DNA from: a virus
DNA length: 64,000 nucleotides
Strand: one strand, 5' to 3'
Virus record (IMG/VR): IMGVR_UViG_3300035670_000085
Coordinates: 1 to 64,000 of that record
A model generated the notes under the pieces. The model ran no database searches. It had not been told where the DNA came from and worked only from the letters and a program-made list of their open reading frames with translations. The translations under genes were made by a program, and so were the position numbers. Shown here one piece after another: positions 1-64,000 of the stretch; the first letter of the stretch is position 1, and each line of letters starts with the position of its first letter.

Positions 1-345
1 TACAATATTTGATAATGCAATACACTGTTTGATAGATTGTTGTATTTTTGGTGAAAAATAATGTTCATAAGAGGGATTATCGTTAGGAATATTAAATAGA
101 TCATCATCATAGTCTGACCATATTTTTATACCATAACTTTTAATTTTTTCCATAGCTCTTACTATTTCTTCACTTTCCGGTCTTTCAAAAAAAACTATAT
201 CAGTATCTGAAAGTTTATCCCACTCAATTATTGTTTCAAATTCTGCTAAAATATTGTTATCTAGCTTATATAATTTTTTTATGGGCTGACTTCTATACCA
301 TGAAGAAGCTCCATGTGGAACAAAACTAAAAACTTTGATTTTCAT
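1..345 (-). CDS. Glycosyltransferase-like protein, N-terminal part only (runs off window); paralog of 20624..21610
   Basis: Manual translation from ATG at 345: MKIKVFSFVPHGASSWYR...DIVFFERP...GIKIWSDYDDDLF, aligning with MIKIKICTQYPKGACSYYR...DIVVFERP...GIKVWADIDDDFF. Not in the ORF track. Confidence 0.7.
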   Translation of the reverse strand, partial: MKIKVFSFVPHGASSWYRSQPIKKLYKLDNNILAEFETIIEWDKLSDTDIVFFERPESEEIVRAMEKIKSYGIKIWSDYDDDLFNIPNDNPSYEHYFSPKIQQSIKQCIALSNIV

Positions 346-375
346 AATTATTTATACCATATTTCATTAAAATTT

Positions 376-2148
376 CTAATCATCAACATCTCTTTCTTTA
401 GAGTCATAAAAAAACTTTTCATATAATACATTAATTTCTGTATTCTTTAAAATCTTAAATGGTTTATTATAATAATAAATATCTATATTTTTAATATAAA
501 TATTATTAATATTATTATATTTAATACATTCTTTTAAACTATTAATTATATTTTCTATATTATGAATAATAGGTTTTCGATTACATGTCAATGTATCTTG
601 AATATATTTTTTATTAAATTCATTTTCATTATAAAACATATGAGATTTTATAATATATTGTTTACAACTATTAGGTATTCCTATAAAATTACTATGACTC
701 CATCCACGTTCATTTGGTTTAATTTGAACAAATAAATAATTTAATATTATTTTAACCATAACATTAATATTTATTCCAGAAATATTATAATGTTTACATA
801 ATGATTTTAACCATTTTTTTGAGAATTGACATCCATAAGTTAATTGTTCAAATTTATAATTCGTAATTGGAAATTGAGAATTTTTAATTCTCTGATATTT
901 ATCATTAGCAATTGCTAATCCTAGAATTTCTTTTAAAATAGTATCACTATATTTTATAACAATACTATATCTTTTTTCTTTAGTGTATGTTTTTTTAAAT
1001 ATTTCTTTTAAAGCTAAATTAATTCCTTTTATCTGTTTATTTAATTCTTTATTTTTTTCTAACTCTAAATGACAAATATTTGATGTAAAAATATCTTTAG
1101 CATATTTATAATTTTTTATTTTATTTTTATCATATTTTTTTATTAAATCACGAATCATAGGTAATAGGATTTTCTTTTTGAATCTCTGTTCACCTAAATC
1201 ATTTATATCTTTACTAGTTCCATCGTGAAACATCATAACTTTTTCATAAATTACATTCTCGTCTGTTTCCCCTCGTCTTATAAAATAGGATATTATTCTT
1301 AATTGATTTTCATTACGATTTCCACAACCATATCTATAACGTTCAAGATATTCTAAGTTTATTTTATTATTGTGTGATATTGTATTAGTATCTGGATAAT
1401 AACGTCCAGATACAAGCGATAATTTTTCATATATGCTATTTTCTTTTGGTATTATTTTTTCAGAAATACAATCTATTAGTTTATTTATAGAAAATAAATT
1501 TTTTGGTTTATAATTTTTAATATATTCTATTTGTTCTACGGGAGAGATGAAAGGAATAAATTCATTATTATCAAAATAACCAGTAATATATTCTGATGAA
1601 CCCGGAAATCTCATACATATGTTTGTAGTACCAATATCAATATGATTATTTTTACATATTTCTCGTAAAGTGTTTTTAATAAATAATAATTTTTCATCAT
1701 CATAATATTCATCTGTTGGAAAAATTACATGCAAATGATTATTTATTGGGTTTATTTCAAATAGCATCTCCTCTAGATTTAATTTTTGTTTAATATATCT
1801 CCAAATTGAAATAGAATCAGTATCATCATCTATATCTAAATATATAGATTTTGCTTTTGGGTATCTATTAATTGCATAAGTATGTAATTTTATAGATCTA
1901 TTTGGTTTTTCAATATATTTACGATATATATGTTCAAAAAGATTAAATTTTACATATTGTTTTTGATATGGTTGTAAAGTACACCAAGATAATTTTCCTT
2001 CACTGTCTATATATCTTGATGCTATTTTTTGATATATCTCTCTCATATCAAAACCACATAAGATTCCATAGTCATACAATTGCTGTATACTATAATCTTT
2101 TTTAGCATCATTAACAGATGAATATATTTTATTAACTAACATTTTCAA
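376..2148 (-). CDS. AEP-superfamily primase/replication initiator-like protein
   Basis: Motifs YLDIDDD (DxD), NNHLHVIF (H) and MRFPGS, followed by a PriCT-like GNRN segment. Confidence 0.55.
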   Translation of the reverse strand: MKMLVNKIYSSVNDAKKDYSIQQLYDYGILCGFDMREIYQKIASRYIDSEGKLSWCTLQPYQKQYVKFNLFEHIYRKYIEKPNRSIKLHTYAINRYPKAKSIYLDIDDDTDSISIWRYIKQKLNLEEMLFEINPINNHLHVIFPTDEYYDDEKLLFIKNTLREICKNNHIDIGTTNICMRFPGSSEYITGYFDNNEFIPFISPVEQIEYIKNYKPKNLFSINKLIDCISEKIIPKENSIYEKLSLVSGRYYPDTNTISHNNKINLEYLERYRYGCGNRNENQLRIISYFIRRGETDENVIYEKVMMFHDGTSKDINDLGEQRFKKKILLPMIRDLIKKYDKNKIKNYKYAKDIFTSNICHLELEKNKELNKQIKGINLALKEIFKKTYTKEKRYSIVIKYSDTILKEILGLAIANDKYQRIKNSQFPITNYKFEQLTYGCQFSKKWLKSLCKHYNISGININVMVKIILNYLFVQIKPNERGWSHSNFIGIPNSCKQYIIKSHMFYNENEFNKKYIQDTLTCNRKPIIHNIENIINSLKECIKYNNINNIYIKNIDIYYYNKPFKILKNTEINVLYEKFFYDSKERDVDD

Positions 2149-2489
2149 ACAGTAATACTTGTTATCACTTTTTGTAATTCTGGTAAATGAAATTTTATCT
2201 GAAGAATGAAATTTAAAATAATTTCAGTATTTTTTTCATCGTCCGGAAAAGCAATAGGATCAAGAAATATAGTTTTTAATTCATTTATTTCCTCAGTAGT
2301 TAATTGTTTATTATCTTTTAGCATATCAACTATCCTTTTAGTTGATGGACAAATCATAATCATAGTAAGAAAAGTAGAAGCTCTGGCTGAAAGCTCATTA
2401 TTTTGTTCTTCGAGCATTTTGATATAATCATTTTTTCGAATATCAATAGTCATTTGAGTATGTTTATTTTTTTTCTTTTTACGTTTCAT
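2145..2489 (-). CDS. hypothetical protein
   Basis: ORF overlaps the next gene by ATGA coupling. Confidence 0.6.
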   Translation of the reverse strand: MKRKKKKNKHTQMTIDIRKNDYIKMLEEQNNELSARASTFLTMIMICPSTKRIVDMLKDNKQLTTEEINELKTIFLDPIAFPDDEKNTEIILNFILQIKFHLPELQKVITSITV

Positions 2490-2492
2490 TTT

Positions 2493-3140
2493 TTATCCTC
2501 TGTAAAATTTATTAAAATTCTCTTGCAATAGTTTACCTACTTTTTCATATGGTCTTGTATCCTTAATATAATTTTCAATATTATCATACCTAAGTAAATC
2601 CTCGTACTCTAAAAGATAAGCATGAAATTCATCTAAAGCCGAAGAGATAGTATAACCCTCTTCAATCATCCAGTCGTATAATGGTCTAACTGGGTAATCA
2701 TGTAATAGTAGAATTTTATATACATTATTGAAATATTCTTCATTAACATAATAAAGTGCATGTGCTAACTCATGTTTTAAAGTACTCTCACCAGAATTAT
2801 GCGTTGCTATTACATAATATTTCTCAGTAGAATTTGGCAAGGGTAATTGTTTTAATACTTTCTTTTCTTCTTTAGTTATATTTTTAAATTTATCATAAAA
2901 AAATGGTTTGAAAGCATAGTCTGGAATATTAAACCCATTCCAATCTGTGTAATATGACCACTGTCCATAAGTTTTAATATACCATTCTTTGTACTGATCT
3001 AGTGTAAAAATTTTACCTTGCCAAAAAGGAGATTCATAATACTCTTCAAATCGACAAAAAGTTTTAGCACATTCTTCTTGAGTATCAAAATTAAAATGAT
3101 AAACATTTTTAATAATTTCTGTAAATTTAAAGGTTTTCAT
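2493..3140 (-). CDS. zincin-like (HExxH) hypothetical protein
   Basis: TLKHELAHALYY plus downstream DEFHAY; AAGGA RBS upstream. Confidence 0.5.
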   Translation of the reverse strand: MKTFKFTEIIKNVYHFNFDTQEECAKTFCRFEEYYESPFWQGKIFTLDQYKEWYIKTYGQWSYYTDWNGFNIPDYAFKPFFYDKFKNITKEEKKVLKQLPLPNSTEKYYVIATHNSGESTLKHELAHALYYVNEEYFNNVYKILLLHDYPVRPLYDWMIEEGYTISSALDEFHAYLLEYEDLLRYDNIENYIKDTRPYEKVGKLLQENFNKFYRG

Positions 3141-3170
3141 AAATTCCTTACTATATTATAATTATACTTC

Positions 3171-3290
3171 TATTAGTATATAGAAAAAAATTGTACTAAT
3201 CAATATACCATCAATATATAGAATTTTTTTAAAAAATTTATAAAAAAATTAAAAAAAAAGTGTAAATTTTTGCTTAATTTTTTATATAAT
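3171..3290. promoter_or_regulatory. divergent promoter region: minus-strand TACTAATA and TATAAATT-N16-TATATT; plus-strand TGTAAATT-N16-TATAAT
   Basis: Copies of motifs that recur across the window, at 3171-3178 (-), 3242-3213 (-) and 3261-3290 (+). Confidence 0.6.
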
Positions 3291-3390
3291 GATTGGTAAA
3301 GGCACAAAAAATTAAAAAATAAGTCTGTATAATTAGACAAAACTAACAATTTATTACGTGCCAAAATTAAAATTAAGAGGTATTTGTTTT

Positions 3391-4860
3391 ATGTCAAATG
3401 AACAAATGGATAGTTTTGATCCTTTTCAAATGGCGAAAGTTGAAAAGGAAGCAATGAGAGAAGCACGAGAAAATAAAAACAATTATGGGGGTAGAACTTA
3501 CGAAGAGTATGAATATCTAGGACTTAATCCAGATGAGAAGAAAGTATTTCGGATCGTTAGTAATCCTGTTAAATTGAATGGAGAATCATTAACTGAAAAA
3601 GATGCAAGATTGGTTATGACTTCACGTATTTTAACAGATGAAGGAAAGGGATTTTGTAACATTAACTGGCAATGGAAAATTAAAAATGGTAAATTTGTAG
3701 CAGATCCTGATTGGTTTTTGACTCGTGTTATGAATACTGTATTTGGTGGTACATGGCAACCACTTACAGAAAAAGATGTTGATGGAATTAAGATTGTTAA
3801 ATCAGCAGACGGAAAGATTTTTAACTCTCAATCAAAATTTAAATCTACGAATAAATTTGTAGTAAATAATCCGAATACACCATCGTATAAACGTCTTAAA
3901 AATAATAAAAGACCTAATGATACTTTTGCTGTTGATGTAATGCCATCACCACATGTTATGCTTCAAGTTATTGATAGACTTGATGATTGGTGTAAAGTAA
4001 ATAAAACTTATAAAATTCTTGCTACTAAAGCTAATGTTGTAGAATACCCAAATCCAGACGGAACAATTAAAAAAGTTGTTTATAAGGATACTGGAATTTC
4101 TTTTTCAATGTATGAGAAAATTCTTGACCACTTCTTGAATTTTAGAAAAGATTGGTATATTGATTGTGTTATTAAAAGGTATAAATCAACATCAGGTTGG
4201 ACATTTGAAATTCAAGATGCTCAAGATTTTAAAAAACTGTCTCCAGAAATTCAAAAAGTTATTTCTGAAGAACCTCTGACGGAAGAAGAAAAATCTTATA
4301 AATTTAATGATCTCTCTAAACTTGACCAAATTTCTACTTATAGTAAAATTAAAAAGAATCTTGAGAAATTGATTCGTCAAGTTGACATTGATTATAATAC
4401 TAACTTTCTTGCAGAATTAGAACAACTTTGTGAAGCGGAAAAAGCAAAGTTTAAAGAAATGTATGGAAATGAGAATGTTGATAATGAAGTTGAGTCAGAA
4501 GTAGAAATTGAAAAAGTTGAGGAAGTTAAACCAACTGTTACTGTAAAAGAAGAGGTAAAAGTTGAAGAAAAGATTGAAGTACCAGTAAGAACATCAAGAG
4601 AAGTTCAAGTGCCTGTAGAAACTAATTTGGAAGCAGAACTTATTAAATATTTTCCAAATTGGTCTAAACTTGATGAAACTGATGTGAAAGTTATGTTGAC
4701 GGATGTAGAAAAAATTGTTCCGGAAAAAGGAATTGTTTACAAATCAGGAGTTGTCACTATTCCTTGTGATAATAAAGATTGTGTATTTCCTGGAACAACA
4801 ATAAGAGCAGCTTTTCCAGATAAAGTCTATAACTGCCCGTCTTGTGGTAAGAAATTCTAA
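3391..4860 (+). CDS. ssDNA-binding protein-like (gp32-type) with acidic linker and C-terminal Zn ribbon
   Basis: First gene of the replication operon; KVFRIV and VMLQVIDR segments; E/V-rich linker; C-x4-C...CPSCG. ATG 3391 follows GAGG RBS (the track starts at GTG 3358). Confidence 0.5.
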   Translation: MSNEQMDSFDPFQMAKVEKEAMREARENKNNYGGRTYEEYEYLGLNPDEKKVFRIVSNPVKLNGESLTEKDARLVMTSRILTDEGKGFCNINWQWKIKNGKFVADPDWFLTRVMNTVFGGTWQPLTEKDVDGIKIVKSADGKIFNSQSKFKSTNKFVVNNPNTPSYKRLKNNKRPNDTFAVDVMPSPHVMLQVIDRLDDWCKVNKTYKILATKANVVEYPNPDGTIKKVVYKDTGISFSMYEKILDHFLNFRKDWYIDCVIKRYKSTSGWTFEIQDAQDFKKLSPEIQKVISEEPLTEEEKSYKFNDLSKLDQISTYSKIKKNLEKLIRQVDIDYNTNFLAELEQLCEAEKAKFKEMYGNENVDNEVESEVEIEKVEEVKPTVTVKEEVKVEEKIEVPVRTSREVQVPVETNLEAELIKYFPNWSKLDETDVKVMLTDVEKIVPEKGIVYKSGVVTIPCDNKDCVFPGTTIRAAFPDKVYNCPSCGKKF

Positions 4861-4885
4861 ATAAATATTTTTATCTTTTCAAATT

Positions 4886-4923
4886 TGAGTATTACATATT
4901 TTTGTAATACTCATTTTTTTTTT
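4886..4923 (+). terminator. rho-independent terminator
   Basis: TGAGTATTACA / TGTAATACTCA stem followed by a T-run. Confidence 0.8.
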
Positions 4924-4959
4924 GTAAATTTTTATTAACTTTTTGATATATTATAAAAT

Positions 4960-5598
4960 ATGAAAACATTATTTGAATTTAAAAAAGATTGTAATAAAAA
5001 TATATGCAATCGACATACGTTTCAAAGTGATAATTGTAAAATGATAAAAAAACAAGAAAGATGTTATCAAATATGGAATAAAACTCAAAAAAAGAAATCA
5101 GATAAAATTCAAAAAGATGCTGAAAAACAATTTGAAAAAAAACAAGAAAAAATTAAAAAAGAAATTGATAATAAAAAAGAAAAATATCAAAAATTTCTTA
5201 ATGGTGAAATTGATTTAGAATTTGAAATTGATGATGCCTATGAAGATTTTAGAAAAAATGTATGGATAAGAGATTGTGGAATATTTGATGGAATTTCTAA
5301 AAAGAAAGATTGGAAAAAATATTGTAGAATTTGGAACATATTGACAGAGGAAGAAAAACAGTATTTTGATGAGCATTATAAAGAAACGGCTTGGTTAAAT
5401 GAAAATTTAGATGTATGTCATATAGAAGAGAGAAGTTCACATCCAGAACTAAAATATATTGTTGATAATGCCTGTATATGCGGAAGATTTTTTCATAGTC
5501 GTTTAGATCAATATATACATCCAGTTTATTTGAATCATATCACTAAAGAAGAAAGGAAGGAATGGTTTGAGATGGCAAAGAGAGGTAAGAGAGAATGA
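4960..5598 (+). CDS. HNH-like nuclease (NinG/HNH-type C-terminus)
   Basis: FRKNVWIRD...LDVCHI...S..PELKY..DN...C..FH. Confidence 0.5.
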   Translation: MKTLFEFKKDCNKNICNRHTFQSDNCKMIKKQERCYQIWNKTQKKKSDKIQKDAEKQFEKKQEKIKKEIDNKKEKYQKFLNGEIDLEFEIDDAYEDFRKNVWIRDCGIFDGISKKKDWKKYCRIWNILTEEEKQYFDEHYKETAWLNENLDVCHIEERSSHPELKYIVDNACICGRFFHSRLDQYIHPVYLNHITKEERKEWFEMAKRGKRE

Positions 5599-5783
5599 GT
5601 TTATATGGATATACAATAGATATTGTTGGATTGAAATGTTTTTTAATTATAATAAGTCCATTCATAACTGGAATAATTATTAGAATATTTATAAGTATTA
5701 TTAGAAAATTATTTCATTCTAATAAATCCAAAAAAATAATAATACTAAGTAATAAATTAGAAAAAGAAATTAAAAAGAGGTAA
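5595..5783 (+). CDS. small membrane protein
   Basis: Hydrophobic segment; ATGA coupling. Confidence 0.5.
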   Translation: MSLYGYTIDIVGLKCFLIIISPFITGIIIRIFISIIRKLFHSNKSKKIIILSNKLEKEIKKR

Positions 5784-5795
5784 GAAATAATTTTA

Positions 5796-6725
5796 ATGAG
5801 ATATGATAATATAACAAAAGAGTTTTTACTTGATTGTTTTTTAAATAAAAAAAATATTCCAGAGATATCTAAAGAAACAAATATTTCCGAGCATAGTTTA
5901 CGATGTATTTGTGATAAATATAATATAAAAGATTTAATATACTATAAGTGTAAATATTGTAATACAGAATTTAATTTACAATTTAAAAAAATAAAAAATA
6001 AAAAAATTATTCATAATGTCTGTATTTCGTGTTCCAACAAATACAGAAAAACATGTAAGGATTTAAGTATAGATGAGCAAAATAAAATAAAAGAGAAAAG
6101 AAAAAAAACATATCAAATTAGATATGGTCTCAATGGTCGCCCACGTACTAAAAAGACTACAGAGAGGATTCGACAAACTAAGGAACGTAGATATGGCTCT
6201 CCAACATATAATAATATGGAAAAACAAAAACAAACTATGTTAATTAAATATGGAGTAGATCATTCTTCTAAATTAAATACAACATATAAAAGATATTCTA
6301 AAATTTCGCAAGAATTTTTTTGGGAAATTTATAATAATTTACCAAATGATTTAAAACAATATACATTTTTTGCTGAACTAAATAGAGAATTTTCTTGTTT
6401 TAATAAAGTTATGAATCAAAGATACGAATATGATTTTGTAATTACAAATATTAATTTTTGTATGGAGTTTCAAGGATGTTATTGGCATGCAAATCCTTTA
6501 ATTTTTGATATTAACGAGGAAGATATTATTCATAATAAAAAGGTAAAAGATATATGGCTTTATGATGAAATAAAAGAAGAATACATTAGAAATGAATATA
6601 GATATGACTTTATGGATGTTTGGGATTATGAATATTTAGAAAATAAACAGAAAACTATATCCGATGCTTTATATGCAATTTCTTGGAATTATAGAAAATA
6701 TATTTTAAAAACAATACATATTTAG
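5796..6725 (+). mobile_element. free-standing homing endonuclease (HTH + Zn finger + KYG repeats + Vsr/PD-(D/E)xK-like domain)
   Basis: T..ERRYG/T..IKYG repeats; YEYDF...MEFQGCYWH...D..K; sits just upstream of recA. Confidence 0.7.
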
Positions 6726-6738
6726 GAGAGAATATTAT

Positions 6739-7848
6739 ATGTCAATAAAAAAAGTTAATATCGAACAATTAAGAAAACAAATGAATAAAAAATTTGGTGA
6801 TGAAAAAGTTCAATTGGGTAAAGAATTATCTAAAACAATACCAATTCATTGTAGTACTGGGAGTTATACTCTTGATTTAGTTCTTGGATGTAGAGGAATA
6901 CCTAAAGGACGTATATTAGGATTACAAGGCCCGGAAAGCGGTGGTAAAACATTAATGTCTTTAATTATGGCAGCAGAAATTCAAAAAAATGATGGTAATG
7001 TTGGTTTTATTGATGTTGAGGGTACTTATGTTCAAGGATGGGCAGAAAATTTTGGAGTTACAGAGGATAATCTTCTTTATATGAAACCGTCTTCCGGCGG
7101 TGAAGCTTTAGAAATGGTCGTTACTTTAGTTCAAAGCAATATTGATTTAATTATCGTTGATTCCGTCGCAGCACTTATTTCTGAAAGAGAAAAAGAAAAG
7201 GAGATTGGACAAGATTCTATGGCAGAACTTGCTAGATTAATGAGTACCGGATTGAAAAAAATTCAAAATGTTCTTCAAACTTCTACCTCTACAATTATTT
7301 TTATCTCACAGTTAAGAAATGCAGTAGGTTCCTACGGAAATCCTGAAAAAGCAACAGGAGGTAAAGCCCTTCAATATTATGCAAGTTTATTTCTTGATGT
7401 GCGTAAAAGAGAAGTTATAGGAGATAAAGAAAATCCAGAAGGATTTACTACAGCAATTAAGGCTGTAAAAAATAAGATAGGTCATCCGAATAGAAAGATT
7501 GAAATTGATTTATATATTGGACCTTCTCATTATGGGATTGATAAAGAGGCTGAAATTTTTAATGTTGCTTGTCAACTTGGAATTATTCAAAAACAATCAA
7601 AAGATAAAGAAACTGGAGAATATATACAGGACGAAAAAGGCTCATATTATTCTTATAAAAGCGAACGTTTTTATGGATTGCCAAAAATGATGAAGTATAT
7701 TGAATCTAATCCTTCCGAAATGGAGCTTATTAAAAAAGAAGTTGAGAGAATTATGGATGAGAAGTATAGACCAGCAGAAGGATCTTTTAATGCTAAAATA
7801 ATTAAATCTGAAGAAGGAGATGATTATGTCGAAGAAACAGAAGAATAA
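6739..7848 (+). CDS. recA: RecA recombinase
   Basis: STGSYTLD, GPESGGKT Walker A, FIDVE, IIVDSVAAL, ARLMS, GGKALQYYAS, KNKIG. Confidence 0.95.
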   Translation: MSIKKVNIEQLRKQMNKKFGDEKVQLGKELSKTIPIHCSTGSYTLDLVLGCRGIPKGRILGLQGPESGGKTLMSLIMAAEIQKNDGNVGFIDVEGTYVQGWAENFGVTEDNLLYMKPSSGGEALEMVVTLVQSNIDLIIVDSVAALISEREKEKEIGQDSMAELARLMSTGLKKIQNVLQTSTSTIIFISQLRNAVGSYGNPEKATGGKALQYYASLFLDVRKREVIGDKENPEGFTTAIKAVKNKIGHPNRKIEIDLYIGPSHYGIDKEAEIFNVACQLGIIQKQSKDKETGEYIQDEKGSYYSYKSERFYGLPKMMKYIESNPSEMELIKKEVERIMDEKYRPAEGSFNAKIIKSEEGDDYVEETEE

Positions 7849-8047
7849 AGAAGAATTTTTTAATTTTGATTTAGCGAGTATTTTTTCAAAAGAACAAATT
7901 GATATATTGATCGAAATGGCAGAATTGAAAGGACAAACTATAGATGAATTTTGTAATAATATTTTGAAAAAATATATAGATAATAATAAAAAAATTGAAG
8001 TTGATATGAATAAAATGGGAAAATTTCATATTGGAAAAGAACAATGA
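7820..8047 (+). CDS. small ribbon-helix-helix-like protein
   Basis: MAELKGQTIDEFCNNILKKYI pattern. Confidence 0.4.
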   Translation: MIMSKKQKNKEEFFNFDLASIFSKEQIDILIEMAELKGQTIDEFCNNILKKYIDNNKKIEVDMNKMGKFHIGKEQ

Positions 8048-8619
8048 AAAGATATCAGTCGCAGTTTATGGAATCTTATATCTCTGAATTATGGCAATCC
8101 TTAAAAAATATTGCCAATCTTTTAAAAGATCGTGATATTAATTTTACAATTATTGGAGGTGCTGCTAGAAATCAATACGGTGTTAAAAAAATTACAGAGG
8201 ATGTTGATATTCTTGTAGCAAAAAAAGATAAAGAAAAGATGTTGAAATTGCCCATAGGGTTTATTAAAGATCTTAGCAAAGGGAGAGGAAAAATTTTTTC
8301 TTTTCATAATCCAAAAACAAGAGTTGAAATAATCTATTCTGGAGAGATATCTGGGGATGGTATAAATGGAATAGCATACGAAAATCCAAAACTTATATCA
8401 AATGATATAAAAGGTATTCCTTTTCTCACTTTAGAAAAATTAATTGAATATAAATTGAGTTCTGGTATATATGGTAAAAGAATGAAAGATTTTGTAGATA
8501 TTATAGAATTAATTCAAATAAATAAACTTCCAGAAGATTATGCTAAAAATTTTCGTAAAGATTTATATATTAAATATAAAGAACTTTGGAAATCTTCTAA
8601 GGAAGAAAAAACTTTATGA
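8044..8619 (+). CDS. Pol-beta-superfamily nucleotidyltransferase carrying an MKRY...E N-terminal tag
   Basis: IIGGAA...G..KITEDVDIL, K...R.KD..D; N-terminus MKRYQSQFMES. Confidence 0.7.
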   Translation: MKRYQSQFMESYISELWQSLKNIANLLKDRDINFTIIGGAARNQYGVKKITEDVDILVAKKDKEKMLKLPIGFIKDLSKGRGKIFSFHNPKTRVEIIYSGEISGDGINGIAYENPKLISNDIKGIPFLTLEKLIEYKLSSGIYGKRMKDFVDIIELIQINKLPEDYAKNFRKDLYIKYKELWKSSKEEKTL

Positions 8620-10541
8620 AAATTAATTATTTAAAAATACAAAATTTTAAAAATATCTCTGACATTGAAATAAATAATTTCAGAGATATAAATATTGTAA
8701 CTGGAAATAATGGAGAAGGAAAGAGTTCTACTCTACAAGCCATAATCTATCTCCTCACTGATTCTTTATCTGACAAAATTGAAGAATTTGTTAAGTGGGG
8801 AGAAGATTCTTTTTTATTACATACTTTATTTAATCATGCTGGACAAGAATATGATTATGAAATAATTGGAAGTAAAAAAGGAACAAAAAGAACTTTATAT
8901 GTGAATGGTAAAGATAATGTTTATTTGAATTCCGATGCTACTAAAAAATTAGCAGAAATTATAAATCCTTTACTCACTTTATACTCTGCTATTTCTGAAC
9001 AAAGAAATGTTGATAGACTTTTATTTGAAAAGCAAGCAGATCAATTAGAAAAGCTGAAAAAGTTATTTGGTATTGAAAAGCTTAAAGATATTGTTGAAGA
9101 TATAAAATCTGATATTAAATTAAATGATACAAAACTTATTGAGCTAGAAACAGAAGTTAAAGTATTAGAAAATAGAAAATATCATTTTATCGATGAACCG
9201 GATGAAAGTGAAATTGAAAAAATTAAACAGGATAATAAAAACTTAGTCCTACTCGAATTACCAGAGTACGATGATTCAAAATTATCTGAATTACAAAAAG
9301 AATGTAATGATTTAGAAAAAAAGGAAATTGTTTTAAGAAATTCTATAAAACAATATGAACAAAATTTTAATATTCTTGGAACTTTGGAAGCTAAAAAACT
9401 TATAAAAAATAAGGAAAATGAAAAACTTGTTATAAAAAGACTTCCTCGTGGAGAAGAAATAACAGAAGAATCTTTAAAGAAATTGCAAGACGATTTAAAT
9501 AGAATCAATGTTGACTTGTTGCAATACAATAAAAAATACTCATTGTGTCTGTCTGGTAAATGTCCAGAATGTGAACAAGAATATCATGCAGATATAACAC
9601 AAATAGAAAAAAATATTATTCAATTAAAGTCTGATAAGGCAGAAACTACTTTAGTATTAGAAGCGGAAACACAAAGAAGAAAAGAAATTGAACAGATAAA
9701 AAAAGATAATGAAAAAATTCAATTTCAAAAAAATCGAATAGAAAAAGAAATACAAGAAATTGATAAAGAAATAGAAAATATAAGCAAAACTATTGCTAAA
9801 CCAGAAGGAAATTGTAATGAATTAGATGAACAATTAATGAATATAAATATAGAAATTGAACATCAAAAAAGATTAAAAATAATTTATGATCAGACAATAA
9901 AAAGAAATGAAACAGCCCTCAAATTAAAACAAGAGAATGAAAATAAAATTTTAGTTATTCAAACTCAAATTGAATCTGCTAAAAAACAAAATGAACTGAT
10001 ACGTCAAGAGATGAATAGTGATAGAAGTAAAATTCAAAAATTACAAGAAAATGTTGATAATTTAAAACTTGAAAACCGCCAACTAGATTCTGTTAAAAAA
10101 ATTATTGATAAAGAATTTTCAGCATGGATTATTTCAAATGGAATTGATTTTATTAAATCTGAGATGAATAAATTTTTTACTAAGACTTATAACAAAGGAC
10201 TTATTGTTGATATTATTCAAGATAAAAAAGGCATTGAGTTTTTATATGGTGAAAATAAAGAATCATTGAGAACCATCAATATGGCTTCTGGATTTGAAAA
10301 AGCTATTCTTGCTATGAGTTTCAGATATGCTCTATGTGGAATGCAGAATCTTGGTATTATGATTCTTGATGAAATAGACTCTGATGCAAGTGATGAAAAT
10401 TCGATAAAGCTATTTAAAATGCTTTTAACAAATAAAGAAATTCAATTCTTTATAGTTACTCATAATTTACAAGCAGTTGATATTATGGAACAGGAATATA
10501 ATGCTAAAGTTTTTGAAATCAATAAAGGAGTGTTGAAATGA
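8616..10541 (+). CDS. SbcC/Rad50/gp46-like recombination ATPase
   Basis: GNNGEGKSS Walker A, coiled coil with CPEC zinc hook, ASGFE signature, ILDE Walker B, VTH. Confidence 0.9.
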   Translation: MKINYLKIQNFKNISDIEINNFRDINIVTGNNGEGKSSTLQAIIYLLTDSLSDKIEEFVKWGEDSFLLHTLFNHAGQEYDYEIIGSKKGTKRTLYVNGKDNVYLNSDATKKLAEIINPLLTLYSAISEQRNVDRLLFEKQADQLEKLKKLFGIEKLKDIVEDIKSDIKLNDTKLIELETEVKVLENRKYHFIDEPDESEIEKIKQDNKNLVLLELPEYDDSKLSELQKECNDLEKKEIVLRNSIKQYEQNFNILGTLEAKKLIKNKENEKLVIKRLPRGEEITEESLKKLQDDLNRINVDLLQYNKKYSLCLSGKCPECEQEYHADITQIEKNIIQLKSDKAETTLVLEAETQRRKEIEQIKKDNEKIQFQKNRIEKEIQEIDKEIENISKTIAKPEGNCNELDEQLMNINIEIEHQKRLKIIYDQTIKRNETALKLKQENENKILVIQTQIESAKKQNELIRQEMNSDRSKIQKLQENVDNLKLENRQLDSVKKIIDKEFSAWIISNGIDFIKSEMNKFFTKTYNKGLIVDIIQDKKGIEFLYGENKESLRTINMASGFEKAILAMSFRYALCGMQNLGIMILDEIDSDASDENSIKLFKMLLTNKEIQFFIVTHNLQAVDIMEQEYNAKVFEINKGVLK

Positions 10542-10777
10542 GTATTGAAATCAATGATTTTGACCCGATACAAGAAAAACTTATTAGAAAAAGAGAACCA
10601 AAATTAAATAAATTATTAAACGATAAAAATATTTGTGCTATTGAAAAAGATATTTCTGGAAGATTTATTATTAAATATAATACCGGTCAGATATTTAAAT
10701 GTTCTGGTTCTTTACCTAATAGATGTATAAAAATGACATTTTGTAAAGAAATTATAAAAAAACGTAAATTATTTTAA
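10538..10777 (+). CDS. hypothetical protein
   Basis: ORF with GGAG RBS and ATGA coupling. Confidence 0.55.
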   Translation: MSIEINDFDPIQEKLIRKREPKLNKLLNDKNICAIEKDISGRFIIKYNTGQIFKCSGSLPNRCIKMTFCKEIIKKRKLF

Positions 10778-10823
10778 TTATTATTATATATTATAAATAT
10801 AAATACAACAGGAGATTTTAATT

Positions 10824-11945
10824 ATGCAATTTACGAAACAACAACTTTCTTTTCTAAAACTTTATTTGAATGTGTCTGATACAAAATCTTTTCTTGGTGA
10901 TAAAATAAATATTAAATGTATTAATGATAAGATTTATTTTTCTCTTTATGGAACTGATACTAAAGTCATTACTATGTTTGATAATGTAAATAAAGAAACT
11001 TTTGAAAATAGTTATTATGTATCGAAATTGGCAAATATCATCAATGCTTGTAAAGATAATGAGACTATAACTATTGAACAAGACTTGATTAAATTTGGAA
11101 AAAATGCAGAATATAAACTTGAATCAATAGAATGTAATATTGAAACGCCGCCAGATAAATACCTTGAAATTCTTAATAATGATTATGAAGCAAAATATAA
11201 TTTGACTGATATGAGTAGAATTTTTAAAAGTTTTATATCTAATACAAATGAAGATTATAAAATTATTTCATTACAAGATAATCATTTTGTAACATATAAT
11301 GATACTGTACTTGCAATATCAAAAACAAATAATGATATAAAAGAAACATTGTATTTCTCCCCGGTACTTCTAGCACTTGTAGACTATTTTACCAAAGAAG
11401 AAAAACTTAATTTTGATCAAAATTCATTTGAATTGAAAAAGTTGCAAGGTGGAGAATTTTATGGAGTTTCTTATGGTTCGATGAATATTTTTATTGAAAT
11501 TAAAAATTCAAAACTTCCATATGTATTCGATGAAGAAATTGTAACACGATATAACCATAAAACAAAAATAGCTATTAGAAATGAAGAATTTAAATCAGCA
11601 TTGAAGCGTATTGATTTTCTTACACGAGATAATATTGAAAATCGTGTTTATCTTGTTATAGATAAAAATACAGTAAAATTGGAATCAAGAGATTCTCAAA
11701 AAGGATATGAAATTGTTAATGCATATGTAGATAAAAAATTGATTGGTTTTACAACTATTCTTAATGCATCTTATTTGAATGCAATTGTTTCTTTTTTGAA
11801 AAATTTTAATGTGATAGACATTCATATTGAAAATTCAGAAGATCTTTCTGCAGTAAAAATTATTGGAAGAAAAGCAGATACTGATGAAGTAAGTGATTTT
11901 TATTTTGTTCATCAAGTATATGAAGATATTTCTTTTAAAGGATAA
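10824..11945 (+). CDS. DNA polymerase III beta sliding clamp-like
   Basis: About 370 aa; EFKSALKRI and LNASYL C-terminal motifs; replication context. Confidence 0.75.
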   Translation: MQFTKQQLSFLKLYLNVSDTKSFLGDKINIKCINDKIYFSLYGTDTKVITMFDNVNKETFENSYYVSKLANIINACKDNETITIEQDLIKFGKNAEYKLESIECNIETPPDKYLEILNNDYEAKYNLTDMSRIFKSFISNTNEDYKIISLQDNHFVTYNDTVLAISKTNNDIKETLYFSPVLLALVDYFTKEEKLNFDQNSFELKKLQGGEFYGVSYGSMNIFIEIKNSKLPYVFDEEIVTRYNHKTKIAIRNEEFKSALKRIDFLTRDNIENRVYLVIDKNTVKLESRDSQKGYEIVNAYVDKKLIGFTTILNASYLNAIVSFLKNFNVIDIHIENSEDLSAVKIIGRKADTDEVSDFYFVHQVYEDISFKG

Positions 11946-11951
11946 TATTAT

Positions 11952-12638
11952 ATGATTCAATTAAGACAACTTGAAGATAAATGTTTTATTCAGGAATTTG
12001 AATTAGAAAATAAATATTATCTTGAAACACTATTCAAGAAACTTAAAAATTTTCTAACTCATCTTCCTGTACCATATTCTATTGATTTTGATAAAGAAAA
12101 AAATATTTTTATTTTTAGAATTGGAGATAATAAAAAAGTTTTTGAAATAAATCAGAATATTTATTATACTGATTTTATTACCATGATAAAAAAATGGGTA
12201 ATTCAATTCTATCCACAATATTATATTGATGGTGAATATGGAATTATTTTGAAAATATTTTTTAAAACAAATGAATTTTTATTTTTCAATAACGGAACTA
12301 AAGAAATTCGATACGCAGGTAAAAGAAATTTTCTATTATCTTTATCGGACTTTCTTAAAAAAATAAGACATATTGAAGATAAGACAGAATTAAAAACTTT
12401 TATATTAGAAAACAGCACCTTAATTGAAACAATCGACTCTAAAACACAAGAGGTTTATATTGGATATGGTTGTCAAATGATGAAGAACTTTTTTATCATT
12501 AACTTTGAAGAATTAAAAAATTATCCTGTTAAAAAAATTGGTGAGGATTATAAGATTGGAAAATATAATATTCGTTTCTGTGATAAATTGTCTGAAATAG
12601 AATGTATAGAGTATTTTTTGAATAGAAAAAACAATTAA
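11952..12638 (+). CDS. hypothetical protein
   Basis: ORF in operon. Confidence 0.6.
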   Translation: MIQLRQLEDKCFIQEFELENKYYLETLFKKLKNFLTHLPVPYSIDFDKEKNIFIFRIGDNKKVFEINQNIYYTDFITMIKKWVIQFYPQYYIDGEYGIILKIFFKTNEFLFFNNGTKEIRYAGKRNFLLSLSDFLKKIRHIEDKTELKTFILENSTLIETIDSKTQEVYIGYGCQMMKNFFIINFEELKNYPVKKIGEDYKIGKYNIRFCDKLSEIECIEYFLNRKNN

Positions 12639-12648
12639 GGAGAACCTT

Positions 12649-14499
12649 GTGTTCTTTATAGATTATAATGACACAACAGAAAAATTTAATTTATTTTTTC
12701 AAGATATATCAAAAGAGAATTTTGAATACCATGTAAATTTGCTTAAATCTTGGTATATGAAGTGGAATATATCAGGCAAAGTTTGGGAATATGAACTAAC
12801 TGAAGCAGATGAATATCAAATATGGTTTAATAAATATAATATCGAAACTACTTATAGCCAAAAAGCAATAGATAAAGTTAATGAAATAAAACAATCTTAT
12901 CACCAGTCAGAATTAATTATAAATAGAAAGTTAAAATTAGATGAATCCATTTTAACTTCCTCAACAAATCTTTTCACTTTTCAAAAAGAAGACATTCAAT
13001 ATTGTTTATATAGAAATAGAGTGTGGAACTGTAATCCTCCTGGACTTGGAAAAAGTGGTGAAACAATTATTTATTTTTCTACACTATATAATCTAGGCGT
13101 AATTGATAAAATTTTAATTATACCTCCCCCCGGGTTATCTTATCAATGGAAATATGAGATATTAAAATTTGTGAATCTTTTTAAAGAAGATAATATTTGC
13201 ATTATAACTAATGAAAATAAATTTGATGTTTTTAAAAATAATTTTGATAAAAAAATTATGATCTTATCAAATCATATTCTCTCTGATGCTATCATTTATT
13301 ATAAAAAAGATAAAAGTAAATCGAGAAGTAAAAAATGGGTTCGTTGGAATAAGTTTGTTGATATAAAGGAAGATTGGAATGCAAAGAATTTATTTTTAGT
13401 AGCAGATGAGAGTCATGCCTTTAAAAAAACTCAGTCTATTAAAACAAAAGCATTGAAATCACACATCAATGCTTTCTCATATAGATGTTTTTGCACTGCA
13501 ACCCCATTTATAAATAAATTTGAAGATATTTATTCAAATGCAACTTTATTAGATAGAAGTAGTATTCCTATGTCTGAAAATGCTTTTCGTTTGTGGATAT
13601 CTGATGAAGTTATCATACAAAAAGATAAAAAAAATAAATATATTCCAATAGCCTATAATCCAACCAATGTAAAAATTCTTTTAGAGAATTTAAAAAATAC
13701 TTTTTTTCTTAAACGAAACAAAGAAGATATTTTTGAAATGAAAACAAAGTTATTTGCTGAACCAATTTATTTAAATATGACTCTCTTACAAAAAGAATTA
13801 TATTATGAAATTATTAAAGAAGAATTACAGAAACTTGAACAAGAATATGATAAAATAACGTGGAAACTTGTTCTCAATAAAGCACACATTTTATATTCTG
13901 TTATTGATTGCCCTGAAGTTTTAAAACAAAATACATACAATAATGAAAAAATAAATAAAATATTAAATGCATGGTCGAGAGAAAAAGATCCTAAATTACA
14001 AATGCTTGATTATAAAATAGAGGATTATATTGAAAATAATGATGAAAAAGTAATTATTTTTTGTCAGCATCCCTTTAATTTAGATTTATTTGCTGAAAGA
14101 TATAAAAAATATAATCCAATAGTTATACATGGTTCTACGGAAAAAGGGGATAGAGAGTTTTTACGTGAACAAAAAAGAATAAAATTCAATACAGATAAAG
14201 AATGTAAATTAGCACTATTAAGTTTTATGACATCAAGTGCTGGTGGTAATTGGAATGAACAATGCCACAGAATTATCTATTATTCTATTCATAATGATGC
14301 TACAAATGATGAACAAGGATTATACCGTACACATAGAATTAATAGCACTACTGATTCTTTTCTGGAAATTTTCACATACCCTGAAACAGTCGATAAGATA
14401 AGATATGAACGGTCAATGAATAGAATGGATTTGAATGATAAACTTGGAAAAGAAATATCAGATGAAGAATTGAAAAATTTATTAAGAGGAATAATATGA
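12649..14499 (+). CDS. SNF2-family (SF2) helicase
   Basis: PPGLGKS, VADESH, TATP, KVIIF, Q..YRTHRI. Confidence 0.85.
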   Translation: MFFIDYNDTTEKFNLFFQDISKENFEYHVNLLKSWYMKWNISGKVWEYELTEADEYQIWFNKYNIETTYSQKAIDKVNEIKQSYHQSELIINRKLKLDESILTSSTNLFTFQKEDIQYCLYRNRVWNCNPPGLGKSGETIIYFSTLYNLGVIDKILIIPPPGLSYQWKYEILKFVNLFKEDNICIITNENKFDVFKNNFDKKIMILSNHILSDAIIYYKKDKSKSRSKKWVRWNKFVDIKEDWNAKNLFLVADESHAFKKTQSIKTKALKSHINAFSYRCFCTATPFINKFEDIYSNATLLDRSSIPMSENAFRLWISDEVIIQKDKKNKYIPIAYNPTNVKILLENLKNTFFLKRNKEDIFEMKTKLFAEPIYLNMTLLQKELYYEIIKEELQKLEQEYDKITWKLVLNKAHILYSVIDCPEVLKQNTYNNEKINKILNAWSREKDPKLQMLDYKIEDYIENNDEKVIIFCQHPFNLDLFAERYKKYNPIVIHGSTEKGDREFLREQKRIKFNTDKECKLALLSFMTSSAGGNWNEQCHRIIYYSIHNDATNDEQGLYRTHRINSTTDSFLEIFTYPETVDKIRYERSMNRMDLNDKLGKEISDEELKNLLRGII

Positions 14500-14717
14500 A
14501 CATTTTTAGCATACTTGGAATTATCAGTAGTTTATCTGGATATTATTTTGTAAATAACAAAAAAATAACTGGTTATTATATCTGGCAAATAGGAAATATA
14601 TTTTGGCTTATACATTATTATCGAACTAGAGATATAGCTTCAATAATAGTTTTTGTATGTTATGTATTGATTACTTTTCATGGTATTTGGAAATGGAAAA
14701 AGGATGGTCTGAAATGA
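14496..14717 (+). CDS. small PnuC-like membrane protein
   Basis: Three TM segments; GYYIW.IGN..W...G.WKWKK pattern. Confidence 0.5.
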   Translation: MNIFSILGIISSLSGYYFVNNKKITGYYIWQIGNIFWLIHYYRTRDIASIIVFVCYVLITFHGIWKWKKDGLK

Positions 14718-15691
14718 TTTTAGAAAATTTAAAAAACAAAAAAATTTGGATGGCTAGCCATAATGACCTCGATGGAATAATGAGTATTGTAGTTGGAAAA
14801 TATTATCTTGAATCACTGTGTAACTATTCTTATCAAGTGTTTTCTGATAAGGATTTTAATGATTTAGATTGGGAACCAATTGAAGAAGCAGATATAGTTA
14901 TTTTTACTGATTTAGCTCCAACAGAAGAACTATGTTTACGATTACAAGAATTAAAAAAAGAAGTTATGATATTTGACCATCATGCAACAAGTAATAAATA
15001 TTTACAAGACTTTAAAGGACAATATCATTTTGATTTGACGAGATGTGGAACTAAGATATTTTATGATTGTCTTTCAGAAGGATTAAGAAAAAATAGAGTA
15101 CTTGATAGAATGGTAGAATTGACAAATATATATGATTTGTGGCAAGATGAGTCGCTACTATGGCAGGAAGCTAAAGATTTTAGCACTTCTCTCTACGCAC
15201 ACATCGATTGGAAACGTGTACTATATAGCGCTTTTCCTCCGACTGAAACAGAAAAGCATGAAAAATTTATTGGTGTTTCCTTAACAAAAATAGATAAAGC
15301 AAAAGAATTTTTCTTTACTAATTTTGAACTTCAAAAAATTCAAGAGGCAAAAGAAAAAGAAAAAGTTCACTATGAAGAATGTAAACAGAAAATTCAATTC
15401 AGAACTGATGATCAAGGAAATACATATGCATTTATTTCTGCAAGTGCAAAAGTAAGTAATATAGCTAATCGTTTTCTTAAAGAATATAAAGATAAAATAG
15501 ATTATATAGTAGTTTGGAATACATTTGAAAAAAATAGTCGACATATAAGCATTCGTTCTAATAATGGATTCGATACAACTCAAATATCCGAGATTTGGGG
15601 CGGAGGTGGTCATAAAGCAGCATCTGCATTTAATTTTCAAAATGAAGACGAGTTTAATGATTTTTTGTTAGGAAAAATTCATTTGTTGTAA
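14714..15691 (+). CDS. DHH/DHHA1 phosphoesterase
   Basis: SHNDLDG, FTD, FDHH, GGGGHKAAS; likely start MILENL by ATGA coupling. Confidence 0.9.
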   Translation: MILENLKNKKIWMASHNDLDGIMSIVVGKYYLESLCNYSYQVFSDKDFNDLDWEPIEEADIVIFTDLAPTEELCLRLQELKKEVMIFDHHATSNKYLQDFKGQYHFDLTRCGTKIFYDCLSEGLRKNRVLDRMVELTNIYDLWQDESLLWQEAKDFSTSLYAHIDWKRVLYSAFPPTETEKHEKFIGVSLTKIDKAKEFFFTNFELQKIQEAKEKEKVHYEECKQKIQFRTDDQGNTYAFISASAKVSNIANRFLKEYKDKIDYIVVWNTFEKNSRHISIRSNNGFDTTQISEIWGGGGHKAASAFNFQNEDEFNDFLLGKIHLL

Positions 15692-15733
15692 ATTATTTTC
15701 TTCTTTCCTATATATTATACATAGGAGCTTTTC

Positions 15734-16666
15734 ATGAAATATAAATATATACTTATTGATGCTACAAATTTGTTATGGCGTAGTTTATACTCGAACGTTA
15801 AAGAAATTCTTATAAATAAAGAAGTTATTTATACTGGTGGAATTGAGCAATTTATTAAACGACTCAATCAATTACTATTTGAATTTTCTTATACAGATTC
15901 TTCCATTACTTATCTTTTATTTGACAATCCTAAATCTGAATTAAATTTCAGGCAGATGATTGATGAAGAATATAAACACGCTCGTCTTGCTAAAAAACCA
16001 GAAAAACAAATTTATAATACAATGAATTTGTTAATGGAAATTCTCAAAAACTATTCAGATAATTTTCGTATTGCAAATATGGAAAAATTAGAAGCTGATG
16101 ATTTAACTAAACCCATCATCGAATCATTAACACTAGATGATTTTAATAAAGCTTTGGTTATATCAGCAGACATGGATTGGTCAAGAAACATTGATAAAAA
16201 CATTCATTGGTATAATTATGTAGATATTATTGATGAAATTAAATTCAAAGAACACTATGGATTTAGTCCTATAGGAAACAAAGTAAAAATGTATAAAGCT
16301 TTACATGGAGATACTTCAGATAGTATTCCAAATGCAGTACCATATTTGGATAAAAATATCATGCTTCATATTATAGAAAATTTTGATGATCCGACTATTT
16401 TGTTTAAAAATTTATGGAAACAAGAGTATTCTAAACACTGGAAAACAAAATTATTTGAAGCTGAAAGACAAATATTAACCAATTTTCAATTAGCTGATTT
16501 TGTTGACATTGAATGTAATATACAAGAGATTGTAAGGAAATGTACTAGGAATATTAAAGCCTTGAGGTTTTATTATAAGAATTTAAAAATTCCTTTTGAA
16601 AGCTTTATGGCAACAAAAGAAGAAACTAAAAAATCATTTTTAGGAATGAAAAAGGGGTACAGATAA
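15734..16666 (+). CDS. 5'-3' exonuclease / T4 RNase H-like flap endonuclease
   Basis: LIDATN, YK..R, LEADD, ISADMD, GDTSDSIP. Confidence 0.9.
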   Translation: MKYKYILIDATNLLWRSLYSNVKEILINKEVIYTGGIEQFIKRLNQLLFEFSYTDSSITYLLFDNPKSELNFRQMIDEEYKHARLAKKPEKQIYNTMNLLMEILKNYSDNFRIANMEKLEADDLTKPIIESLTLDDFNKALVISADMDWSRNIDKNIHWYNYVDIIDEIKFKEHYGFSPIGNKVKMYKALHGDTSDSIPNAVPYLDKNIMLHIIENFDDPTILFKNLWKQEYSKHWKTKLFEAERQILTNFQLADFVDIECNIQEIVRKCTRNIKALRFYYKNLKIPFESFMATKEETKKSFLGMKKGYR

Positions 16667-16875
16667 TGTTTAAAATTATTTTTTATGTTATTGCACGTAT
16701 TAAAATTGTGTACAGACATAGACATAAATATTTATGCCGTAAATGGAAACGATGTGTGGTTTTATCATGGAATCAAGAATACGTTTTATGTGATAATAAA
16801 AAATGTACATTAACTTCTTTCAATGGATTAACAAGAGCATATAAAAAAACTTTAGAGAAGGATACAAATGACTGA
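16666..16875 (+). CDS. hypothetical protein
   Basis: Short ORF coupled to both neighbours. Confidence 0.45.
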   Translation: MFKIIFYVIARIKIVYRHRHKYLCRKWKRCVVLSWNQEYVLCDNKKCTLTSFNGLTRAYKKTLEKDTND

Positions 16876-18304
16876 GAATAAGCCATTACAAGTTAAAGAC
16901 CATTTTATAGAAAACTCTCAAAAGTTTATAGCATATCTGTGGAAAAAAGATGCTACCGATTGTGTTTTAATTAAACCAGAGTATATTCTTAATTCAAGAT
17001 TAAGAAAAATTTATATAGCTATTAGTAATCTTGCTGAACAAAATATTCCTATCGAAATAGATATTTTATTAGATGAGTGTAAACGAATTGATAGTACAAT
17101 TGAATATAAAGAATTAAAATTACTTTATGATTCTTTTGATGATTTTACAAATATTGATGTTGTTGTAAAAAGACTTCATCAAGATTATTTAAAACAGAAA
17201 AATTTAAAAACAATAACTGGAGACTTATTTGTAAATCTTGACTCTAATAGTGATCTTGATTTAAATAAAACAAAAAAATTATTAGATGATTTACAATTAA
17301 CAATACTTGAACTAGAAGGTAATGAAAATGATCTATTGTCTTTTGATAATATTTTTAATACATATAAACAAAAATTATTAGAGAGATGGGAAGGAAAAGA
17401 AAAACGTAGTATTGGTATTCCAGAATTGGATAAACATTTGACTTATGCAGGTGAACCGGGTTCTATGATGTCTATCGTTGCTCAATCTGGAGCTGGTAAA
17501 ACGACAGTATTATTAAATAGTCTTATTCATAATTTACATAGAAATATATGTTGTATTTATTTTTCTCTTGATATGGGAACAACACCAATTTGTGATAGAT
17601 ATATTTGTATTAAAGGTAAAATATCAAATAAAGAATTATTTTCAGAACACGTTACCAGAGAACAAAAAGGAAAAATATTACGATATGCAAATGAATATAC
17701 GGAACTTAAAAATTATATACATTATCCAGAAGATAAAAGCTTAACTCTCGATAAATTAGATACATTTTTATATAAAGCAAAGCAACGATTTAAACAATTA
17801 GGTGTATTACCAGAAGATGAATATATAGTAATTTATATAGATACATTAGATTTAGTAGATGATTTTGCAGGAATGGATCCAGATAAAATGGAAAAGTCTA
17901 TAAATAAATTACATTTTATATTACGTAAGCATAAAGTATTTGCACTAACTGCTCTTCAATTAGGAGAAAATAAACTTCGTGGTGCTACAATGACTCCAGA
18001 AAAAATAGATAATTTACATTTTTCAGTTGAGGATATATTTGGTTCCTCCGCATTTAAAAAAAGAAATAGAGCTGTTATTGTAGCTCAAAGAAATGTAGCC
18101 ATGAAAAAAGCTTTATTTCCTACACATGCAGATAGAGAAATGTGGGATTTAGAAGAAGATATAATGAAATTATCTATTGTAAAACAAAATGATGGTCCTT
18201 CTGGAGTAACAGTCAATTTTATATTTGATGCAGAAACATATAGAATTCGACCAAAAATGAAAGAAGAAGATTTTAATACTAATAATTATATTCAAGGAGA
18301 ATAA
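16868..18304 (+). CDS. DnaB-like replicative helicase
   Basis: GIPELD, AQSGAGKT, FSLDM, IYID, LQL, GSS, KQNDG. Confidence 0.85.
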   Translation: MTENKPLQVKDHFIENSQKFIAYLWKKDATDCVLIKPEYILNSRLRKIYIAISNLAEQNIPIEIDILLDECKRIDSTIEYKELKLLYDSFDDFTNIDVVVKRLHQDYLKQKNLKTITGDLFVNLDSNSDLDLNKTKKLLDDLQLTILELEGNENDLLSFDNIFNTYKQKLLERWEGKEKRSIGIPELDKHLTYAGEPGSMMSIVAQSGAGKTTVLLNSLIHNLHRNICCIYFSLDMGTTPICDRYICIKGKISNKELFSEHVTREQKGKILRYANEYTELKNYIHYPEDKSLTLDKLDTFLYKAKQRFKQLGVLPEDEYIVIYIDTLDLVDDFAGMDPDKMEKSINKLHFILRKHKVFALTALQLGENKLRGATMTPEKIDNLHFSVEDIFGSSAFKKRNRAVIVAQRNVAMKKALFPTHADREMWDLEEDIMKLSIVKQNDGPSGVTVNFIFDAETYRIRPKMKEEDFNTNNYIQGE

Positions 18305-18515
18305 CTATGTGGTTATCAATTAAGATTTTGTTTCGTTTAATTCAAGATGTTTATTATGATATTAAATTTGCATTGACTGATTTTTTTGGTCTTTGGTCTT
18401 GGGTATATGAAAGAGAAGAAAAGAAATATAAAAAATTAAAAGCATATTATAAAAAACATAATATTAATCCAGATAAAGATGATTAATATTAAATATATTT
18501 AACGAGGACAATTTT

Positions 18516-18713
18516 ATGTTAGAGTTATTTGGCAATTCTATATTTTTTGTAATTAGCGTAATAGGAACTTTATTTCTACTGTCTTTAATTCTATGGTTAT
18601 TGCGAAAAATATTACATTGGATTGTAATACCTACTGGAATAGTTTTAGGAGGTTTATATTTACTTGCAGTATTAATAATTATACTAATAAGTAAATTTAA
18701 AATTTGGTTGTAG
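18516..18713 (+). CDS. small two-TM membrane protein
   Basis: Two hydrophobic helices; GAGG RBS. Confidence 0.55.
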   Translation: MLELFGNSIFFVISVIGTLFLLSLILWLLRKILHWIVIPTGIVLGGLYLLAVLIIILISKFKIWL

Positions 18714-18716
18714 ATT

Positions 18717-19379
18717 ATGAAAAGACATAGTATTTTTGTTATTGTTATATTATTTTTACTCAATTTTTATTTTAATTGCGGGGTAATAACTCATAAAGTA
18801 AAACCTTGGCCAGATGGAAAAATTCCATATACTTTTTCTAATAATTTTTCAATAGCTGATAGAATGTTTATAGAGAATTGTATGGATGCATGGGAAAGAG
18901 ATACAAATATTGATTTTTACTATTATTATGGAAGAGATGAAGATTTTTATGTTTTGAGAATATTAAGAGATGACGATAAAGAGGAACCTTCGAGCGCAGC
19001 AACTGTTGGTTATTGTTTTGAACCTATAATTATTTTTGGTGTTTTAGATAGAGCTGTTATTTTACATGAATTAGGACATGTTATTGGTTTATCTCATGAG
19101 CATCAGCGTCCGGATCGAGATAAATATATAAAAGTTTTATATAAAAATATAGATATTGATGTATATTTTTGTTTTAAAAAACGCTCAAAAGAAGAATTTT
19201 TATATGATTATACAAAATTTCCTTATGATTACAATTCTATAATGCATTATTATGAATACTCTTTTTCTAATAACAATAAAAAAGTTATAATCAGTCCTAT
19301 TCCAACCGGAAATACTACCATATCTAAAATAGATATATTAAAAGTTAATGAAATATATAAAAAACCTAAAAATAAATAA
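18717..19379 (+). CDS. astacin (M12A) zinc metalloprotease, predicted lipoprotein/secreted
   Basis: HELGHVIGLSHEHQRPDRD, YDYNSIMHY Met-turn, signal peptide ending FNC. Confidence 0.9.
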   Translation: MKRHSIFVIVILFLLNFYFNCGVITHKVKPWPDGKIPYTFSNNFSIADRMFIENCMDAWERDTNIDFYYYYGRDEDFYVLRILRDDDKEEPSSAATVGYCFEPIIIFGVLDRAVILHELGHVIGLSHEHQRPDRDKYIKVLYKNIDIDVYFCFKKRSKEEFLYDYTKFPYDYNSIMHYYEYSFSNNNKKVIISPIPTGNTTISKIDILKVNEIYKKPKNK

Positions 19380-19426
19380 AATTATACTAATAAATATAGT
19401 CTAAATAAAATAATAGGTGTTTCAAA

Positions 19427-19831
19427 ATGGATTTTCAAAAGCTTTCTAAAAAATATAATATCGGTATTGAAATTATAAAAAAAGAATTATTTCCTATAGC
19501 ACAAGAAGAAGCAGAGGCAATGGGTAAAGGAAATGATACTTCTTATATTTTTCAAATTTTAGAAGAGCTTTGTGAGGGATATCTTGTTGAAAATTCATAT
19601 GGGTCTAAATATAAAAGCCTATTTGATACAGAAAGTAGATATAAGCCAATCTTTGGTGACTCAATACAATATAAATCTGTTATGGATGATGGAGAATTAG
19701 AAGAAGAAATCGAAGGAGTTATGTCTACGGATGGTGTTCAATCTACTGATTTTGATACAAATATGTTGCCAGAATATCCGGTTGGAATGACGGTCGATCA
19801 GGTTAATAAGAAAAAGAAAGAATATAATTAA
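19427..19831 (+). CDS. acidic late protein, candidate prohead core/internal protein
   Basis: TACTAATA promoter at 19385; internal repeats KYKSLF, RYKPIF and QYKSVM. Confidence 0.55.
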   Translation: MDFQKLSKKYNIGIEIIKKELFPIAQEEAEAMGKGNDTSYIFQILEELCEGYLVENSYGSKYKSLFDTESRYKPIFGDSIQYKSVMDDGELEEEIEGVMSTDGVQSTDFDTNMLPEYPVGMTVDQVNKKKKEYN

Positions 19832-19921
19832 ATAAATACTATTAATTAAGCAACTACACCCATTTATGGGGTAGAATATAAAGTAAAAGTGTACTCTATA
19901 AAGAGGCACGAAAAGGTAAAT

Positions 19922-20497
19922 ATGTCAAAGTACAATGATTCTATGATCTCTCTTCTTGATGCTGTTGATAAGATATTTGATACAGCAGCCAATAGTGTGT
20001 CTTCAAACACTTATTATATTTCCACAGGTGAAATAGAAACAACACCAAATTCTATTACAACAACAGGAAATACTTTTACTGATACGTATTATTACCAAAA
20101 TCACTACTATCCATATTATTGGATTTGGCCATCAGTTCAAATAGATATTCCAAAAATTGATGTTCCGCATTATCCAGTAGCCAATGGTTTTATTAGAGAA
20201 GATGGAAGTATTTATTTTCGTTTTGCAGTTACTGGTTACGATAAATCAGAATTGTCAATTAAAGCAGAAGATAACACTCTTGTTATAGAAGGAAAACTGA
20301 AAGAAAAAGAAGATACTTCCAAATGGAAAGAATTGTTTCATAATTTGGCAATAAAAGATTTTATTTGGAAACGTAGAATTTCTAATAAGTATGATCTAGA
20401 AAAATTGGACGCAAAAGTTGAAAAAGGAATATTAGAAATTACAATTCCTTTGAAAGAAGCTTGCAAACCGATTAAAAAAGAGTTTGAAATAAAATAA
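19922..20497 (+). CDS. Hsp20 small heat shock protein
   Basis: YP.AN, FAVTGY.K, L.I.G, AKVEKGILEITIP; start at ATG after AAGG. Confidence 0.9.
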   Translation: MSKYNDSMISLLDAVDKIFDTAANSVSSNTYYISTGEIETTPNSITTTGNTFTDTYYYQNHYYPYYWIWPSVQIDIPKIDVPHYPVANGFIREDGSIYFRFAVTGYDKSELSIKAEDNTLVIEGKLKEKEDTSKWKELFHNLAIKDFIWKRRISNKYDLEKLDAKVEKGILEITIPLKEACKPIKKEFEIK

Positions 20498-20561
20498 TAT
20501 GTCCATCGATGTAATTTATAAAAAATTACATTTCTTATATAGCCAGTGCTTATAAGATTTT

Positions 20562-20591
20562 ATAGGGGGGGCTTGAACTCCCCTATTTTTT
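20562..20591 (+). terminator. rho-independent terminator
   Basis: ATAGGGGG...CTCCCCTAT stem followed by a T-run. Confidence 0.7.
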
Positions 20592-20623
20592 CTAAAAATT
20601 TTATATTTTGAGTAGATTTATAA

Positions 20624-21610
20624 ATGATAAAAATAAAAATATGTACTCAATATCCTAAAGGTGCGTGTTCCTATTATCGAACAATGGGAACCTTTAGTAA
20701 ATTATCAAAAATAAGTCAAGAACCAATACTTATAGAGCAACTATTAGATTTTGATTGGCATTCATTATCAGATGCAGACATTGTTGTTTTTGAAAGACCG
20801 ATAAATGAAAATTTTTTAAAAGCTATGGAGTTTACAAAAAATTTTGGAATAAAAGTTTGGGCAGATATAGATGATGATTTCTTTTCAGTTCCAAAATATA
20901 ATCCAGCTCATAAAGTTTTTAGTAAAAAAGAAACTACAGAACATATCGAAAAATGTTTGTCCTTAACAGATGTTTTAACCGTGACAACCCCAGCACTAAA
21001 AGAAAAATATAAAAAATTCTGCAATCGCATTGAAATTGTTGAAAATGCATTTAATGATTATAATTTTACTTTATTAGAACATCCATCTAAAAACAATATT
21101 ATAAATTGGAGAGGATCTAAAACACATAGAAATGATATTCTTTCTTGTTTAATTCCTATGATGAAAGTATCTGAAGAAAATAAAGAAACTCTTTTTCATT
21201 TTATTGGGAATGATTTGTGGTATATAGAAAATGCTATAAAAAATATAGGAAGATGTGAAGAAAAACTCACAGTTGAATATTTCAATTTTATTAAACAATT
21301 GAATCCCAAAATACAAATTTGTCCTTTAGAATTCAATGAGTTTAATATTTCTAAATCGAATATATCGTGGATTGAGGGTATTTATTCTGGTGCTGTTTGT
21401 GTTGGACCAGATATGCCAGAATGGAGACTACCGGGAATTGAAACGTATAAAACACCAGATGAGTTTTATGAAAAAGTAACAATGCTTCTCAATGATAACG
21501 AAAAAAGAATTAAAAATTTTTATGAATCTTTAAATTATATAAAAGAAAATTTACTATTGAGTATAGTTAATAAAAAGAGATTAGAAATAATTAATAGTTT
21601 ATGTAAGTAG
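20624..21610 (+). CDS. GT-B glycosyltransferase
   Basis: ACSYYR, DIDDD, VTT..L, INWRGS.TH..D, PL....FN.SKSNI. Confidence 0.8.
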   Translation: MIKIKICTQYPKGACSYYRTMGTFSKLSKISQEPILIEQLLDFDWHSLSDADIVVFERPINENFLKAMEFTKNFGIKVWADIDDDFFSVPKYNPAHKVFSKKETTEHIEKCLSLTDVLTVTTPALKEKYKKFCNRIEIVENAFNDYNFTLLEHPSKNNIINWRGSKTHRNDILSCLIPMMKVSEENKETLFHFIGNDLWYIENAIKNIGRCEEKLTVEYFNFIKQLNPKIQICPLEFNEFNISKSNISWIEGIYSGAVCVGPDMPEWRLPGIETYKTPDEFYEKVTMLLNDNEKRIKNFYESLNYIKENLLLSIVNKKRLEIINSLCK

Positions 21611-21638
21611 ATCAAGTATCATTGGTATTGTAAGTAAG

Positions 21639-21668
21639 AAAAGCCGTAATTAAAAACTACGGCTTTTT
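21639..21668. terminator. bidirectional terminator between convergent genes
   Basis: AAAAGCCGTA / TACGGCTTTT. Confidence 0.75.
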
Positions 21669-21696
21669 GTTTGTTTTTGTAAATAATGTTTAATTG

Positions 21697-21945
21697 TTAA
21701 TCTATTCCAATTATATTTCCATCAGAGTCTAAATGGAAAACATGAAATTCAATAACATATCCTCCAAAACTATTATTAACTCGATATTTATGCTGGACAT
21801 GGTACTGTCCTTTTGGTGTTGTGTCTTTAACTACTGGACCCCATGCAATAGACTGATAACTGTCATGATCCTTCAAATTATATTTTAAATATTGTTCTAC
21901 TTGTCTGACACTTCCATTTAAAGACAGAGTAATACTCATACACAT
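21697..21945 (-). CDS. hypothetical protein
   Basis: ORF with GGAG RBS; HKYRVNNSFGG motif. Confidence 0.55.
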   Translation of the reverse strand: MCMSITLSLNGSVRQVEQYLKYNLKDHDSYQSIAWGPVVKDTTPKGQYHVQHKYRVNNSFGGYVIEFHVFHLDSDGNIIGID

Positions 21946-21961
21946 TCTCCTTTTTTAAATT

Positions 21962-22387
21962 TTAAATTTCTTGAGCACGTTTATAAGCATGCTCCCAGTA
22001 TTTACTATTTTTATATATTTCATGAAAATGTTCATCCATCTCATTTTGTATTTTATATTGCAGTTCTTTTTCCCAAAAAGTCAAATCTGCTTGATGCCAG
22101 TAGCAAACTGAAACACTATCAAAATTTAACATTACATCAAGATCTTCAACTGGTGAAAAATAACAATAACCTTTTCCCTGATAAAATTTAAATCCATACT
22201 CTTTAGCCATTCGTTTAATGTCATGTATTGAATAATTTTTCATTTTTTTTTCTCGTTTTACTTTTAATTTATCCACACTTTCCCAATCTGGGTGCTTTTT
22301 TAAAAATTCTATGATTGCATCTTCTTTGGAAGTAGCAACTACCCGGTCGATAATTCCACTTGGATATTGCATAATTTTATAAATCAT
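21962..22387 (-). CDS. hypothetical protein
   Basis: ORF in an early-type minus-strand cluster. Confidence 0.55.
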   Translation of the reverse strand: MIYKIMQYPSGIIDRVVATSKEDAIIEFLKKHPDWESVDKLKVKREKKMKNYSIHDIKRMAKEYGFKFYQGKGYCYFSPVEDLDVMLNFDSVSVCYWHQADLTFWEKELQYKIQNEMDEHFHEIYKNSKYWEHAYKRAQEI

Positions 22388-22404
22388 TTTGATTCTCTCT
22401 TTTT

Positions 22405-22623
22405 TTATATCTCTTTTTTATTATAAGCTATACCATTAGATCTTGAAGCAGAAGCAGAAATTAAACCTTTTGTCCCGCCTTGATGATTTACAACAACTCT
22501 TTCTCCATCTTTTTCTAAAATAGCATATTTATAAGTATTAGAGTTTATTCTGTTTTCCCCGTAGTTAATTAAAACCCATCCTTGATTTTTTAATTCTGCT
22601 ACTTTGTTATCTAATCTGCTCAT
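22405..22623 (-). CDS. hypothetical protein
   Basis: AGGAG RBS; sigma70-like promoter at about 22661-22690. Confidence 0.6.
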   Translation of the reverse strand: MSRLDNKVAELKNQGWVLINYGENRINSNTYKYAILEKDGERVVVNHQGGTKGLISASASRSNGIAYNKKEI

Positions 22624-22720
22624 TTTGTTTCTCCTTAGTCCTTAATCTCATCTTACATTTATAATATACACATTACTTTTGGAAAAGTAAAATAATTTTT
22701 TAAAAAATTTTAATTTTTTT

Positions 22721-23335
22721 TCAATCTTCATATACATCAGCAGTATATATATCACGAACTTTTTTATAATCTTCTTGAGTAATTTCAAAATTCCAGATAG
22801 GAACAGGAGATTCAATAGTTTCTTCTCCATTTTTACTTGCAGCAAAACTTCCATAATGCATAATACTATTATAATCATAAGGATATTTAGTATAATCATA
22901 CGACCAATATTCTTTAGGAAAAATATCAAATTGATCTTTCCAACTAGATTTAATATTTTCATAATGAATAGTAATATAATTATCCCTATCTGGACGTTGA
23001 TGTTCATGAGGAAGTCCAATAGTATGACCAAGTTCATGTTGAACTATATATAAAATTATATTCGACAATTTAATATACGGGTATTCCATGAAACCTACAG
23101 TTGAACAATTTTCATTTGACCTTTGAATAATAACCACATTGACATTACATTCTGTTTTTATAAATTTAATATCTGTACTTTTTTCCCAACTTTCCATAGC
23201 ATATTCAATGATATATTGTTCAGAAGAAGTGAATGAACTACCATAACAATAAGGAATTTCTCCTGCAGGCCACACATCTATTTGTGGAGCACATTTAACA
23301 AAGATAAATAATAATAGAAACAAATATTTTTTCAT
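22721..23335 (-). CDS. second astacin (M12A) metalloprotease, predicted lipoprotein
   Basis: HELGHTIGLPHEHQRPDRD, YDYNSIMHY, MKKYLFLLLFIFVKC lipobox-like. Confidence 0.9.
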   Translation of the reverse strand: MKKYLFLLLFIFVKCAPQIDVWPAGEIPYCYGSSFTSSEQYIIEYAMESWEKSTDIKFIKTECNVNVVIIQRSNENCSTVGFMEYPYIKLSNIILYIVQHELGHTIGLPHEHQRPDRDNYITIHYENIKSSWKDQFDIFPKEYWSYDYTKYPYDYNSIMHYGSFAASKNGEETIESPVPIWNFEITQEDYKKVRDIYTADVYED

Positions 23336-23529
23336 TAATAAATCTCCAATCTAATGTTATTAGTATTTGATGGAACAAAAAGGATAGCTTTACGAATAGA
23401 ACCATAAGAAATATATGACAAATCGGGAGTAAAAATTTGCTTATTTGGCATAACAATTCCTACAGATTCCTTATCTCTGATAGCATCAGTAATTTCAATA
23501 CCAGAATTATTGTGTTTATACAATCTCAT
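23335..23529 (-). CDS. hypothetical protein (start reassigned to MRLYKH)
   Basis: AAGGAG RBS before ATG 23529; the longer track ORF overlaps the promoter. Confidence 0.55.
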   Translation of the reverse strand: MRLYKHNNSGIEITDAIRDKESVGIVMPNKQIFTPDLSYISYGSIRKAILFVPSNTNNIRLEIY

Positions 23530-23542
23530 TTTGATTCTCCTT

Positions 23543-23582
23543 ATATATACAATATAATATAATACCATGGAAAAGTAAACAA
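23543..23582 (-). promoter_or_regulatory. early-type sigma70-like promoter containing the 19-mer TATATTATATTGTATATAT
   Basis: Identical 19-mer also at 59072-59090 and 61211-61229; TTGTTT-17-TATTAT. Confidence 0.65.
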
Positions 23583-23750
23583 TTTTTTTTAAAAAAGTGA
23601 ATTTTTTTTTATTTTTTTATAAATTTATACTAATAAATATGAAGATATACCGATTCTTTTTAATATCCGGGGGGTGTTTCGCCGCTCGTATATCTTTAAA
23701 TTTTAGGTTTAATCTTCATAAAATAATTAAAATTTTATGAGGTATTTCAA

Positions 23751-24023
23751 ATGGCTATAACAGCAACTCCTATTAAATCAGTTCCGGTTATGTACAAAGT
23801 TACTGTACCTTCTGGAACAACTGGTACAGAGGTCATCACAATAAAAAGCAGCCCACTTCCAACTTCTAATTTCTATTATACTTGTCAAGTAAAAGATTCT
23901 ACTGGTGCTGAAAAAGCATCTATTACTTCTGTATATGACAAAGCAACTGGAGAAATGACAGTAAGTTCTACATTAGCTTATCTTGATGTAGTAACTATTG
24001 CAGGGTCATGGACAACGAAATAA
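23751..24023 (+). CDS. small Thr/Val-rich virion protein (paralog 1)
   Basis: Late promoter at 23628; MAITATP...VITIKSSPLPT...YDKATG. Confidence 0.65.
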   Translation: MAITATPIKSVPVMYKVTVPSGTTGTEVITIKSSPLPTSNFYYTCQVKDSTGAEKASITSVYDKATGEMTVSSTLAYLDVVTIAGSWTTK

Positions 24024-24050
24024 TTAGAAAGTTAAAACGAGGAAAATAAA

Positions 24051-24317
24051 ATGGCTATAACAGCAACAGTTTTAAGAGGTTTTCCTGTAATGTATACCGG
24101 TACGGTGACGAGCATTACGGGAACAGAATTGGTGACTATAAAAAGTGCACCACTTCCAACGAATAGTTTCTATTTCATATATAAAGTAAAAACAGCAGCC
24201 GGAGCAAATAGAGCAGGTACATCTGCTGTATATGATAAAACAACTGGTGTGATGACTCTCACAGGCGTTACGGCAACGGATGTAGTAACTATAGAAGGTA
24301 TGTGGGTAACAGTTTAA
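24051..24317 (+). CDS. small Thr/Val-rich virion protein (paralog 2)
   Basis: MAITATV...LVTIKSAPLPT...YDKTTG; tandem duplicate of the previous gene. Confidence 0.65.
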   Translation: MAITATVLRGFPVMYTGTVTSITGTELVTIKSAPLPTNSFYFIYKVKTAAGANRAGTSAVYDKTTGVMTLTGVTATDVVTIEGMWVTV

Positions 24318-24330
24318 TTTTGTACTAATA

Positions 24331-24360
24331 TTTAGAGGAGTGAAACATCTCCTCTAAAAT
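24331..24360 (+). terminator. hairpin/terminator
   Basis: TTTAGAGGAG / CTCCTCTAAA. Confidence 0.6.
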
Positions 24361-24390
24361 TATTATTACTAATAATAAAAGGAAAATATT

Positions 24391-25419
24391 GTGAACCAAA
24401 CATACGGAAATCTATATTATCAAACTTTAACTGATTATCCTCCACAAGTTTTATCTATTCTGACAAGATTAAAATTATATCTTGCTGGAAAATTATTTTA
24501 TGAAAATACATTAGAGGATGCGCAAGCTAAATTTTTAGTTGGCGATATCATAAATGGTGCAAGCGACGCAGGAATTGATGCCGCGATACAATTTTTTCAA
24601 TTATCTAATGTTGTATTTCCGTTTGCAGTATACGGTTACGATATGACAGAACGATTAGATGAAAAAGTTACTCATTTGCAACGTTCAGGAAAATATTATG
24701 ATAGTACTTTAGGTAAATATGTTGATAGTAAACCTGTTAAAATGATTGTTCCTTATATTTTCTTTTTTAATAATCCAAAAGATTATTATAATGCTCAAAA
24801 AATAATCCATTCTTTTAGTGACAGTTTATCTAAATTAGACGTTCCAATTCTCATAGATGCAGTAACATATTCTTTTTCTATACAAGTTAAATTTACGATG
24901 GAAAGAGGAAGTTATAGTTCTGCTTTTCAAGAGCATTTACGAACAGGTGCAATTTTTGATATTGTTCTTAATGCTGAAGTTACTTATAATGATTTGACAA
25001 CTTCAAGTTTAAATATGTATCCAGTTGATGATATGATTTTATCATTATATAAAATGGACGAAGAAAATGATATTTATAATGTTTTAGAGGGACAAGTTAC
25101 TGCTCCAGACACACCAGCTTTAACAACAACTATTCCTGCTAATGGAGCAATAGGTGTAGCAAAAAATACTGACATTACAATAAATTTTACTGCCAGTATG
25201 GAACCATCGTCAGTAATTGATGCTCTTTCCCTAACACCTTATTTTTCTTATACTGCTGAATGGAATGATACCGGAACACAATTAATTATTACCCCAGTGA
25301 CAAATTTAGCAAGTCTTACTTTATACAATATAATAATTTTAAAAAGTTGTTTTGGTTTTTATAACAAAGAACACCCAGAAGAAGATTTAGTATTTACTTT
25401 TACAACAGGAAGTATTTAA
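24391..25419 (+). CDS. putative tail-completion/structural protein with C-terminal Big_5 Ig-like domain
   Basis: TIPANGAIGVAKNTDITINF...L.ITP...L...T.Y...FTFTT; late promoter at 24367. Confidence 0.6.
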   Translation: MNQTYGNLYYQTLTDYPPQVLSILTRLKLYLAGKLFYENTLEDAQAKFLVGDIINGASDAGIDAAIQFFQLSNVVFPFAVYGYDMTERLDEKVTHLQRSGKYYDSTLGKYVDSKPVKMIVPYIFFFNNPKDYYNAQKIIHSFSDSLSKLDVPILIDAVTYSFSIQVKFTMERGSYSSAFQEHLRTGAIFDIVLNAEVTYNDLTTSSLNMYPVDDMILSLYKMDEENDIYNVLEGQVTAPDTPALTTTIPANGAIGVAKNTDITINFTASMEPSSVIDALSLTPYFSYTAEWNDTGTQLIITPVTNLASLTLYNIIILKSCFGFYNKEHPEEDLVFTFTTGSI

Positions 25420-25421
25420 TA

Positions 25422-26255
25422 ATGTATGGTATTATATACAAAGCCACCAATAATAAAAATGGAAAAGTATATATTGGGCAAACTATCGATACACTAGTAA
25501 AAAGAAAAAACTCACATAAAAATCCAGATAAAAAAAGAAAAAAATCTTATTTTTATAATTCAATAAAAAAATATGGTTGGGAAAATTTTGAATGGGAAAT
25601 TTTAGAATATTGTGATTCAAAAGATGAATTAGACCAAACAGAAATTTTTTATATTTGGTTTTATTGTTCTTTAAATAAAAAATATGGGTATAATATAAGA
25701 GATGGTGGTGCTAGAGGAAAACAAGCAGAATCTTCAAAAAAGAAAAGTAGTAAAAGTCATAAGGGTTTACCAGTTTGGAACAAGGGTAAAAAATTAGAAA
25801 ATCATTGCTGGTGTAAAGGTAAAACAAAAGAAACTTGTGATATTTTATTTAAAGCAGGAATAAAAATATCTAAAATTAGAAAAGAAAAAAAATTAGGATG
25901 TGGGTCTAATAATGGAATGTATGGTAAACATCATACAAAAGAAACAAAATTAAAACTAAAAGAAAAAAAATTTAATAAATCTATAACAATTGAAAAAATT
26001 TTAGAATTACAACAACAAGGATTTACACAAATAGAAATAGCAATAGAATTATTTTGTAGTGAAAAAACAATTAGAAATCGATTAAAACAATATAAAAAAG
26101 AAGGGAATATAGAAAAAAATATTATTGATAATACTCAAATTTTAAAATTATTAGAAAGTGGATTAAATTATGCACAAATTGCAAAAGAACTTAGTTGTTC
26201 TCCTCCTACTATCAGAAATAGACTTAAAAAAATGAAAGAAAACGGTACAATATAA
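25422..26255 (+). mobile_element. GIY-YIG homing endonuclease with NUMOD3 and HTH domains
   Basis: GIIYKATN..NGKVYIGQT, GYNIRDGG, NGMYGKHHT.ET, two HTH. Confidence 0.9.
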
Positions 26256-26257
26256 TT

Positions 26258-26848
26258 ATGAAAAGATATAAACCATTATTTGAAGCAGAAGATTATAGAG
26301 GGGATCACAGGGCTCCGGTCAAAGATGATGCACCTTTATATGATGTAACTTTAAATGGAATTTATCCAGAAGATATTTATTCTTCTCATGGTGTACAATA
26401 TTATGGAGACGGACAACCTTATGATAATCAAACTATGAATATCATTCATGCATATCATAATAAACCAAATGAAAAAATAAAAATTTATAGAGCTGTTCCA
26501 AAAGTTTTATTTTTATCAAATGAAGAACAAATTAAAGAATATGAAGCACAGAAAAAATATATATTGAAAACAGGTAAGATTCCAAGATCAGTTACTAATT
26601 GGAGTGATAAATCAGAATATTATGATTTTATAAGTGATGAGATAGATAGATTAAAAAAATTACCATCAAATCAAGAAGAAAAGATTAGAATTAATAGTGG
26701 TGATTGGGTAGCCATAACACCACAATATGCCAAAGAACATGGTAAACATTCACTAAATAATAAATTTAGAATTTTATCAAAAGTTGTATCTGATAAAGAT
26801 ATTTTTACTGATGGTAATTCCATACATGAGTGGGGATATGTAAAATGA
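26258..26848 (+). CDS. MKRYKPLFE-tagged protein, putative ADP-ribosyltransferase-like fold
   Basis: Tag; KIYRAVP...INSGDWVAIT..YAKEHG...EWGY (R-[ST]-E arrangement). Confidence 0.5.
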   Translation: MKRYKPLFEAEDYRGDHRAPVKDDAPLYDVTLNGIYPEDIYSSHGVQYYGDGQPYDNQTMNIIHAYHNKPNEKIKIYRAVPKVLFLSNEEQIKEYEAQKKYILKTGKIPRSVTNWSDKSEYYDFISDEIDRLKKLPSNQEEKIRINSGDWVAITPQYAKEHGKHSLNNKFRILSKVVSDKDIFTDGNSIHEWGYVK

Positions 26849-27384
26849 CAAGTCCTAAAGATGAATTAGCTGCTGCTATTGCAGGACCACTACGAACACT
26901 TCAAGATGCTAAACTTGAATTATTAGGAACAAGTACACAATTACTTCGTATAAGTCGTGCTCCAGCAGACGATTTTGGTTTTAAAACTGCTTCTTACAGT
27001 TCACAAACCATTGATGATTGTATCATTCAATATCCAATGCAAAAAATTTGGTTAGCACAAAATAGAACTGGAACGGGAAATAGTACAGTAACAAACGTAA
27101 AAGCTATAAACTTATCTGAAATTTTACCAGTGACTCTTTATATAAAATTTAATGGTAATATTAATAATGCACCAGTAGCTTTAACAGAAGGGGATATTGT
27201 TGTTGATGTTATACGAGATGATAAATACAATAAGGTAGCAATACGAATGGAAGTTGAGAAAATTATGGGGAGCTTCTTCGGGAAACAATTTATTGGCCGT
27301 TACGCAGAACTTAGTCTTTCTAGAAAGGAATATTCGTCTACAATAGAAACACTTATTACTTCTTTTGTTAATTCTTTTCCATAA
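26845..27384 (+). CDS. putative head-completion/neck structural protein
   Basis: Late context and composition; likely start MTSPK by ATGA coupling. Confidence 0.4.
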   Translation: MTSPKDELAAAIAGPLRTLQDAKLELLGTSTQLLRISRAPADDFGFKTASYSSQTIDDCIIQYPMQKIWLAQNRTGTGNSTVTNVKAINLSEILPVTLYIKFNGNINNAPVALTEGDIVVDVIRDDKYNKVAIRMEVEKIMGSFFGKQFIGRYAELSLSRKEYSSTIETLITSFVNSFP

Positions 27385-27447
27385 AAATAAAAATATATAA
27401 ATTTTTTACAAAAATCCTATATATTATTATTAATAGGATAAAATCGC

Positions 27448-28425
27448 ATGTATGGATTAATTTATAAAGTAACAAATATTCAAAATAGAAAAGTTTACAT
27501 AGGACAAACTACTCGTTCTTTAGAAAAAAGAAAAAAAGAACATATTAAAGATGCAATAAACGAAAAATATGTAATACCTTTTCATAATGCTCTTAGAAAA
27601 TATGGTGCATATAATTTTAAATGGGAAATTCTTGGATATTGTAAAACAATAGAAGAATTAAATGATTCAGAAGAATCTTGTATTAATTTTTATCAAAGTG
27701 TAAATAAAATTTACGGATATAACGTGAAATTTGGTGGAAATAATTATACTTTATCTCAAGAAACAAAAGATAAAATAGGAAAAGCAAATAAAGGTAAATC
27801 AACGTGGACTAAAGGCCGAAAATTATCAGAAGAACATAGAAAAAATATTGGGTTAGGGAATTCAAATCCCACAGAAGAAACAAGACAAAAACACCGTAAT
27901 GCAAATTTAGGAAAACACCATCCCCAAAAAACTAAACAAAAACTTCGTGAAGCAAATTTAGGAAAAAAACAATCCGAAGAAACAATTAAAAAACGTAGTG
28001 AATCTTTAAAAAAACAAACTCCAGAAATGAAAGAAAAAAGAAGACGAAGCCTAACTGGAAAAAAACGTACTAATGAAGTTCGCCAAGCTATAAGTACCAG
28101 AATGAGGGGTGTAAAAAAATCTGAAGAACATAAACAACATATGAGAGAAGCAAATATCAAATATTTTATTAGTTCTGAAGATATGCAAAAAATATTAAAT
28201 AAAATTTTTATTGAAGGAATTACTATAAAAGATGTAGCAAAAGAATATAAAATTTCTTATAGCCCTTTGTATAAAAGGATTCAAGAGGTTATAAAAGATC
28301 AATCAGAAAAATATCCTTCTCTTAATAAAAAAACAGAAAAAACAAAAGAAAAAATAAGACAATCTGTTATTAATCACAATCAATTAAAAAAATTAAATCA
28401 AGCAATAATTGAATATATTTTTTAA
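27448..28425 (+). mobile_element. GIY-YIG homing endonuclease with NUMOD3 repeats
   Basis: GLIYKVTN..NRKVYIGQT, GYN, repeated GKK.SEE motifs. Confidence 0.9.
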
Positions 28426-29105
28426 ATTTCCATAGTTTCTGTATTTGCATCCTTTGAGATAAACTTATTTACCTTTTCATTTGTAAATAATCTTGGTAAT
28501 AAATATAATACACAATGTAGTGCGGTTTTATCGAAGTATAATAAAAATTTTGGATTTGTTTCTCGTGGTGGTTTATTAAGGCAAGTTAACGGACCAAATA
28601 ATGTTCCTTCTTTCTTACATACCCACATGAGATTGAACAGAAATTGAGCTTGAATTCCTCTTCTTATATTCATATTAGTTATTCGTAGATTTTCTTTTTT
28701 AATCCTCTCTTTTTCTTCAGGAGTTTTTCCTTCTGATATTTTCTTTTTGCTTTTAACCCATTTATAATTAGAACCGGTTCTCCATCTAAAAGGACTATCG
28801 AATCCTAATTCCCATTGATGGAATAAAAATGTCACTGGAAAATAATGGTTTTTTAATGTATCTGTTTTAACATATGAAGTTGGCGAAGATCTTACTTTAA
28901 AAACAATTTTCACATCTCTACCAGATTGTTCATAGGATTTAGTATTTGGATTCCATTTTAAATTTTTTTTTATTGTTATTCGACCACCAACCACATCTAT
29001 TTTTTCTCTTCGTGCTTTGTTATCAACTCTTGAACCATACAATTGATTTGATATATATAATACTTCTCTAATAGTCCAATCTTTATTTGTTAATCTATTG
29101 CCCAT
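28422..29105 (-). CDS. hypothetical late protein
   Basis: GAGGTG RBS and minus-strand TACTAATA at 29128-29135. Confidence 0.6.
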   Translation of the reverse strand: MGNRLTNKDWTIREVLYISNQLYGSRVDNKARREKIDVVGGRITIKKNLKWNPNTKSYEQSGRDVKIVFKVRSSPTSYVKTDTLKNHYFPVTFLFHQWELGFDSPFRWRTGSNYKWVKSKKKISEGKTPEEKERIKKENLRITNMNIRRGIQAQFLFNLMWVCKKEGTLFGPLTCLNKPPRETNPKFLLYFDKTALHCVLYLLPRLFTNEKVNKFISKDANTETMEI

Positions 29106-29277
29106 TAAAATACACCTCTCATATGTTTATTAGTATGTTTATTTTTTTTGTATATTTTTGAAAAAAGTGTAAATTTTATATAAATCAATTATATATTCTC
29201 TAATAAGAAATATAAGATTTTTTGATGTAAAATAGTTTTTATACTAATAAATATAAAGATTTAAATGAGGTACTTTT

Positions 29278-31755
29278 GTGGATATTACCAAAGAAGACTT
29301 GATTAAATTGTTACAAGAAGAACAGAAAAAATATGAAAAAGATAATCCAAATGAGATAATTACAAGAAATTTTTTTAGAAGAATTACAGATAATAAATAT
29401 GAAAATGAAATTGAATTATTATTTAGAACATTTTCAAATTATAAAAAAGAAGCAGGATTAAAAAAGAAAAAAAGTACAAAAGGATCAGATGTTCCTTTTA
29501 TTCAGAGAAATGAAGATAAAAATAGAAATAAAAGGTATTTTATATCAGCAATTATAGCTGGTGCAGATATAAATATTGATTTTTTAGAAAGTGTTGAATC
29601 TTATTGTAAAATAAATAATACCGAATTTTTGTTGATACCTATGAGAGGCGTTAAACGTAAAGATGAGTTTTCAACAGAAATATTAGATAAATATTCTAAA
29701 TATTTTGTAAGTGATATAAAATTTAATAATAATTTGAGAGCATTGGATTTTTGTTTAAGTCCGGAACAAGTATTACCTTTGACCGGATTATCTCGATTTG
29801 GTAAAAAAGAATCTTCTATTATTCTTGCCTCACCAAAACAGATGCTACTTTCAATACCAAAGAAAAAAGAATCTTTACCACATATTATATTAAGTACTGG
29901 AACTATTTGTGAACCAGAATATAATTATACAAAAATGGGTAGAATGGCATCACAAGATAATGTCGTTGGTGGATTGATTGTTGAAATTAGAAATAAAGAT
30001 ATCTTTCATATAAGACATATTAGATCGGATAAAGATGGTGGTTTTCAAGATTTAGATTGTTATTATAAAGGAAACACAATTAAAAAAATTCCAGCAGAAT
30101 GTATTTCTATTGAACCACATTATGGTGTTGAAGATGATACTGCTCTTCAATCTATTAAAGATCTTGTGAAATTAACACAATGTAAACGAGTTTTATTTCA
30201 TGACATTATGGATTGTAGAAGTGTTAATCCCCATGAGCAAAAAAGTACTTCAATGAAATATTATCGTCCAGAGAATCAGAGAACATTAGAAAATGAATTA
30301 AATCATTTAAAAAATAAATTGATTGAATGGAATACTGAATTTCCTAAACTTGAATTAAAAGTAGTAGCATCTAATCACGAACAATTTATAAGAAGATACC
30401 TAGAATCAGGTGATTTTATAACTGATACTCATAATGCCTATCTTGGATGTGAACTTTTGCAAGCTATATTAAGACGACAAAATCCAATTGAATATTATAT
30501 TCATTCAAGAAAAGATAAAAAAGTAAAAAATTTAACTTTCTTTAAAGAGGATGAAAGCTTCTCTATAAATGGTATTGAATTGAATACACACGGTCATTTT
30601 GGTTCGAATGGTTCCAGAGGAAGTAATATATCTCTAGAAACTATAAACGGAAAATCTACATCGGGCCATTGTTTTAGTGATGATACGGAAATCTTAACTA
30701 AACGTGGGTGGATTTTAGGTTTACAGTTAAAAGAAGACGATGAAGTTGCAACGATGAATAAACAAACTCAAGTAATGGAATGGAATAAAATAAATAAATA
30801 TTTTGAATATGAAAATTATAAGGAATTATATCATATTCAAAATAAACATTTTGATTTGCTTGTAACAGATGAACATGGTTTACTTTTTAAAGACCATTAT
30901 AATAATTTGAGAGAAACTTCAGCTAAAAAACTATTTGATACTTCAAAAAAGAGAGGAAAATTTATTATTGCTGTTGATAGAGTTGATGGTATAGAATATA
31001 ATGAAAAAGAATTACAAATGATTGTTCAAATAGTAACAGATGGCACTTTTGCCAAAAATTCAATTCGTTGGCATTTAAAAAAAGAAAGAAAAATTAATAG
31101 ACTATGTGAAATATTATCTGCCTTTAATTATGTATTTTCTGTAAAAAAATATTCAGATGGGACCACATGTATTAATCTTTCTGCAAAAGATTCTAAATAT
31201 TGGATAGAATTATTAAATAATAGAAAAGTTTTGCCCCAATGGATTAGAAAACTAAATAAAGAATGTGCAGAAATAGTATTTAAAGAATATGCAATTACCG
31301 ATGGCCATCAAGCCTCTCAAAATAGTATTCAGATTGCTTCCTCTAAAGAAGAAGAAATTGATATTCTACAAGAATTGGCGGTATTAAATGGATTTCGGTC
31401 ATCAAAAATATATAGAGAACGTAATAGATTATGTTTATCTGTTTCTACTTTTTCTACGTCTACGTTTTCTAAATCTCGAAGTCAAATTACAAAAGAAAAC
31501 TATAATGGTAAAGTTTGGTGTGTTAGTGTTGACAACGGAACAGTTATTGTACGTAGAAATGGAAAAACTTGTGTTACTTTAAATTCTCATACTCCCACTA
31601 TTTTTAGAGATGTATATGTATCTGGCTGTGCATGTAAACTGCAGCAAGATTATAATTCAAAATCAGCTTCTTCGTGGCTTCATGGAGCAGTTGTACAATA
31701 TCAAAATGGAAATAGACAACTAATAATTATTATTGATGGAAAATGGAAAATATGA
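29278..31755 (+). CDS. metallophosphoesterase-fold nuclease resembling T5 A1, intein-containing
   Basis: FHD..D, SNHE, HGH.GSNGSRG, and GH|SH motifs after removing the intein. Confidence 0.7.
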   Translation: MDITKEDLIKLLQEEQKKYEKDNPNEIITRNFFRRITDNKYENEIELLFRTFSNYKKEAGLKKKKSTKGSDVPFIQRNEDKNRNKRYFISAIIAGADINIDFLESVESYCKINNTEFLLIPMRGVKRKDEFSTEILDKYSKYFVSDIKFNNNLRALDFCLSPEQVLPLTGLSRFGKKESSIILASPKQMLLSIPKKKESLPHIILSTGTICEPEYNYTKMGRMASQDNVVGGLIVEIRNKDIFHIRHIRSDKDGGFQDLDCYYKGNTIKKIPAECISIEPHYGVEDDTALQSIKDLVKLTQCKRVLFHDIMDCRSVNPHEQKSTSMKYYRPENQRTLENELNHLKNKLIEWNTEFPKLELKVVASNHEQFIRRYLESGDFITDTHNAYLGCELLQAILRRQNPIEYYIHSRKDKKVKNLTFFKEDESFSINGIELNTHGHFGSNGSRGSNISLETINGKSTSGHCFSDDTEILTKRGWILGLQLKEDDEVATMNKQTQVMEWNKINKYFEYENYKELYHIQNKHFDLLVTDEHGLLFKDHYNNLRETSAKKLFDTSKKRGKFIIAVDRVDGIEYNEKELQMIVQIVTDGTFAKNSIRWHLKKERKINRLCEILSAFNYVFSVKKYSDGTTCINLSAKDSKYWIELLNNRKVLPQWIRKLNKECAEIVFKEYAITDGHQASQNSIQIASSKEEEIDILQELAVLNGFRSSKIYRERNRLCLSVSTFSTSTFSKSRSQITKENYNGKVWCVSVDNGTVIVRRNGKTCVTLNSHTPTIFRDVYVSGCACKLQQDYNSKSASSWLHGAVVQYQNGNRQLIIIIDGKWKI
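30670..31584 (+). mobile_element. intein (305 aa) with LAGLIDADG-like endonuclease
   Basis: Block A CFSDDTEILT, block B LLVTDEH, IVTDG and YAITDG blocks, block F/G VWCVSVDNGT...VTLN followed by Ser. Confidence 0.9.
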
Positions 31756-31994
31756 GTGAACAAATTAAATTAATACAAATTAAACCAGGTATTTACACTT
31801 CTTCTATTACGAGAGACAATTTAAGTTTTATTGAGCTTTCAGAAAAAATTGAAAATCCAATAAAAAATAAAAATAAAGAAGATTTTTCTAATATTAATAA
31901 ACTTACAAAAGAGGAAAGTGACAGACTTTTAGAAGAATGTTGGAATGAAACAGTTAAGAATTATGGTGATGTTTTAACTGCTTTATCAAAATAA
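31752..31994 (+). CDS. hypothetical protein
   Basis: ATGA-coupled ORF. Confidence 0.5.
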   Translation: MSEQIKLIQIKPGIYTSSITRDNLSFIELSEKIENPIKNKNKEDFSNINKLTKEESDRLLEECWNETVKNYGDVLTALSK

Positions 31995-32004
31995 AAGGTA
32001 GGCA

Positions 32005-33243
32005 ATGAATGTTAATAGTCCTTATAAATATCTTTTAGTATCTGAAACAGGAGATTCTGGTAATCCCGCCTTAGATTTTACAAATCAAGCGTCAACTATC
32101 TGGAAAAAAGTTCTTGTTATGGATAGTATCTTTGAGTTCTATCCGTCTATAGAAATAATAATAGCAGATGATGTTGGTTTAATCTCTGATGTAATAACTA
32201 TGGTTGAGGGTATGAAATTCACTTCAAAATTAGGAGATCCTGATTTTGGATATGTTACACATGACTATGCAGCCACTAAAAATGAAATAATACATGCAAA
32301 AATAACTACACACTTGTCCAGTGATGTTTTATTAAATTTTACTTCTTATTATAATTTACTTGATATAAAAGATTCAATGGCATGGGATGATACAATATCT
32401 AATATAGTTAAAGATGTTTGTACTAAAAATTTAAAAATACCGAATGATAAATTATCTAATATTGAAACTACTGTTGGAAAAGATAAATGGTATCGAGTTA
32501 ATGAAACAGCTCAAACTTTTTTTAGAAAATTACTTAAACGATCTTATTCTCAAACATTTGAAAATAGTCCTTTTTTAACATTTATAAATAGTAATGGTGA
32601 ATTTTATTTTTCTTCTATCGAAAAATTATTTAAAAGTCAACAACCAATAAATACAACCCCTTATATTTTTTCAGGAGATGATAATCAATCTTATGATGCT
32701 TTTGCTATTAAAAATTTTTATACTATGCAAGGAGGTCTTGAAACAAATAAAGAAAATTATAATCCAAAATTCTTTTATCGAACAAAAACTGGTACAATAA
32801 ATACAGAAAGCGGTGAAGGAGAATTATCAAGAATAGATTCCCATATGATAAAGGGTGATGGAAAAGTTATGTTTCGTTCTGATTTAATAGATAGTAAAAT
32901 AGCTACGGATTTTCATGACTTTGGAATATATGAAGATGATAAAGATTTACAATTTTATAAAGGTTTTAAAAATTCTGTATTTATAGATTCCGCATTATAT
33001 TTTCGCATGGAAATCACTATAAATTTTAATTCATTGGCTGTTGCTGGAAAATTAATTAATTTGAAATTAGCAAGCCATATTAAAGAAAAAGCTGGATTTG
33101 CTAACGAATACAGTGGTAATTGGTTAATATTAACATCACGACATTTTTATGATGTTGATGCAACCCCTTTTACCAGACTAGTTATAGCAAAATCTCGTGT
33201 TGACGTTGGTAAAGATAATCCATTTGAAAAAAGATATTTATAA
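32005..33243 (+). CDS. putative baseplate hub/tail protein
   Basis: C-terminal G..I.L...SGNWLILTSRH pattern typical of gp27/late-control-D-like proteins. Confidence 0.45.
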   Translation: MNVNSPYKYLLVSETGDSGNPALDFTNQASTIWKKVLVMDSIFEFYPSIEIIIADDVGLISDVITMVEGMKFTSKLGDPDFGYVTHDYAATKNEIIHAKITTHLSSDVLLNFTSYYNLLDIKDSMAWDDTISNIVKDVCTKNLKIPNDKLSNIETTVGKDKWYRVNETAQTFFRKLLKRSYSQTFENSPFLTFINSNGEFYFSSIEKLFKSQQPINTTPYIFSGDDNQSYDAFAIKNFYTMQGGLETNKENYNPKFFYRTKTGTINTESGEGELSRIDSHMIKGDGKVMFRSDLIDSKIATDFHDFGIYEDDKDLQFYKGFKNSVFIDSALYFRMEITINFNSLAVAGKLINLKLASHIKEKAGFANEYSGNWLILTSRHFYDVDATPFTRLVIAKSRVDVGKDNPFEKRYL

Positions 33244-33291
33244 AATAAAATACTAATAAATAAATATAGTTCGTATAAGAGGAATGAAGTT

Positions 33292-35211
33292 ATGGCAGAC
33301 AACAGTAAACCGCAAAAACCAGGTAGGTTTAATTTTTTTAAAAGATTTTTCAAGATTGCAATAAACCCCGATAAAACACAACCATCAGATCAAATATTTC
33401 CTATAAAACCAACATATGATGATAATGGTGATGTTAATTTTAATCCAGAGACATTTCCTCCTGAAGTACAAAGATTTTATAATTATTTCTTAACACAAAG
33501 GAATACTAGAGAAAAAATTAAAGATAGAGATAAATTATGGGAAGATTTGCAACTTCTATATTGGAACTGTCCTCTTATAAGCCGTGCAATGGATATTTGT
33601 GCTGCTGAAGTTATACAAGCCGACACTGCTATGATTCCTATTCAAGTTGAAGCCCCGGAAGATCAAAAAGATTTTATATTAGAATTTTATGATAAAATAT
33701 CTTTATATAAACAATTAACTCCAACTATAAAAGATATTGTTAAATATGGAAATGCTGTTTGGGTTCTTGGTATGGATGATAATGGAATAACTGAAATTAT
33801 TCCTACTGAAATTAGACAACTTCGAGATCGACTTGAATTTACTCCTTATATGGTTGAAGAAGAATTAAATAAAAATAAAATATATACTGATTATCTTTCT
33901 ATAGAAAGAGTTAAAAATCTTGTAGATCATATTTTAAATAATAGTGATGAAACTACAAAGATGTTTAAACGATATTTGATAGGGTTTCAACTTCATGATT
34001 ATATTCTTCCTCCTTGGAGAGTAATTCATTTTAGAAATGCAACTACAGAGAGTCCTTTTGATCCTTTTGGTGTTCCCTTTTATACACATGCACTTGCTCC
34101 ATATAAAATGTGGGATGCTGGACAAACATTTAAAACAATGGCAAGAGCATTAAATTTTCCTATTGAAAAGTGGACCATTAATCTTCCTAATGTTGTTGAT
34201 CCAGTAGAGAAATTTAATAGAGTTAGACAATTTATAAATAAACTTGATAATGTTGCTTTTAAATGGCAGAATAAAGAAGATCAAACAATGGGACAGAGAG
34301 TTTTTGCTATTAAAGATCTACTTGAATATGAAATGGTAAAACCGGATATAGATTTAAAAGATATGGAAGAAGATTCTTTGCGAGAAGAATTGGTTGTTGC
34401 AACTAGACTTCCTAGATTTATTATTGATCCAAGAGAGTCTGGATTTGGTGAGGGGGGTTCTACACTTGTAGAAAAATGGAAAGAATTTGCTAGATTTGTA
34501 TTTACTATACAATCTATTTTCCTTGAACAACTTTCACAACTTACTAAAATGCATATGATTCTTTCAGGAAAATTTCAAGAAGATGAAATTGATTTTATCT
34601 TATCCATGCCTTTTCCAGAAAGTAAAAATTCTGAACTTGTTGAATCACAAAATAGATTATTAGATTTTTCTAAGTCTTTAATGGACACAATAAGTGAAAA
34701 ACTTTTTAATGGACAGCCTATTCCTAAAGAAGTTGCTGTAAGTATATTGCATCAAATGAATATATTTGACCAGACTGTTATAGATGGTTGGATTGATATT
34801 CTTGATAAAAACAAACCAGAAACTCCTATAAATAATTCTGAGGATATGGGTTTAGGAGACAGTGATTCTTTTATGGGAGAAGCTTTACAACTCAAACATA
34901 AATTAAAAAAATTTATTGAACAATTTGATGATTCTAATATTAAAGAATGGAAAAAATTAGAAGAATCTACCGGCAAAAAGAAATTAAATGAACAAATAAC
35001 ATCTTTGATTTTTAAACAAAGACAAAAAACTTTTAAAGAAGGTGTTATGAAAAAAGGACATTTTTACTCAAGTACTAATAAAAGCACTGATTTTGATCCT
35101 TATCTATTAAGAAAATGGGATGTAGAAAGAGTTAAAAAACTTCAAGAAGTTGGTGAATTTGTAAAAGATGAGGAACCCCTTCAAGAATTATTTGAAACTA
35201 CTGAAGAATAG
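33292..35211 (+). CDS. portal protein (T4 gp20-like)
   Basis: ISRAMDI.A.E, VKYGN, PWRVIHFR, PFG; late promoter at 33251; head-module synteny. Confidence 0.8.
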   Translation: MADNSKPQKPGRFNFFKRFFKIAINPDKTQPSDQIFPIKPTYDDNGDVNFNPETFPPEVQRFYNYFLTQRNTREKIKDRDKLWEDLQLLYWNCPLISRAMDICAAEVIQADTAMIPIQVEAPEDQKDFILEFYDKISLYKQLTPTIKDIVKYGNAVWVLGMDDNGITEIIPTEIRQLRDRLEFTPYMVEEELNKNKIYTDYLSIERVKNLVDHILNNSDETTKMFKRYLIGFQLHDYILPPWRVIHFRNATTESPFDPFGVPFYTHALAPYKMWDAGQTFKTMARALNFPIEKWTINLPNVVDPVEKFNRVRQFINKLDNVAFKWQNKEDQTMGQRVFAIKDLLEYEMVKPDIDLKDMEEDSLREELVVATRLPRFIIDPRESGFGEGGSTLVEKWKEFARFVFTIQSIFLEQLSQLTKMHMILSGKFQEDEIDFILSMPFPESKNSELVESQNRLLDFSKSLMDTISEKLFNGQPIPKEVAVSILHQMNIFDQTVIDGWIDILDKNKPETPINNSEDMGLGDSDSFMGEALQLKHKLKKFIEQFDDSNIKEWKKLEESTGKKKLNEQITSLIFKQRQKTFKEGVMKKGHFYSSTNKSTDFDPYLLRKWDVERVKKLQEVGEFVKDEEPLQELFETTEE

Positions 35212-35214
35212 AGT

Positions 35215-35700
35215 ATGAGAAAATTAAAAACAAAAAAAGAAATAGATTGTTATATAAAGACATTAGAACACAAAGAACAAGTTGCAGATATTATGGATGT
35301 ATTTGCACAAGTTATTCGAAAAAGAGGTTTAACTCACGATAATTCTAAATTAGAAGATCCAGAATTTGAAGGATTTGTAGAATATACTCCATTATTGGCA
35401 CAAACGACTTATGGTAGTGAAGAATATCAAAAATATTTAAATGATTTAAAACCGACATTAGATGCGCATTATTCCCGAAATCGCCACCACCCGGAATTTT
35501 ATGCTAATGGTGTTCGTGATATGTCCCTTGTTGATCTTCTTGAAATGTTTGCAGATTGGTATGCTTCTTGTAAAAGACAAAATGATGGTAATATACGATT
35601 GTCTATTGAAAAGAATCGTGAAAGATTTGGATATTCAAAAGATTTAGAACAAATATTTATTAACACTATAGAACTTATAGAAAATCTCAAAGAGGAATGA
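35215..35700 (+). CDS. HD-domain protein (DUF5662-like)
   Basis: HK..V, HDNSK, HY.RNRHHPE, EM.ADW. Confidence 0.75.
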   Translation: MRKLKTKKEIDCYIKTLEHKEQVADIMDVFAQVIRKRGLTHDNSKLEDPEFEGFVEYTPLLAQTTYGSEEYQKYLNDLKPTLDAHYSRNRHHPEFYANGVRDMSLVDLLEMFADWYASCKRQNDGNIRLSIEKNRERFGYSKDLEQIFINTIELIENLKEE

Positions 35701-35919
35701 TTTTATGGAAACAAATGAAATGAAAGTTGTTGTTAATGGTAGAGAGATAACATTGCAAGAACTTGAAGAATTAAAAAACAATCCCCGTAAACGCTTGAAA
35801 AAATTGACAGAAAATACATATACAGTATTAGAAAAACTCGAAGGATAAAAAAGTTATAAATTATTTCCGATTTGTTTATATATTATATTATATAAATAAT
35901 TTAAAGGAGTGTTTCAAAT

Positions 35920-36312
35920 ATGAAAATGTCCGATGCTTGTGAATTGGATTTTTTTGAACAAATTTGCACAGTATCTAAGAAAGATAAAGAAACTGTACGT
36001 GATATTTTAAGATCCATTTTAATGGTAACTACTGCTAATCTTTATTTTGATAAAACGGAAATTGTAATACCTTATTTGTGTAAATTAAATATTAAATATG
36101 AAGATGCAATTCGTATAAATAAAAAAACTTCAAAATGTTGGAGCACAACTGATATATCAATAACAGCAGAACCATTAACTGCACTAATAAAAGAAATTGT
36201 AGCCTTAAATGAAGGAGACGATCCAGAATCATTGCAACATCTTGATAATAGTATTGCTATGAAAATGTCTCAACTTTTGGAGGTTGTTGACGATGGGGAA
36301 GAAAAAAAATAA
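35920..36312 (+). CDS. hypothetical protein, weak HU/IHF-like DNA-binding resemblance
   Basis: Two helices followed by an EIVIPYLCKL strand; GGAG RBS; middle-type promoter at 35855. Confidence 0.35.
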   Translation: MKMSDACELDFFEQICTVSKKDKETVRDILRSILMVTTANLYFDKTEIVIPYLCKLNIKYEDAIRINKKTSKCWSTTDISITAEPLTALIKEIVALNEGDDPESLQHLDNSIAMKMSQLLEVVDDGEEKK

Positions 36313-36505
36313 AGACTTAGTTCACAGAGTTGCTGTTTTAATATCAAAAAAATTAACTAAGGCAGATTGGATGGCTTCTTTCTGGGATGAAATAGATGAG
36401 ATAAAGGATAAAGATGTTATTACAGAACGTAAAAAATTATTACAACTTTCTGGGGAAATAATAAGATTGGTTAGACTAGAAATAGATAAAGAAAATGAGA
36501 AATAA
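36284..36505 (+). CDS. hypothetical protein
   Basis: ORF in operon. Confidence 0.5.
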   Translation: MLTMGKKKNKDLVHRVAVLISKKLTKADWMASFWDEIDEIKDKDVITERKKLLQLSGEIIRLVRLEIDKENEK

Positions 36506-36527
36506 ATTTTAATGGAGAAAATATAAT

Positions 36528-36725
36528 ATGAAAGATGGTTATAAACAACTTGAAGAATTTAAAGCAGGTAAAAGAAAATATTTAAAATATGCTTGGAGAG
36601 AAAAAGCTATTTCTTTTTCTTTTTTACCTAAATTTGCTCATGTTAGGGTTCAAAAAACAGAAAGTTATTCCCTTCAATTTTTAAAATGGAATTTTCGTTT
36701 AGTATATATGAAAAATGAGAAATAA
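36528..36725 (+). CDS. hypothetical protein
   Basis: GGAG RBS. Confidence 0.5.
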   Translation: MKDGYKQLEEFKAGKRKYLKYAWREKAISFSFLPKFAHVRVQKTESYSLQFLKWNFRLVYMKNEK

Positions 36726-36915
36726 AATATTCAATATGAGAAAGAAAAAGAAAAAGAAATTTAAAATTGACCATACTGTTTTTTATAGCTTTGGTTTCTA
36801 TCTATTTCCAACTATTATTGTAGAAAAAATATCTTGTATAGATGCAAATGGAATAGAATTTTCTTTTCATTGGGGTAATATTGGGTATGACATAATATTG
36901 TGGAAAAATAAATGA
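36715..36915 (+). CDS. hypothetical protein
   Basis: Coupled ORF. Confidence 0.45.
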   Translation: MRNKIFNMRKKKKKKFKIDHTVFYSFGFYLFPTIIVEKISCIDANGIEFSFHWGNIGYDIILWKNK

Positions 36916-37277
36916 AATATTTGATTTGTAAACAAGATGCATATGACACTATCAATTATATCACTGATGATATGTCTATGCCAGATGATATGGAATACAA
37001 AGATTTTTTAAACTATGTCCGACCTTATGTTATTGAAAATTGGGAACAATTTGTAAAAGAATTAAATTGTTTTAAAGTATTGCATATAGAATATCCAGAA
37101 GGAACATGGACGATAAAAGAAGATAAAAGAACATACACTGATTTTTCAAAAGAAGAATTATATAAATTAAATGATACTACTAATAAAAAAGAACCAACTA
37201 CATTCGAGAAGGTGAGAGATGAAAAAGTTCAGAAAGGAAAACAATTTTTACAACGATTTGGACGACATAAACGATGA
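36912..37277 (+). CDS. hypothetical protein
   Basis: Coupled ORF. Confidence 0.55.
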   Translation: MKYLICKQDAYDTINYITDDMSMPDDMEYKDFLNYVRPYVIENWEQFVKELNCFKVLHIEYPEGTWTIKEDKRTYTDFSKEELYKLNDTTNKKEPTTFEKVRDEKVQKGKQFLQRFGRHKR

Positions 37278-37548
37278 TAATTTTGATATCGTTTTATCAG
37301 ATTTTGAAGAAGAAGAATATGATTTAAGTGGTATTGGGCTTGAAGGATTCTTTTTATCTGTAGAACAGTATAATAATTATTTGTGGTCTGAAGATGGATT
37401 TTCTTTTAGTTTTGAAAATTATGAAGAATTAAAACGATATTTAAATGTAATCGATGATTGTTTTGTTATTTATGACGAAGATGATATGGAATGTAGAATG
37501 ACTGAAGATCAACTTGATAATATTAAACATATTTTAAAAGGAGAATAG
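37219..37548 (+). CDS. acidic hypothetical protein
   Basis: D/E-rich; AAGGTG RBS. Confidence 0.55.
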   Translation: MKKFRKENNFYNDLDDINDDNFDIVLSDFEEEEYDLSGIGLEGFFLSVEQYNNYLWSEDGFSFSFENYEELKRYLNVIDDCFVIYDEDDMECRMTEDQLDNIKHILKGE

Positions 37549-37713
37549 ATATGATAGTTTTTCTTATATTGCTTTTAATACTTCAAATATATTTAATTTA
37601 TGCTGGTATTAAAAATAAAGATTATATATTTATTCTTATAAATATGGCTTCTGCTATATATAATATATTTATAATGTATCAATATTTTTTGTAAGTGGTT
37701 ACATACTAATAAA

Positions 37714-37894
37714 TAGAAATGCCAAAAAACTTATGATTTAATAATTAATTCACAAGTAATCGCATTTCTAAATAGTATACCCTCTATGCCTCCGTTTAAA
37801 TTTGTTAAACATGCACAATTTAGGGGGTCTTTGGGATCTGGTAACAGGATGACCCGTGAAGCGTAAGACTGCGCAATCTTACGCTTCTTTTTTT
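37714..37894 (+). ncRNA. candidate late-transcribed structured ncRNA
   Basis: TACTAATA at 37704, several hairpins, strong terminator, no RBS-led ORF. Confidence 0.45.
37858..37894 (+). terminator. rho-independent terminator
   Basis: GAAGCGTAAGA / TCTTACGCTTC stem followed by a T-run. Confidence 0.85.
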
Positions 37895-37933
37895 ATTTTT
37901 TATACTAATAAATATATAGAATAGTTTTATAAT

Positions 37934-39046
37934 ATGGTGGCAAATATGCCTATTACGAAAGATGATGTTCTCTCTCTCCTTCCAGATAAAAATGACTATC
38001 GTCCTGGTTTACAATTAAAAAAAGACTTAGGACTTGAATTATTTCAAAATGTTGTTATTCAAAAAGCTATAAATTTTCCTATACCATTATATGTTGTAAC
38101 TTATAATTCAAGATATCCAGAACGTGCTATTTTTTACAGTAAAGTAAAAGCTATAAAAACGTCTTTAATAACAAAATTAAAACAATATGGTGTCGCTAAT
38201 AAATTTAAAGAATTAAGATTAACCCCACCAATCGATTTAAATTATTTTAATAGTCGTTTAAGAACAAATTCAATGATTTTTTGTCGGGATATGTGCGGGG
38301 AACAATTCAGAGACGATAAGATGTTCCAACGAATAAATGAAAGTTTGATTGAAGTAAAAAAAGATACAAGAAATTATTGTATATTTACTGGAAAAATTTT
38401 AGAAGGTATTATTCGTCCAAATAAATATACAAACGAAATATCTGCAATAGTTAAAAGAAATTCAAATTTGTTATCACAGAATGATAATGAAAATAATATA
38501 ATTTTTTTATTGAATTCATTATTATATAATAAATATAAAATTCATTTTATATATGATGAGAATTCAAATAGAAATCTTCCTATATCAATCGCAGCATATA
38601 ATTATAAAAATAATGATATTGAAGTAGGAATAACTGACACTTTACTTAATAATACAAAAGATAACGGCATATTAAAACAATTATTTGAACAAATAGAATT
38701 GATTATTGGTCACGAAATAATCCACAGATTACAATTTGGTCAAAATAAAATTAAAAAACTTATGAACAAATACAATGTTGAAAATATTGATGATTTAAAT
38801 CAAGTTAGGAAGTACCTCTCCGATAAAGATGAAATAATGGCTTATGCTTGGCAGATAGTAGAATTTTTTAAAGTACATGATTATTCAAAAGAAAAAATAA
38901 AAACTCTATTGCAAAGTAACCATCTTGATAATGAAAAATATCAATACGAACCCTTATATTATTACCATAAAGTATTTACAATAAATGACACACCTTTGAA
39001 ACTATTGTATAAATATATGTACTCTTATTTAGATATAGAAGGTTGA
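37934..39046 (+). CDS. late protein with C-terminal zincin metallopeptidase-like domain
   Basis: GHEIIHRLQ...YLSDKDEIMAYA; TACTAATA at 37903. Confidence 0.6.
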   Translation: MVANMPITKDDVLSLLPDKNDYRPGLQLKKDLGLELFQNVVIQKAINFPIPLYVVTYNSRYPERAIFYSKVKAIKTSLITKLKQYGVANKFKELRLTPPIDLNYFNSRLRTNSMIFCRDMCGEQFRDDKMFQRINESLIEVKKDTRNYCIFTGKILEGIIRPNKYTNEISAIVKRNSNLLSQNDNENNIIFLLNSLLYNKYKIHFIYDENSNRNLPISIAAYNYKNNDIEVGITDTLLNNTKDNGILKQLFEQIELIIGHEIIHRLQFGQNKIKKLMNKYNVENIDDLNQVRKYLSDKDEIMAYAWQIVEFFKVHDYSKEKIKTLLQSNHLDNEKYQYEPLYYYHKVFTINDTPLKLLYKYMYSYLDIEG

Positions 39047-39084
39047 GGACGATTGCCTATTTTAGATAATTAGTTATATTACAT

Positions 39085-39561
39085 ATGGTGGTAGTTATGC
39101 AGTTATTAATAGCATTCTTATTTAGGGCCGCTATTTACGTTTTATTCGGGTGGGGATTAGAGATATTAGCTACTTCTATAAGTAAAGTTTTTACTAAAGG
39201 ATGGAATGAAGATACAAAATTATTAAATGGCGATGTTAGTGTATGGATGGCTCCAGTATATGGAGTATTTATATTTTTTTGTTTTGAACCCTTACATAAT
39301 CTAATAAGTTTCTTACCAGTCTATATTCGTTTTGCTATTTGGGGATTTTGTTTCATGGGTGTTGAATTTATAACTGGTTTAGTTTATGATAAAGTCTTTG
39401 GTATTCGACCTTGGAATTATGATAATGATGATGGAAATATCTGTGGTTATACAAAATGGTCCCTTTTTAGTTACTGGGCGTGGGCAGCATTTTGGTTGGA
39501 GTCTTTAAGCATGATTTTAATATATGCAACTCCTACAATATGTAAATATTTTGGATATTAA
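39085..39561 (+). CDS. membrane protein (DUF1113 / putative ABC permease family-like)
   Basis: GW..E, W..PVYG, VEFITG, PWNY...GNI.G. Confidence 0.65.
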   Translation: MVVVMQLLIAFLFRAAIYVLFGWGLEILATSISKVFTKGWNEDTKLLNGDVSVWMAPVYGVFIFFCFEPLHNLISFLPVYIRFAIWGFCFMGVEFITGLVYDKVFGIRPWNYDNDDGNICGYTKWSLFSYWAWAAFWLESLSMILIYATPTICKYFGY

Positions 39562-39564
39562 AAA

Positions 39565-39849
39565 ATGAAACGTTATAAATCATTATTAGAAGATGATAAA
39601 AATAAACGATTTGCTTTACTTCTTTCTGATATGAAACATAGTCGTGGTTCATTTAAATATTTTGATACTGAAAAAGAAGCAGTTGATTTTGTTAAGAAAC
39701 TACACAGCCAAAATAAACTTATGAGATATGTAGAAATAGAATTGCTTGATAGAAGTATTAAAGATTATCAAAGTCCTAAATATAGTAGAGTATTGTGGGA
39801 TGGATTACATAATGAATTATATGTTAGAGGATATTTGGAGAGAATATAA
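39565..39849 (+). CDS. tagged putative internal head protein
   Basis: MKRYKSLLE. Confidence 0.7.
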   Translation: MKRYKSLLEDDKNKRFALLLSDMKHSRGSFKYFDTEKEAVDFVKKLHSQNKLMRYVEIELLDRSIKDYQSPKYSRVLWDGLHNELYVRGYLERI

Positions 39850-39868
39850 TAAATAAGAGGTTATCGTC

Positions 39869-40009
39869 ATGGGTAAAAATCCTTCAGAAGCAAATAAAAA
39901 AGAAACTCCTAAATGGAAAACAACTATAGTTATTTCTCATTATATAAAACCTAATGGGGCATGGGGAAAAAGAACTACAGAAATACGTGAAGAGGTTATT
40001 AAAAAATGA
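39869..40009 (+). CDS. 46-aa untagged ORF missed by the track
   Basis: GAGG RBS; MGKNPSE...VIKK; ATGA overlap with the next gene. Confidence 0.5.
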   Translation: MGKNPSEANKKETPKWKTTIVISHYIKPNGAWGKRTTEIREEVIKK

Positions 40010-40509
40010 GACGATATAAACCGCTGTTTGAAAAAGTTGATTTAGAAAAAAAAGATTATCATGTTAGAGAATGGGATGAAGATTCTCGTGATACATGGGA
40101 ATATCTTCTTTCTAAATATGAAAACTGGGATCAAGCTAATAAAGATGGTATGGGAAGTCTTTATAATACTTTAGAAAAAAGTTTTATAAGTAATGGTGAT
40201 GTTGCAAAGGAATTACTAAAATCTAATAGACAAAATAAAAATTATTTAAATGTTGGTGATGTTCTTTATTTTAAATATATAAACGCTTCAATAATGGGAA
40301 GAAATCCTTTGGATAATAAAGGTATAAAAGAGTTTAAAAAAAATGCATATGTAATTGTGACAGAAGTGAATTTAGAATCTAAAGTTTATGGGTTTAATAA
40401 AAGCAATAAAAACAAAACAATATTAGGAAATACTTTTTATTATAAAATAAGCGATATAAATGAGTTATTAGAAAAACGAGAAGGAAAATCAATAGAAGTA
40501 ATTTATTAA
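40006..40509 (+). CDS. tagged putative internal head protein
   Basis: MRRYKPLFE. Confidence 0.7.
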   Translation: MRRYKPLFEKVDLEKKDYHVREWDEDSRDTWEYLLSKYENWDQANKDGMGSLYNTLEKSFISNGDVAKELLKSNRQNKNYLNVGDVLYFKYINASIMGRNPLDNKGIKEFKKNAYVIVTEVNLESKVYGFNKSNKNKTILGNTFYYKISDINELLEKREGKSIEVIY

Positions 40510-40511
40510 TT

Positions 40512-40811
40512 ATGAAACGTTATAAAAAATTATTTGAATCACAAACTTATCATTCAATAGCTTACAGAGATATTGAAAATACAAGATATAAATCTATAAA
40601 ACCATATAGAGAATATCTTATTATTACTTCTGAAAGTAAAATAGAAAAAGATGGAAATATGATTTGTTATGATAACATTAAATTATATACTAAAGAAAAT
40701 TATGCATCTAAAAAAATATCTAACAAAATGATTTTAGTTGATGTAAAAAATATGTGCATTGATATTAAAAGAGACCATTGGATATTTAAAAATGAGGATA
40801 TAAATATATGA
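40512..40811 (+). CDS. tagged putative internal head protein
   Basis: MKRYKKLFE. Confidence 0.7.
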   Translation: MKRYKKLFESQTYHSIAYRDIENTRYKSIKPYREYLIITSESKIEKDGNMICYDNIKLYTKENYASKKISNKMILVDVKNMCIDIKRDHWIFKNEDINI

Positions 40812-41239
40812 AACGGTATAAACCCTTACTTAGAGAGGAAAATTCACTATCGCAATTAGATAAACCAGAATTAGTAGATAAATTATTTCAATATTTTAAA
40901 GAGAATCCGTATCCACTTGACCACGAAGGATTCCATAAATTTGCTGAATCTCTTGGTATGGAAGCAGATGATTTAGAAATCTATGGTTGGGCAATTATTA
41001 GCTGTTTTGTTACTGGTGGAAATTTTAATAAGTCTGGTAAGAAAGAAGAAGATTTTGATTCTAAAGAAATTGAGATTGGAATTGATATTGAAAAAGAGCA
41101 TACCGACTATACTAATGAAAATCCTGTTGTAAAACGTATTGCAAATTTTATGCAAAAAAGAATTGCAAAAGATCATCTTTCAGAATTTTCAAATTATTAT
41201 ACTTTGTTAAAAGAAATGGAAAAAAATGCAAAAAAATAA
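40808..41239 (+). CDS. tagged protein with DUF5661-like domain
   Basis: MKRYKPLLRE; G..IE.EH...IAKDHL.E...YY..L..ME. Confidence 0.7.
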   Translation: MKRYKPLLREENSLSQLDKPELVDKLFQYFKENPYPLDHEGFHKFAESLGMEADDLEIYGWAIISCFVTGGNFNKSGKKEEDFDSKEIEIGIDIEKEHTDYTNENPVVKRIANFMQKRIAKDHLSEFSNYYTLLKEMEKNAKK

Positions 41240-41286
41240 TAATATATACTAATAAATATATAACAATAAAAAAGAGGTAATTGATC

Positions 41287-41604
41287 ATGTATAGAAGTGT
41301 ATTTGAAGAAAGCAATGGTAAAAGAAAAATGAATGAAGCTGTAGTATTTTCTATTAGCACAATAGACGATGCTTTTGAAGCTATTCAAAAATGTGTTGCA
41401 TTGATAATTGAAAAGAAAAAATCCAGCATGGCTATGATGCTTCCTAGAATAGCTGAAGCAGTAATGAACGGAATTAAAGATGCACTTGGAAATATCTATA
41501 GTGATCCTAACAAAATTGAATCTGTTAAAAAACAAATAGTAGCTAAATTTATTCGTTTCTTTAAACAAGATGCAGTTAGTGCTCCAGAAGAACCAATGAT
41601 GTAG
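41287..41604 (+). CDS. degenerate-tag putative core protein
   Basis: MYRSVFEE...MNEA; own TACTAATA at 41247 and GAGG RBS. Confidence 0.6.
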   Translation: MYRSVFEESNGKRKMNEAVVFSISTIDDAFEAIQKCVALIIEKKKSSMAMMLPRIAEAVMNGIKDALGNIYSDPNKIESVKKQIVAKFIRFFKQDAVSAPEEPMM

Positions 41605-41612
41605 TATTAAGT

Positions 41613-41882
41613 ATGAAACGATACATTAGTATTTTTAAAGAATCTGGAACTGGTAATTACGCACCAAGTAGCATTCTTTTTAAAACAGATGAAGAGTTTA
41701 ATAGGGCAGTGGAATTGTTAAGTTCTCTTAATTTTCAATTTAAACCAGATTTCTATATAAGAAAAAATGGTAATATTTCTGGGTATAGTAAAAATTATTT
41801 AAGTTTTACATACTCTAAAGATTGGACTAAACTTGTTAAACTTCTTCAAAAAAATAATGTAGATTTCAAACAAATAAAATGA
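41613..41882 (+). CDS. tagged putative internal head protein
   Basis: MKRYISIFKE. Confidence 0.7.
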   Translation: MKRYISIFKESGTGNYAPSSILFKTDEEFNRAVELLSSLNFQFKPDFYIRKNGNISGYSKNYLSFTYSKDWTKLVKLLQKNNVDFKQIK

Positions 41883-41980
41883 GGCGATACAAACCATTAT
41901 TTGAATATATGACTCCTTCCGAAAGGAAAGGAGCTTTTCTACATGGTCAAACTAATTTAGGAAAGATGGTAATGAAATGA
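41879..41980 (+). CDS. 33-aa tagged micro-ORF missed by the track
   Basis: MRRYKPLFEYMTPSERKGAFLHGQTNLGKMVMK; ATGA-coupled at both ends. Confidence 0.65.
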   Translation: MRRYKPLFEYMTPSERKGAFLHGQTNLGKMVMK

Positions 41981-42216
41981 AAAGATACAAAAGTATATTT
42001 AAAGAATCAAAAGAAGATGTTATAAAACGAGCATTAAATTTTGCAGATTCTGGCTCATTTCCTGTTAATAGAAAAGTATTTCGTTTTATGATGTATTTAA
42101 ATGATGAACAATTTGATATTGAAGAAATTAAGCAATTAGCATGTGAATTCTATAAAATACATAGAAGTAAAGTAGAAGGAATATTTAAAGAAGTTGAAAG
42201 ATTAGAAAAAATATGA
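41977..42216 (+). CDS. tagged putative internal head protein
   Basis: MKRYKSIFKE. Confidence 0.7.
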   Translation: MKRYKSIFKESKEDVIKRALNFADSGSFPVNRKVFRFMMYLNDEQFDIEEIKQLACEFYKIHRSKVEGIFKEVERLEKI

Positions 42217-42884
42217 AAAGATACAAACAACTTTTTAAAGAAGATCATGAACATTGGATAGATATAAAATTTTCTGATATAGAAAAGTTGGAAGAAGAAC
42301 TTCATCTTGCAGATTTTAAAAAACATGCTGGTGCTTCTGATTTTACAAAAGATTGGATAGAAATAAGACGTAAGATAAAAGGACCAGGAAACAAATCAGC
42401 TAAATTACATTCACTAAAGGTAAATCGTAAGGACGATTACGTTATTTTTGTATTTAAATCATCACCAACATATTCCGGATTAGAAAAATCAGTCAATGTT
42501 AAATCTATGACATGGAATGGAAAAGTTAAAGCTTATACCGAAATGATAAAAATAAATGACTTCTTCAAATTGGCAGAAACTAAACCAGGATATGTTGAAA
42601 AAGAAATGACTTGGAAAGAAATAAAAGAAATTCTTTCTGTTGCGCCGATTTCGGTCTCCTGCAATTGCGGAAGTTTCACCTATCAAGGATTGTCTTATTA
42701 TTTGACACAATTAGAGGGAACAATTTTTCCAAATAATATAGAACCGAAGCGATGGAATAAATACCATGATAAAGGAAATGATATAGGATTGCTTTGTAAA
42801 CATTTATCAATGATTTTTAATAGCATAGATTTCTTTTTATCTAACTTTACAAGTATGATAAATAAATATATTCAGGGTAAATAA
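42213..42884 (+). CDS. tagged protein with SWIM-type zinc finger
   Basis: MKRYKQLFKE; VSCNC..F...LCKHL. Confidence 0.7.
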   Translation: MKRYKQLFKEDHEHWIDIKFSDIEKLEEELHLADFKKHAGASDFTKDWIEIRRKIKGPGNKSAKLHSLKVNRKDDYVIFVFKSSPTYSGLEKSVNVKSMTWNGKVKAYTEMIKINDFFKLAETKPGYVEKEMTWKEIKEILSVAPISVSCNCGSFTYQGLSYYLTQLEGTIFPNNIEPKRWNKYHDKGNDIGLLCKHLSMIFNSIDFFLSNFTSMINKYIQGK

Positions 42885-42885
42885 C

Positions 42886-43386
42886 ATGCCTTCACGGTCA
42901 GAGAGACAAAGAAATTTCATCTTTGCTAAACGCGGAGAATACAAAACCAAATCAGATACTCCAGAAGATTGGAAATGGGTGTGGAATGATGAATGGGAAA
43001 AAATAGAGGAGAGGTTTCCAATAAAACGATATAAACCATTGTTTGAATCAAATAAAATTATCTATTTTATCCGTGCAACAGATAAACAAGAAGTACAAAG
43101 TAAACATTATGGAGATTACTGGAGATTCTTCAAGTCCTTAAAAGATTTATCTAATTTAATAAAATCAAATCAATTATATGTTGCTCAAAAAGATAAAAAT
43201 GATCAATATATGATAATAGGACAAGGAAATATAGACGAACTTGAATTAAATTATTCTGAATTAAACGATGACTTTGATTCAAAAGAGATGCATTTTAAAT
43301 TCAAAGACTTATTCGATAAAAATTATACACCTTCCTCTAAAGTTCTTTATGCTGGAAAAATTGATTACGATTTAAAATTAAAATAA
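42886..43386 (+). CDS. fusion of a short MPSRSERQR.. module and an internally tagged module
   Basis: IKRYKPLFE at 43021. Confidence 0.6.
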   Translation: MPSRSERQRNFIFAKRGEYKTKSDTPEDWKWVWNDEWEKIEERFPIKRYKPLFESNKIIYFIRATDKQEVQSKHYGDYWRFFKSLKDLSNLIKSNQLYVAQKDKNDQYMIIGQGNIDELELNYSELNDDFDSKEMHFKFKDLFDKNYTPSSKVLYAGKIDYDLKLK

Positions 43387-43387
43387 T

Positions 43388-44536
43388 ATGAAAAGATATA
43401 AACCATTATTTAAAGAATCTATTCAATCAGAAAAAGCTATAGCAGAATTAGTTGATTTCGTTATAGATAAATTATCTAATAATATGATGAAAAAAATAAA
43501 TAATGGTGATTTTATTCCAGAAAAAAGATTTAATTTAAGAATGAGTTTTGATGAAAATAAATATTCAAATCCACCAGAAATATTAAAAGAATTTGTTAAT
43601 TTATTTTTATATGAATTTGATGTTATATTATCAAGTGATAAAGATAAAGCAAATGGTGTATATCAAAGTAAAAAAAATAGAATAGTATTATGGAATGTAT
43701 TATTTCCAAATACATGGACTAAAGATAATCCTCATTTTGAAGGAAAAAAAGAAATTAAAGATTATTTCAGAAGATATTCTAGAGGTACTCTAATTCATGA
43801 GTTTGCCCATGCTTATGACGATTTTATAAGTCGTGGAAAATATTTACCTAAAAAATATAAAGATGCCCCAGAAAGTCATGAAGACGAGAAGGGATGGAAA
43901 GATTACGCAAAACAAAATTTAGAAGTCAATGCAAGATATACTGATTGGATAAATGAACATCAAAAAGAAAGAATTACTTACACTTGGCCAGAATATGTAA
44001 AAGAATTTAAACAAGAATGGGGGATTAAATACTTAAATCCGGAACAATATCGAAGACTTATAAATAGACTATTTGCTCAATATAATGAACCACTACCAGA
44101 AGATTTTAAACTAGAAGTTTTAAATAGTTTATCCTTTAAATTATTTCATAAAGGATTTGAGAATAAGTTAAATGTTAATGATTTTATTCCAGAAGATAAA
44201 AGATGGAAAGATCAACTGACCAAAAAAGATATTTTTAATTATATGAAAAAATCTATACAGAATATTTTAACTGGAAAAGTTAAAGAATCTGAGATAAAAA
44301 ATCCAGCAATAATTGATAATAGATATGCTGGTTTAAAATCTATAAAATATAGTTTTGAATTGATTGATTCTATGGAAGAAAATCTTAAAAAACATGCAGA
44401 CAATCCAGATATTGTTAAAACAATTCAAAAACAAATTGATAAAGAATTAGCATATTATGAAGGATTTAAAAGAATATTTAAATTATCTGATGAAGATTTA
44501 AAACAGATTAATGATGTTATGATAAAATATTCATAA
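43388..44536 (+). CDS. tagged zincin metallopeptidase-like protein
   Basis: MKRYKPLFKE; TLIHEFAHAYD...Y....LEVNARY. Confidence 0.7.
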   Translation: MKRYKPLFKESIQSEKAIAELVDFVIDKLSNNMMKKINNGDFIPEKRFNLRMSFDENKYSNPPEILKEFVNLFLYEFDVILSSDKDKANGVYQSKKNRIVLWNVLFPNTWTKDNPHFEGKKEIKDYFRRYSRGTLIHEFAHAYDDFISRGKYLPKKYKDAPESHEDEKGWKDYAKQNLEVNARYTDWINEHQKERITYTWPEYVKEFKQEWGIKYLNPEQYRRLINRLFAQYNEPLPEDFKLEVLNSLSFKLFHKGFENKLNVNDFIPEDKRWKDQLTKKDIFNYMKKSIQNILTGKVKESEIKNPAIIDNRYAGLKSIKYSFELIDSMEENLKKHADNPDIVKTIQKQIDKELAYYEGFKRIFKLSDEDLKQINDVMIKYS

Positions 44537-44585
44537 TTTCTATTATATTGAAGAAATTATACTAATAAATATAAAGGTAATAAAT

Positions 44586-44837
44586 ATGAAAAGGTATAAG
44601 CCATTATTCGAATCCTCTCAAAGATTTTGTGCAATATATAAAGCACAAAATAATAAATGGTACCTAGCTCTTGCTGACGAAGAATACGGTACATCAGAAG
44701 ATGCCACTACTTACGGACCTTTTTCTAGTAAAGAGCAAGCTCATAGGTATTTGTTGAGAAATTTTTCAAATCCTGGTGGAATAATTGAGGATGGTTCTGG
44801 AGAACATTCAGTACCTCCCAGTGTTGTTAAGCCTTAG
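44586..44837 (+). CDS. tagged putative internal head protein
   Basis: MKRYKPLFE; TACTAATA at 44560. Confidence 0.7.
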   Translation: MKRYKPLFESSQRFCAIYKAQNNKWYLALADEEYGTSEDATTYGPFSSKEQAHRYLLRNFSNPGGIIEDGSGEHSVPPSVVKP

Positions 44838-44877
44838 ATCTACATAGACAATTCAAAAATAGAATAGGTATGTAATT

Positions 44878-45231
44878 ATGATATGTGAACTAATTTCTTT
44901 CAGTGCAGCAGAACTCAATACAGGAATAGATGTTATAAAAGATATAGAATTTATTTCTATAGTTAAAAATGATGCAGAAGCGCTTCCAAAAGTATATAGA
45001 CCAATTGAGATACGCTTTTCAAATGTAAGCGGTATTGCAGCAAATATTGATATTTTTTCTGATATCGAACATGCTGCTTATCTAACAACTCCAACTTTAT
45101 CTGATAAAATAACTATAGCTAATGGCGGTACATTGACATTAACCCCAACTAAAGATGCTATTACTAAAATAGTTGCTAAAGGTACAGCAGGACATTCTGG
45201 AAATTTAAATATTACAATAATAAAAGAGTAG
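44878..45231 (+). CDS. untagged beta-rich protein, paralog of 46906..47253
   Basis: Shared IE.IS..(K/R).DA.A..K.Y.PI.I...N...FSD.E...Y..TPT..D and C-terminal I.I.KE. Confidence 0.6.
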   Translation: MICELISFSAAELNTGIDVIKDIEFISIVKNDAEALPKVYRPIEIRFSNVSGIAANIDIFSDIEHAAYLTTPTLSDKITIANGGTLTLTPTKDAITKIVAKGTAGHSGNLNITIIKE

Positions 45232-45240
45232 GTGTAAAAA

Positions 45241-45537
45241 ATGAAAAGGTACAAAAGCTTATTTAAAGAAGATTCTACAGAATTTAATAATGATGATTTT
45301 GTTTATCAAGAATTAAAATTTAAAAAACAATTATCAAAAGAATTGAAATTACCTTATACTGGAAAATGGGCAAATCAAAATAAAGAACTTCCAATTTATT
45401 TTGATGATGCAGATATGGTGTCAATGTTAGATGATAAAACTATTTTTAAAAATGCTATAAATGGTAAGCATACATATGGAGAATTAAAAACATTTGTTAT
45501 AAACTTTATGAAAAAAAACACTCCTAATCTTATTTAA
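45241..45537 (+). CDS. tagged putative internal head protein
   Basis: MKRYKSLFKE. Confidence 0.7.
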   Translation: MKRYKSLFKEDSTEFNNDDFVYQELKFKKQLSKELKLPYTGKWANQNKELPIYFDDADMVSMLDDKTIFKNAINGKHTYGELKTFVINFMKKNTPNLI

Positions 45538-45552
45538 TAGAGGTAAAAAAAA

Positions 45553-45834
45553 ATGAAAAGATATAAAAGTGTTATTAGTAAAAATGAAATAAAATTAAAT
45601 GAATCTAAGTGGAGTGATGCTAATCTAAGCAGGTTCTTTTTTAGTGGTGAATATGATAATTATCAGCATGGGAATCCAAAGAAAGCAGCGCAGCAAATTT
45701 ATGATCTCACTGTTAATTATTTAGATAATATTGAAAAGAATCTAGAATTGGCAGGTTCATTTTTAGCACCAGCCATAAAAGATGAACTTGAAAAAATGTT
45801 AAAAAAGAATTTTAGTAGAATAAAAATAAAATGA
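45553..45834 (+). CDS. tagged putative internal head protein
   Basis: MKRYKSVISKNEIKLNE. Confidence 0.65.
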   Translation: MKRYKSVISKNEIKLNESKWSDANLSRFFFSGEYDNYQHGNPKKAAQQIYDLTVNYLDNIEKNLELAGSFLAPAIKDELEKMLKKNFSRIKIK

Positions 45835-46139
45835 AAAAATATAAATCATTATTTAAAGAATCTGAACAAAAAGCTAGTTACGATTTGGTAGCAAATCTTT
45901 ATAAAAAGGGTTCAAAATGGAGAACTATAGAGTGGGCAAATAATAATGATAAAGCAATAATATCTAATCTATCTCCAACTCTTTTAAAAAAAGGAGAGAA
46001 TTGTAATATTGAGATGATGAAAGGTTCTTCTCAATTTAATCTCATAATTTCATGGAAAAACTCTAGCAATGTCATATTAGGATGCTCACTTTCTTTTGAT
46101 AATGAAAAAGAAGCACAGAAAGAAGGGTGGAGTATATGA
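45831..46139 (+). CDS. tagged putative internal head protein
   Basis: MKKYKSLFKE. Confidence 0.7.
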   Translation: MKKYKSLFKESEQKASYDLVANLYKKGSKWRTIEWANNNDKAIISNLSPTLLKKGENCNIEMMKGSSQFNLIISWKNSSNVILGCSLSFDNEKEAQKEGWSI

Positions 46140-46363
46140 AGCGTTATACACCAATAAAACTACAAGAACAAGATGAAGAAGAATTACATCCACGAGTTCT
46201 TGAAATACTCGATTGTTTCAAAAACGAAGATTTTAATAATTTTTCAAAACGTCTTGATTTTGCATCAAAGCTACTTGAAATTATAGTATTATCAAAGGAT
46301 GTTCGTATAAGAAGACTCATAAAGAAAATCTGTCAGGCAATAAAAGAAATAGAGGAGGAATAA
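46136..46363 (+). CDS. tagged putative internal head protein
   Basis: MKRYTPIKLQE; start reassigned (GGAG RBS, ATGA coupling). Confidence 0.65.
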   Translation: MKRYTPIKLQEQDEEELHPRVLEILDCFKNEDFNNFSKRLDFASKLLEIIVLSKDVRIRRLIKKICQAIKEIEEE

Positions 46364-46365
46364 AA

Positions 46366-46608
46366 ATGAAAAGATATAAGAGTATTTTAAAAGAAGCACA
46401 ACCAATTCATATCGGAAAAGTTACTGTTTTTGTTCATTTGAAAATCAAAGAAGAAGAAGTAAGTAAGATTATAGATCTATTTGATAATATAGATAGCGAT
46501 CAAAAAATTCAAAATTTTCAATATTTAGCTGGAAATATGAAACTTAAAAATTTAGCAAAATTTATTGATAATAAAAATATTTATCTTTTAAGAATTTCAG
46601 AGGAATAA
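46366..46608 (+). CDS. tagged putative internal head protein
   Basis: MKRYKSILKE. Confidence 0.7.
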   Translation: MKRYKSILKEAQPIHIGKVTVFVHLKIKEEEVSKIIDLFDNIDSDQKIQNFQYLAGNMKLKNLAKFIDNKNIYLLRISEE

Positions 46609-46610
46609 AA

Positions 46611-46859
46611 ATGAAAAGATATAAAAGCATTATTAAAGAAGCTGAATTTTCAAAAGGAAACATCCAGGCAATAATTGCCGCATTTAAAGAATGTGGATTT
46701 AAAGTTGAAGGGAAAGAAGGCGAACAGAAAGAAGGAATTTTTTATGCTTCTTTTGAGAAAGGAAAAGAAATTCTCTCTATAGAGGATGCTATAGAAAACT
46801 TACAAGCATTAAAAAAAAACGATAGAAAAAACACAGGATATAGATTTGAAATAGTATAG
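46611..46859 (+). CDS. tagged putative internal head protein
   Basis: MKRYKSIIKE. Confidence 0.7.
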   Translation: MKRYKSIIKEAEFSKGNIQAIIAAFKECGFKVEGKEGEQKEGIFYASFEKGKEILSIEDAIENLQALKKNDRKNTGYRFEIV

Positions 46860-46905
46860 CACGACAATCCAATCAGATTTGATATATCCGACTGAGAGAG
46901 TAATT

Positions 46906-47253
46906 ATGATAACTGAAAAAATTGCAATAGTTAACGCAGACCTCGTAGCGGGAAAAGCGGTTAAAACAATAGAAGATATATCTTTAACTAGATTAGATGC
47001 ACAAGCTTCATCGAAACAATATATTCCTATCAAAATAAAATGTACTAATAACACTAATGTTTCTGGCAATTTTATTGCATTTTCTGATATGGAATATATA
47101 CAATATATAGCAACACCAACAATTACTGATTTAGTTCCTTTAGCAATCGGTGAATCGTTTGAATATATTCCAACAAATCAAAAAATGACAACTATTGTGG
47201 TCGAGTCTGCTGTTTTTACTGGAACCTATGATATAGAAATTTGGAAAGAATAA
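46906..47253 (+). CDS. untagged beta-rich protein, paralog of 44878..45231
   Basis: Start reassigned to MITEKIAIV; aligns with 44878. Confidence 0.6.
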   Translation: MITEKIAIVNADLVAGKAVKTIEDISLTRLDAQASSKQYIPIKIKCTNNTNVSGNFIAFSDMEYIQYIATPTITDLVPLAIGESFEYIPTNQKMTTIVVESAVFTGTYDIEIWKE

Positions 47254-47272
47254 ATTTTGAAGTTTAAATAAA

Positions 47273-47503
47273 ATGAAAAGGTACAAGAGTGTTATTAAGG
47301 AATCTGGGGATAATTATGAGAATTTTGGCATCTCCTTATCAAAAATGTATAGTAAATCGACAAATATGACGCAATTAGCCAATATGATTTCAAATAGTAT
47401 TGGAGAAGAGATCGGAGATAGCGAGGATTTAATAAAGGTATCTAAAACTCTTATTGGTAATTTACAAGACCTTATAAATGATGCAAAATCTTCAAGAGAA
47501 TAA
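47273..47503 (+). CDS. tagged putative internal head protein
   Basis: MKRYKSVIKE. Confidence 0.7.
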   Translation: MKRYKSVIKESGDNYENFGISLSKMYSKSTNMTQLANMISNSIGEEIGDSEDLIKVSKTLIGNLQDLINDAKSSRE

Positions 47504-47505
47504 AT

Positions 47506-47667
47506 ATGATAATTGAAAAAATTGCAATAGTTAGCTTTGAGAGCGACCCAAAAACGTATAGTGAAATGCGTAAGCTTGTGGACGAACATTTCTCCGAAAA
47601 GGGTGGAGGTTGGTCTAGCGGTTTTAGGAATTTTATAAAATACGTAAGGGGAGAGGAAGTATATTAA
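47506..47667 (+). CDS. 53-aa chimeric ORF whose start duplicates 46906
   Basis: MIIEKIAIVSFESDPKTY...; first 30 nt nearly identical to 46906-46935. Confidence 0.45.
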   Translation: MIIEKIAIVSFESDPKTYSEMRKLVDEHFSEKGGGWSSGFRNFIKYVRGEEVY

Positions 47668-47746
47668 AAAAAGCGGAAACGACAACTATGAAAAATAGGA
47701 AAGAGTGCGTATAAAAAAATTTTAAACAACGAGGAAGGGAAATAAG

Positions 47747-48112
47747 ATGAAAAGATACAAATCAATTTTAAACGAAGAATCACAATTTTCTAAAAATTTA
47801 CATAAGTATTTAAGACATTATGATAATCTTGAAACTTATAGCGAGTTAATTAAATTAATAAAAACTATAAATTATAATAAAAAAATAGAAACAGATGAAG
47901 CAAAACAAAATGTTTATAAAGCTGTAATTTTATTGCTTCTTGGATATACTGGTTCAGAAGTGAGTAATAAACGTGATTATCTTTCTAAAGAATGGGAGAA
48001 AGAGGAAGAAAGTAAGAACGAAACTCCAGATGAATTTATGAAAAGAATGAAAATGGTGCCTTATAAAGAAAATTTGTCATGCAATAAAAGAAATGGAGGA
48101 GGAATAAAATGA
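47747..48112 (+). CDS. tagged putative internal head protein
   Basis: MKRYKSILNE. Confidence 0.7.
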   Translation: MKRYKSILNEESQFSKNLHKYLRHYDNLETYSELIKLIKTINYNKKIETDEAKQNVYKAVILLLLGYTGSEVSNKRDYLSKEWEKEEESKNETPDEFMKRMKMVPYKENLSCNKRNGGGIK

Positions 48113-48420
48113 AACGATATAGAAGTATTTTTAAAGAAGAAAAAAATTTACCTAATATGGATATTGATTCTTTTGTTAAAGAATTAATGAAAAATAGAAA
48201 TTTAAAAGATACTTTTAAATCGTATACTATTGATGAATCTTATGAAAATCCAGATGGAGATTTTAATTCTGTTATTTATTTAGAAGATTTTATAACTGAA
48301 AGACCAAGTTATGATTTTGTGAATCATTTACGCAGGATTGTTAATAAAAATGAAGATATTATTGATAGTAATATTGGTCGGGACAAATATAGAGTTGTTT
48401 TAAATATAACCCATAAATAA
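48109..48420 (+). CDS. tagged putative internal head protein
   Basis: MKRYRSIFKE. Confidence 0.7.
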   Translation: MKRYRSIFKEEKNLPNMDIDSFVKELMKNRNLKDTFKSYTIDESYENPDGDFNSVIYLEDFITERPSYDFVNHLRRIVNKNEDIIDSNIGRDKYRVVLNITHK

Positions 48421-48435
48421 AAAGGTGGAAATAAA

Positions 48436-48639
48436 ATGAAACGATACAAATCGATACTTAAAGAAGGAATGAGATACAATACTAGCTATTTTGAAGCAGG
48501 AAAAGATTTAAGATCAGCAAAAAAAATAGATACTGTAATTGGTGTTTTAGAAGAAATGATTATGGAATTAAAAGCTTGGAAAAAAGAAGGAGCTAAAGAA
48601 GTTCAAGGAAATAAAAATGAATTTATTCCATTATGGTAA
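48436..48639 (+). CDS. tagged putative internal head protein
   Basis: MKRYKSILKE. Confidence 0.7.
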   Translation: MKRYKSILKEGMRYNTSYFEAGKDLRSAKKIDTVIGVLEEMIMELKAWKKEGAKEVQGNKNEFIPLW

Positions 48640-48657
48640 TAGTGTAGGTAAAAGAAA

Positions 48658-50724
48658 ATGGCTAAAATAAAATTAGTTGAAAAGATAGGAATTAATGTTC
48701 CTATTGAAAATATAAAAGTTTTTGATAAAGTAAAGATAGTAGAAGCTGCCGGAAAGAATTACGAGGCTATAGCAGTAATTGAGAAAGTACCTTTTACTAG
48801 ATTTGGCAGTGTTAATGATAACAATAGATATTATCCACGTAAACTTTGGGAAAAAGTTATAAAAGAAGGAGTATGTGAAGGAAGCTCTCTTTATACAAAC
48901 CATGCAGAAAATGAAACAGATGTATCTAAAAAAGCAGGTATCTGGCATAATGCATTTATTGACGATAAGAATAAAGTATGCAGAGCAGATCTTTATCTTA
49001 TAGGACCAAACGGACAACTCTTTCTCGATGCTTTAAAAGCTGGTTCAAAAGGGGAGGGTATCAGTTCAGTTGGCTACGGTGAGTTTGAAGATAGATACGA
49101 AGAATTAAAAGAATTTGGTAATATAGGACATGATGTAAAAGTAGTACGATGGGACACGTATGATGGAGAGTCTTATGGCGACTGGGTACATCAGCCGTCT
49201 CAAAACGTATTTGCAACATTAGAAAATATTAAAGAAAATAATGAAAACTCTTCTAATTTAAATGAAAGTTATACTAATAATAGTAAAGCTACTAATGATA
49301 AATTAGATGAAAATATAAAATTACAAGAGAATAAAAAAGAGGTTTATATGGATAAGTCGATATTGAAGAATATGGTATTGAATGAAATAAAACGTTCAAA
49401 AAATAATCCTAATCTTCTTGAAGCAATTCAAGGATTGAAAGAGATTGACACTGCTGGTGATTCTGAACTTAATAATAGAGTAAATGATGCAATTGAAACT
49501 CTCACAACTAAACTTGAAGAAAGTAAAAGTAATGCAGAAAAACAGCTCAATGAAAGCACAACTAAATTGAATGAAATGACTGCTAAATATAATAAACTTG
49601 TTGAGAATTATAAAAAAGCTACTTCTAAAGTTGTAGAATTGACAGAATCAACAAAACTTATGGAATCCGATATTAAATGCTTGGTAGAAGATTCTAATCT
49701 CCGTGATAATGATATTAAATGTCTTACAGAAGACCGTAAAGTTATGATATCCGATCTTAAAAAAATGATTGAAGATCGTAAAGCAATGAGAAAAGATATT
49801 AATGTTCTTACTACTAAATTGAAAGAAGCTGAAGAAGTTATTGGTCAACAAGAAGATGAACTTGAAAAACGTGGATTTGAATTTGAAGAAGATGATGAAG
49901 AAGTAGAATTTGATGCGGAAGGAAATCCTATAGTAAAAGAGCCTGTAACAGAAGAAGAAATGCCTGCACCTGAAGTGCTTCCAGAAACCCCGGCAGAAAT
50001 AAAAGAAGAAGGTGACGAACAAGAACTTCCTATGCAAATCGATCCTCTTCCAACTGAACCTGCAATGGTTGAAGAAGAAGATGAAATGATGAATCTTGAT
50101 TTTGAAGATGAAGAAGAAGTTGAAGAACTTGAAGAAGAAGATGCTTTTGATGCATTTGCTCCTGCAGGTGAAGAAATGGATGAGCCTATGGTAGAAGAAG
50201 ATGAGATGGAAATGCCTGTTGAGGAAATGCCAGTTGAAGAAGCTCCGGCAGAAGAAGTGAAAGAAGAAGAAATGCCTGCACCTGAAACTCTTGACACTCC
50301 TCCTGCACCGGCTCCTGCTCCTATAGCCATAGAAGAACCTAAACCAGAAGAAACTAAAATGGTTGAGGAAGACGAAGAAGAAAAAGAAGATGAAGAAGAA
50401 GTTGAAGAACCAGAAGAAGAAAAAGAAGAAATGAAAGAATCTGTAATTAAGTTTTCATGGGAACCAAAAAAAGAAGTTAAAAAAGCTCCTGTAAAAACTA
50501 AAATCGTAGAAAATAATATTAAGGCTGATCTTAAAAAATTCTATGAAAGTCAGATTGCAAAGAATCCTTCTGTAAAAGCTATTGAAAAACAAATCATGTC
50601 TGCTAAATCTTTGTTAGAGGCCTTTGATATGGTTGATGTATTCAAGAGCAGAAAGTCAGATAAACTTGTGAAAGTTACTGAAAGTAAAAAATCTGATGGT
50701 AATGTGATAAAATTTAAATTCTAA
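48658..50724 (+). CDS. prohead protease (T4 gp21-like) fused to coiled-coil/acidic scaffold
   Basis: N.N.RYYP, TNH, GP.G, GISSVGYG, DWVHQPS; then coiled coil with many L-x-E sites and an E/P-rich tail. Confidence 0.8.
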   Translation: MAKIKLVEKIGINVPIENIKVFDKVKIVEAAGKNYEAIAVIEKVPFTRFGSVNDNNRYYPRKLWEKVIKEGVCEGSSLYTNHAENETDVSKKAGIWHNAFIDDKNKVCRADLYLIGPNGQLFLDALKAGSKGEGISSVGYGEFEDRYEELKEFGNIGHDVKVVRWDTYDGESYGDWVHQPSQNVFATLENIKENNENSSNLNESYTNNSKATNDKLDENIKLQENKKEVYMDKSILKNMVLNEIKRSKNNPNLLEAIQGLKEIDTAGDSELNNRVNDAIETLTTKLEESKSNAEKQLNESTTKLNEMTAKYNKLVENYKKATSKVVELTESTKLMESDIKCLVEDSNLRDNDIKCLTEDRKVMISDLKKMIEDRKAMRKDINVLTTKLKEAEEVIGQQEDELEKRGFEFEEDDEEVEFDAEGNPIVKEPVTEEEMPAPEVLPETPAEIKEEGDEQELPMQIDPLPTEPAMVEEEDEMMNLDFEDEEEVEELEEEDAFDAFAPAGEEMDEPMVEEDEMEMPVEEMPVEEAPAEEVKEEEMPAPETLDTPPAPAPAPIAIEEPKPEETKMVEEDEEEKEDEEEVEEPEEEKEEMKESVIKFSWEPKKEVKKAPVKTKIVENNIKADLKKFYESQIAKNPSVKAIEKQIMSAKSLLEAFDMVDVFKSRKSDKLVKVTESKKSDGNVIKFKF
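49348..50724 (+). CDS. nested in-frame scaffold protein (internal start MDKSILK)
   Basis: TACTAATA at 49272; AAGAGG RBS before in-frame ATG 49348 (Met231). Confidence 0.6.
   Translation: MDKSILKNMVLNEIKRSKNNPNLLEAIQGLKEIDTAGDSELNNRVNDAIETLTTKLEESKSNAEKQLNESTTKLNEMTAKYNKLVENYKKATSKVVELTESTKLMESDIKCLVEDSNLRDNDIKCLTEDRKVMISDLKKMIEDRKAMRKDINVLTTKLKEAEEVIGQQEDELEKRGFEFEEDDEEVEFDAEGNPIVKEPVTEEEMPAPEVLPETPAEIKEEGDEQELPMQIDPLPTEPAMVEEEDEMMNLDFEDEEEVEELEEEDAFDAFAPAGEEMDEPMVEEDEMEMPVEEMPVEEAPAEEVKEEEMPAPETLDTPPAPAPAPIAIEEPKPEETKMVEEDEEEKEDEEEVEEPEEEKEEMKESVIKFSWEPKKEVKKAPVKTKIVENNIKADLKKFYESQIAKNPSVKAIEKQIMSAKSLLEAFDMVDVFKSRKSDKLVKVTESKKSDGNVIKFKF
49951..50286 (+). repeat. 24-nt direct repeat encoding EEEMPAPE in the acidic scaffold tail
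   Basis: GAAGAAGAAATGCCTGCACCTGAA at 49951 and 50263. Confidence 0.7.
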
Positions 50725-50735
50725 TAAAAAATAAA

Positions 50736-50770
50736 CTCAAAGGAGGAATTCAAACTCCTTTGAGATTTCT
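50736..50770 (+). terminator. hairpin/terminator after the scaffold gene
   Basis: CTCAAAGGAG / CTCCTTTGAG. Confidence 0.65.
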
Positions 50771-50785
50771 TTAAAGATAATAAAA

Positions 50786-51001
50786 ATGAAACGATATAAA
50801 TCATTATTCAAAGAAGAATTTCCTCTTAATTACAAACAAGGAATGTTTCTTAAAAACATTATAGAGGAATATCTTATAGATATTGGAAAAGAAGAAAAAA
50901 GAAAAGAAGCGTTTACTATAATTTTACATGCAATATCTAACCATAAACTTGATTTTGATAAAGATAAAATTTTATTGTTTTTACAGAAAAAATATAATTA
51001 A
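50786..51001 (+). CDS. tagged putative internal head protein between scaffold and capsid genes
   Basis: MKRYKSLFKE. Confidence 0.7.
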   Translation: MKRYKSLFKEEFPLNYKQGMFLKNIIEEYLIDIGKEEKRKEAFTIILHAISNHKLDFDKDKILLFLQKKYN

Positions 51002-51024
51002 AAAATTCATTTTTAAATAATTTA

Positions 51025-51206
51025 TACTAATAAATATAAGTTGAAGATATTCTATCAAAAGATAGTTTGTATAAAAAAGACGATTCAAAAGAATCAAATG
51101 CAATAGTAGTTCTCAAAAGAGATCATTAATAGTGCCTTTCAGAAGAAAGATGTTTCGATGTTCAATTAAAATTTAAAATTAAGAAAATAATTTCAAAAGA
51201 GGAAAT
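51025..51206 (+). promoter_or_regulatory. late promoter and 5' UTR of capsid gene with five TC-A[AG]AA-GA hairpins
   Basis: TACTAATA at 51025; hairpins at 51052, 51082, 51111, 51136 and 51191. Confidence 0.7.
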
Positions 51207-52715
51207 ATGAGTAATCAAATGAAACTCCAAGAGGAGTTAAAAGAGCGTAACGAACGCTTGAATAAAATAACTGAAAACTGGATGAGGACTGAATTTACAA
51301 AAGGCGATGTAATTCCTAAAACTGGAAAAACTTATCGTTCCATGCTTCAAGAAGTTGCAGCAAGGAATCCTCATCATGCAAGATGTATCGCTGCTGCAGC
51401 TCAGCAAGAATACAACCACATGAAAAAAAGTAAAATGAATGAAACTACGATTTCTACTGCTCTTCAAACGCACCCGGAAAACGTAATAAAAGTAATCATG
51501 CTTGGTATGGCTAATTCAATTCGTCCTATGGCATTCGTAGAATGGCCAATGACAACTATTGATGATGCTATGTATTGGGTAGATCGTACATATGAACAAT
51601 CAATTCGTGGCGCAACTGCTAACGATCTGATTTATTACAGCTTGAATGGAAGGTATGCTGGGGAATCTAAAGAAGAAACAGATGCAACTGTAACTTCATG
51701 TCTCCCGAACGTACCGAATAGCGCAACTCAAAACTTTACGTTGACCCTTACTCTCAATCCTATTATCATGAAAAAAACGTATATTACGTTGAATGATACT
51801 CTGATTGGTTATGACAGTCTTGGAACTGGTGTTATTACCCGTCCAGGGAATTCAACTGTATTGACAACCAATACAACTAATAATAATATCGATTATACGA
51901 ATGGTATTGTAAAACTTGGTTTTACTTCTGCTCCCGCAACTGGTGCTGTTATAAAAATAGCATATGAGTGGGATTCTGAAAATACAACTCTGTTTGCTGC
52001 AAATCAAGGAACAGTAAGTGTTAATCTTCGGAAAGATCGTTTTAATGCTCGTCCAATGCCGTTAGGATACAAATTCACGGATATGGCTGGCCTTACTCTT
52101 ATGTCAACTGGTCTTGGTGACATTCATGAAATGCTTATTTCTGCAGTAGCAGATGAGCATGCAAAAGCTCGGGATGCTCGTGCAATTCAGCTCGCATACC
52201 AACTCGCAAAAGTTAATGGTACTTATACATTTGATTGCGATTTCCGTGTAGCTGGTGAAGTTCAAGCGAAATCACACGTCCAGAAAGTTGTAGCAAAAAT
52301 AGATTCTATCGGTGGTTTGATTCAGGACGATATTAAAAAAGGTCAGATCAACGTAGCTATCGCTGGTTCACAAGCACTTTCTATTCTCCGGATGCATGAC
52401 AACTGGAAAGATGATAATTCAATGCCTCGTCAAGGATGCTATAAAGCAGGTTCTGTAAACGGTATTGATGTATTCTATGCACCTGCAACTACCGGAATTA
52501 TTGGAACAGAAGACATTATTCTTTCCTATAAAAACCCGCAAGAAAATGCAGACGTTGCTCTTGCTTTCGGTAACTTTACTGAAATCAGTGCAGAATTACG
52601 TTATCCAAATTTTACAACTGAAGGATCGTTGGCAACTGTTGAAGACGTGAAAATAATTGAGCCTAAGTTTCTCCGTCATCTTCAGCTTTCAAATACTTCG
52701 GCTGTTCTTTCCTAG
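51207..52715 (+). CDS. major capsid protein (distant T4 gp23-like) with insertion domain
   Basis: Follows protease/scaffold; WPM motif, AGS.NG..V(F/Y), ILSYK; strongly biased codon usage; strong terminator. Confidence 0.8.
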   Translation: MSNQMKLQEELKERNERLNKITENWMRTEFTKGDVIPKTGKTYRSMLQEVAARNPHHARCIAAAAQQEYNHMKKSKMNETTISTALQTHPENVIKVIMLGMANSIRPMAFVEWPMTTIDDAMYWVDRTYEQSIRGATANDLIYYSLNGRYAGESKEETDATVTSCLPNVPNSATQNFTLTLTLNPIIMKKTYITLNDTLIGYDSLGTGVITRPGNSTVLTTNTTNNNIDYTNGIVKLGFTSAPATGAVIKIAYEWDSENTTLFAANQGTVSVNLRKDRFNARPMPLGYKFTDMAGLTLMSTGLGDIHEMLISAVADEHAKARDARAIQLAYQLAKVNGTYTFDCDFRVAGEVQAKSHVQKVVAKIDSIGGLIQDDIKKGQINVAIAGSQALSILRMHDNWKDDNSMPRQGCYKAGSVNGIDVFYAPATTGIIGTEDIILSYKNPQENADVALAFGNFTEISAELRYPNFTTEGSLATVEDVKIIEPKFLRHLQLSNTSAVLS

Positions 52716-52745
52716 TAACAAATAGAACTTACAGATATAAAAATT

Positions 52746-52774
52746 GAGACCGGTAGAAATGCCGGTCTCTTTTT
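52746..52774 (+). terminator. rho-independent terminator
   Basis: GAGACCGG / CCGGTCTC stem followed by a T-run. Confidence 0.85.
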
Positions 52775-52804
52775 GTCTTTATCAAATTGTTATTTATTAT
52801 TTAG

Positions 52805-54610
52805 TTATGGTTTGTATTCAAAAACATAATTACCACAATCCCAAATTCTATCCCAACCATTTTGTTGCATATTTTCCCACTCTGTTAACTCTTGATTATA
52901 AAATTCTAGTAGATTTTTGAGTTTATGTTTTTGAAATTTAATACGAGAATATAAATTTATATAATCTTGCGTATAGAAATAATTAGGAGAGGATTCATTT
53001 ATAAGAATGAAATTATTTTTAAGATATACGTTTCCAATACTAAATCGTTTATCTGCATATGATATAAGTGATGTAGAATAGTTTTGAGTAAAATATTTTA
53101 AGCATTTAGAAAATCCACCAATAACAGATATATTTAATTGAGAAGAAAATCGAATTAATTCATATTTATGTTTTTGTTTCTTATCAAATCTTGGTTTAGA
53201 AAATGAACAAACTTGAACTAGTTCATTATTAAAAAATAATCCAATATTTATACTTGCAATAATTCCTCCTTGTATGTGAGTTCTATTTAAAAATTCAATT
53301 GTAGTTGCATTATCTATTTCTTTTATAATACATTTCCTTGCATATATTTTGTTTTCAGATATTCCTATTTTAGTAAGGATTATCGATTTTACAATATCTT
53401 TTTTTTCTATCCATTCTTTATCCCATATATGAATAACTTGAATATTTTTTTCTTTAAAGAAATTAGTTTTAATTAAGTGATAATTTTGTCTTTTATTGCC
53501 CGCAATTTCACTATGATAATATATGCCATTTAATTCAATACCAATATTTTTTTCTGGTATATAAATATCAAGTTCATGATGATGCTTTCCTTTATAATAA
53601 AATCTTTTATTTGGTACTATAGAAATATTTAATTGTTTTAACCAATCTTTAATTTCATTTTCGATTTTAGAGGTATGATATTTAGGAGAAAAGCAATGCG
53701 TACAGCGTGGAATTTTTCCATCTCTTAATACAAAAGAAAATTCTTGATTACAAGTAAGACATAAAAATTTATAAGATTTTAAATTACCTTTATATTCTTC
53801 AATAGTAAAAAGAGGTTTAACATGTGTAAGATTTAAAATTACTCTTTGATAATATTTAGTATAATGTGTATGTTTACTTTTTTCAATAACTTCTGGATTT
53901 TGAGAAGGAAAATCAACTCCACGTTTTAATTGATTTGTTTCTTTCATTTTAGTTTCATTATATGCATTAACAGAACCATGAAGTTTCATATTAGTATCTT
54001 GTCTTTTTCTAATAATTTCTTTCCATTCATCTTCTGATTTATTTAATAATCCTTCACTTATTGCCTTACCATTACTCCCCATTCCATATTTGTCATTACA
54101 TGTTTCAATTCTTTTCTCAGAATTGTTATAATTTTCATCCCCATATCGTTCTTTTTTTATTTCCTTGTTCTTTATAGTAGCCCTCTCGTAAGCATTCAAT
54201 CCATTTTCATCAACAGAATTTATTTTATTATTGTGTTTCTTTTGAGAAATTTCTAAAAGCTCCGATTCATTTTTTGATTTCCAAGTTTCTGCTGCTTTAT
54301 CATATCCTGGATTTCCTCTGTCTTTTCGGGTTGCATGACTTTTTTTATTACGAGCTTTAATCATAGTATCATAATCTGAATCATAATTTTCTCGTTTTCT
54401 TTTTTCTTTACATTTACCATTTTTACAATAATGATTTTTTAGAAAACAACTCACAGATTTTATGATAAGAGTATTACACGGCGTGTGGATATATTCTATT
54501 TGTTTTGTGTTTAAATGGATAAGTTTATATTCATCAGTCAGTTCTAATTTTTCAATTAAAATTAAAGCTTTTTCAATTTTAAATGCAGTATGTTTTGCTA
54601 ATTCTTTCAT
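52805..54610 (-). mobile_element. free-standing homing endonuclease (Hef-like; KYG repeats, Zn finger, Vsr-like nuclease, C-terminal YARKC...IWDCG domain)
   Basis: ELDIYIPEKNIGIELNGIYYHS, IHIWD.EW, ELIRFSS, ISYADKR; start reassigned downstream of the promoter at 54617-54646. Confidence 0.8.
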
Positions 54611-54673
54611 ATATATAATATACAAAATATCTAGAAAAAATTAACAACTTTTTTCAGAAATTTATAAAAAATA

Positions 54674-54952
54674 TCAAAGAGTTACTAAATTGCTTTTTTG
54701 CTGCATTTGCATTCTTCTAGCATCTTCTATATACAGTCTATAATCATCAGCTTCCCACATTACATACACTCTAACCTGTCCATCCTCTTTTGTTAATACA
54801 TTTTGAACAGTTTGGATATTATATTCTTTTTCTCCTACTTGAACATATTCTCCTATATGTGCTATAAGACTTTGAATAACTATTGTTTCTTTTACTTCTG
54901 GGTATTGTCCATCACGTTTGTATGGACTCATTAAATGACACACTGCTTTCAT
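54674..54952 (-). CDS. hypothetical protein
   Basis: GGAGGAG RBS. Confidence 0.6.
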   Translation of the reverse strand: MKAVCHLMSPYKRDGQYPEVKETIVIQSLIAHIGEYVQVGEKEYNIQTVQNVLTKEDGQVRVYVMWEADDYRLYIEDARRMQMQQKSNLVTL

Positions 54953-55155
54953 TTTGTCTCCTCCTCAGATATACATTCAATTACACCATATTCTGAACAT
55001 CGACACTTTTTCCATATACCAGAACGATTTAAAATTGATTCAAGAATTTTATCCTCTTCTAAAGTTTTTAGATTCTTCTAATTTTTTGTAATATTCTTTT
55101 TTTGCTTTATCCATTCTATTTCTCTTTTTCAATTTTTTATTTCTTTTTTAATACT

Positions 55156-55458
55156 TTATCTGGCTATAATATTTGCTATTATGGACACAATAAATCCTAT
55201 TAGTACGATACAAAATATGTATATTATAATCGATATATAATATTCATAATCATAAGAGCGAACATCTTTAGCATAATCGAAGCAATTATTATATTTATTT
55301 TTAATAAGCGGATCGTTATATGTCTTTTTTTCTTCAAAATGCTCCTTTTGTAGTGGAGACTCTTCAATATAATTTCCACGTACCCAAATACAGCAATCAG
55401 GGTTGCCGTCAAGATTACGAAAATAATGTTTGCATTCCTTACAATATACTTTTTTCAT
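55156..55458 (-). CDS. Cys-rich small protein with C-terminal TM, paralog of 57124..57348
   Basis: KKVYCK.C.HY...DP...N..NNC..Y. Confidence 0.55.
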   Translation of the reverse strand: MKKVYCKECKHYFRNLDGNPDCCIWVRGNYIEESPLQKEHFEEKKTYNDPLIKNKYNNCFDYAKDVRSYDYEYYISIIIYIFCIVLIGFIVSIIANIIAR

Positions 55459-55461
55459 ATT

Positions 55462-55749
55462 TTATTCCCCTTTTTTTGTATACTTTGTTTCTGATGGAAT
55501 TTCTTTAACTTCTATTTCTAAATACTTTTCAAGCAATTCAATTTTTTTGTTTAATTTTTTAACAATAGTTTCTAAATTTCCATTTTTTGTTTCTAAGCAA
55601 AAACAAGTATCTAATAAAAAATCTATAATATTAGATTTACTGTAAGTACTTTGAAAAGTACCTATGTATTCTCCACCTCCACGCATATAATTCTGTTCTT
55701 CTATTCTGAGAATTCCTTCAATAGCTTTAATCTTTTCTTTTACGTTCAT
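55462..55749 (-). CDS. hypothetical protein (likely start MNVKEK)
   Basis: AAGG RBS before the internal ATG. Confidence 0.5.
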   Translation of the reverse strand: MNVKEKIKAIEGILRIEEQNYMRGGGEYIGTFQSTYSKSNIIDFLLDTCFCLETKNGNLETIVKKLNKKIELLEKYLEIEVKEIPSETKYTKKGE

Positions 55750-55774
55750 TTTGTTACCTTTCTTGTTAATTTTT

Positions 55775-56020
55775 TTACTTAACCCATGAAATTCTTGTAA
55801 GCTTGCTATCCGATCCATTAAACCAATACTCAATCCTAAACCCATTTGACTCTAGCGTAAGTTCAATTGCATGATCAACAAGATAGTCAAGCTTAACAAA
55901 AAACTCTCCAGCATTAACCGCATCTGATATTTTAATCATTATAGCTTGGTACTCCTCAGATTCTTCAACAGAAGTAAGAGTTCTACACCTACATACACTA
56001 GCTGATAATTTTATTGTCAT
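55775..56020 (-). CDS. hypothetical protein
   Basis: GAGG RBS; coupled. Confidence 0.55.
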   Translation of the reverse strand: MTIKLSASVCRCRTLTSVEESEEYQAIMIKISDAVNAGEFFVKLDYLVDHAIELTLESNGFRIEYWFNGSDSKLTRISWVK

Positions 56021-56241
56021 TTTACTACCTCATTTATAAAATACTTGCTCAATGCTCTTATTATAGCATTTTCTAACTCCTCTTCATGTAGTTCAAAATA
56101 AAAATTATCTTCAGACCATGCCTCTTTTTTTATTTCAATAATTATGTCATTTAATAAAGATTGTGCATCTGGACCAACAAAAATGTTTGATCTCTTATCA
56201 AAACTATTCTCTTTCTGATCGAAGTACTCTTCTTTATTCAT
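56017..56241 (-). CDS. hypothetical protein
   Basis: GGAGG RBS; coupled. Confidence 0.55.
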   Translation of the reverse strand: MNKEEYFDQKENSFDKRSNIFVGPDAQSLLNDIIIEIKKEAWSEDNFYFELHEEELENAIIRALSKYFINEVVK

Positions 56242-56432
56242 CTTATTACCTCCTCTTGTTTACTTATTTTTCCGCATTTTTCGCAAAATATTACAACTGT
56301 TCTAATTGTATCTTTAACTGTCCTTGTATTACCAGAATGATGAGCTAATGGTTCCCTTATGCTTTTATAAATTTCAGACTCTGTTACTACTGAAATAAAC
56401 TTATGTTTACACTCTGATGATTGTATTGTCAT
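56238..56432 (-). CDS. small zinc-finger protein
   Basis: CKH...FCEKCGK. Confidence 0.55.
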   Translation of the reverse strand: MTIQSSECKHKFISVVTESEIYKSIREPLAHHSGNTRTVKDTIRTVVIFCEKCGKISKQEEVIR

Positions 56433-56489
56433 TTTATTGCCTCACTTTTATTTAAAAAAATCTTTATTGAAAATAATACAGGTAGCCAC

Positions 56490-56810
56490 TTATTTAGAAA
56501 CTATGTTTTTTAATCTTTTAACCTCCTCTTCAAGCTCTTCTATTATATAATCTTTTGATTTAGTTCTGTAGGGAAAGCATCTCATATCAGGCTTTAATGT
56601 TTTCCCTGCTGTATTACCTTTAATAATATCTCCTATCTTTAATTCATTTGGGCCACCATGTAAAAAAGGTTCGGCTATAGCACCAATAACTGCTCCTATA
56701 ATAAGGCTTTGAATACTAAATCCAGACATTAAAAGGCCCGCTATACCAAAAACAAAAGCCCCAGCCAAAGAACCCTCTTTTGTGTAACCCTGACATTTTT
56801 CTTTACTCAT
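56490..56810 (-). CDS. membrane protein (glycine-zipper-like)
   Basis: Two Gly-rich TM segments. Confidence 0.55.
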   Translation of the reverse strand: MSKEKCQGYTKEGSLAGAFVFGIAGLLMSGFSIQSLIIGAVIGAIAEPFLHGGPNELKIGDIIKGNTAGKTLKPDMRCFPYRTKSKDYIIEELEEEVKRLKNIVSK

Positions 56811-56889
56811 TTTATTGCCTCACTTTTTTAATGATTTTCTGTTTTTAAAAGTTCAGTATCATTTTATTGTCCTTCTTTGTTGTATACTT

Positions 56890-57081
56890 CTAATTATCAA
56901 TTATAAGAAAATGTGATATATCTTTAGAATCAAAATAAGGTATAACCGGAGTAGATCCTTTGAATTTTGCTACTATTTTAGGATCACAATTGACTCCATT
57001 TTCACCCATAATAAATATTTCTGTATCCATTACTTCATCTGGTAAATTATTAATAGCTAATTTAAAATCATATAGTTTCAT
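56890..57081 (-). CDS. hypothetical protein
   Basis: GGAGG RBS. Confidence 0.55.
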   Translation of the reverse strand: MKLYDFKLAINNLPDEVMDTEIFIMGENGVNCDPKIVAKFKGSTPVIPYFDSKDISHFLIIDN

Positions 57082-57123
57082 TTTATTCCTCCTTTAATCT
57101 CTTTTTAAGTCGTCTATTTCAAA

Positions 57124-57348
57124 TCAATCTAGACACTGGCCGACGTTGTATTTTGAAGAATACAACCCACAATTATTAAGTGCGTTTATCTTATAAGGAT
57201 CTCCATATTTTGCTATTGCTCTTTCTATAGGGGTGTCATGCATTTCAACTACATTAGGATGCTTGCAACGATGTTCACATGGCGTTGAATTAAGTGATTG
57301 ATACCGATAGTGTATACAATCTTTACAGTAAACTTTTTTAGTACTCAT
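57124..57348 (-). CDS. Cys-rich small protein, paralog of 55156..55458
   Basis: KKVYCKDCIHY...GDPYKIN..NNC..Y. Confidence 0.55.
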   Translation of the reverse strand: MSTKKVYCKDCIHYRYQSLNSTPCEHRCKHPNVVEMHDTPIERAIAKYGDPYKINALNNCGLYSSKYNVGQCLD

Positions 57349-57407
57349 TTTATTTCTCCTAAATTTTTCTATTTGTTTTTCATCTATATTATTACTTTAT
57401 TTTTTAT

Positions 57408-57611
57408 TCATTGTTTTTCTCTAATTTCTATCGAAAATTCGGGTACACAATACATACTTAAAACCCCTCCATGAGAATTCAGGCGGTATTTAACCACATA
57501 ACCTTTTGCTTCACATTTTTGTGAATAATCCAAAACATATTCTGGCGTATAACCACAAGAACAGAATAATAAACTAAAACTAATTAAAATGACAATAATT
57601 ACTTTTTTCAT
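57408..57611 (-). CDS. small predicted lipoprotein
   Basis: MKKVIIVILISFSLLFCSC. Confidence 0.55.
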   Translation of the reverse strand: MKKVIIVILISFSLLFCSCGYTPEYVLDYSQKCEAKGYVVKYRLNSHGGVLSMYCVPEFSIEIREKQ

Positions 57612-57729
57612 ATTTTACCTCTTTATTTTTTAAACTTAATTAGTGCTTCTTTAGACACGATCATTTCTAATGGGACATATTTTGATAACGCTTCATATAT
57701 TTTATACCTTTCATGCATACATCTTTAAT

Positions 57730-58152
57730 TTAATTATTGGCATTTTTATTTTCCTCTTCAATCTGTTTTAAAATTTGTCTATATTGTTCATCAGTTAAAT
57801 CATTTTTATTTGAATATTCTTTAGCGTGTTTCGTTAGCCATTCTGGCCCTCCGGCAACACAAGGATATTTTACATTACAATATTTACAATCAAGCCCTTT
57901 CGTTGGATCTTTACCCTCTTTCAAACAGGCTTTCACATATAAACAAGTTTTAAAATGTTTACATTCTTTAATGTTATTGCCTTCTTTAATATAATATAAT
58001 ATCTTTAGCTTAATACAATTACACTCATTGTCGTGTACATCCTCTTTTACTTTATTAAGATCTTCTTGTATGATATAATCAACTCCAGTAGCTTGTTTAA
58101 TCATATCATTTTTAAGTTGTAAAAACCTAATAAGCCATTGTTTTGATGTCAT
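57730..58152 (-). CDS. Cys-rich hypothetical protein
   Basis: Multiple CxxC motifs. Confidence 0.5.
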   Translation of the reverse strand: MTSKQWLIRFLQLKNDMIKQATGVDYIIQEDLNKVKEDVHDNECNCIKLKILYYIKEGNNIKECKHFKTCLYVKACLKEGKDPTKGLDCKYCNVKYPCVAGGPEWLTKHAKEYSNKNDLTDEQYRQILKQIEEENKNANN

Positions 58153-58346
58153 TTTATACCTTCTATTATTATTCTCTTAAGGTTACATAAGTTGCCACAA
58201 AAAAAGCAATGAAAAATAAAACTAAAAATGGTATTGGTCCTGCAACATGAACAAAATACGTTGAAACAATTGCTACAACAGATACTGTAAGTAAAAGCGC
58301 TATGATTTTTAAAATAGTTTTCATTTTGTCCCTGCCTTAAATTAAC

Positions 58347-58376
58347 TATTATAATACTTCCCTAAAAAAGTCAAGC
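58347..58376 (-). promoter_or_regulatory. sigma70-like promoter
   Basis: Minus strand TTGACT...TATTATAAT. Confidence 0.55.
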
Positions 58377-58880
58377 ACTTTTTTCATCATTTTTAAAAAT
58401 AAACCATTTAGGAACTGGCCTTTTTGTCCATTTTGCTATATGTTGCTTCTCGCCGATGTAATAGTTTCTATATGCTTGTACAGGATCATTACATCTATAC
58501 TGATCTGGCATACACTGGACAAAAGGGGTACGTTCAAGTTGATCAAAAGTATACATAGTTGTTGTAGTGCTTACACTATTTAGAAACTCTGTAATTTTTA
58601 TAAAAGATAGATGACTTGTACACTTATTATAACGAAATTCATATTCAGCATTTAAAGAGTATAGCAGATCTACTAAATATTCAAAATTACCAAAAGATTT
58701 ACCTGCCCACTTAACGCATGGATGATTTTTATGTGTTGATTTATATGGTGCATTAAAACCCTTCTCGTTAAGCACGGTACACAAAATTTGTGATGTTTCT
58801 AGTATCATTTTTATACAGTGTCTATTATTGTAATATGACACGCTTTTTTCAATGTTGTTGTCTAGTATAAATATGTTCAT
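58371..58880 (-). CDS. pyrimidine-dimer DNA glycosylase (DenV-like family)
   Basis: MNIF.LD, H..KMILE..QIL, YK.TH.NHPC..W, QCMPD.Y, AYR.YY. Confidence 0.75.
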   Translation of the reverse strand: MNIFILDNNIEKSVSYYNNRHCIKMILETSQILCTVLNEKGFNAPYKSTHKNHPCVKWAGKSFGNFEYLVDLLYSLNAEYEFRYNKCTSHLSFIKITEFLNSVSTTTTMYTFDQLERTPFVQCMPDQYRCNDPVQAYRNYYIGEKQHIAKWTKRPVPKWFIFKNDEKSA

Positions 58881-59059
58881 ACGTTTTTTTCCTTATATTT
58901 TACTTGAACATAATAAAAATCCAGTGTCTCAGAAATACAATTCAATTTTGAGTTATATTTTTCTTCTTCACATTTTGCCCCTTTATCAAAAAAGTAGCAT
59001 TTCAAACATGGTGCGCCATCAGTTGGATCAGCAAGTTTCTTTTTAAGATAAATTTTCAT
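58877..59059 (-). CDS. small Cys-containing protein
   Basis: C..CYF; directly downstream of the 19-mer promoter. Confidence 0.5.
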   Translation of the reverse strand: MKIYLKKKLADPTDGAPCLKCYFFDKGAKCEEEKYNSKLNCISETLDFYYVQVKYKEKNV

Positions 59060-59188
59060 ATCACTATTCCTATATATACAATATAATATATTTACCCAAA
59101 AAATACAATACTTTTTTTTTAAATTATGAAAAAAAGTTAAATTTTTTATTGTACTTATAATTACAAATTACTATTAAAATTTATATAC

Positions 59189-59872
59189 TCATTTTATATT
59201 ATAAATTTTTTGTGCAATTTTCCTTTTTAATCCAGTAACATATGCTTGAGATTTTTTCATCTCTTTAGCTATATCTTTTTGAACCCATCCATCAAGAAGT
59301 TTTTCTACAAGAAACATTTCTGCTTCGTTGAGAGTTTTTAATTTAGAGTTAAAATCTATTTCATCACATAGCTTTTGAGTGAAATCTTCTTTGGTGGCTC
59401 TAGTAATTCTTTCCACTGTTTTTTGAAAGATATTATTAACACGAGAACTTGTAGCATCTCCCATCACATCATCAAAGTAACATTCACTCACTCCGTACTT
59501 ATAAATTCTATTCCTATTTCCAACATAATCAATTCTAAGTGACATATATGTTTGATAGAACATTTTATTTGTTTTATAACTATGATCTATTCTATTAATA
59601 TCAATTTTAGTATTCATATTTTCAAGCATTCTATATTGTAACTCTTCTTTATAATCTTCAACATCTCTACTTCCATCATATGTGTGAAATTCTTTCCATA
59701 ATTTAAATGCATATACATCAATAACATCTTTATGTCGATTATTTAATTCTACTATAGCTTTTTGACACATACCACAACTTTTATTAATATTATTTCCGGG
59801 ACATTTTTGGCAACGATACATTTTTATCAATTCTTTGTCTGGCATTGTTGTCAAATCAGTATAATAATTCAT
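59189..59872 (-). CDS. sigma-factor-like protein with region-4 HTH
   Basis: DVEDYKEE (region 2-like); LNEAE......GW.QKDIAKEMKKSQAYVT. Confidence 0.55.
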   Translation of the reverse strand: MNYYTDLTTMPDKELIKMYRCQKCPGNNINKSCGMCQKAIVELNNRHKDVIDVYAFKLWKEFHTYDGSRDVEDYKEELQYRMLENMNTKIDINRIDHSYKTNKMFYQTYMSLRIDYVGNRNRIYKYGVSECYFDDVMGDATSSRVNNIFQKTVERITRATKEDFTQKLCDEIDFNSKLKTLNEAEMFLVEKLLDGWVQKDIAKEMKKSQAYVTGLKRKIAQKIYNIK

Positions 59873-59881
59873 ATGATCTCC

Positions 59882-60418
59882 TTATAGTGTTATTAGTTCA
59901 AAAGTTCTATAAATATTTGAATTCTTTCCATCAATAAACATATCATAATTAATCAAATCCATCTCTTCTTTCAATTGCTCATCAAACTCATAACGAGCAT
60001 AACCATTATTAAATATCCATTCACATATTTTTTCATCAGATTCAAATTTCTTTAAATTTTCTAAAAAAATTTTCTTATCTTTTTGAGTTAATATTTTCAT
60101 TTCATTATCAGATAAAGTTGTTGCTGTATATCCTCCATATTTTTTTGTATTTCTGTCTGGTCTCCAATGCACTTGAATTCCAAAACTTTTTTCTTTAGAA
60201 TACCACAAATATCTATCTTCGATATTTGTTTTTTTATTGTCAATAAGCCAATCTATTCCTTTTTTAAGTAAATTTTCATATACTGTAATATCCTCTCCAA
60301 CTCTTTCATGATACCTGACAACAGAATGTTCTGTATCATAAATAAAATATCCTTTATATGTCAAGACTTTTTTAAAATATTCTTTTATAGGAAATAATGG
60401 TTCATATCGAGTTACCAT
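59882..60418 (-). CDS. hypothetical protein with a weak tag-like N-terminus
   Basis: MVTRYEPLFPIKE; HS..RY.ER. Confidence 0.5.
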   Translation of the reverse strand: MVTRYEPLFPIKEYFKKVLTYKGYFIYDTEHSVVRYHERVGEDITVYENLLKKGIDWLIDNKKTNIEDRYLWYSKEKSFGIQVHWRPDRNTKKYGGYTATTLSDNEMKILTQKDKKIFLENLKKFESDEKICEWIFNNGYARYEFDEQLKEEMDLINYDMFIDGKNSNIYRTFELITL

Positions 60419-60615
60419 ATTTCCTCCGCTACAATCTCATCACGACATGTTAGATATCGACCAGTAATATAAAAATCTGACCTATTATAATTTGTTTTCC
60501 AGACTTCATTACAATCGATAATACCAGTAATAATATTTTCAGCAGTATCGATCCATTTAGTAGAACTGAATTTTGAATTACAAACCTCAAAAGTATGTGT
60601 CATTTTACTACTCAT
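60412..60615 (-). CDS. hypothetical protein
   Basis: GGAG RBS. Confidence 0.45.
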   Translation of the reverse strand: MSSKMTHTFEVCNSKFSSTKWIDTAENIITGIIDCNEVWKTNYNRSDFYITGRYLTCRDEIVAEEIW

Positions 60616-60617
60616 TG

Positions 60618-60974
60618 TTACTCTCCTTTTTCTTCTTTATTATTACATTCCTCTTCTTCATTATCATAATCATCTTCTTCCCAATAAATCTCATCCCCTT
60701 TAGTAAAAATCATTTCATATATTTCTTCTTCCATAATATCTAGCAAATCTTCTGGAACTTCCATAAAAAATACTTGATTTTTCATAAAATAAAAATGAAC
60801 TATGTATTCATCAAATTCAGGATCATCTCCACAATCTGAAAATAACGGACTGTCCGGATTATTACATGGTGGAGCCGGTCTTGTTGGAGTAAATCCTTTA
60901 ACTTGAATAAGTACATCAAAATTTCCATTATCTAATTTCAAAGAGGAAATAAAATCAAAATCTAATTTTTTCAT
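60618..60974 (-). CDS. acidic hypothetical protein
   Basis: D/E-rich ORF. Confidence 0.55.
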   Translation of the reverse strand: MKKLDFDFISSLKLDNGNFDVLIQVKGFTPTRPAPPCNNPDSPLFSDCGDDPEFDEYIVHFYFMKNQVFFMEVPEDLLDIMEEEIYEMIFTKGDEIYWEEDDYDNEEEECNNKEEKGE

Positions 60975-61186
60975 TATTTTACCCTTATTATTTTATTTTC
61001 GATATTAGCTATTTGACTTTTAATAGCTATGAGATTCTTTTTTAAGGATGGCAAAATACTCCCATAATATTCTTGCATATAAGGAGAAGTAGCATAGGCT
61101 TTTTCTCCTCTTGCATATTCTCTTGCATCATTATAAATAGCAGTATGTTTATCAAGCATTTTGTATAATTTGATTAAATCAGTCAT
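60974..61186 (-). CDS. hypothetical early protein
   Basis: AAGGAG RBS; 19-mer promoter at 61211. Confidence 0.6.
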   Translation of the reverse strand: MTDLIKLYKMLDKHTAIYNDAREYARGEKAYATSPYMQEYYGSILPSLKKNLIAIKSQIANIENKIIRVK

Positions 61187-61339
61187 ATTAATTCTCCTTA
61201 ATCTAATCTAATATATACAATATAATATAATATATAAAAAATGTAAACAACTTTTTTATAAAAATAAAAAAAAGTTCAATTTTTTAGTGTAAATTGAACT
61301 TAAAGATTGATATAAAAATTTTTATATATTAAATAAAAA

Positions 61340-61678
61340 TTATTCAATTCCGCATTGAATAGGTCTTCCATATTCATCGAGTTTATACATAACATTTAGA
61401 ATCATTTGTTTTTCTGTTTGAGTATGCTTTTTACCATTTTTTATTATTGTAGACGTAACAACATACATAACTTGATTATTTTGACATACTTCAATCATTG
61501 ATACATTTGATTCTAGAATAGCACTAACATCTTGATACATTAGATCTGGATAATTTTTTTCCTCCACAGTATTATTAGTCACATTAGTTATTTTTTTATT
61601 TCCTGTATCATCATCACAGGAGAAATACAAAAAAGATAAACACACTACAATAAAACATAGAAAAATTTGTTTAATCAT
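61340..61678 (-). CDS. predicted lipoprotein
   Basis: Signal peptide ending FLYFSC. Confidence 0.55.
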   Translation of the reverse strand: MIKQIFLCFIVVCLSFLYFSCDDDTGNKKITNVTNNTVEEKNYPDLMYQDVSAILESNVSMIEVCQNNQVMYVVTSTIIKNGKKHTQTEKQMILNVMYKLDEYGRPIQCGIE

Positions 61679-62124
61679 TCGACCTCCTTAATATATTTAA
61701 CTTTATTTTTAATAAAAATTTCAATAGCAGTTTGATAAGTATTTTCTCCCAAAATATGAAAAATTAAATTAAGATACATATCAGCATATTCTATACCATG
61801 GGGAGCAATATCTCTATCAAAATAAATTCTATCACAAATTCCATGTGCTATTTCATGTAAAATTGTTGCTTGATTTTTAGACCATTTAGGAAGTTTCATA
61901 GCTATTGTATAATTATCTTCCAACCACCCATATGCTACATTTCCTTTACTGCAATAAACATGAATGTGTTTTATATTGAATTTTTTAAACCATTTATTAG
62001 CAAGAATTTCATTAAGAAAAATTTGTATTTCCGATAAATTTTTATAAAATTTCAATTCAGATTTATATTTCCGTCTGAATTGCCTATCAGAGTCATATAT
62101 TTTTTGTCTTTGAAAGTCTCTCAT
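61675..62124 (-). CDS. SprT-like/zincin metalloprotein
   Basis: TILHEIAH...HG.EYA. Confidence 0.65.
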   Translation of the reverse strand: MRDFQRQKIYDSDRQFRRKYKSELKFYKNLSEIQIFLNEILANKWFKKFNIKHIHVYCSKGNVAYGWLEDNYTIAMKLPKWSKNQATILHEIAHGICDRIYFDRDIAPHGIEYADMYLNLIFHILGENTYQTAIEIFIKNKVKYIKEVE

Positions 62125-62423
62125 ATTTTATATAATTCATTTAATCTTTTTAAATATGAAGTTGCTCCTGTATCTCCACTTGTATACCATTCTAATTCTT
62201 TAGCTCTAATAGCTAATTGTCTCAAATCAACAATAAATCTCTTCACTTCATCAAGAATAATTTCTCGTTCCTCATCTGTAGCATCTGATAACAAATCATA
62301 TTTATGATCTGTATCATTCCCATACTTTTCACATATTACTCCATCATTAATAAAATCTCTTTCAATTTCATCTGCAAGATATTCTAAATATCTATATTGA
62401 TATTGATAGTGTCCACCACTCAT
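62121..62423 (-). CDS. hypothetical phage protein
   Basis: MSGGHY.Y...EWY.SGD.G motif. Confidence 0.6.
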   Translation of the reverse strand: MSGGHYQYQYRYLEYLADEIERDFINDGVICEKYGNDTDHKYDLLSDATDEEREIILDEVKRFIVDLRQLAIRAKELEWYTSGDTGATSYLKRLNELYKI

Positions 62424-62425
62424 TG

Positions 62426-63094
62426 TTATATTTCCTCCAATATTACATCCCTCAATTTTAGTTGATTCTTTATTTGAACCATAAAAAATATACCCGGATC
62501 TTTCTTAATAGTTCGCATATCACTTTTTTCTTTCCATAAATCAGTTTTTTCGAACTTTCTATACTCATAATGTCCAATAACATATTTAATAGTCGGATAT
62601 TTTGAAATTAAGTATTCACATAGTTGTACATTTGCAATCATTTGTTCTTGTGTCAAATCATTATATCCAATATTCTCTATTCCAATAGAGCACCAATCTA
62701 GTCCTATACAATGTCTTCCAATTAACAAATCTGGCATAAGTCTATAAACAGTTCCATCTCGATCAATAATAAATTGAGTACCAACATTTAATCTTCCATA
62801 TCTTCGTATATAATTCCAAGATTTATAGTAACGACCTCTTAAAGAATCATCAAAAAAATATTCACGTATATTATCAACAGAATTACTATGATAACGAGAT
62901 TCTGTACTGTGAATAACAATAATTTTAGGATCTATTTGAACTTGTGCTTTTCCATATCTAATTCTTGTGTATTCTTTGATGTTTTTAATACGTTGTTCTG
63001 TTACTGGAATAGATTTATCCTCAATAATCAAAGTATCATTTGTTATTGAAGATAAAAATAAGATAGAACTTAAAATAATTAAATACGGTTTCAT
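62426..63094 (-). CDS. N-acetylmuramoyl-L-alanine amidase (Amidase_2) with signal peptide
   Basis: IVIHST, FIIDRDG.VY, H..G...SIGIEN.G, GHYE, KKDPG. Confidence 0.85.
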   Translation of the reverse strand: MKPYLIILSSILFLSSITNDTLIIEDKSIPVTEQRIKNIKEYTRIRYGKAQVQIDPKIIVIHSTESRYHSNSVDNIREYFFDDSLRGRYYKSWNYIRRYGRLNVGTQFIIDRDGTVYRLMPDLLIGRHCIGLDWCSIGIENIGYNDLTQEQMIANVQLCEYLISKYPTIKYVIGHYEYRKFEKTDLWKEKSDMRTIKKDPGIFFMVQIKNQLKLRDVILEEI

Positions 63095-63345
63095 TTCTGT
63101 TCTTTACCACGCTTAACTGATTTATTTATACAGTCAGAACAATATAATTCTGGTCCACAATAATCATCATCTAGAGTATATCCAATTATGTTTTTACAAC
63201 CTGTGCCTTGACACTCTAATAGGTGTACTACATTTGGGTTTTCACAATCACATTCAGCTCCCCACAATTTAGAAGGGTATTGTTTTCCACAATTCAGACA
63301 AAGATCTTTGTTTGCGATTTGCTGAAGAGTCTCTTGTTTTGTCAT
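63091..63345 (-). CDS. Cys-rich zinc-finger protein
   Basis: CLNC, CDC, CQGTGC, CSDC. Confidence 0.55.
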   Translation of the reverse strand: MTKQETLQQIANKDLCLNCGKQYPSKLWGAECDCENPNVVHLLECQGTGCKNIIGYTLDDDYCGPELYCSDCINKSVKRGKEQK

Positions 63346-63481
63346 ATATCCTCCCTAAGTATTGTTTTGAATAAATAAAGTTCCTGTACATGTTTAGGAA
63401 GTTGTTCCCAATAATCTCTTACATCTAAACTATTTTTGGTTTCCTCACAATATAATTCCCATGCTAATTCTTCTCGTTTTG

Positions 63482-63688
63482 TCATATTATTTTTCTCCCC
63501 TCAAAATAATGTTTTCTACATACTGGACATTGAATATCAATATTGTTATCTAAATCTTCATTGGTGATGAAAACCAACTCATCCTCATAAAGACAATGTA
63601 ATATTTTTCCCTGTGCTATTAACTCATCATGTGTGTATAATTGATAGGTATCACGAATAGAGCATGTTTGTAATTTAAGTTTTTCCAT
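63482..63688 (-). CDS. small zinc-ribbon protein
   Basis: CPVC; GGAG RBS. Confidence 0.5.
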   Translation of the reverse strand: MEKLKLQTCSIRDTYQLYTHDELIAQGKILHCLYEDELVFITNEDLDNNIDIQCPVCRKHYFEGRKII

Positions 63689-63703
63689 TATTCTTCTCCA
63701 ATA

Positions 63704-63946
63704 TTATAAATTATTTATTATTTTATACAAGTCTTGTTCAAGTTCAGAATTTTCTATACCAGTATGTTGTTCGGCTACATATTTAAAAGCTTCACATAAT
63801 CTCTCATGTATAACACTTTTTAATTTTATCATTAAATCAACACAGGTATCTGCTTGAATATAACTATTTTTTTGAATATTTTCTATAGTTATTTTTTCAG
63901 CATATTCTTCTGCAATTGAAACAAAATCCTGTGTGTAAATTTCCAT
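63704..63946 (-). CDS. hypothetical protein
   Basis: GGAG RBS. Confidence 0.55.
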   Translation of the reverse strand: MEIYTQDFVSIAEEYAEKITIENIQKNSYIQADTCVDLMIKLKSVIHERLCEAFKYVAEQHTGIENSELEQDLYKIINNL

Positions 63947-64000
63947 TATTTTTCTCCAATAAGTATTTCTAAACAGTGTGTTCCAACATCAATGAAAATA

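Follow-up and report, generated by a model that had tools for sequence, protein, structure and literature searches.

The window analysed here (the first 64,000 nucleotides of IMG/VR virus record IMGVR_UViG_3300035670_000085, which is 99,896 bp long and stems from an uncultured T4-related phage) contains, at positions 39565..48639 of the + strand, an array of approx. 27 small genes, whose start codons often overlap the preceding stop codon (ATGA). Most of their products begin with the same peptide of about ten residues, M-K-R-Y-K-[S/P]-[L/I/V]-[F/L/I]-(x)-E, hereafter the tag. A previous sequence-only reading had counted 21 tagged ORFs in the array, one of them degenerate; this corresponds to 20 strict M[KR][KR]Y starts and the degenerate copy at 41287, to which one further, internal copy has to be added.

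All of these ORFs lie on the + strand. An ORF of 94 aa (39565..39849) is followed by ORFs of 167 aa (40006..40509), for which a Pfam search returned no family, 99 aa (40512..40811), and 143 aa (40808..41239). The last of these contains DUF5661 (E 1.1e-10), and its orthologues in relatives retain the tag. The degenerate copy, M-Y-R-S-V-F-E-E, heads a 107-aa ORF (41281..41604) and follows a start at TTG or ATG (41281/41287); the Tyr, hydrophobic pair, and Glu are retained and the first residues are changed. Next come ORFs of 89 aa (41613..41882), 33 aa (41879..41980), 79 aa (41977..42216), and 223 aa (42213..42884), the latter from a family that almost every relative has, often with a degenerate tag that retains Tyr-Lys and has lost the Glu. 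The internal copy lies in a 166-aa ORF (42886..43386), in which a 45-aa N-terminal module is followed by the tag (codons 46-54, nt 43021-43047, with ATA in place of ATG) and then by the body, a layout also seen in a metagenomic DUF5661 protein. The longest tagged product, of 382 aa (43388..44536), carries a HEFAH zincin-like motif, and searches against Pfam and PHROG matched nothing. Further downstream are ORFs of 83 aa (44586..44837, starting 26 nt past a promoter-like motif), 98 aa (45241..45537), 93 aa (45553..45834), 102 aa (45831..46139), 75 aa (46136..46363, with an orthologue that adjoins the protease gene in close relative L050), 80 aa (46366..46608), 82 aa (46611..46859), 76 aa (47273..47503), 121 aa (47747..48112), 103 aa (48109..48420), and 67 aa (48436..48639). 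Some tags have no Glu at position 9 or 10: in the 45553 product the next L-x-E finishes at residue 17, and several orthologues of 42213 belong to the same group.

The gene directly after the array (48658..50724, + strand) encodes a 688-aa fusion of prohead protease and scaffold. The T4 gp21 fold is found in residues 1-190, where His82 and Ser136 are invariant, and the part from approx. residue 230 to 688 is acidic and coiled-coil; the whole protein contains 49 hydrophobic-x-Glu sites versus 31 expected. T4 gp21 was the top PDB entry for a profile of the N-terminal domain (5jbl, E 1.5e-3) and the sole match of the AlphaFold model (Foldseek E 5e-8, probability 1.00, TM 0.70). In a direct hhalign comparison (88.6% probability, E 2.6e-6), His82 and Ser136 line up with the T4 catalytic His and Ser, and an L-L-I-E site near the N-terminus is also aligned. 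Identity to gp21 is low (16-19% by structural alignment, 25% by hhalign), and so remote a link does not reveal which substrates the protease prefers. The next large gene (51207..52715, +) encodes a gp23-type major capsid protein (Pfam Gp23). Its Glu79 (M-N-E) is invariant in 19 homologues, where the site reads [L/M/I]-x-Glu, and directly precedes the conserved mature part, paralleling L-T-E at residue 65 of T4 gp23. Five of its nine hydrophobic-x-Glu sites fall in residues 1-79, and residues 41-49 resemble the tag. The array had been placed between portal and protease genes. The protease side of this claim is borne out by the gp21 fold; the portal-like protein (33292..35211, +) is a candidate from a language-model lead; sequence searches against Pfam, PHROG, and PDB gave no match. 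The late-type promoters proposed at 41247 and 44560 correspond to copies of the motif TATACTAATAAATATA at 41245..41260 and 44558..44573 (+). A further copy (51023..51038, +) lies ahead of the capsid gene, and the motif occurs upstream of capsid, portal-like, and terminase-like genes as well as tagged clusters; its 'late' timing is deduced solely from these downstream genes.

Throughout the record, 28 + strand ORFs are headed by the tag, i.e., 16%, or about one in six, of the phage genes; 23 of them lie inside the window, together with the degenerate and internal copies. As had been noted, three of these are found outside the array: a 71-aa ORF between the protease-scaffold and capsid genes (50786..51001, +), conserved in close relatives; a 196-aa ORF (26258..26848, +); and a 191-aa ORF in a UvsX/SbcC recombination module (8044..8619, +), which has a tagged orthologue in one relative and lacks the promoter motif upstream on the + strand. 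Five more lie beyond the window, at 77383, 92089, 98671, 99018, and 99500. A 134-aa acidic protein (19427..19831, +), whose gene is equipped with a promoter motif of its own, contains three tandem internal tag cores without Glu and is possibly related to the tag system. Among the domains listed in the sequence-only reading, DUF5661 was recovered in ORF 40808, the nucleotidyltransferase-like (NTase) match of ORF 8044 is weak and falls short of the Pfam cut-off, and the zincin of 43388 and SWIM-like Cys/His pattern of 42213 are recognizable by eye in the sequence alone, the Cys residues of the latter not being retained in relatives. The ADP-ribosyltransferase (ART) call is a fold lead from structure similarity, for ORF 99018, outside the window; a second cluster combines this lead with a SprT-like zincin (ORF 98671, E 2.5e-11). 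Such cargo types would fit injected proteins.

The tag is real and under selection at the peptide level. Second-order Markov-shuffled genomes (n=20), which address an origin by chance, contained zero tagged ORFs, versus 27 observed. Among non-overlapping ORFs, tagged genes make up 26 of 110 on the + strand and 0 of 58 on the − strand, and the Tyr-centred core is approx. 38-fold denser at N-termini than within proteins. In particular, Tyr4 is present in 28/28 tags and a hydrophobic residue in 27/28 at both position 7 (L/I/V) and position 8 (F/L/I), with Glu at position 9 or 10. A hydrophobic-x-Glu ending at position 9-10 was found in 80 of 117 tagged ORFs but also in 35 of 241 control ORFs, the motif being brief and frequent in Glu- and Lys-rich proteins. 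Recounted codons confirmed the synonymous variation noted earlier: Arg3 is encoded by AGA, CGT, CGA, CGG, or AGG, Ser6 by both TCN and AGY, and Tyr4 by TAT or TAC. Since the Arg and Ser codons cross codon families, selection acts on the peptide. Past the tag nothing is held in common, as had been claimed: bodies stripped of their first 11 residues gave no pairwise BLASTP match at E<0.01, and ORF lengths indeed range from 33 to 382 aa (median 98 aa).

The system extends to distant relatives. Several tagged ORFs were found in all of 16 IMG/VR records whose capsid protein is 37-42% identical to that encoded here, with 2-17 strict DNA matches to the tag per whole record versus 0-1 in a reversed control. 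In those with enough upstream DNA mapped, tagged arrays lie directly upstream of the protease-scaffold gene, and protease and scaffold are fused here and in 11/16 relatives, namely those in which the gene upstream can be aligned along the protease domain. Genome-specific residues occupy the two positions that follow Tyr-Lys; such dialects would be expected if all tags of a genome were read by a single receptor. Orthologous bodies retain the tag across relatives, and in fusion proteins internal tags join modules and stand ahead of bodies that occur elsewhere as tagged proteins in their own right (L005; P0054, P0074). DUF5661 homologues outside the clade have other N-termini; thus, the tag was joined to pre-existing domains. 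The cargo gene set turns over fast, as the tagged genes next to the protease differ between close relatives, whose capsid proteins are 93% identical. This supports the proposed library of variable effectors in part: at least four tagged families (8044, 40808, 42213, 92089) recur throughout the clade and might instead have core or structural roles.

The closest known parallel is the capsid-targeting sequence (CTS) of T4, a peptide of approx. [quoted passage not shown] IPII and IPIII begin MKTYQEFIAE; the tag is identical to this at residues 1, 2, 4, and 10, hydrophobic at 7 and 8, and likewise ends in hydrophobic-x-Glu, departing from it in Arg3, Lys5, and Ser/Pro6. Mutagenesis of the T4 CTS assigned targeting to residues 4 and 7 and processing to residues 8 and 10 (PMC9026906), and these four positions, at which the tag agrees with the CTS, are the most conserved in the tag. 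T-even internal proteins form a diverse set whose only common element is the CTS (PMC3012670), and Alt, a packaged ADP-ribosyltransferase, is also processed by gp21 (PMC9026906). Together with the homologous gp21-type protease, the gp23-type capsid protein, and conservation across the clade, these data sustain the T4-type reading already put forward. It is thus likely that the tag belongs to a CTS system of the T4 type that has grown from 3-4 proteins to 16% of the genes, although the likeness is known here from sequence and predicted structure, whereas the T4 CTS was mapped experimentally. The two systems differ in scale (28 genes here versus three internal proteins and Alt), in the fusion of protease and scaffold, which are separate genes 21 and 22 in T4, and in the internal tags that serve here as joints in fusion proteins. 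Moreover, the T4 ip genes lie far from the head cluster, so the arrangement found here, mostly one array between portal-like and protease genes, has no T4 precedent.

It is conceivable, but unlikely, that the tag mediates docking to, or recognition by, the head protease or a different virion component, while the tagged proteins are not ultimately packaged in the capsid, being activated by cleavage in the cytoplasm, located on the head exterior, or used as a temporary core or scaffold that is degraded and expelled. Several tagged families are clade-wide, as expected of structural or assembly proteins, and in some relatives the protease-scaffold protein is itself headed by a tag-like peptide; T4 core proteins gp67 and gp68, whose genes likewise lie between those for portal and protease, are mostly degraded (PMC9026906). 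However, most bodies are small, unrelated, and quickly swapped among close relatives, unlike assembly parts, and the enzyme-like cargo (SprT-like, ART-fold lead) resembles known injected proteins. A leader for some other system (a modifying enzyme, chaperone, degradation, or secretion pathway) is still less probable. A partner enzyme could hide among the genome's proteins, most of which have no recognizable family, but neither a radical-SAM protein nor any other modifying enzyme was recognized in approx. 60 scanned ORFs, and the tag lacks the hydrophobic core of a signal peptide. It also ends as the conserved maturation site of the capsid protein does and as the T4 cleavage rule demands, and the arrays always adjoin the protease-scaffold gene where enough upstream DNA is mapped. 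There is little to recommend likeness at the nucleic-acid level, i.e., a common translation-initiation region or a homology block for cassette shuffling that encodes a functionless peptide. Codons 1-5 are rich in A and frequently the same (ATG AAA AGA TAT AAA), the array turns over quickly, and T4-type phages are reported to shuffle genes via short conserved regulatory cassettes (PMC2839356); however, the codon-family swaps leave Arg and Ser unchanged, the amino-acid pattern persists at the capsid divergence of the relatives, the tag also occurs internally in frame, and upstream regions differ among tagged genes. Equally improbable is a single paralogous family whose N-terminus is its last remnant, since tandem layout, similar small sizes, and uniform strand are outweighed by the distinct families and folds among the bodies (DUF5661, SprT-like, ART-fold lead) and by the other N-termini of DUF5661 outside the clade.

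A literature search found no published description of such an expanded tag system, and no cultured relative, virion proteome, or N-terminal sequence was found. In encapsulins, a short terminal peptide sends diverse cargo inside an HK97-fold shell; these peptides are usually C-terminal and uncleaved and bind the shell protein directly, and no protease, DNA, or delivery to another cell is involved. In giant phages phiKZ, 201phi2-1, and SPN3US, ejection or inner-body proteins are processed by gp175/gp245; as proposed here, many head-internal proteins are cut after Glu by a gp21-related protease, and their propeptides are presumed to direct these proteins into the prohead (PMC5694885). However, these propeptides mostly exceed 100 residues and are not one common short tag, SPN3US has only about eight processed proteins, and the motif is small-residue-x-Glu (P3 Ala/Ser/Gly versus Leu/Phe/Ile here). 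A 30-residue N-terminal peptide of phage P1 DarB suffices to route a foreign protein into the capsid, and Dar cargo protects against host restriction (PMC9024508); P1 differs in its unrelated head lineage, a signal known on one protein only, and incorporation that needs stepwise Dar partners, without a common cleavable tag family. Polyvalent proteins of phages and conjugative elements (Iyer, Aravind) have the SprT-like zincin and ADP-ribosyltransferase repertoire in common with the tagged proteins, and this repertoire is tied to proteins injected with DNA (PMC7824862). They chain their domains in one giant protein, whereas here separate small proteins are each tagged.

Under the T4-type reading, the tagged proteins would be made alongside head proteins, and Tyr4 and the hydrophobic residue 7 of the tag would dock onto the scaffold region of the protease-scaffold fusion as the prohead core forms. 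The gp21-type protease would then cut after the Glu of the closing hydrophobic-x-Glu, internal tags acting as cleavable joints in fusion proteins, and the mature proteins would remain in the head with the DNA, probably to be delivered into the next host, where anti-defence or takeover roles may be envisaged. The system would comprise approx. 28 genes, most of them in the rapidly changing array that immediately precedes the protease gene. Since the tag resembles the load-and-trim tag of T4 and ends in the cutting motif of the adjoining protease, this phage probably loads its capsid with a large and rapidly changing set of proteins.

Twenty open reading frames (ORFs) within 39565-48639 (+) begin with M-[K/R]-[K/R]-Y and belong to an array of genes whose products share an N-terminal peptide of about ten residues, M-K-R-Y-K-[S/P]-[L/I/V]-[F/L/I]-(x)-E (the tag). 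This number, obtained by listing ORFs and scanning all six frames for the motif, bears out the count of tagged ORFs made in the sequence-only reading. One ORF (41281/41287) has a degenerate copy, and in ORF 42886-43386 the tag is internal, occupying codons 46-54, where ATA replaces ATG. Outside the array, the tag heads the ORFs starting at 8044, 26258, and 50786 in the window and five genes (77383, 92089, 98671, 99018, and 99500) beyond it in the same record, which is 99,896 bp long, has a GC content of about 27%, and contributes its first 64 kb to the window. The possibility that such starts arise by chance, which the same reading had raised, is answered by twenty second-order Markov genomes: none contained a tagged ORF, against 27 observed. 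Tagged ORFs are also confined to one strand (26 of 110 on the + strand and 0 of 58 on the - strand among 168 non-overlapping ORFs chosen greedily), and the first 16 residues of proteins hold the Tyr-centred core at about 38 times the density seen elsewhere. Eight core matches are internal, two of which are the joint of ORF 42886 and a stretch of the capsid propeptide. Tyr occupies position 4 in all 28 copies compared, followed by Lys at position 5 (23/28), Ser or Pro at position 6 (25/28), Leu, Ile, or Val at position 7 (27/28), and Phe, Leu, or Ile at position 8 (27/28). Glu stands at position 9 or 10 in most copies and is absent from a few; because it follows the conserved positions 7 and 8, the tag terminus has the form hydrophobic-x-Glu in both length variants.

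The principle of a capsid-targeting sequence (CTS) is itself textbook T4 biology. In the T4 record, the internal proteins IPII and IPIII begin with MKTYQEFIAE, and IPI begins with a related peptide. The first 10 residues of IPIII are enough for packaging (PMC9026906, a review of work from the Black laboratory). In particular, targeting rests mainly on residues 4 and 7 of the T4 CTS and processing on residues 8 and 10, and Asp at position 10 blocks cutting while targeting is kept (PMC9026906). The positions mapped in T4, 4, 7, 8, and 10, are the most conserved positions of the tag described here. Moreover, the T4 capsid propeptide contains W-K-P-L-L-E, which is near the tag form Y-K-P-L-[F/L]-E. 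T-even internal proteins have already been described as diverse, with the CTS as their sole common part (PMC3012670), and the window phage likewise places a short common N-terminal peptide on proteins with unrelated mature parts: BLASTP among the tagged proteins with the first 11 residues removed found no pair at E<0.01. Judged from sequence, the simplest account, and a probable one, is a T4-type system that targets proteins to the capsid and then trims them, here extended to 16% of the genes.

The ORF directly after the array (48658-50724; 688 aa) has no match in Pfam or PHROGs. Its first 190 residues are kept in ten clade members, with His82 and Ser136 invariant, and the profile of this alignment finds T4 gp21 (5jbl) as its best PDB entry. 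An AlphaFold model (pLDDT 72, exceeding 80 in most of the protease domain) matches 5jbl only (E 5e-8, TM 0.70), and hhalign against T4 gp21 (probability 88.6%) pairs the His, the Ser, an N-x-R-x-Y-P-K segment, and an L-L-I-E site near the N-terminus, the last of which is listed in the T4 literature as a likely autocleavage site (PMC9026906). On this evidence the genome encodes a gp21-family prohead protease with catalytic His and Ser, whose homology to gp21 is remote. The remainder has the coiled-coil, strongly acidic character expected of a scaffold, and the whole protein holds 49 hydrophobic-x-Glu sites versus 31 expected. In T4, protease and scaffold are encoded by separate genes, 21 and 22, whereas they are fused in the window phage and in 11 of 16 relatives, namely those whose upstream gene of 589-746 aa aligns over the protease domain. 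A promoter-like motif copy lies in the linker between the two parts (49270-49285), upstream of the in-frame Met231, and a nested start there may yield a separate scaffold-only product.

The capsid gene (51207-52715) scores 25.3 bits against Pfam Gp23 (cut-off 24.4 bits). Glu79 of its product, which closes an [L/M/I]-x-Glu triplet shortly ahead of the conserved region, is invariant in 19 aligned homologues; we infer that the propeptide of this gp23-type capsid protein ends at this hydrophobic-x-Glu site and is cut there. T4 gp23 is cut after L-T-E65 (PMC5694885). The propeptide of the window phage and of its nearest relatives includes a tag-like K-T-Y-R-S-M-L-Q-E, encoded at 51327-51353 (+) in an insertion that, besides the window phage, only its three closest homologues have. 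The array had been placed between the portal and protease genes; of these, the portal assignment (33292-35211) retains a language-model search lead, but the gene was not recognised by Pfam, PHROGs, or PDB sequence search and is called portal-like here. The resulting gene order (portal-like, array, protease-scaffold, capsid) appears to mirror that of T4 genes 20, 67, 68, 21, 22, and 23. Directly after the portal-like gene lies a gene for a DUF5662 protein (35215-35700, +; Pfam E 4.7e-35), and the array includes one for a DUF5661 protein.

About 18 copies of TATACTAATAAATATA lie on the + strand. The motif precedes the capsid, portal-like, and terminase-like genes and also stands before tagged clusters, at 41247, 44560, 77347, and 98645. 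Late-type promoters had been proposed at 41247 and 44560; these sites do share their motif with the capsid and portal-like genes, and the company it keeps suggests that TATACTAATAAATATA is a late promoter, timing being the inferred part of the claim. No copy lies upstream of 8044 on the + strand, and the expression timing of this gene is uncertain. The terminase-like gene (29278-31755) contains an intein-like insertion that falls below the Pfam cut-off. Another motif copy stands ahead of a gene that is unusual in a phage, encoding an astacin-family metalloprotease (18717-19379, +; Pfam E 6.5e-34); it was rejected as the tag protease on account of its lipoprotein-type signal peptide. An Hsp20/alpha-crystallin domain protein is encoded nearby (19889-20497, +; Pfam E 8e-13).

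The mature bodies behind the tags are mixed in charge, their median length is about 90 residues, and one copy of each amounts to 363 kDa. Few of them could be assigned: DUF5661 (40808, +), a SprT-like zincin (98671, +), a nucleotidyltransferase by a weak match (8044, +), and, as a lead only, an ADP-ribosyltransferase fold (99018, +). For the conserved 42213 family, the SWIM reading is weakened, as the Cys residues vary; the model of this family folds poorly (pLDDT 59) and matches no solved structure. Two untagged paralogues of 117 and 124 aa (44878-45231 and 46879-47253, +) with no PHROG match also lie inside the array, and their N-terminus resembles, by eye and unaligned, that of neighbourhood ORFs in two related IMG/VR loci, L001 and L003.

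The tag is kept on orthologues of 8044, 40808, 42213, and 92089. In the related locus L005, a 92089-like body forms the second module of a protein, with an internal tag in front. Metagenomic DUF5661 proteins share the layout of ORF 42886 (a 45-residue module, the tag, and the body), and some are larger proteins with two tandem internal tags. The 45-residue N-terminal module, M-P-x-x-S-x-x-Q ... W-x-W, recurs at 42886-43020 (+), in the metagenomic proteins P0054 and P0113, and at 3218-3571 of the related locus L009, and is found before an internal tag or alone on small phage proteins. Distant DUF5661 homologues lack the window tag, and several begin with peptides near the T4 CTS pattern; thus, the domain seems to be accompanied by head tags that differ between lineages, and the tag was apparently added to pre-existing domains. 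An acidic 134-aa protein (19427-19831, +), behind its own promoter-motif copy, holds three tandem internal tag cores without Glu (Y-K-S-L-F-D, Y-K-P-I-F-G, and Y-K-S-V-M-D). If the T4 rule applies, under which Asp prevents cutting but leaves targeting intact, this could be a multivalent tag protein that resists cleavage.

Metagenomes supply 49 homologues of the capsid protein. A cultured-phage collection gave a single remote capsid match, Xanthomonas phage phiXF1, which has no such array, and no match for the protease or the DUF5661 cargo. A single-sequence scan of IMG/VR returned no relatives; a profile scan returned 16 loci (capsid identity 37-42%, GC 25-32%). The search over genome and relatives that the sequence-only reading had suggested reveals tags throughout these loci: every one of the 16 has several ORFs starting M-x-[K/R]-Y, and in the seven for which a gene-by-gene map was made, the protease-scaffold gene is immediately preceded by tagged ORFs. 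In two of these loci (L009 and L015), nearly every gene there is tagged or has a register-shifted Tyr-Lys core. Strict tag DNA matches number 2-17 per whole record versus 0-1 in a reversed control. Over all IMG/VR, nothing matched the strictest tag DNA pattern, and the looser M-K-R-Y-K-x-x-F-x-E matched 28 stretches, about half of them in the window clade. After Tyr-Lys, the window phage uses S/P then L/I, L001 uses R then Q/E, and L009 and L015 use S then K; such genome-specific dialects would suit one reader per genome for all its tags. Metagenome contigs with 93% capsid identity differ in the tagged genes next to the protease, have one more tagged gene ahead of the capsid gene, and contain homing-endonuclease insertions. 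The window itself has two GIY-YIG/NUMOD3 homing-endonuclease genes (25422-26255 and 27448-28425, +), and in the close relative L050, a metagenome contig, two ORFs (816-1547 and 4031-4774) with DNA resembling the window GIY-YIG gene flank the protease and capsid genes, one on each side. The gene at 52805-54625 (-) has weak, sub-threshold nuclease-related matches only.

Other readings of the tag were considered. It might serve docking without retention in the head, or it might be a leader recognised by some other enzyme; no such partner emerged when the remaining large ORFs were compared with Pfam. Pfam and PHROG searches, which covered part of the small ORFs, likewise revealed no radical-SAM/SPASM or other maturase. 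A signal at the nucleic-acid level is opposed by codon switching and by the internal in-frame copies: Arg3 is encoded by five codons drawn from both families and Ser6 by both TCN and AGY, synonymous variation that upholds the earlier argument for selection on the peptide, and the upstream DNA is unlike between tagged genes. A single diverged paralogue family is opposed by the distinct domain families.

Expanded capsid targeting and trimming, the preferred account, would differ from the T4 system in its scale, in the tandem array by a fused protease-scaffold gene, in internal tags used as joints, and in deep-clade conservation with genome-specific dialects. No published description of large CTS arrays was found in the literature searched, nor anything relevant on the tag string or on DUF5661. 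Tentatively, it may be proposed that an uncultured, AT-rich clade of the T4 superfamily uses a packaging code readable from sequence, in which any protein or fusion module behind aromatic-Lys-x-x-hydrophobic-(x)-Glu would be packed into the prohead and then released by cleavage. That would make as much as a sixth of the genome a library of injected proteins under rapid exchange, with a code ancestral to the T4 CTS and to the W-K-P-L-L-E of the T4 capsid propeptide. Sequence alone could then suffice to predict which proteins many T4-related phages inject.

If the preferred account holds, a simple sequence rule would list the proteins that a phage carries into its host, a hard-to-find class with T4 IPI* and Alt among its anti-restriction and takeover factors. 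Some 25 small tagged proteins, together with hundreds in relatives, would form a focused set of counter-defence candidates, and the tag would be a second, naturally diversified portable signal for loading foreign proteins into capsids. Moreover, the T4 packaging signal would be ancient and able to serve dozens of cargoes instead of three or four.

Follow-up and report, generated by a model that had tools for sequence, protein, structure and literature searches.

Iron-responsive elements (IREs) control mRNA stability or translation, with five copies in the 3' UTR of the transferrin-receptor mRNA and one in the 5' UTR of the ferritin mRNA. The boxB hairpin of phage lambda has a GNRA-like pentaloop with G as its first residue; a nut site contains one boxB, together with boxA, and allows terminators further downstream in a multi-gene operon to be read through. 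The amount of capsid protein that a tailed phage makes is generally attributed to the strength of its late promoter and the quality of the ribosome-binding site, and we know of no dedicated multi-site RNA element on the capsid mRNA of T4-like phages. The operator of the T4 DNA polymerase, gp43, is a short hairpin in the mRNA leader with a conserved tetraloop that ends in A residues and is read by a protein (PMC3014915). No multi-site RNA element on the capsid mRNA is described in the same review of post-transcriptional control in T4 (PMC3014915).

Here we describe an array of four hairpins in the leader of the major capsid protein gene of an uncultured T4-like phage, known from a contig. The hairpins carry one design of loop and closing pairs on stems that differ from copy to copy, and the array is real, selected and lineage-restricted. 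A search of literature full text returned no described capsid-leader hairpin array.

Genomic setting of the capsid gene

The stretch of DNA that we analysed (the window) covers the initial 64 kb of a viral contig of 99,896 bp from IMG/VR (IMGVR_UViG_3300035670_000085), which has a G+C content of 28% and a completeness of 62% as estimated by CheckV. Searches of phage GenBank records yielded no DNA match and a single distant protein match, and no relative of the capsid protein was found in GTDB genomes. The major capsid protein gene (51207..52715, + strand) encodes a Gp23-like protein of 502 aa, which matches Pfam family PF07068 with an E-value of 1.3e-5, above the family cut-off. The protein has 49 homologues in a large protein collection, many of them with PF07068, including three clusters at 79-92% identity.

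A terminator-like hairpin with a 10-bp stem, a 9-nt loop and a T-rich tail, read from the sequence at 50736..50764 (+ strand), lies 3' of a 688-aa head gene and forms the boundary between that gene and the capsid unit. At the other end, the capsid unit is closed by a strong bidirectional intrinsic terminator (52746..52769) identified by terminator prediction. Beyond it, a gene of ~600 aa (606 aa; 52805-54625, - strand) that matches homing/HNH endonuclease families converges on the capsid gene. As the capsid gene is flanked by terminator hairpins and has a convergent gene downstream, it is a single-gene unit.

Several features of this neighbourhood can be compared with L018, a locus from a close relative. 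An ORF of similar size (597 aa) in L018 (3648-5441, - strand) has the same position and orientation as the convergent ~600-aa gene. A second mobile-type endonuclease (GIY-YIG + NUMOD3) is located at 27448-28425 of the window. The 688-aa gene (48658-50724) that immediately precedes the capsid unit had no match in Pfam or PHROG searches. Towards its C-terminus, the L018 counterpart contains an extended acidic region rich in Glu and Lys, a composition that fits a scaffold-like role but has no profile match behind it. A 71-aa ORF (50786-51001 of the window) lies between the terminator of the 688-aa gene and the capsid promoter and is missing from L018, in which the promoter directly follows the terminator with no ORF between them (1782-1870). 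Judging from the two loci, either one lineage gained this ORF or the other lost it.

Four hairpins in the capsid leader

The four hairpins are all on the + strand. Hairpin 1 (CTATC-AAAA-GATAG, 51052..51065) and hairpin 2 (GATTC-AAAA-GAATC, 51082..51095) each have a 5-bp stem and an AAAA loop, and fold alone with energies of -3.5 and -4.2 kcal/mol, respectively. Hairpin 3 (TCTC-AAAA-GAGA, 51111-51122) has a 4-bp stem and an AAAA loop, folds alone at -3.5 kcal/mol, and can be extended to 51109-51124 by an outer G-C pair across a U.U mismatch. Hairpin 4 (CTTTC-AGAA-GAAAG, 51136..51149) has a 5-bp stem and an AGAA loop and folds alone at -3.7 kcal/mol. Stems are thus 4-5 bp long, the inner U-A and C-G pairs are invariant in all four hairpins, and the cores are spaced 30, 28 and 26 nt from start to start. 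These positions, stems and loops are the ones given for the first four hairpins in a preliminary description of this DNA, which our analysis confirms.

All four hairpins are present in both the MFE and the centroid folds of the leader, in the window and in L018 alike, and the individual hairpins of the two phages have energies of -2.4 to -4.2 kcal/mol. Compared with shuffles, the fold of the whole leader has a z-score of only -1.5 in the window; the L018 leader folds better than 200 of 200 shuffles (z -3.2). A search of the array with TRF detected no tandem repeat, which indicates that the linkers between the hairpins are unrelated to each other.

The array is unique in the contig. The 8-nt core occurs 39 times on the two strands of the 99,896-bp sequence, and the five intergenic copies are all in the capsid leader. 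The other 34 copies are within ORFs and their flanks pair at chance level, with at least two flanking pairs in only 4 of the 34. We also scanned both strands for clusters of hairpins with a 3-6-nt loop and a stem of at least 4 bp, grouped by loop and two closing pairs. The capsid leader is the only place in the contig with a cluster of at least three same-core hairpins within 150 nt, and none of 20 first-order Markov genomes reached a cluster of three (none above two). Chance does not account for hairpins 1-4. A single perfect copy of the hairpin elsewhere, at 27664 within the GIY-YIG homing endonuclease gene, was judged to be a chance occurrence, as were the remaining stray copies, which are in ORFs without a family match.

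Database searches returned no similar element. With Rfam 15, the best scores in 50700-51300 were 15-19.5 bits, against cut-offs of 42-92, and no hit overlapped the array. A three-core pattern matched just coding sequence or simple tandem repeats with identical units in IMG/VR, hairpin 2 plus a core matched coding sequences only, and the promoter plus two cores had no match. In GTDB genomes, a pattern of promoter plus cores gave four chance matches, none with hairpins.

A late promoter motif upstream of the array

Upstream of the hairpins is a motif of the TATACTAATAAATAT type (51023..51040, + strand; the 15-nt TATACTAATAAATAT itself at 51023-51037), the core of which is repeated upstream of late genes. 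The contig has 17 exact matches to the 11-nt core, ACTAATAAATA; every one is on the + strand, and nearly every one is just upstream of a gene. Copies in the window are at 19386, 23629, 29243, 33252, 37705, 37904, 41248, 44561 and 51026, and the remaining ones are in the contig region 72082-98646. Since the genes behind the motif include those for the tail sheath, a tail-spike-like virion protein, the large terminase and the capsid protein, we interpret it as a late promoter. We take its role to be comparable to that of the T4 late TATAAATA box. Related forms of the motif precede the capsid gene in many distant relatives, so that promoters of the TATACTAATAAATAT type are found across the clade and differ from the T4 late box.

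Some genes start only 23 nt past the beginning of the motif, so transcription probably starts at or just past the motif end. The predicted start of the capsid transcript is therefore at ~51041-51045, 8-10 nt before hairpin 1. No second promoter motif was found between the hairpins and the capsid start codon. The promoter motif is identical in L018, and the gap between it and hairpin 1 is 11 nt in both phages. The preliminary description had assigned the hairpins to the capsid 5' UTR. As far as the sequence tells, this assignment holds, as the likely late promoter lies upstream of them and the start predicted from the motif falls upstream, not downstream, of the array.

The capsid leader is long. 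About 165 nt separate the promoter motif from the capsid start codon, and the distance from motif start to start codon is 181 nt, versus 23-86 nt in the other promoter-gene pairs (setting aside the gene-less unit at 37705). In many distant relatives, related motifs are located 150-270 nt upstream of the capsid gene, so that a long leader on this gene characterises the clade. The gene-less unit (37705-37894) consists of a late promoter motif, ~180 nt without an ORF and a G+C-rich terminator hairpin, and the gene after it is served by a separate promoter at 37904. We consider this unit a candidate late non-coding RNA.

Compensatory change in a relative

Relatives were gathered by pattern scans, which gave 17 viral loci and 19 metagenome loci. 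Approximately 23 variants of the capsid protein are at least 79% identical to it, and among the loci L018 (capsid 80% identical) is the only close relative with an upstream region, so that the evidence for conservation comes from two genomes. Another locus, L019, starts inside the capsid gene and so does not include the leader.

L018 has four hairpins in the same order as the window: AATATC-AAAA-GATATT, GATTC-AAAA-GAATC, GTTTC-AAAA-GAAAC and ATTTTC-AAAA-GAAAAT. Hairpin 2 is identical in the two phages. In hairpin 1 of L018, the outermost C:G pair is replaced by A:U and one extra pair is added. In hairpin 3, one C:G pair has become U:A and the U.U mismatch has become G:C. Hairpin 4 has an AAAA loop, a change of the outermost pair from C:G to U:A, and one extra pair. 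When the hairpins are anchored on their cores, 4 of the 12 outer pairs have changed on both sides (three from one Watson-Crick pair to another and one from U.U to G:C) and none on one side. The stems are thus maintained by compensatory change. Only one of the 32 core positions differs between the phages (a loop G to A), and the linkers are ~60% identical.

An alignment of all eight hairpins has 97.5% of its cells paired, with nine double-sided changes and no one-sided change. Its covariation score is 0.657, versus 0.141 in shuffles, of which none out of 500 scored as high; the signal is lost when the partners are slid. Conservation and covariation in the capsid leader of a relative, which had been named as a check on the preliminary description, were therefore found. 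Core spacing in L018 is 27, 28 and 29 nt, compared to 30, 28 and 26 nt in the window, which argues against a rigid register of units.

The array is missing from the capsid leaders of distant relatives (35-48% capsid identity), and no analogous arrays of repeated motifs were found in them. In L023 (43% capsid identity), a single 6-bp hairpin with the same core and an AGAA loop is present at 3910-3925, 89 nt upstream of the capsid match. From how often such hairpins occur in 252 kb of related loci, we estimate that ~0.09 would be expected by chance across the leaders. The L023 hairpin is thus only suggestive; it might represent an earlier stage of the element, with one copy. A separate subclade (L005 3775-3973, L010 2144-2356, L011 3263-3482, L017 3752-3952 and L027 1219-1416) has a capsid leader of ~200 nt that contains several strongly conserved sequence blocks; no consensus structure was supported for it. 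Long conserved capsid leaders seem to be general in this group of phages, with a content that appears to be lineage-specific.

The spacer and the ribosome-binding site

An AU-rich, unstructured spacer (51150..51189, + strand) connects the array to the ribosome-binding region (51190..51206, + strand), which contains the 8-nt core once and the Shine-Dalgarno sequence GAGG at 51199-51202. The segment 51150-51215, which includes the spacer, is less structured than its shuffles (z +1.45; +0.65 in L018). From hairpin 4 to the ATG, including the conserved ribosome-binding site, the window and L018 are ~78% identical. An 8-codon uORF directly after hairpin 4 (51150-51176) is probably not meaningful, as its start codon is absent in L018.

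The preliminary description had counted a fifth hairpin, at 51191-51202, that would cover the ribosome-binding site. In that form the element does not fold (0 kcal/mol), and its loop is shorter by one A in L018, so we rejected it as a member of the set. An alternative 5-bp stem (51190-94 with 51202-06) that places the Shine-Dalgarno sequence in a 7-nt loop is marginal at -1.2 kcal/mol, and 43 of 200 shuffles are as good. Other late genes of the phage also have an A-rich sequence before GAGG, and we therefore take the fifth element to be a normal ribosome-binding site.

Hairpin 4 ends ~45 nt upstream of the Shine-Dalgarno sequence and the stretch between them is less structured than shuffles, which makes simple blocking of the ribosome-binding site unlikely. 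We give direct occlusion a low probability, one in five at the very most in our estimate of this route. With the array ending so far upstream and the spacer open, control through 5'-end-dependent decay or through ribosome loading would fit better.

Function of the array

The pattern of conservation is that expected of RNA hairpin operators in general, with an invariant loop and closing pairs on stems that are kept only in their pairing. It is very probable that these are selected RNA hairpins, and we lean slightly towards a trans-acting factor that reads them. A fixed loop and fixed closing pairs on varying stems, four times on one mRNA, favour a multivalent operator. We put the probability that the array is a multivalent RNA operator for a sequence-specific trans-acting factor, acting on the capsid mRNA alone, at roughly 50%. 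An operator of this kind had been proposed in the preliminary description; the location in the leader, the compensatory conservation and the RNA-like pattern speak for it, and the part that involved a fifth hairpin over the ribosome-binding site does not stand.

In the mechanism that we infer, which comprises action as RNA, binding of a factor and the direction of its effect, the four hairpins would fold in the RNA, within the 5' leader of a late capsid mRNA that carries one gene. All would present the same kind of A-rich tetraloop, closed by the same C-G and U-A pairs, on top of a freely varying outer stem. Together they would offer several docking sites to a trans-acting factor that recognises both sequence and shape and that is probably a protein, from the phage or from its host. 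The bound factor would set the output of capsid protein, either by changing the lifetime of the mRNA from its 5' end or by changing the access of ribosomes to the unstructured initiation region downstream.

We looked for candidate factors in the contig, which covers ~62% of the genome. There was no match in it to RegA (PF01818) or to the CsrA family (PF02599), although a CsrA protein could also come from the rest of the genome or from the host. Pfam lists for 113 ORFs included no recognisable RNA-binding domain among the families listed (in one list, 25 of 47). The ORFs with stray copies of the hairpin offered no lead to a binder, one being the GIY-YIG homing endonuclease and the rest having no family match.

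The lack of a binding protein in these domain searches of the contig is in line with a purely cis-acting role, in which the hairpins would need no factor and would protect the 5' end of a very abundant mRNA from 5'-end-dependent decay or insulate the AU-rich initiation region from misfolding. In both phages the predicted 5' end is ~8-10 nt from the start of hairpin 1, there is unusually little structure in the initiation region downstream, and a high output is generally needed from capsid mRNAs, all of which suit such a role. However, the individual stems are weak (-2.4 to -4.2 kcal/mol), and a cis-acting role would leave unexplained why there are four copies of one design and why 31 of 32 core positions are fixed despite drifting outer stems and linkers. 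We regard this explanation as unlikely.

Every pair in the hairpins is Watson-Crick and none is G.U, so pairing by itself cannot tell RNA from DNA, or one strand from the other. Each site is also a perfect DNA palindrome, and the array could be a double-stranded DNA element, that is, four palindromic operators just past the late promoter at which a dimeric DNA-binding protein would block or modulate transcription. The sites are within ~110 bp of the promoter, and HTH and sigma-70 region-4 domains are present in at least one ORF of the contig. A dimer, however, should conserve the sequence of the half-site and not its complementarity, as in a DNA operator or iteron array, and in this array each half-site keeps just 2 bp unchanged, with covariation at the outer positions. 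The best conserved part is the asymmetric 4-bp centre, which is the reverse of a normal operator, and the core spacings of 26-30 bp are out of step with the helical repeat. In addition, all eight centres share one orientation relative to the gene, with the A-rich loop on the mRNA-sense strand in eight of eight hairpins. Fixed loops and closing pairs on freely varying outer stems match an element recognised as RNA more closely than an operator in DNA, and we consider the DNA reading improbable.

Identical exposed loops on variable stems would also be suited to pairing with another RNA, either by kissing with a small RNA of the phage or host or by recruiting ribosomes through rRNA. The gene-less late-promoter unit at 37705-37894 could supply such a partner, but its RNA has no stretch complementary to the loop. 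Kissing by four A residues would be very weak, and a window-wide scan for the loop complement was uninformative as to a partner RNA. This explanation seems a little less probable still. Least probable is a relic without present function, such as quasi-palindromes kept perfect by template-switch repair: the comparison spans two genomes only and template switching can produce paired changes without selection, but one design with an invariant core occurs four times in the same place in two phages with ~40% diverged linkers, and no such cluster exists elsewhere in the contig or in shuffles.

If the array is a multivalent operator and a factor does bind it, the hairpins and the factor would be a new RNA-protein recognition pair and would mark a new control point in head assembly. 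The hairpin would then also be a compact, orthogonal tag for RNA tethering tools. A more speculative and rather doubtful extension is a new post-transcriptional circuit reserved for the major capsid protein of a T4-like phage lineage, in which a novel RNA-binding protein reads the four hairpins and adjusts the synthesis of capsid protein to the progress of assembly; this protein could be a head-assembly component that reports unassembled scaffold or capsid subunits. As the motif is small and well defined, the idea is directly testable with synthetic leaders.

Comparison with known systems

Type III toxin-antitoxin systems have ToxI-like RNAs made of tandem direct repeats of ~36 nt beside an endoribonuclease toxin gene. 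The capsid array has no tandem repeat detected by TRF, its linkers are unrelated and the gene downstream encodes the capsid protein, and we therefore rule out a ToxI-like antitoxin RNA. The sites of the T4 RegA regulon are AU-rich, linear and located at the start codon, whereas the array consists of hairpins 58-155 nt upstream of it. Leaders controlled by CsrA/RsmA resemble the capsid leader in having several short hairpin sites along the 5' leader, the last of them near the Shine-Dalgarno sequence. However, CsrA sites need GGA in the loop, which none of the eight loops has, and the only GGA in the capsid leader is within the Shine-Dalgarno sequence.

The boxB hairpin bound by lambda N is similar in its 5-bp stem, its purine-rich A/G loop, its location in a phage transcript leader and an A-to-G difference between copies. 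Unlike boxB, the capsid hairpins have AAAA or AGAA tetraloops that are closed by C-G and lack the leading G, and no boxA-like sequence was seen in the capsid leader. Terminator prediction gave no + strand terminator-like site within the leader, and a lambda-type read-through role would have nothing to bypass in a single-gene unit with a strong terminator, past which the next gene is convergent.

The closest phage precedent is the gp43 operator of T4, which is likewise a hairpin in the leader of a T4-type phage, tens of nucleotides upstream of the start codon (PMC3014915). That operator consists of a single hairpin plus a stretch overlapping the ribosome-binding site, belongs to an early replication gene and is bound by the product of that gene. 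The capsid array, by contrast, has four copies with a different loop on a late capsid gene, and has no conserved element at the ribosome-binding site, and domain searches of the contig gave no candidate binder for it.

In architecture, the IREs are the closest match. They are eukaryotic and have another loop and a bulged C, so the resemblance is a functional analogy with no evolutionary link. In both cases, one mRNA carries several hairpins that share a loop and closing geometry on different stems, which in IREs are independent sites for one protein and in the capsid leader may be the same.
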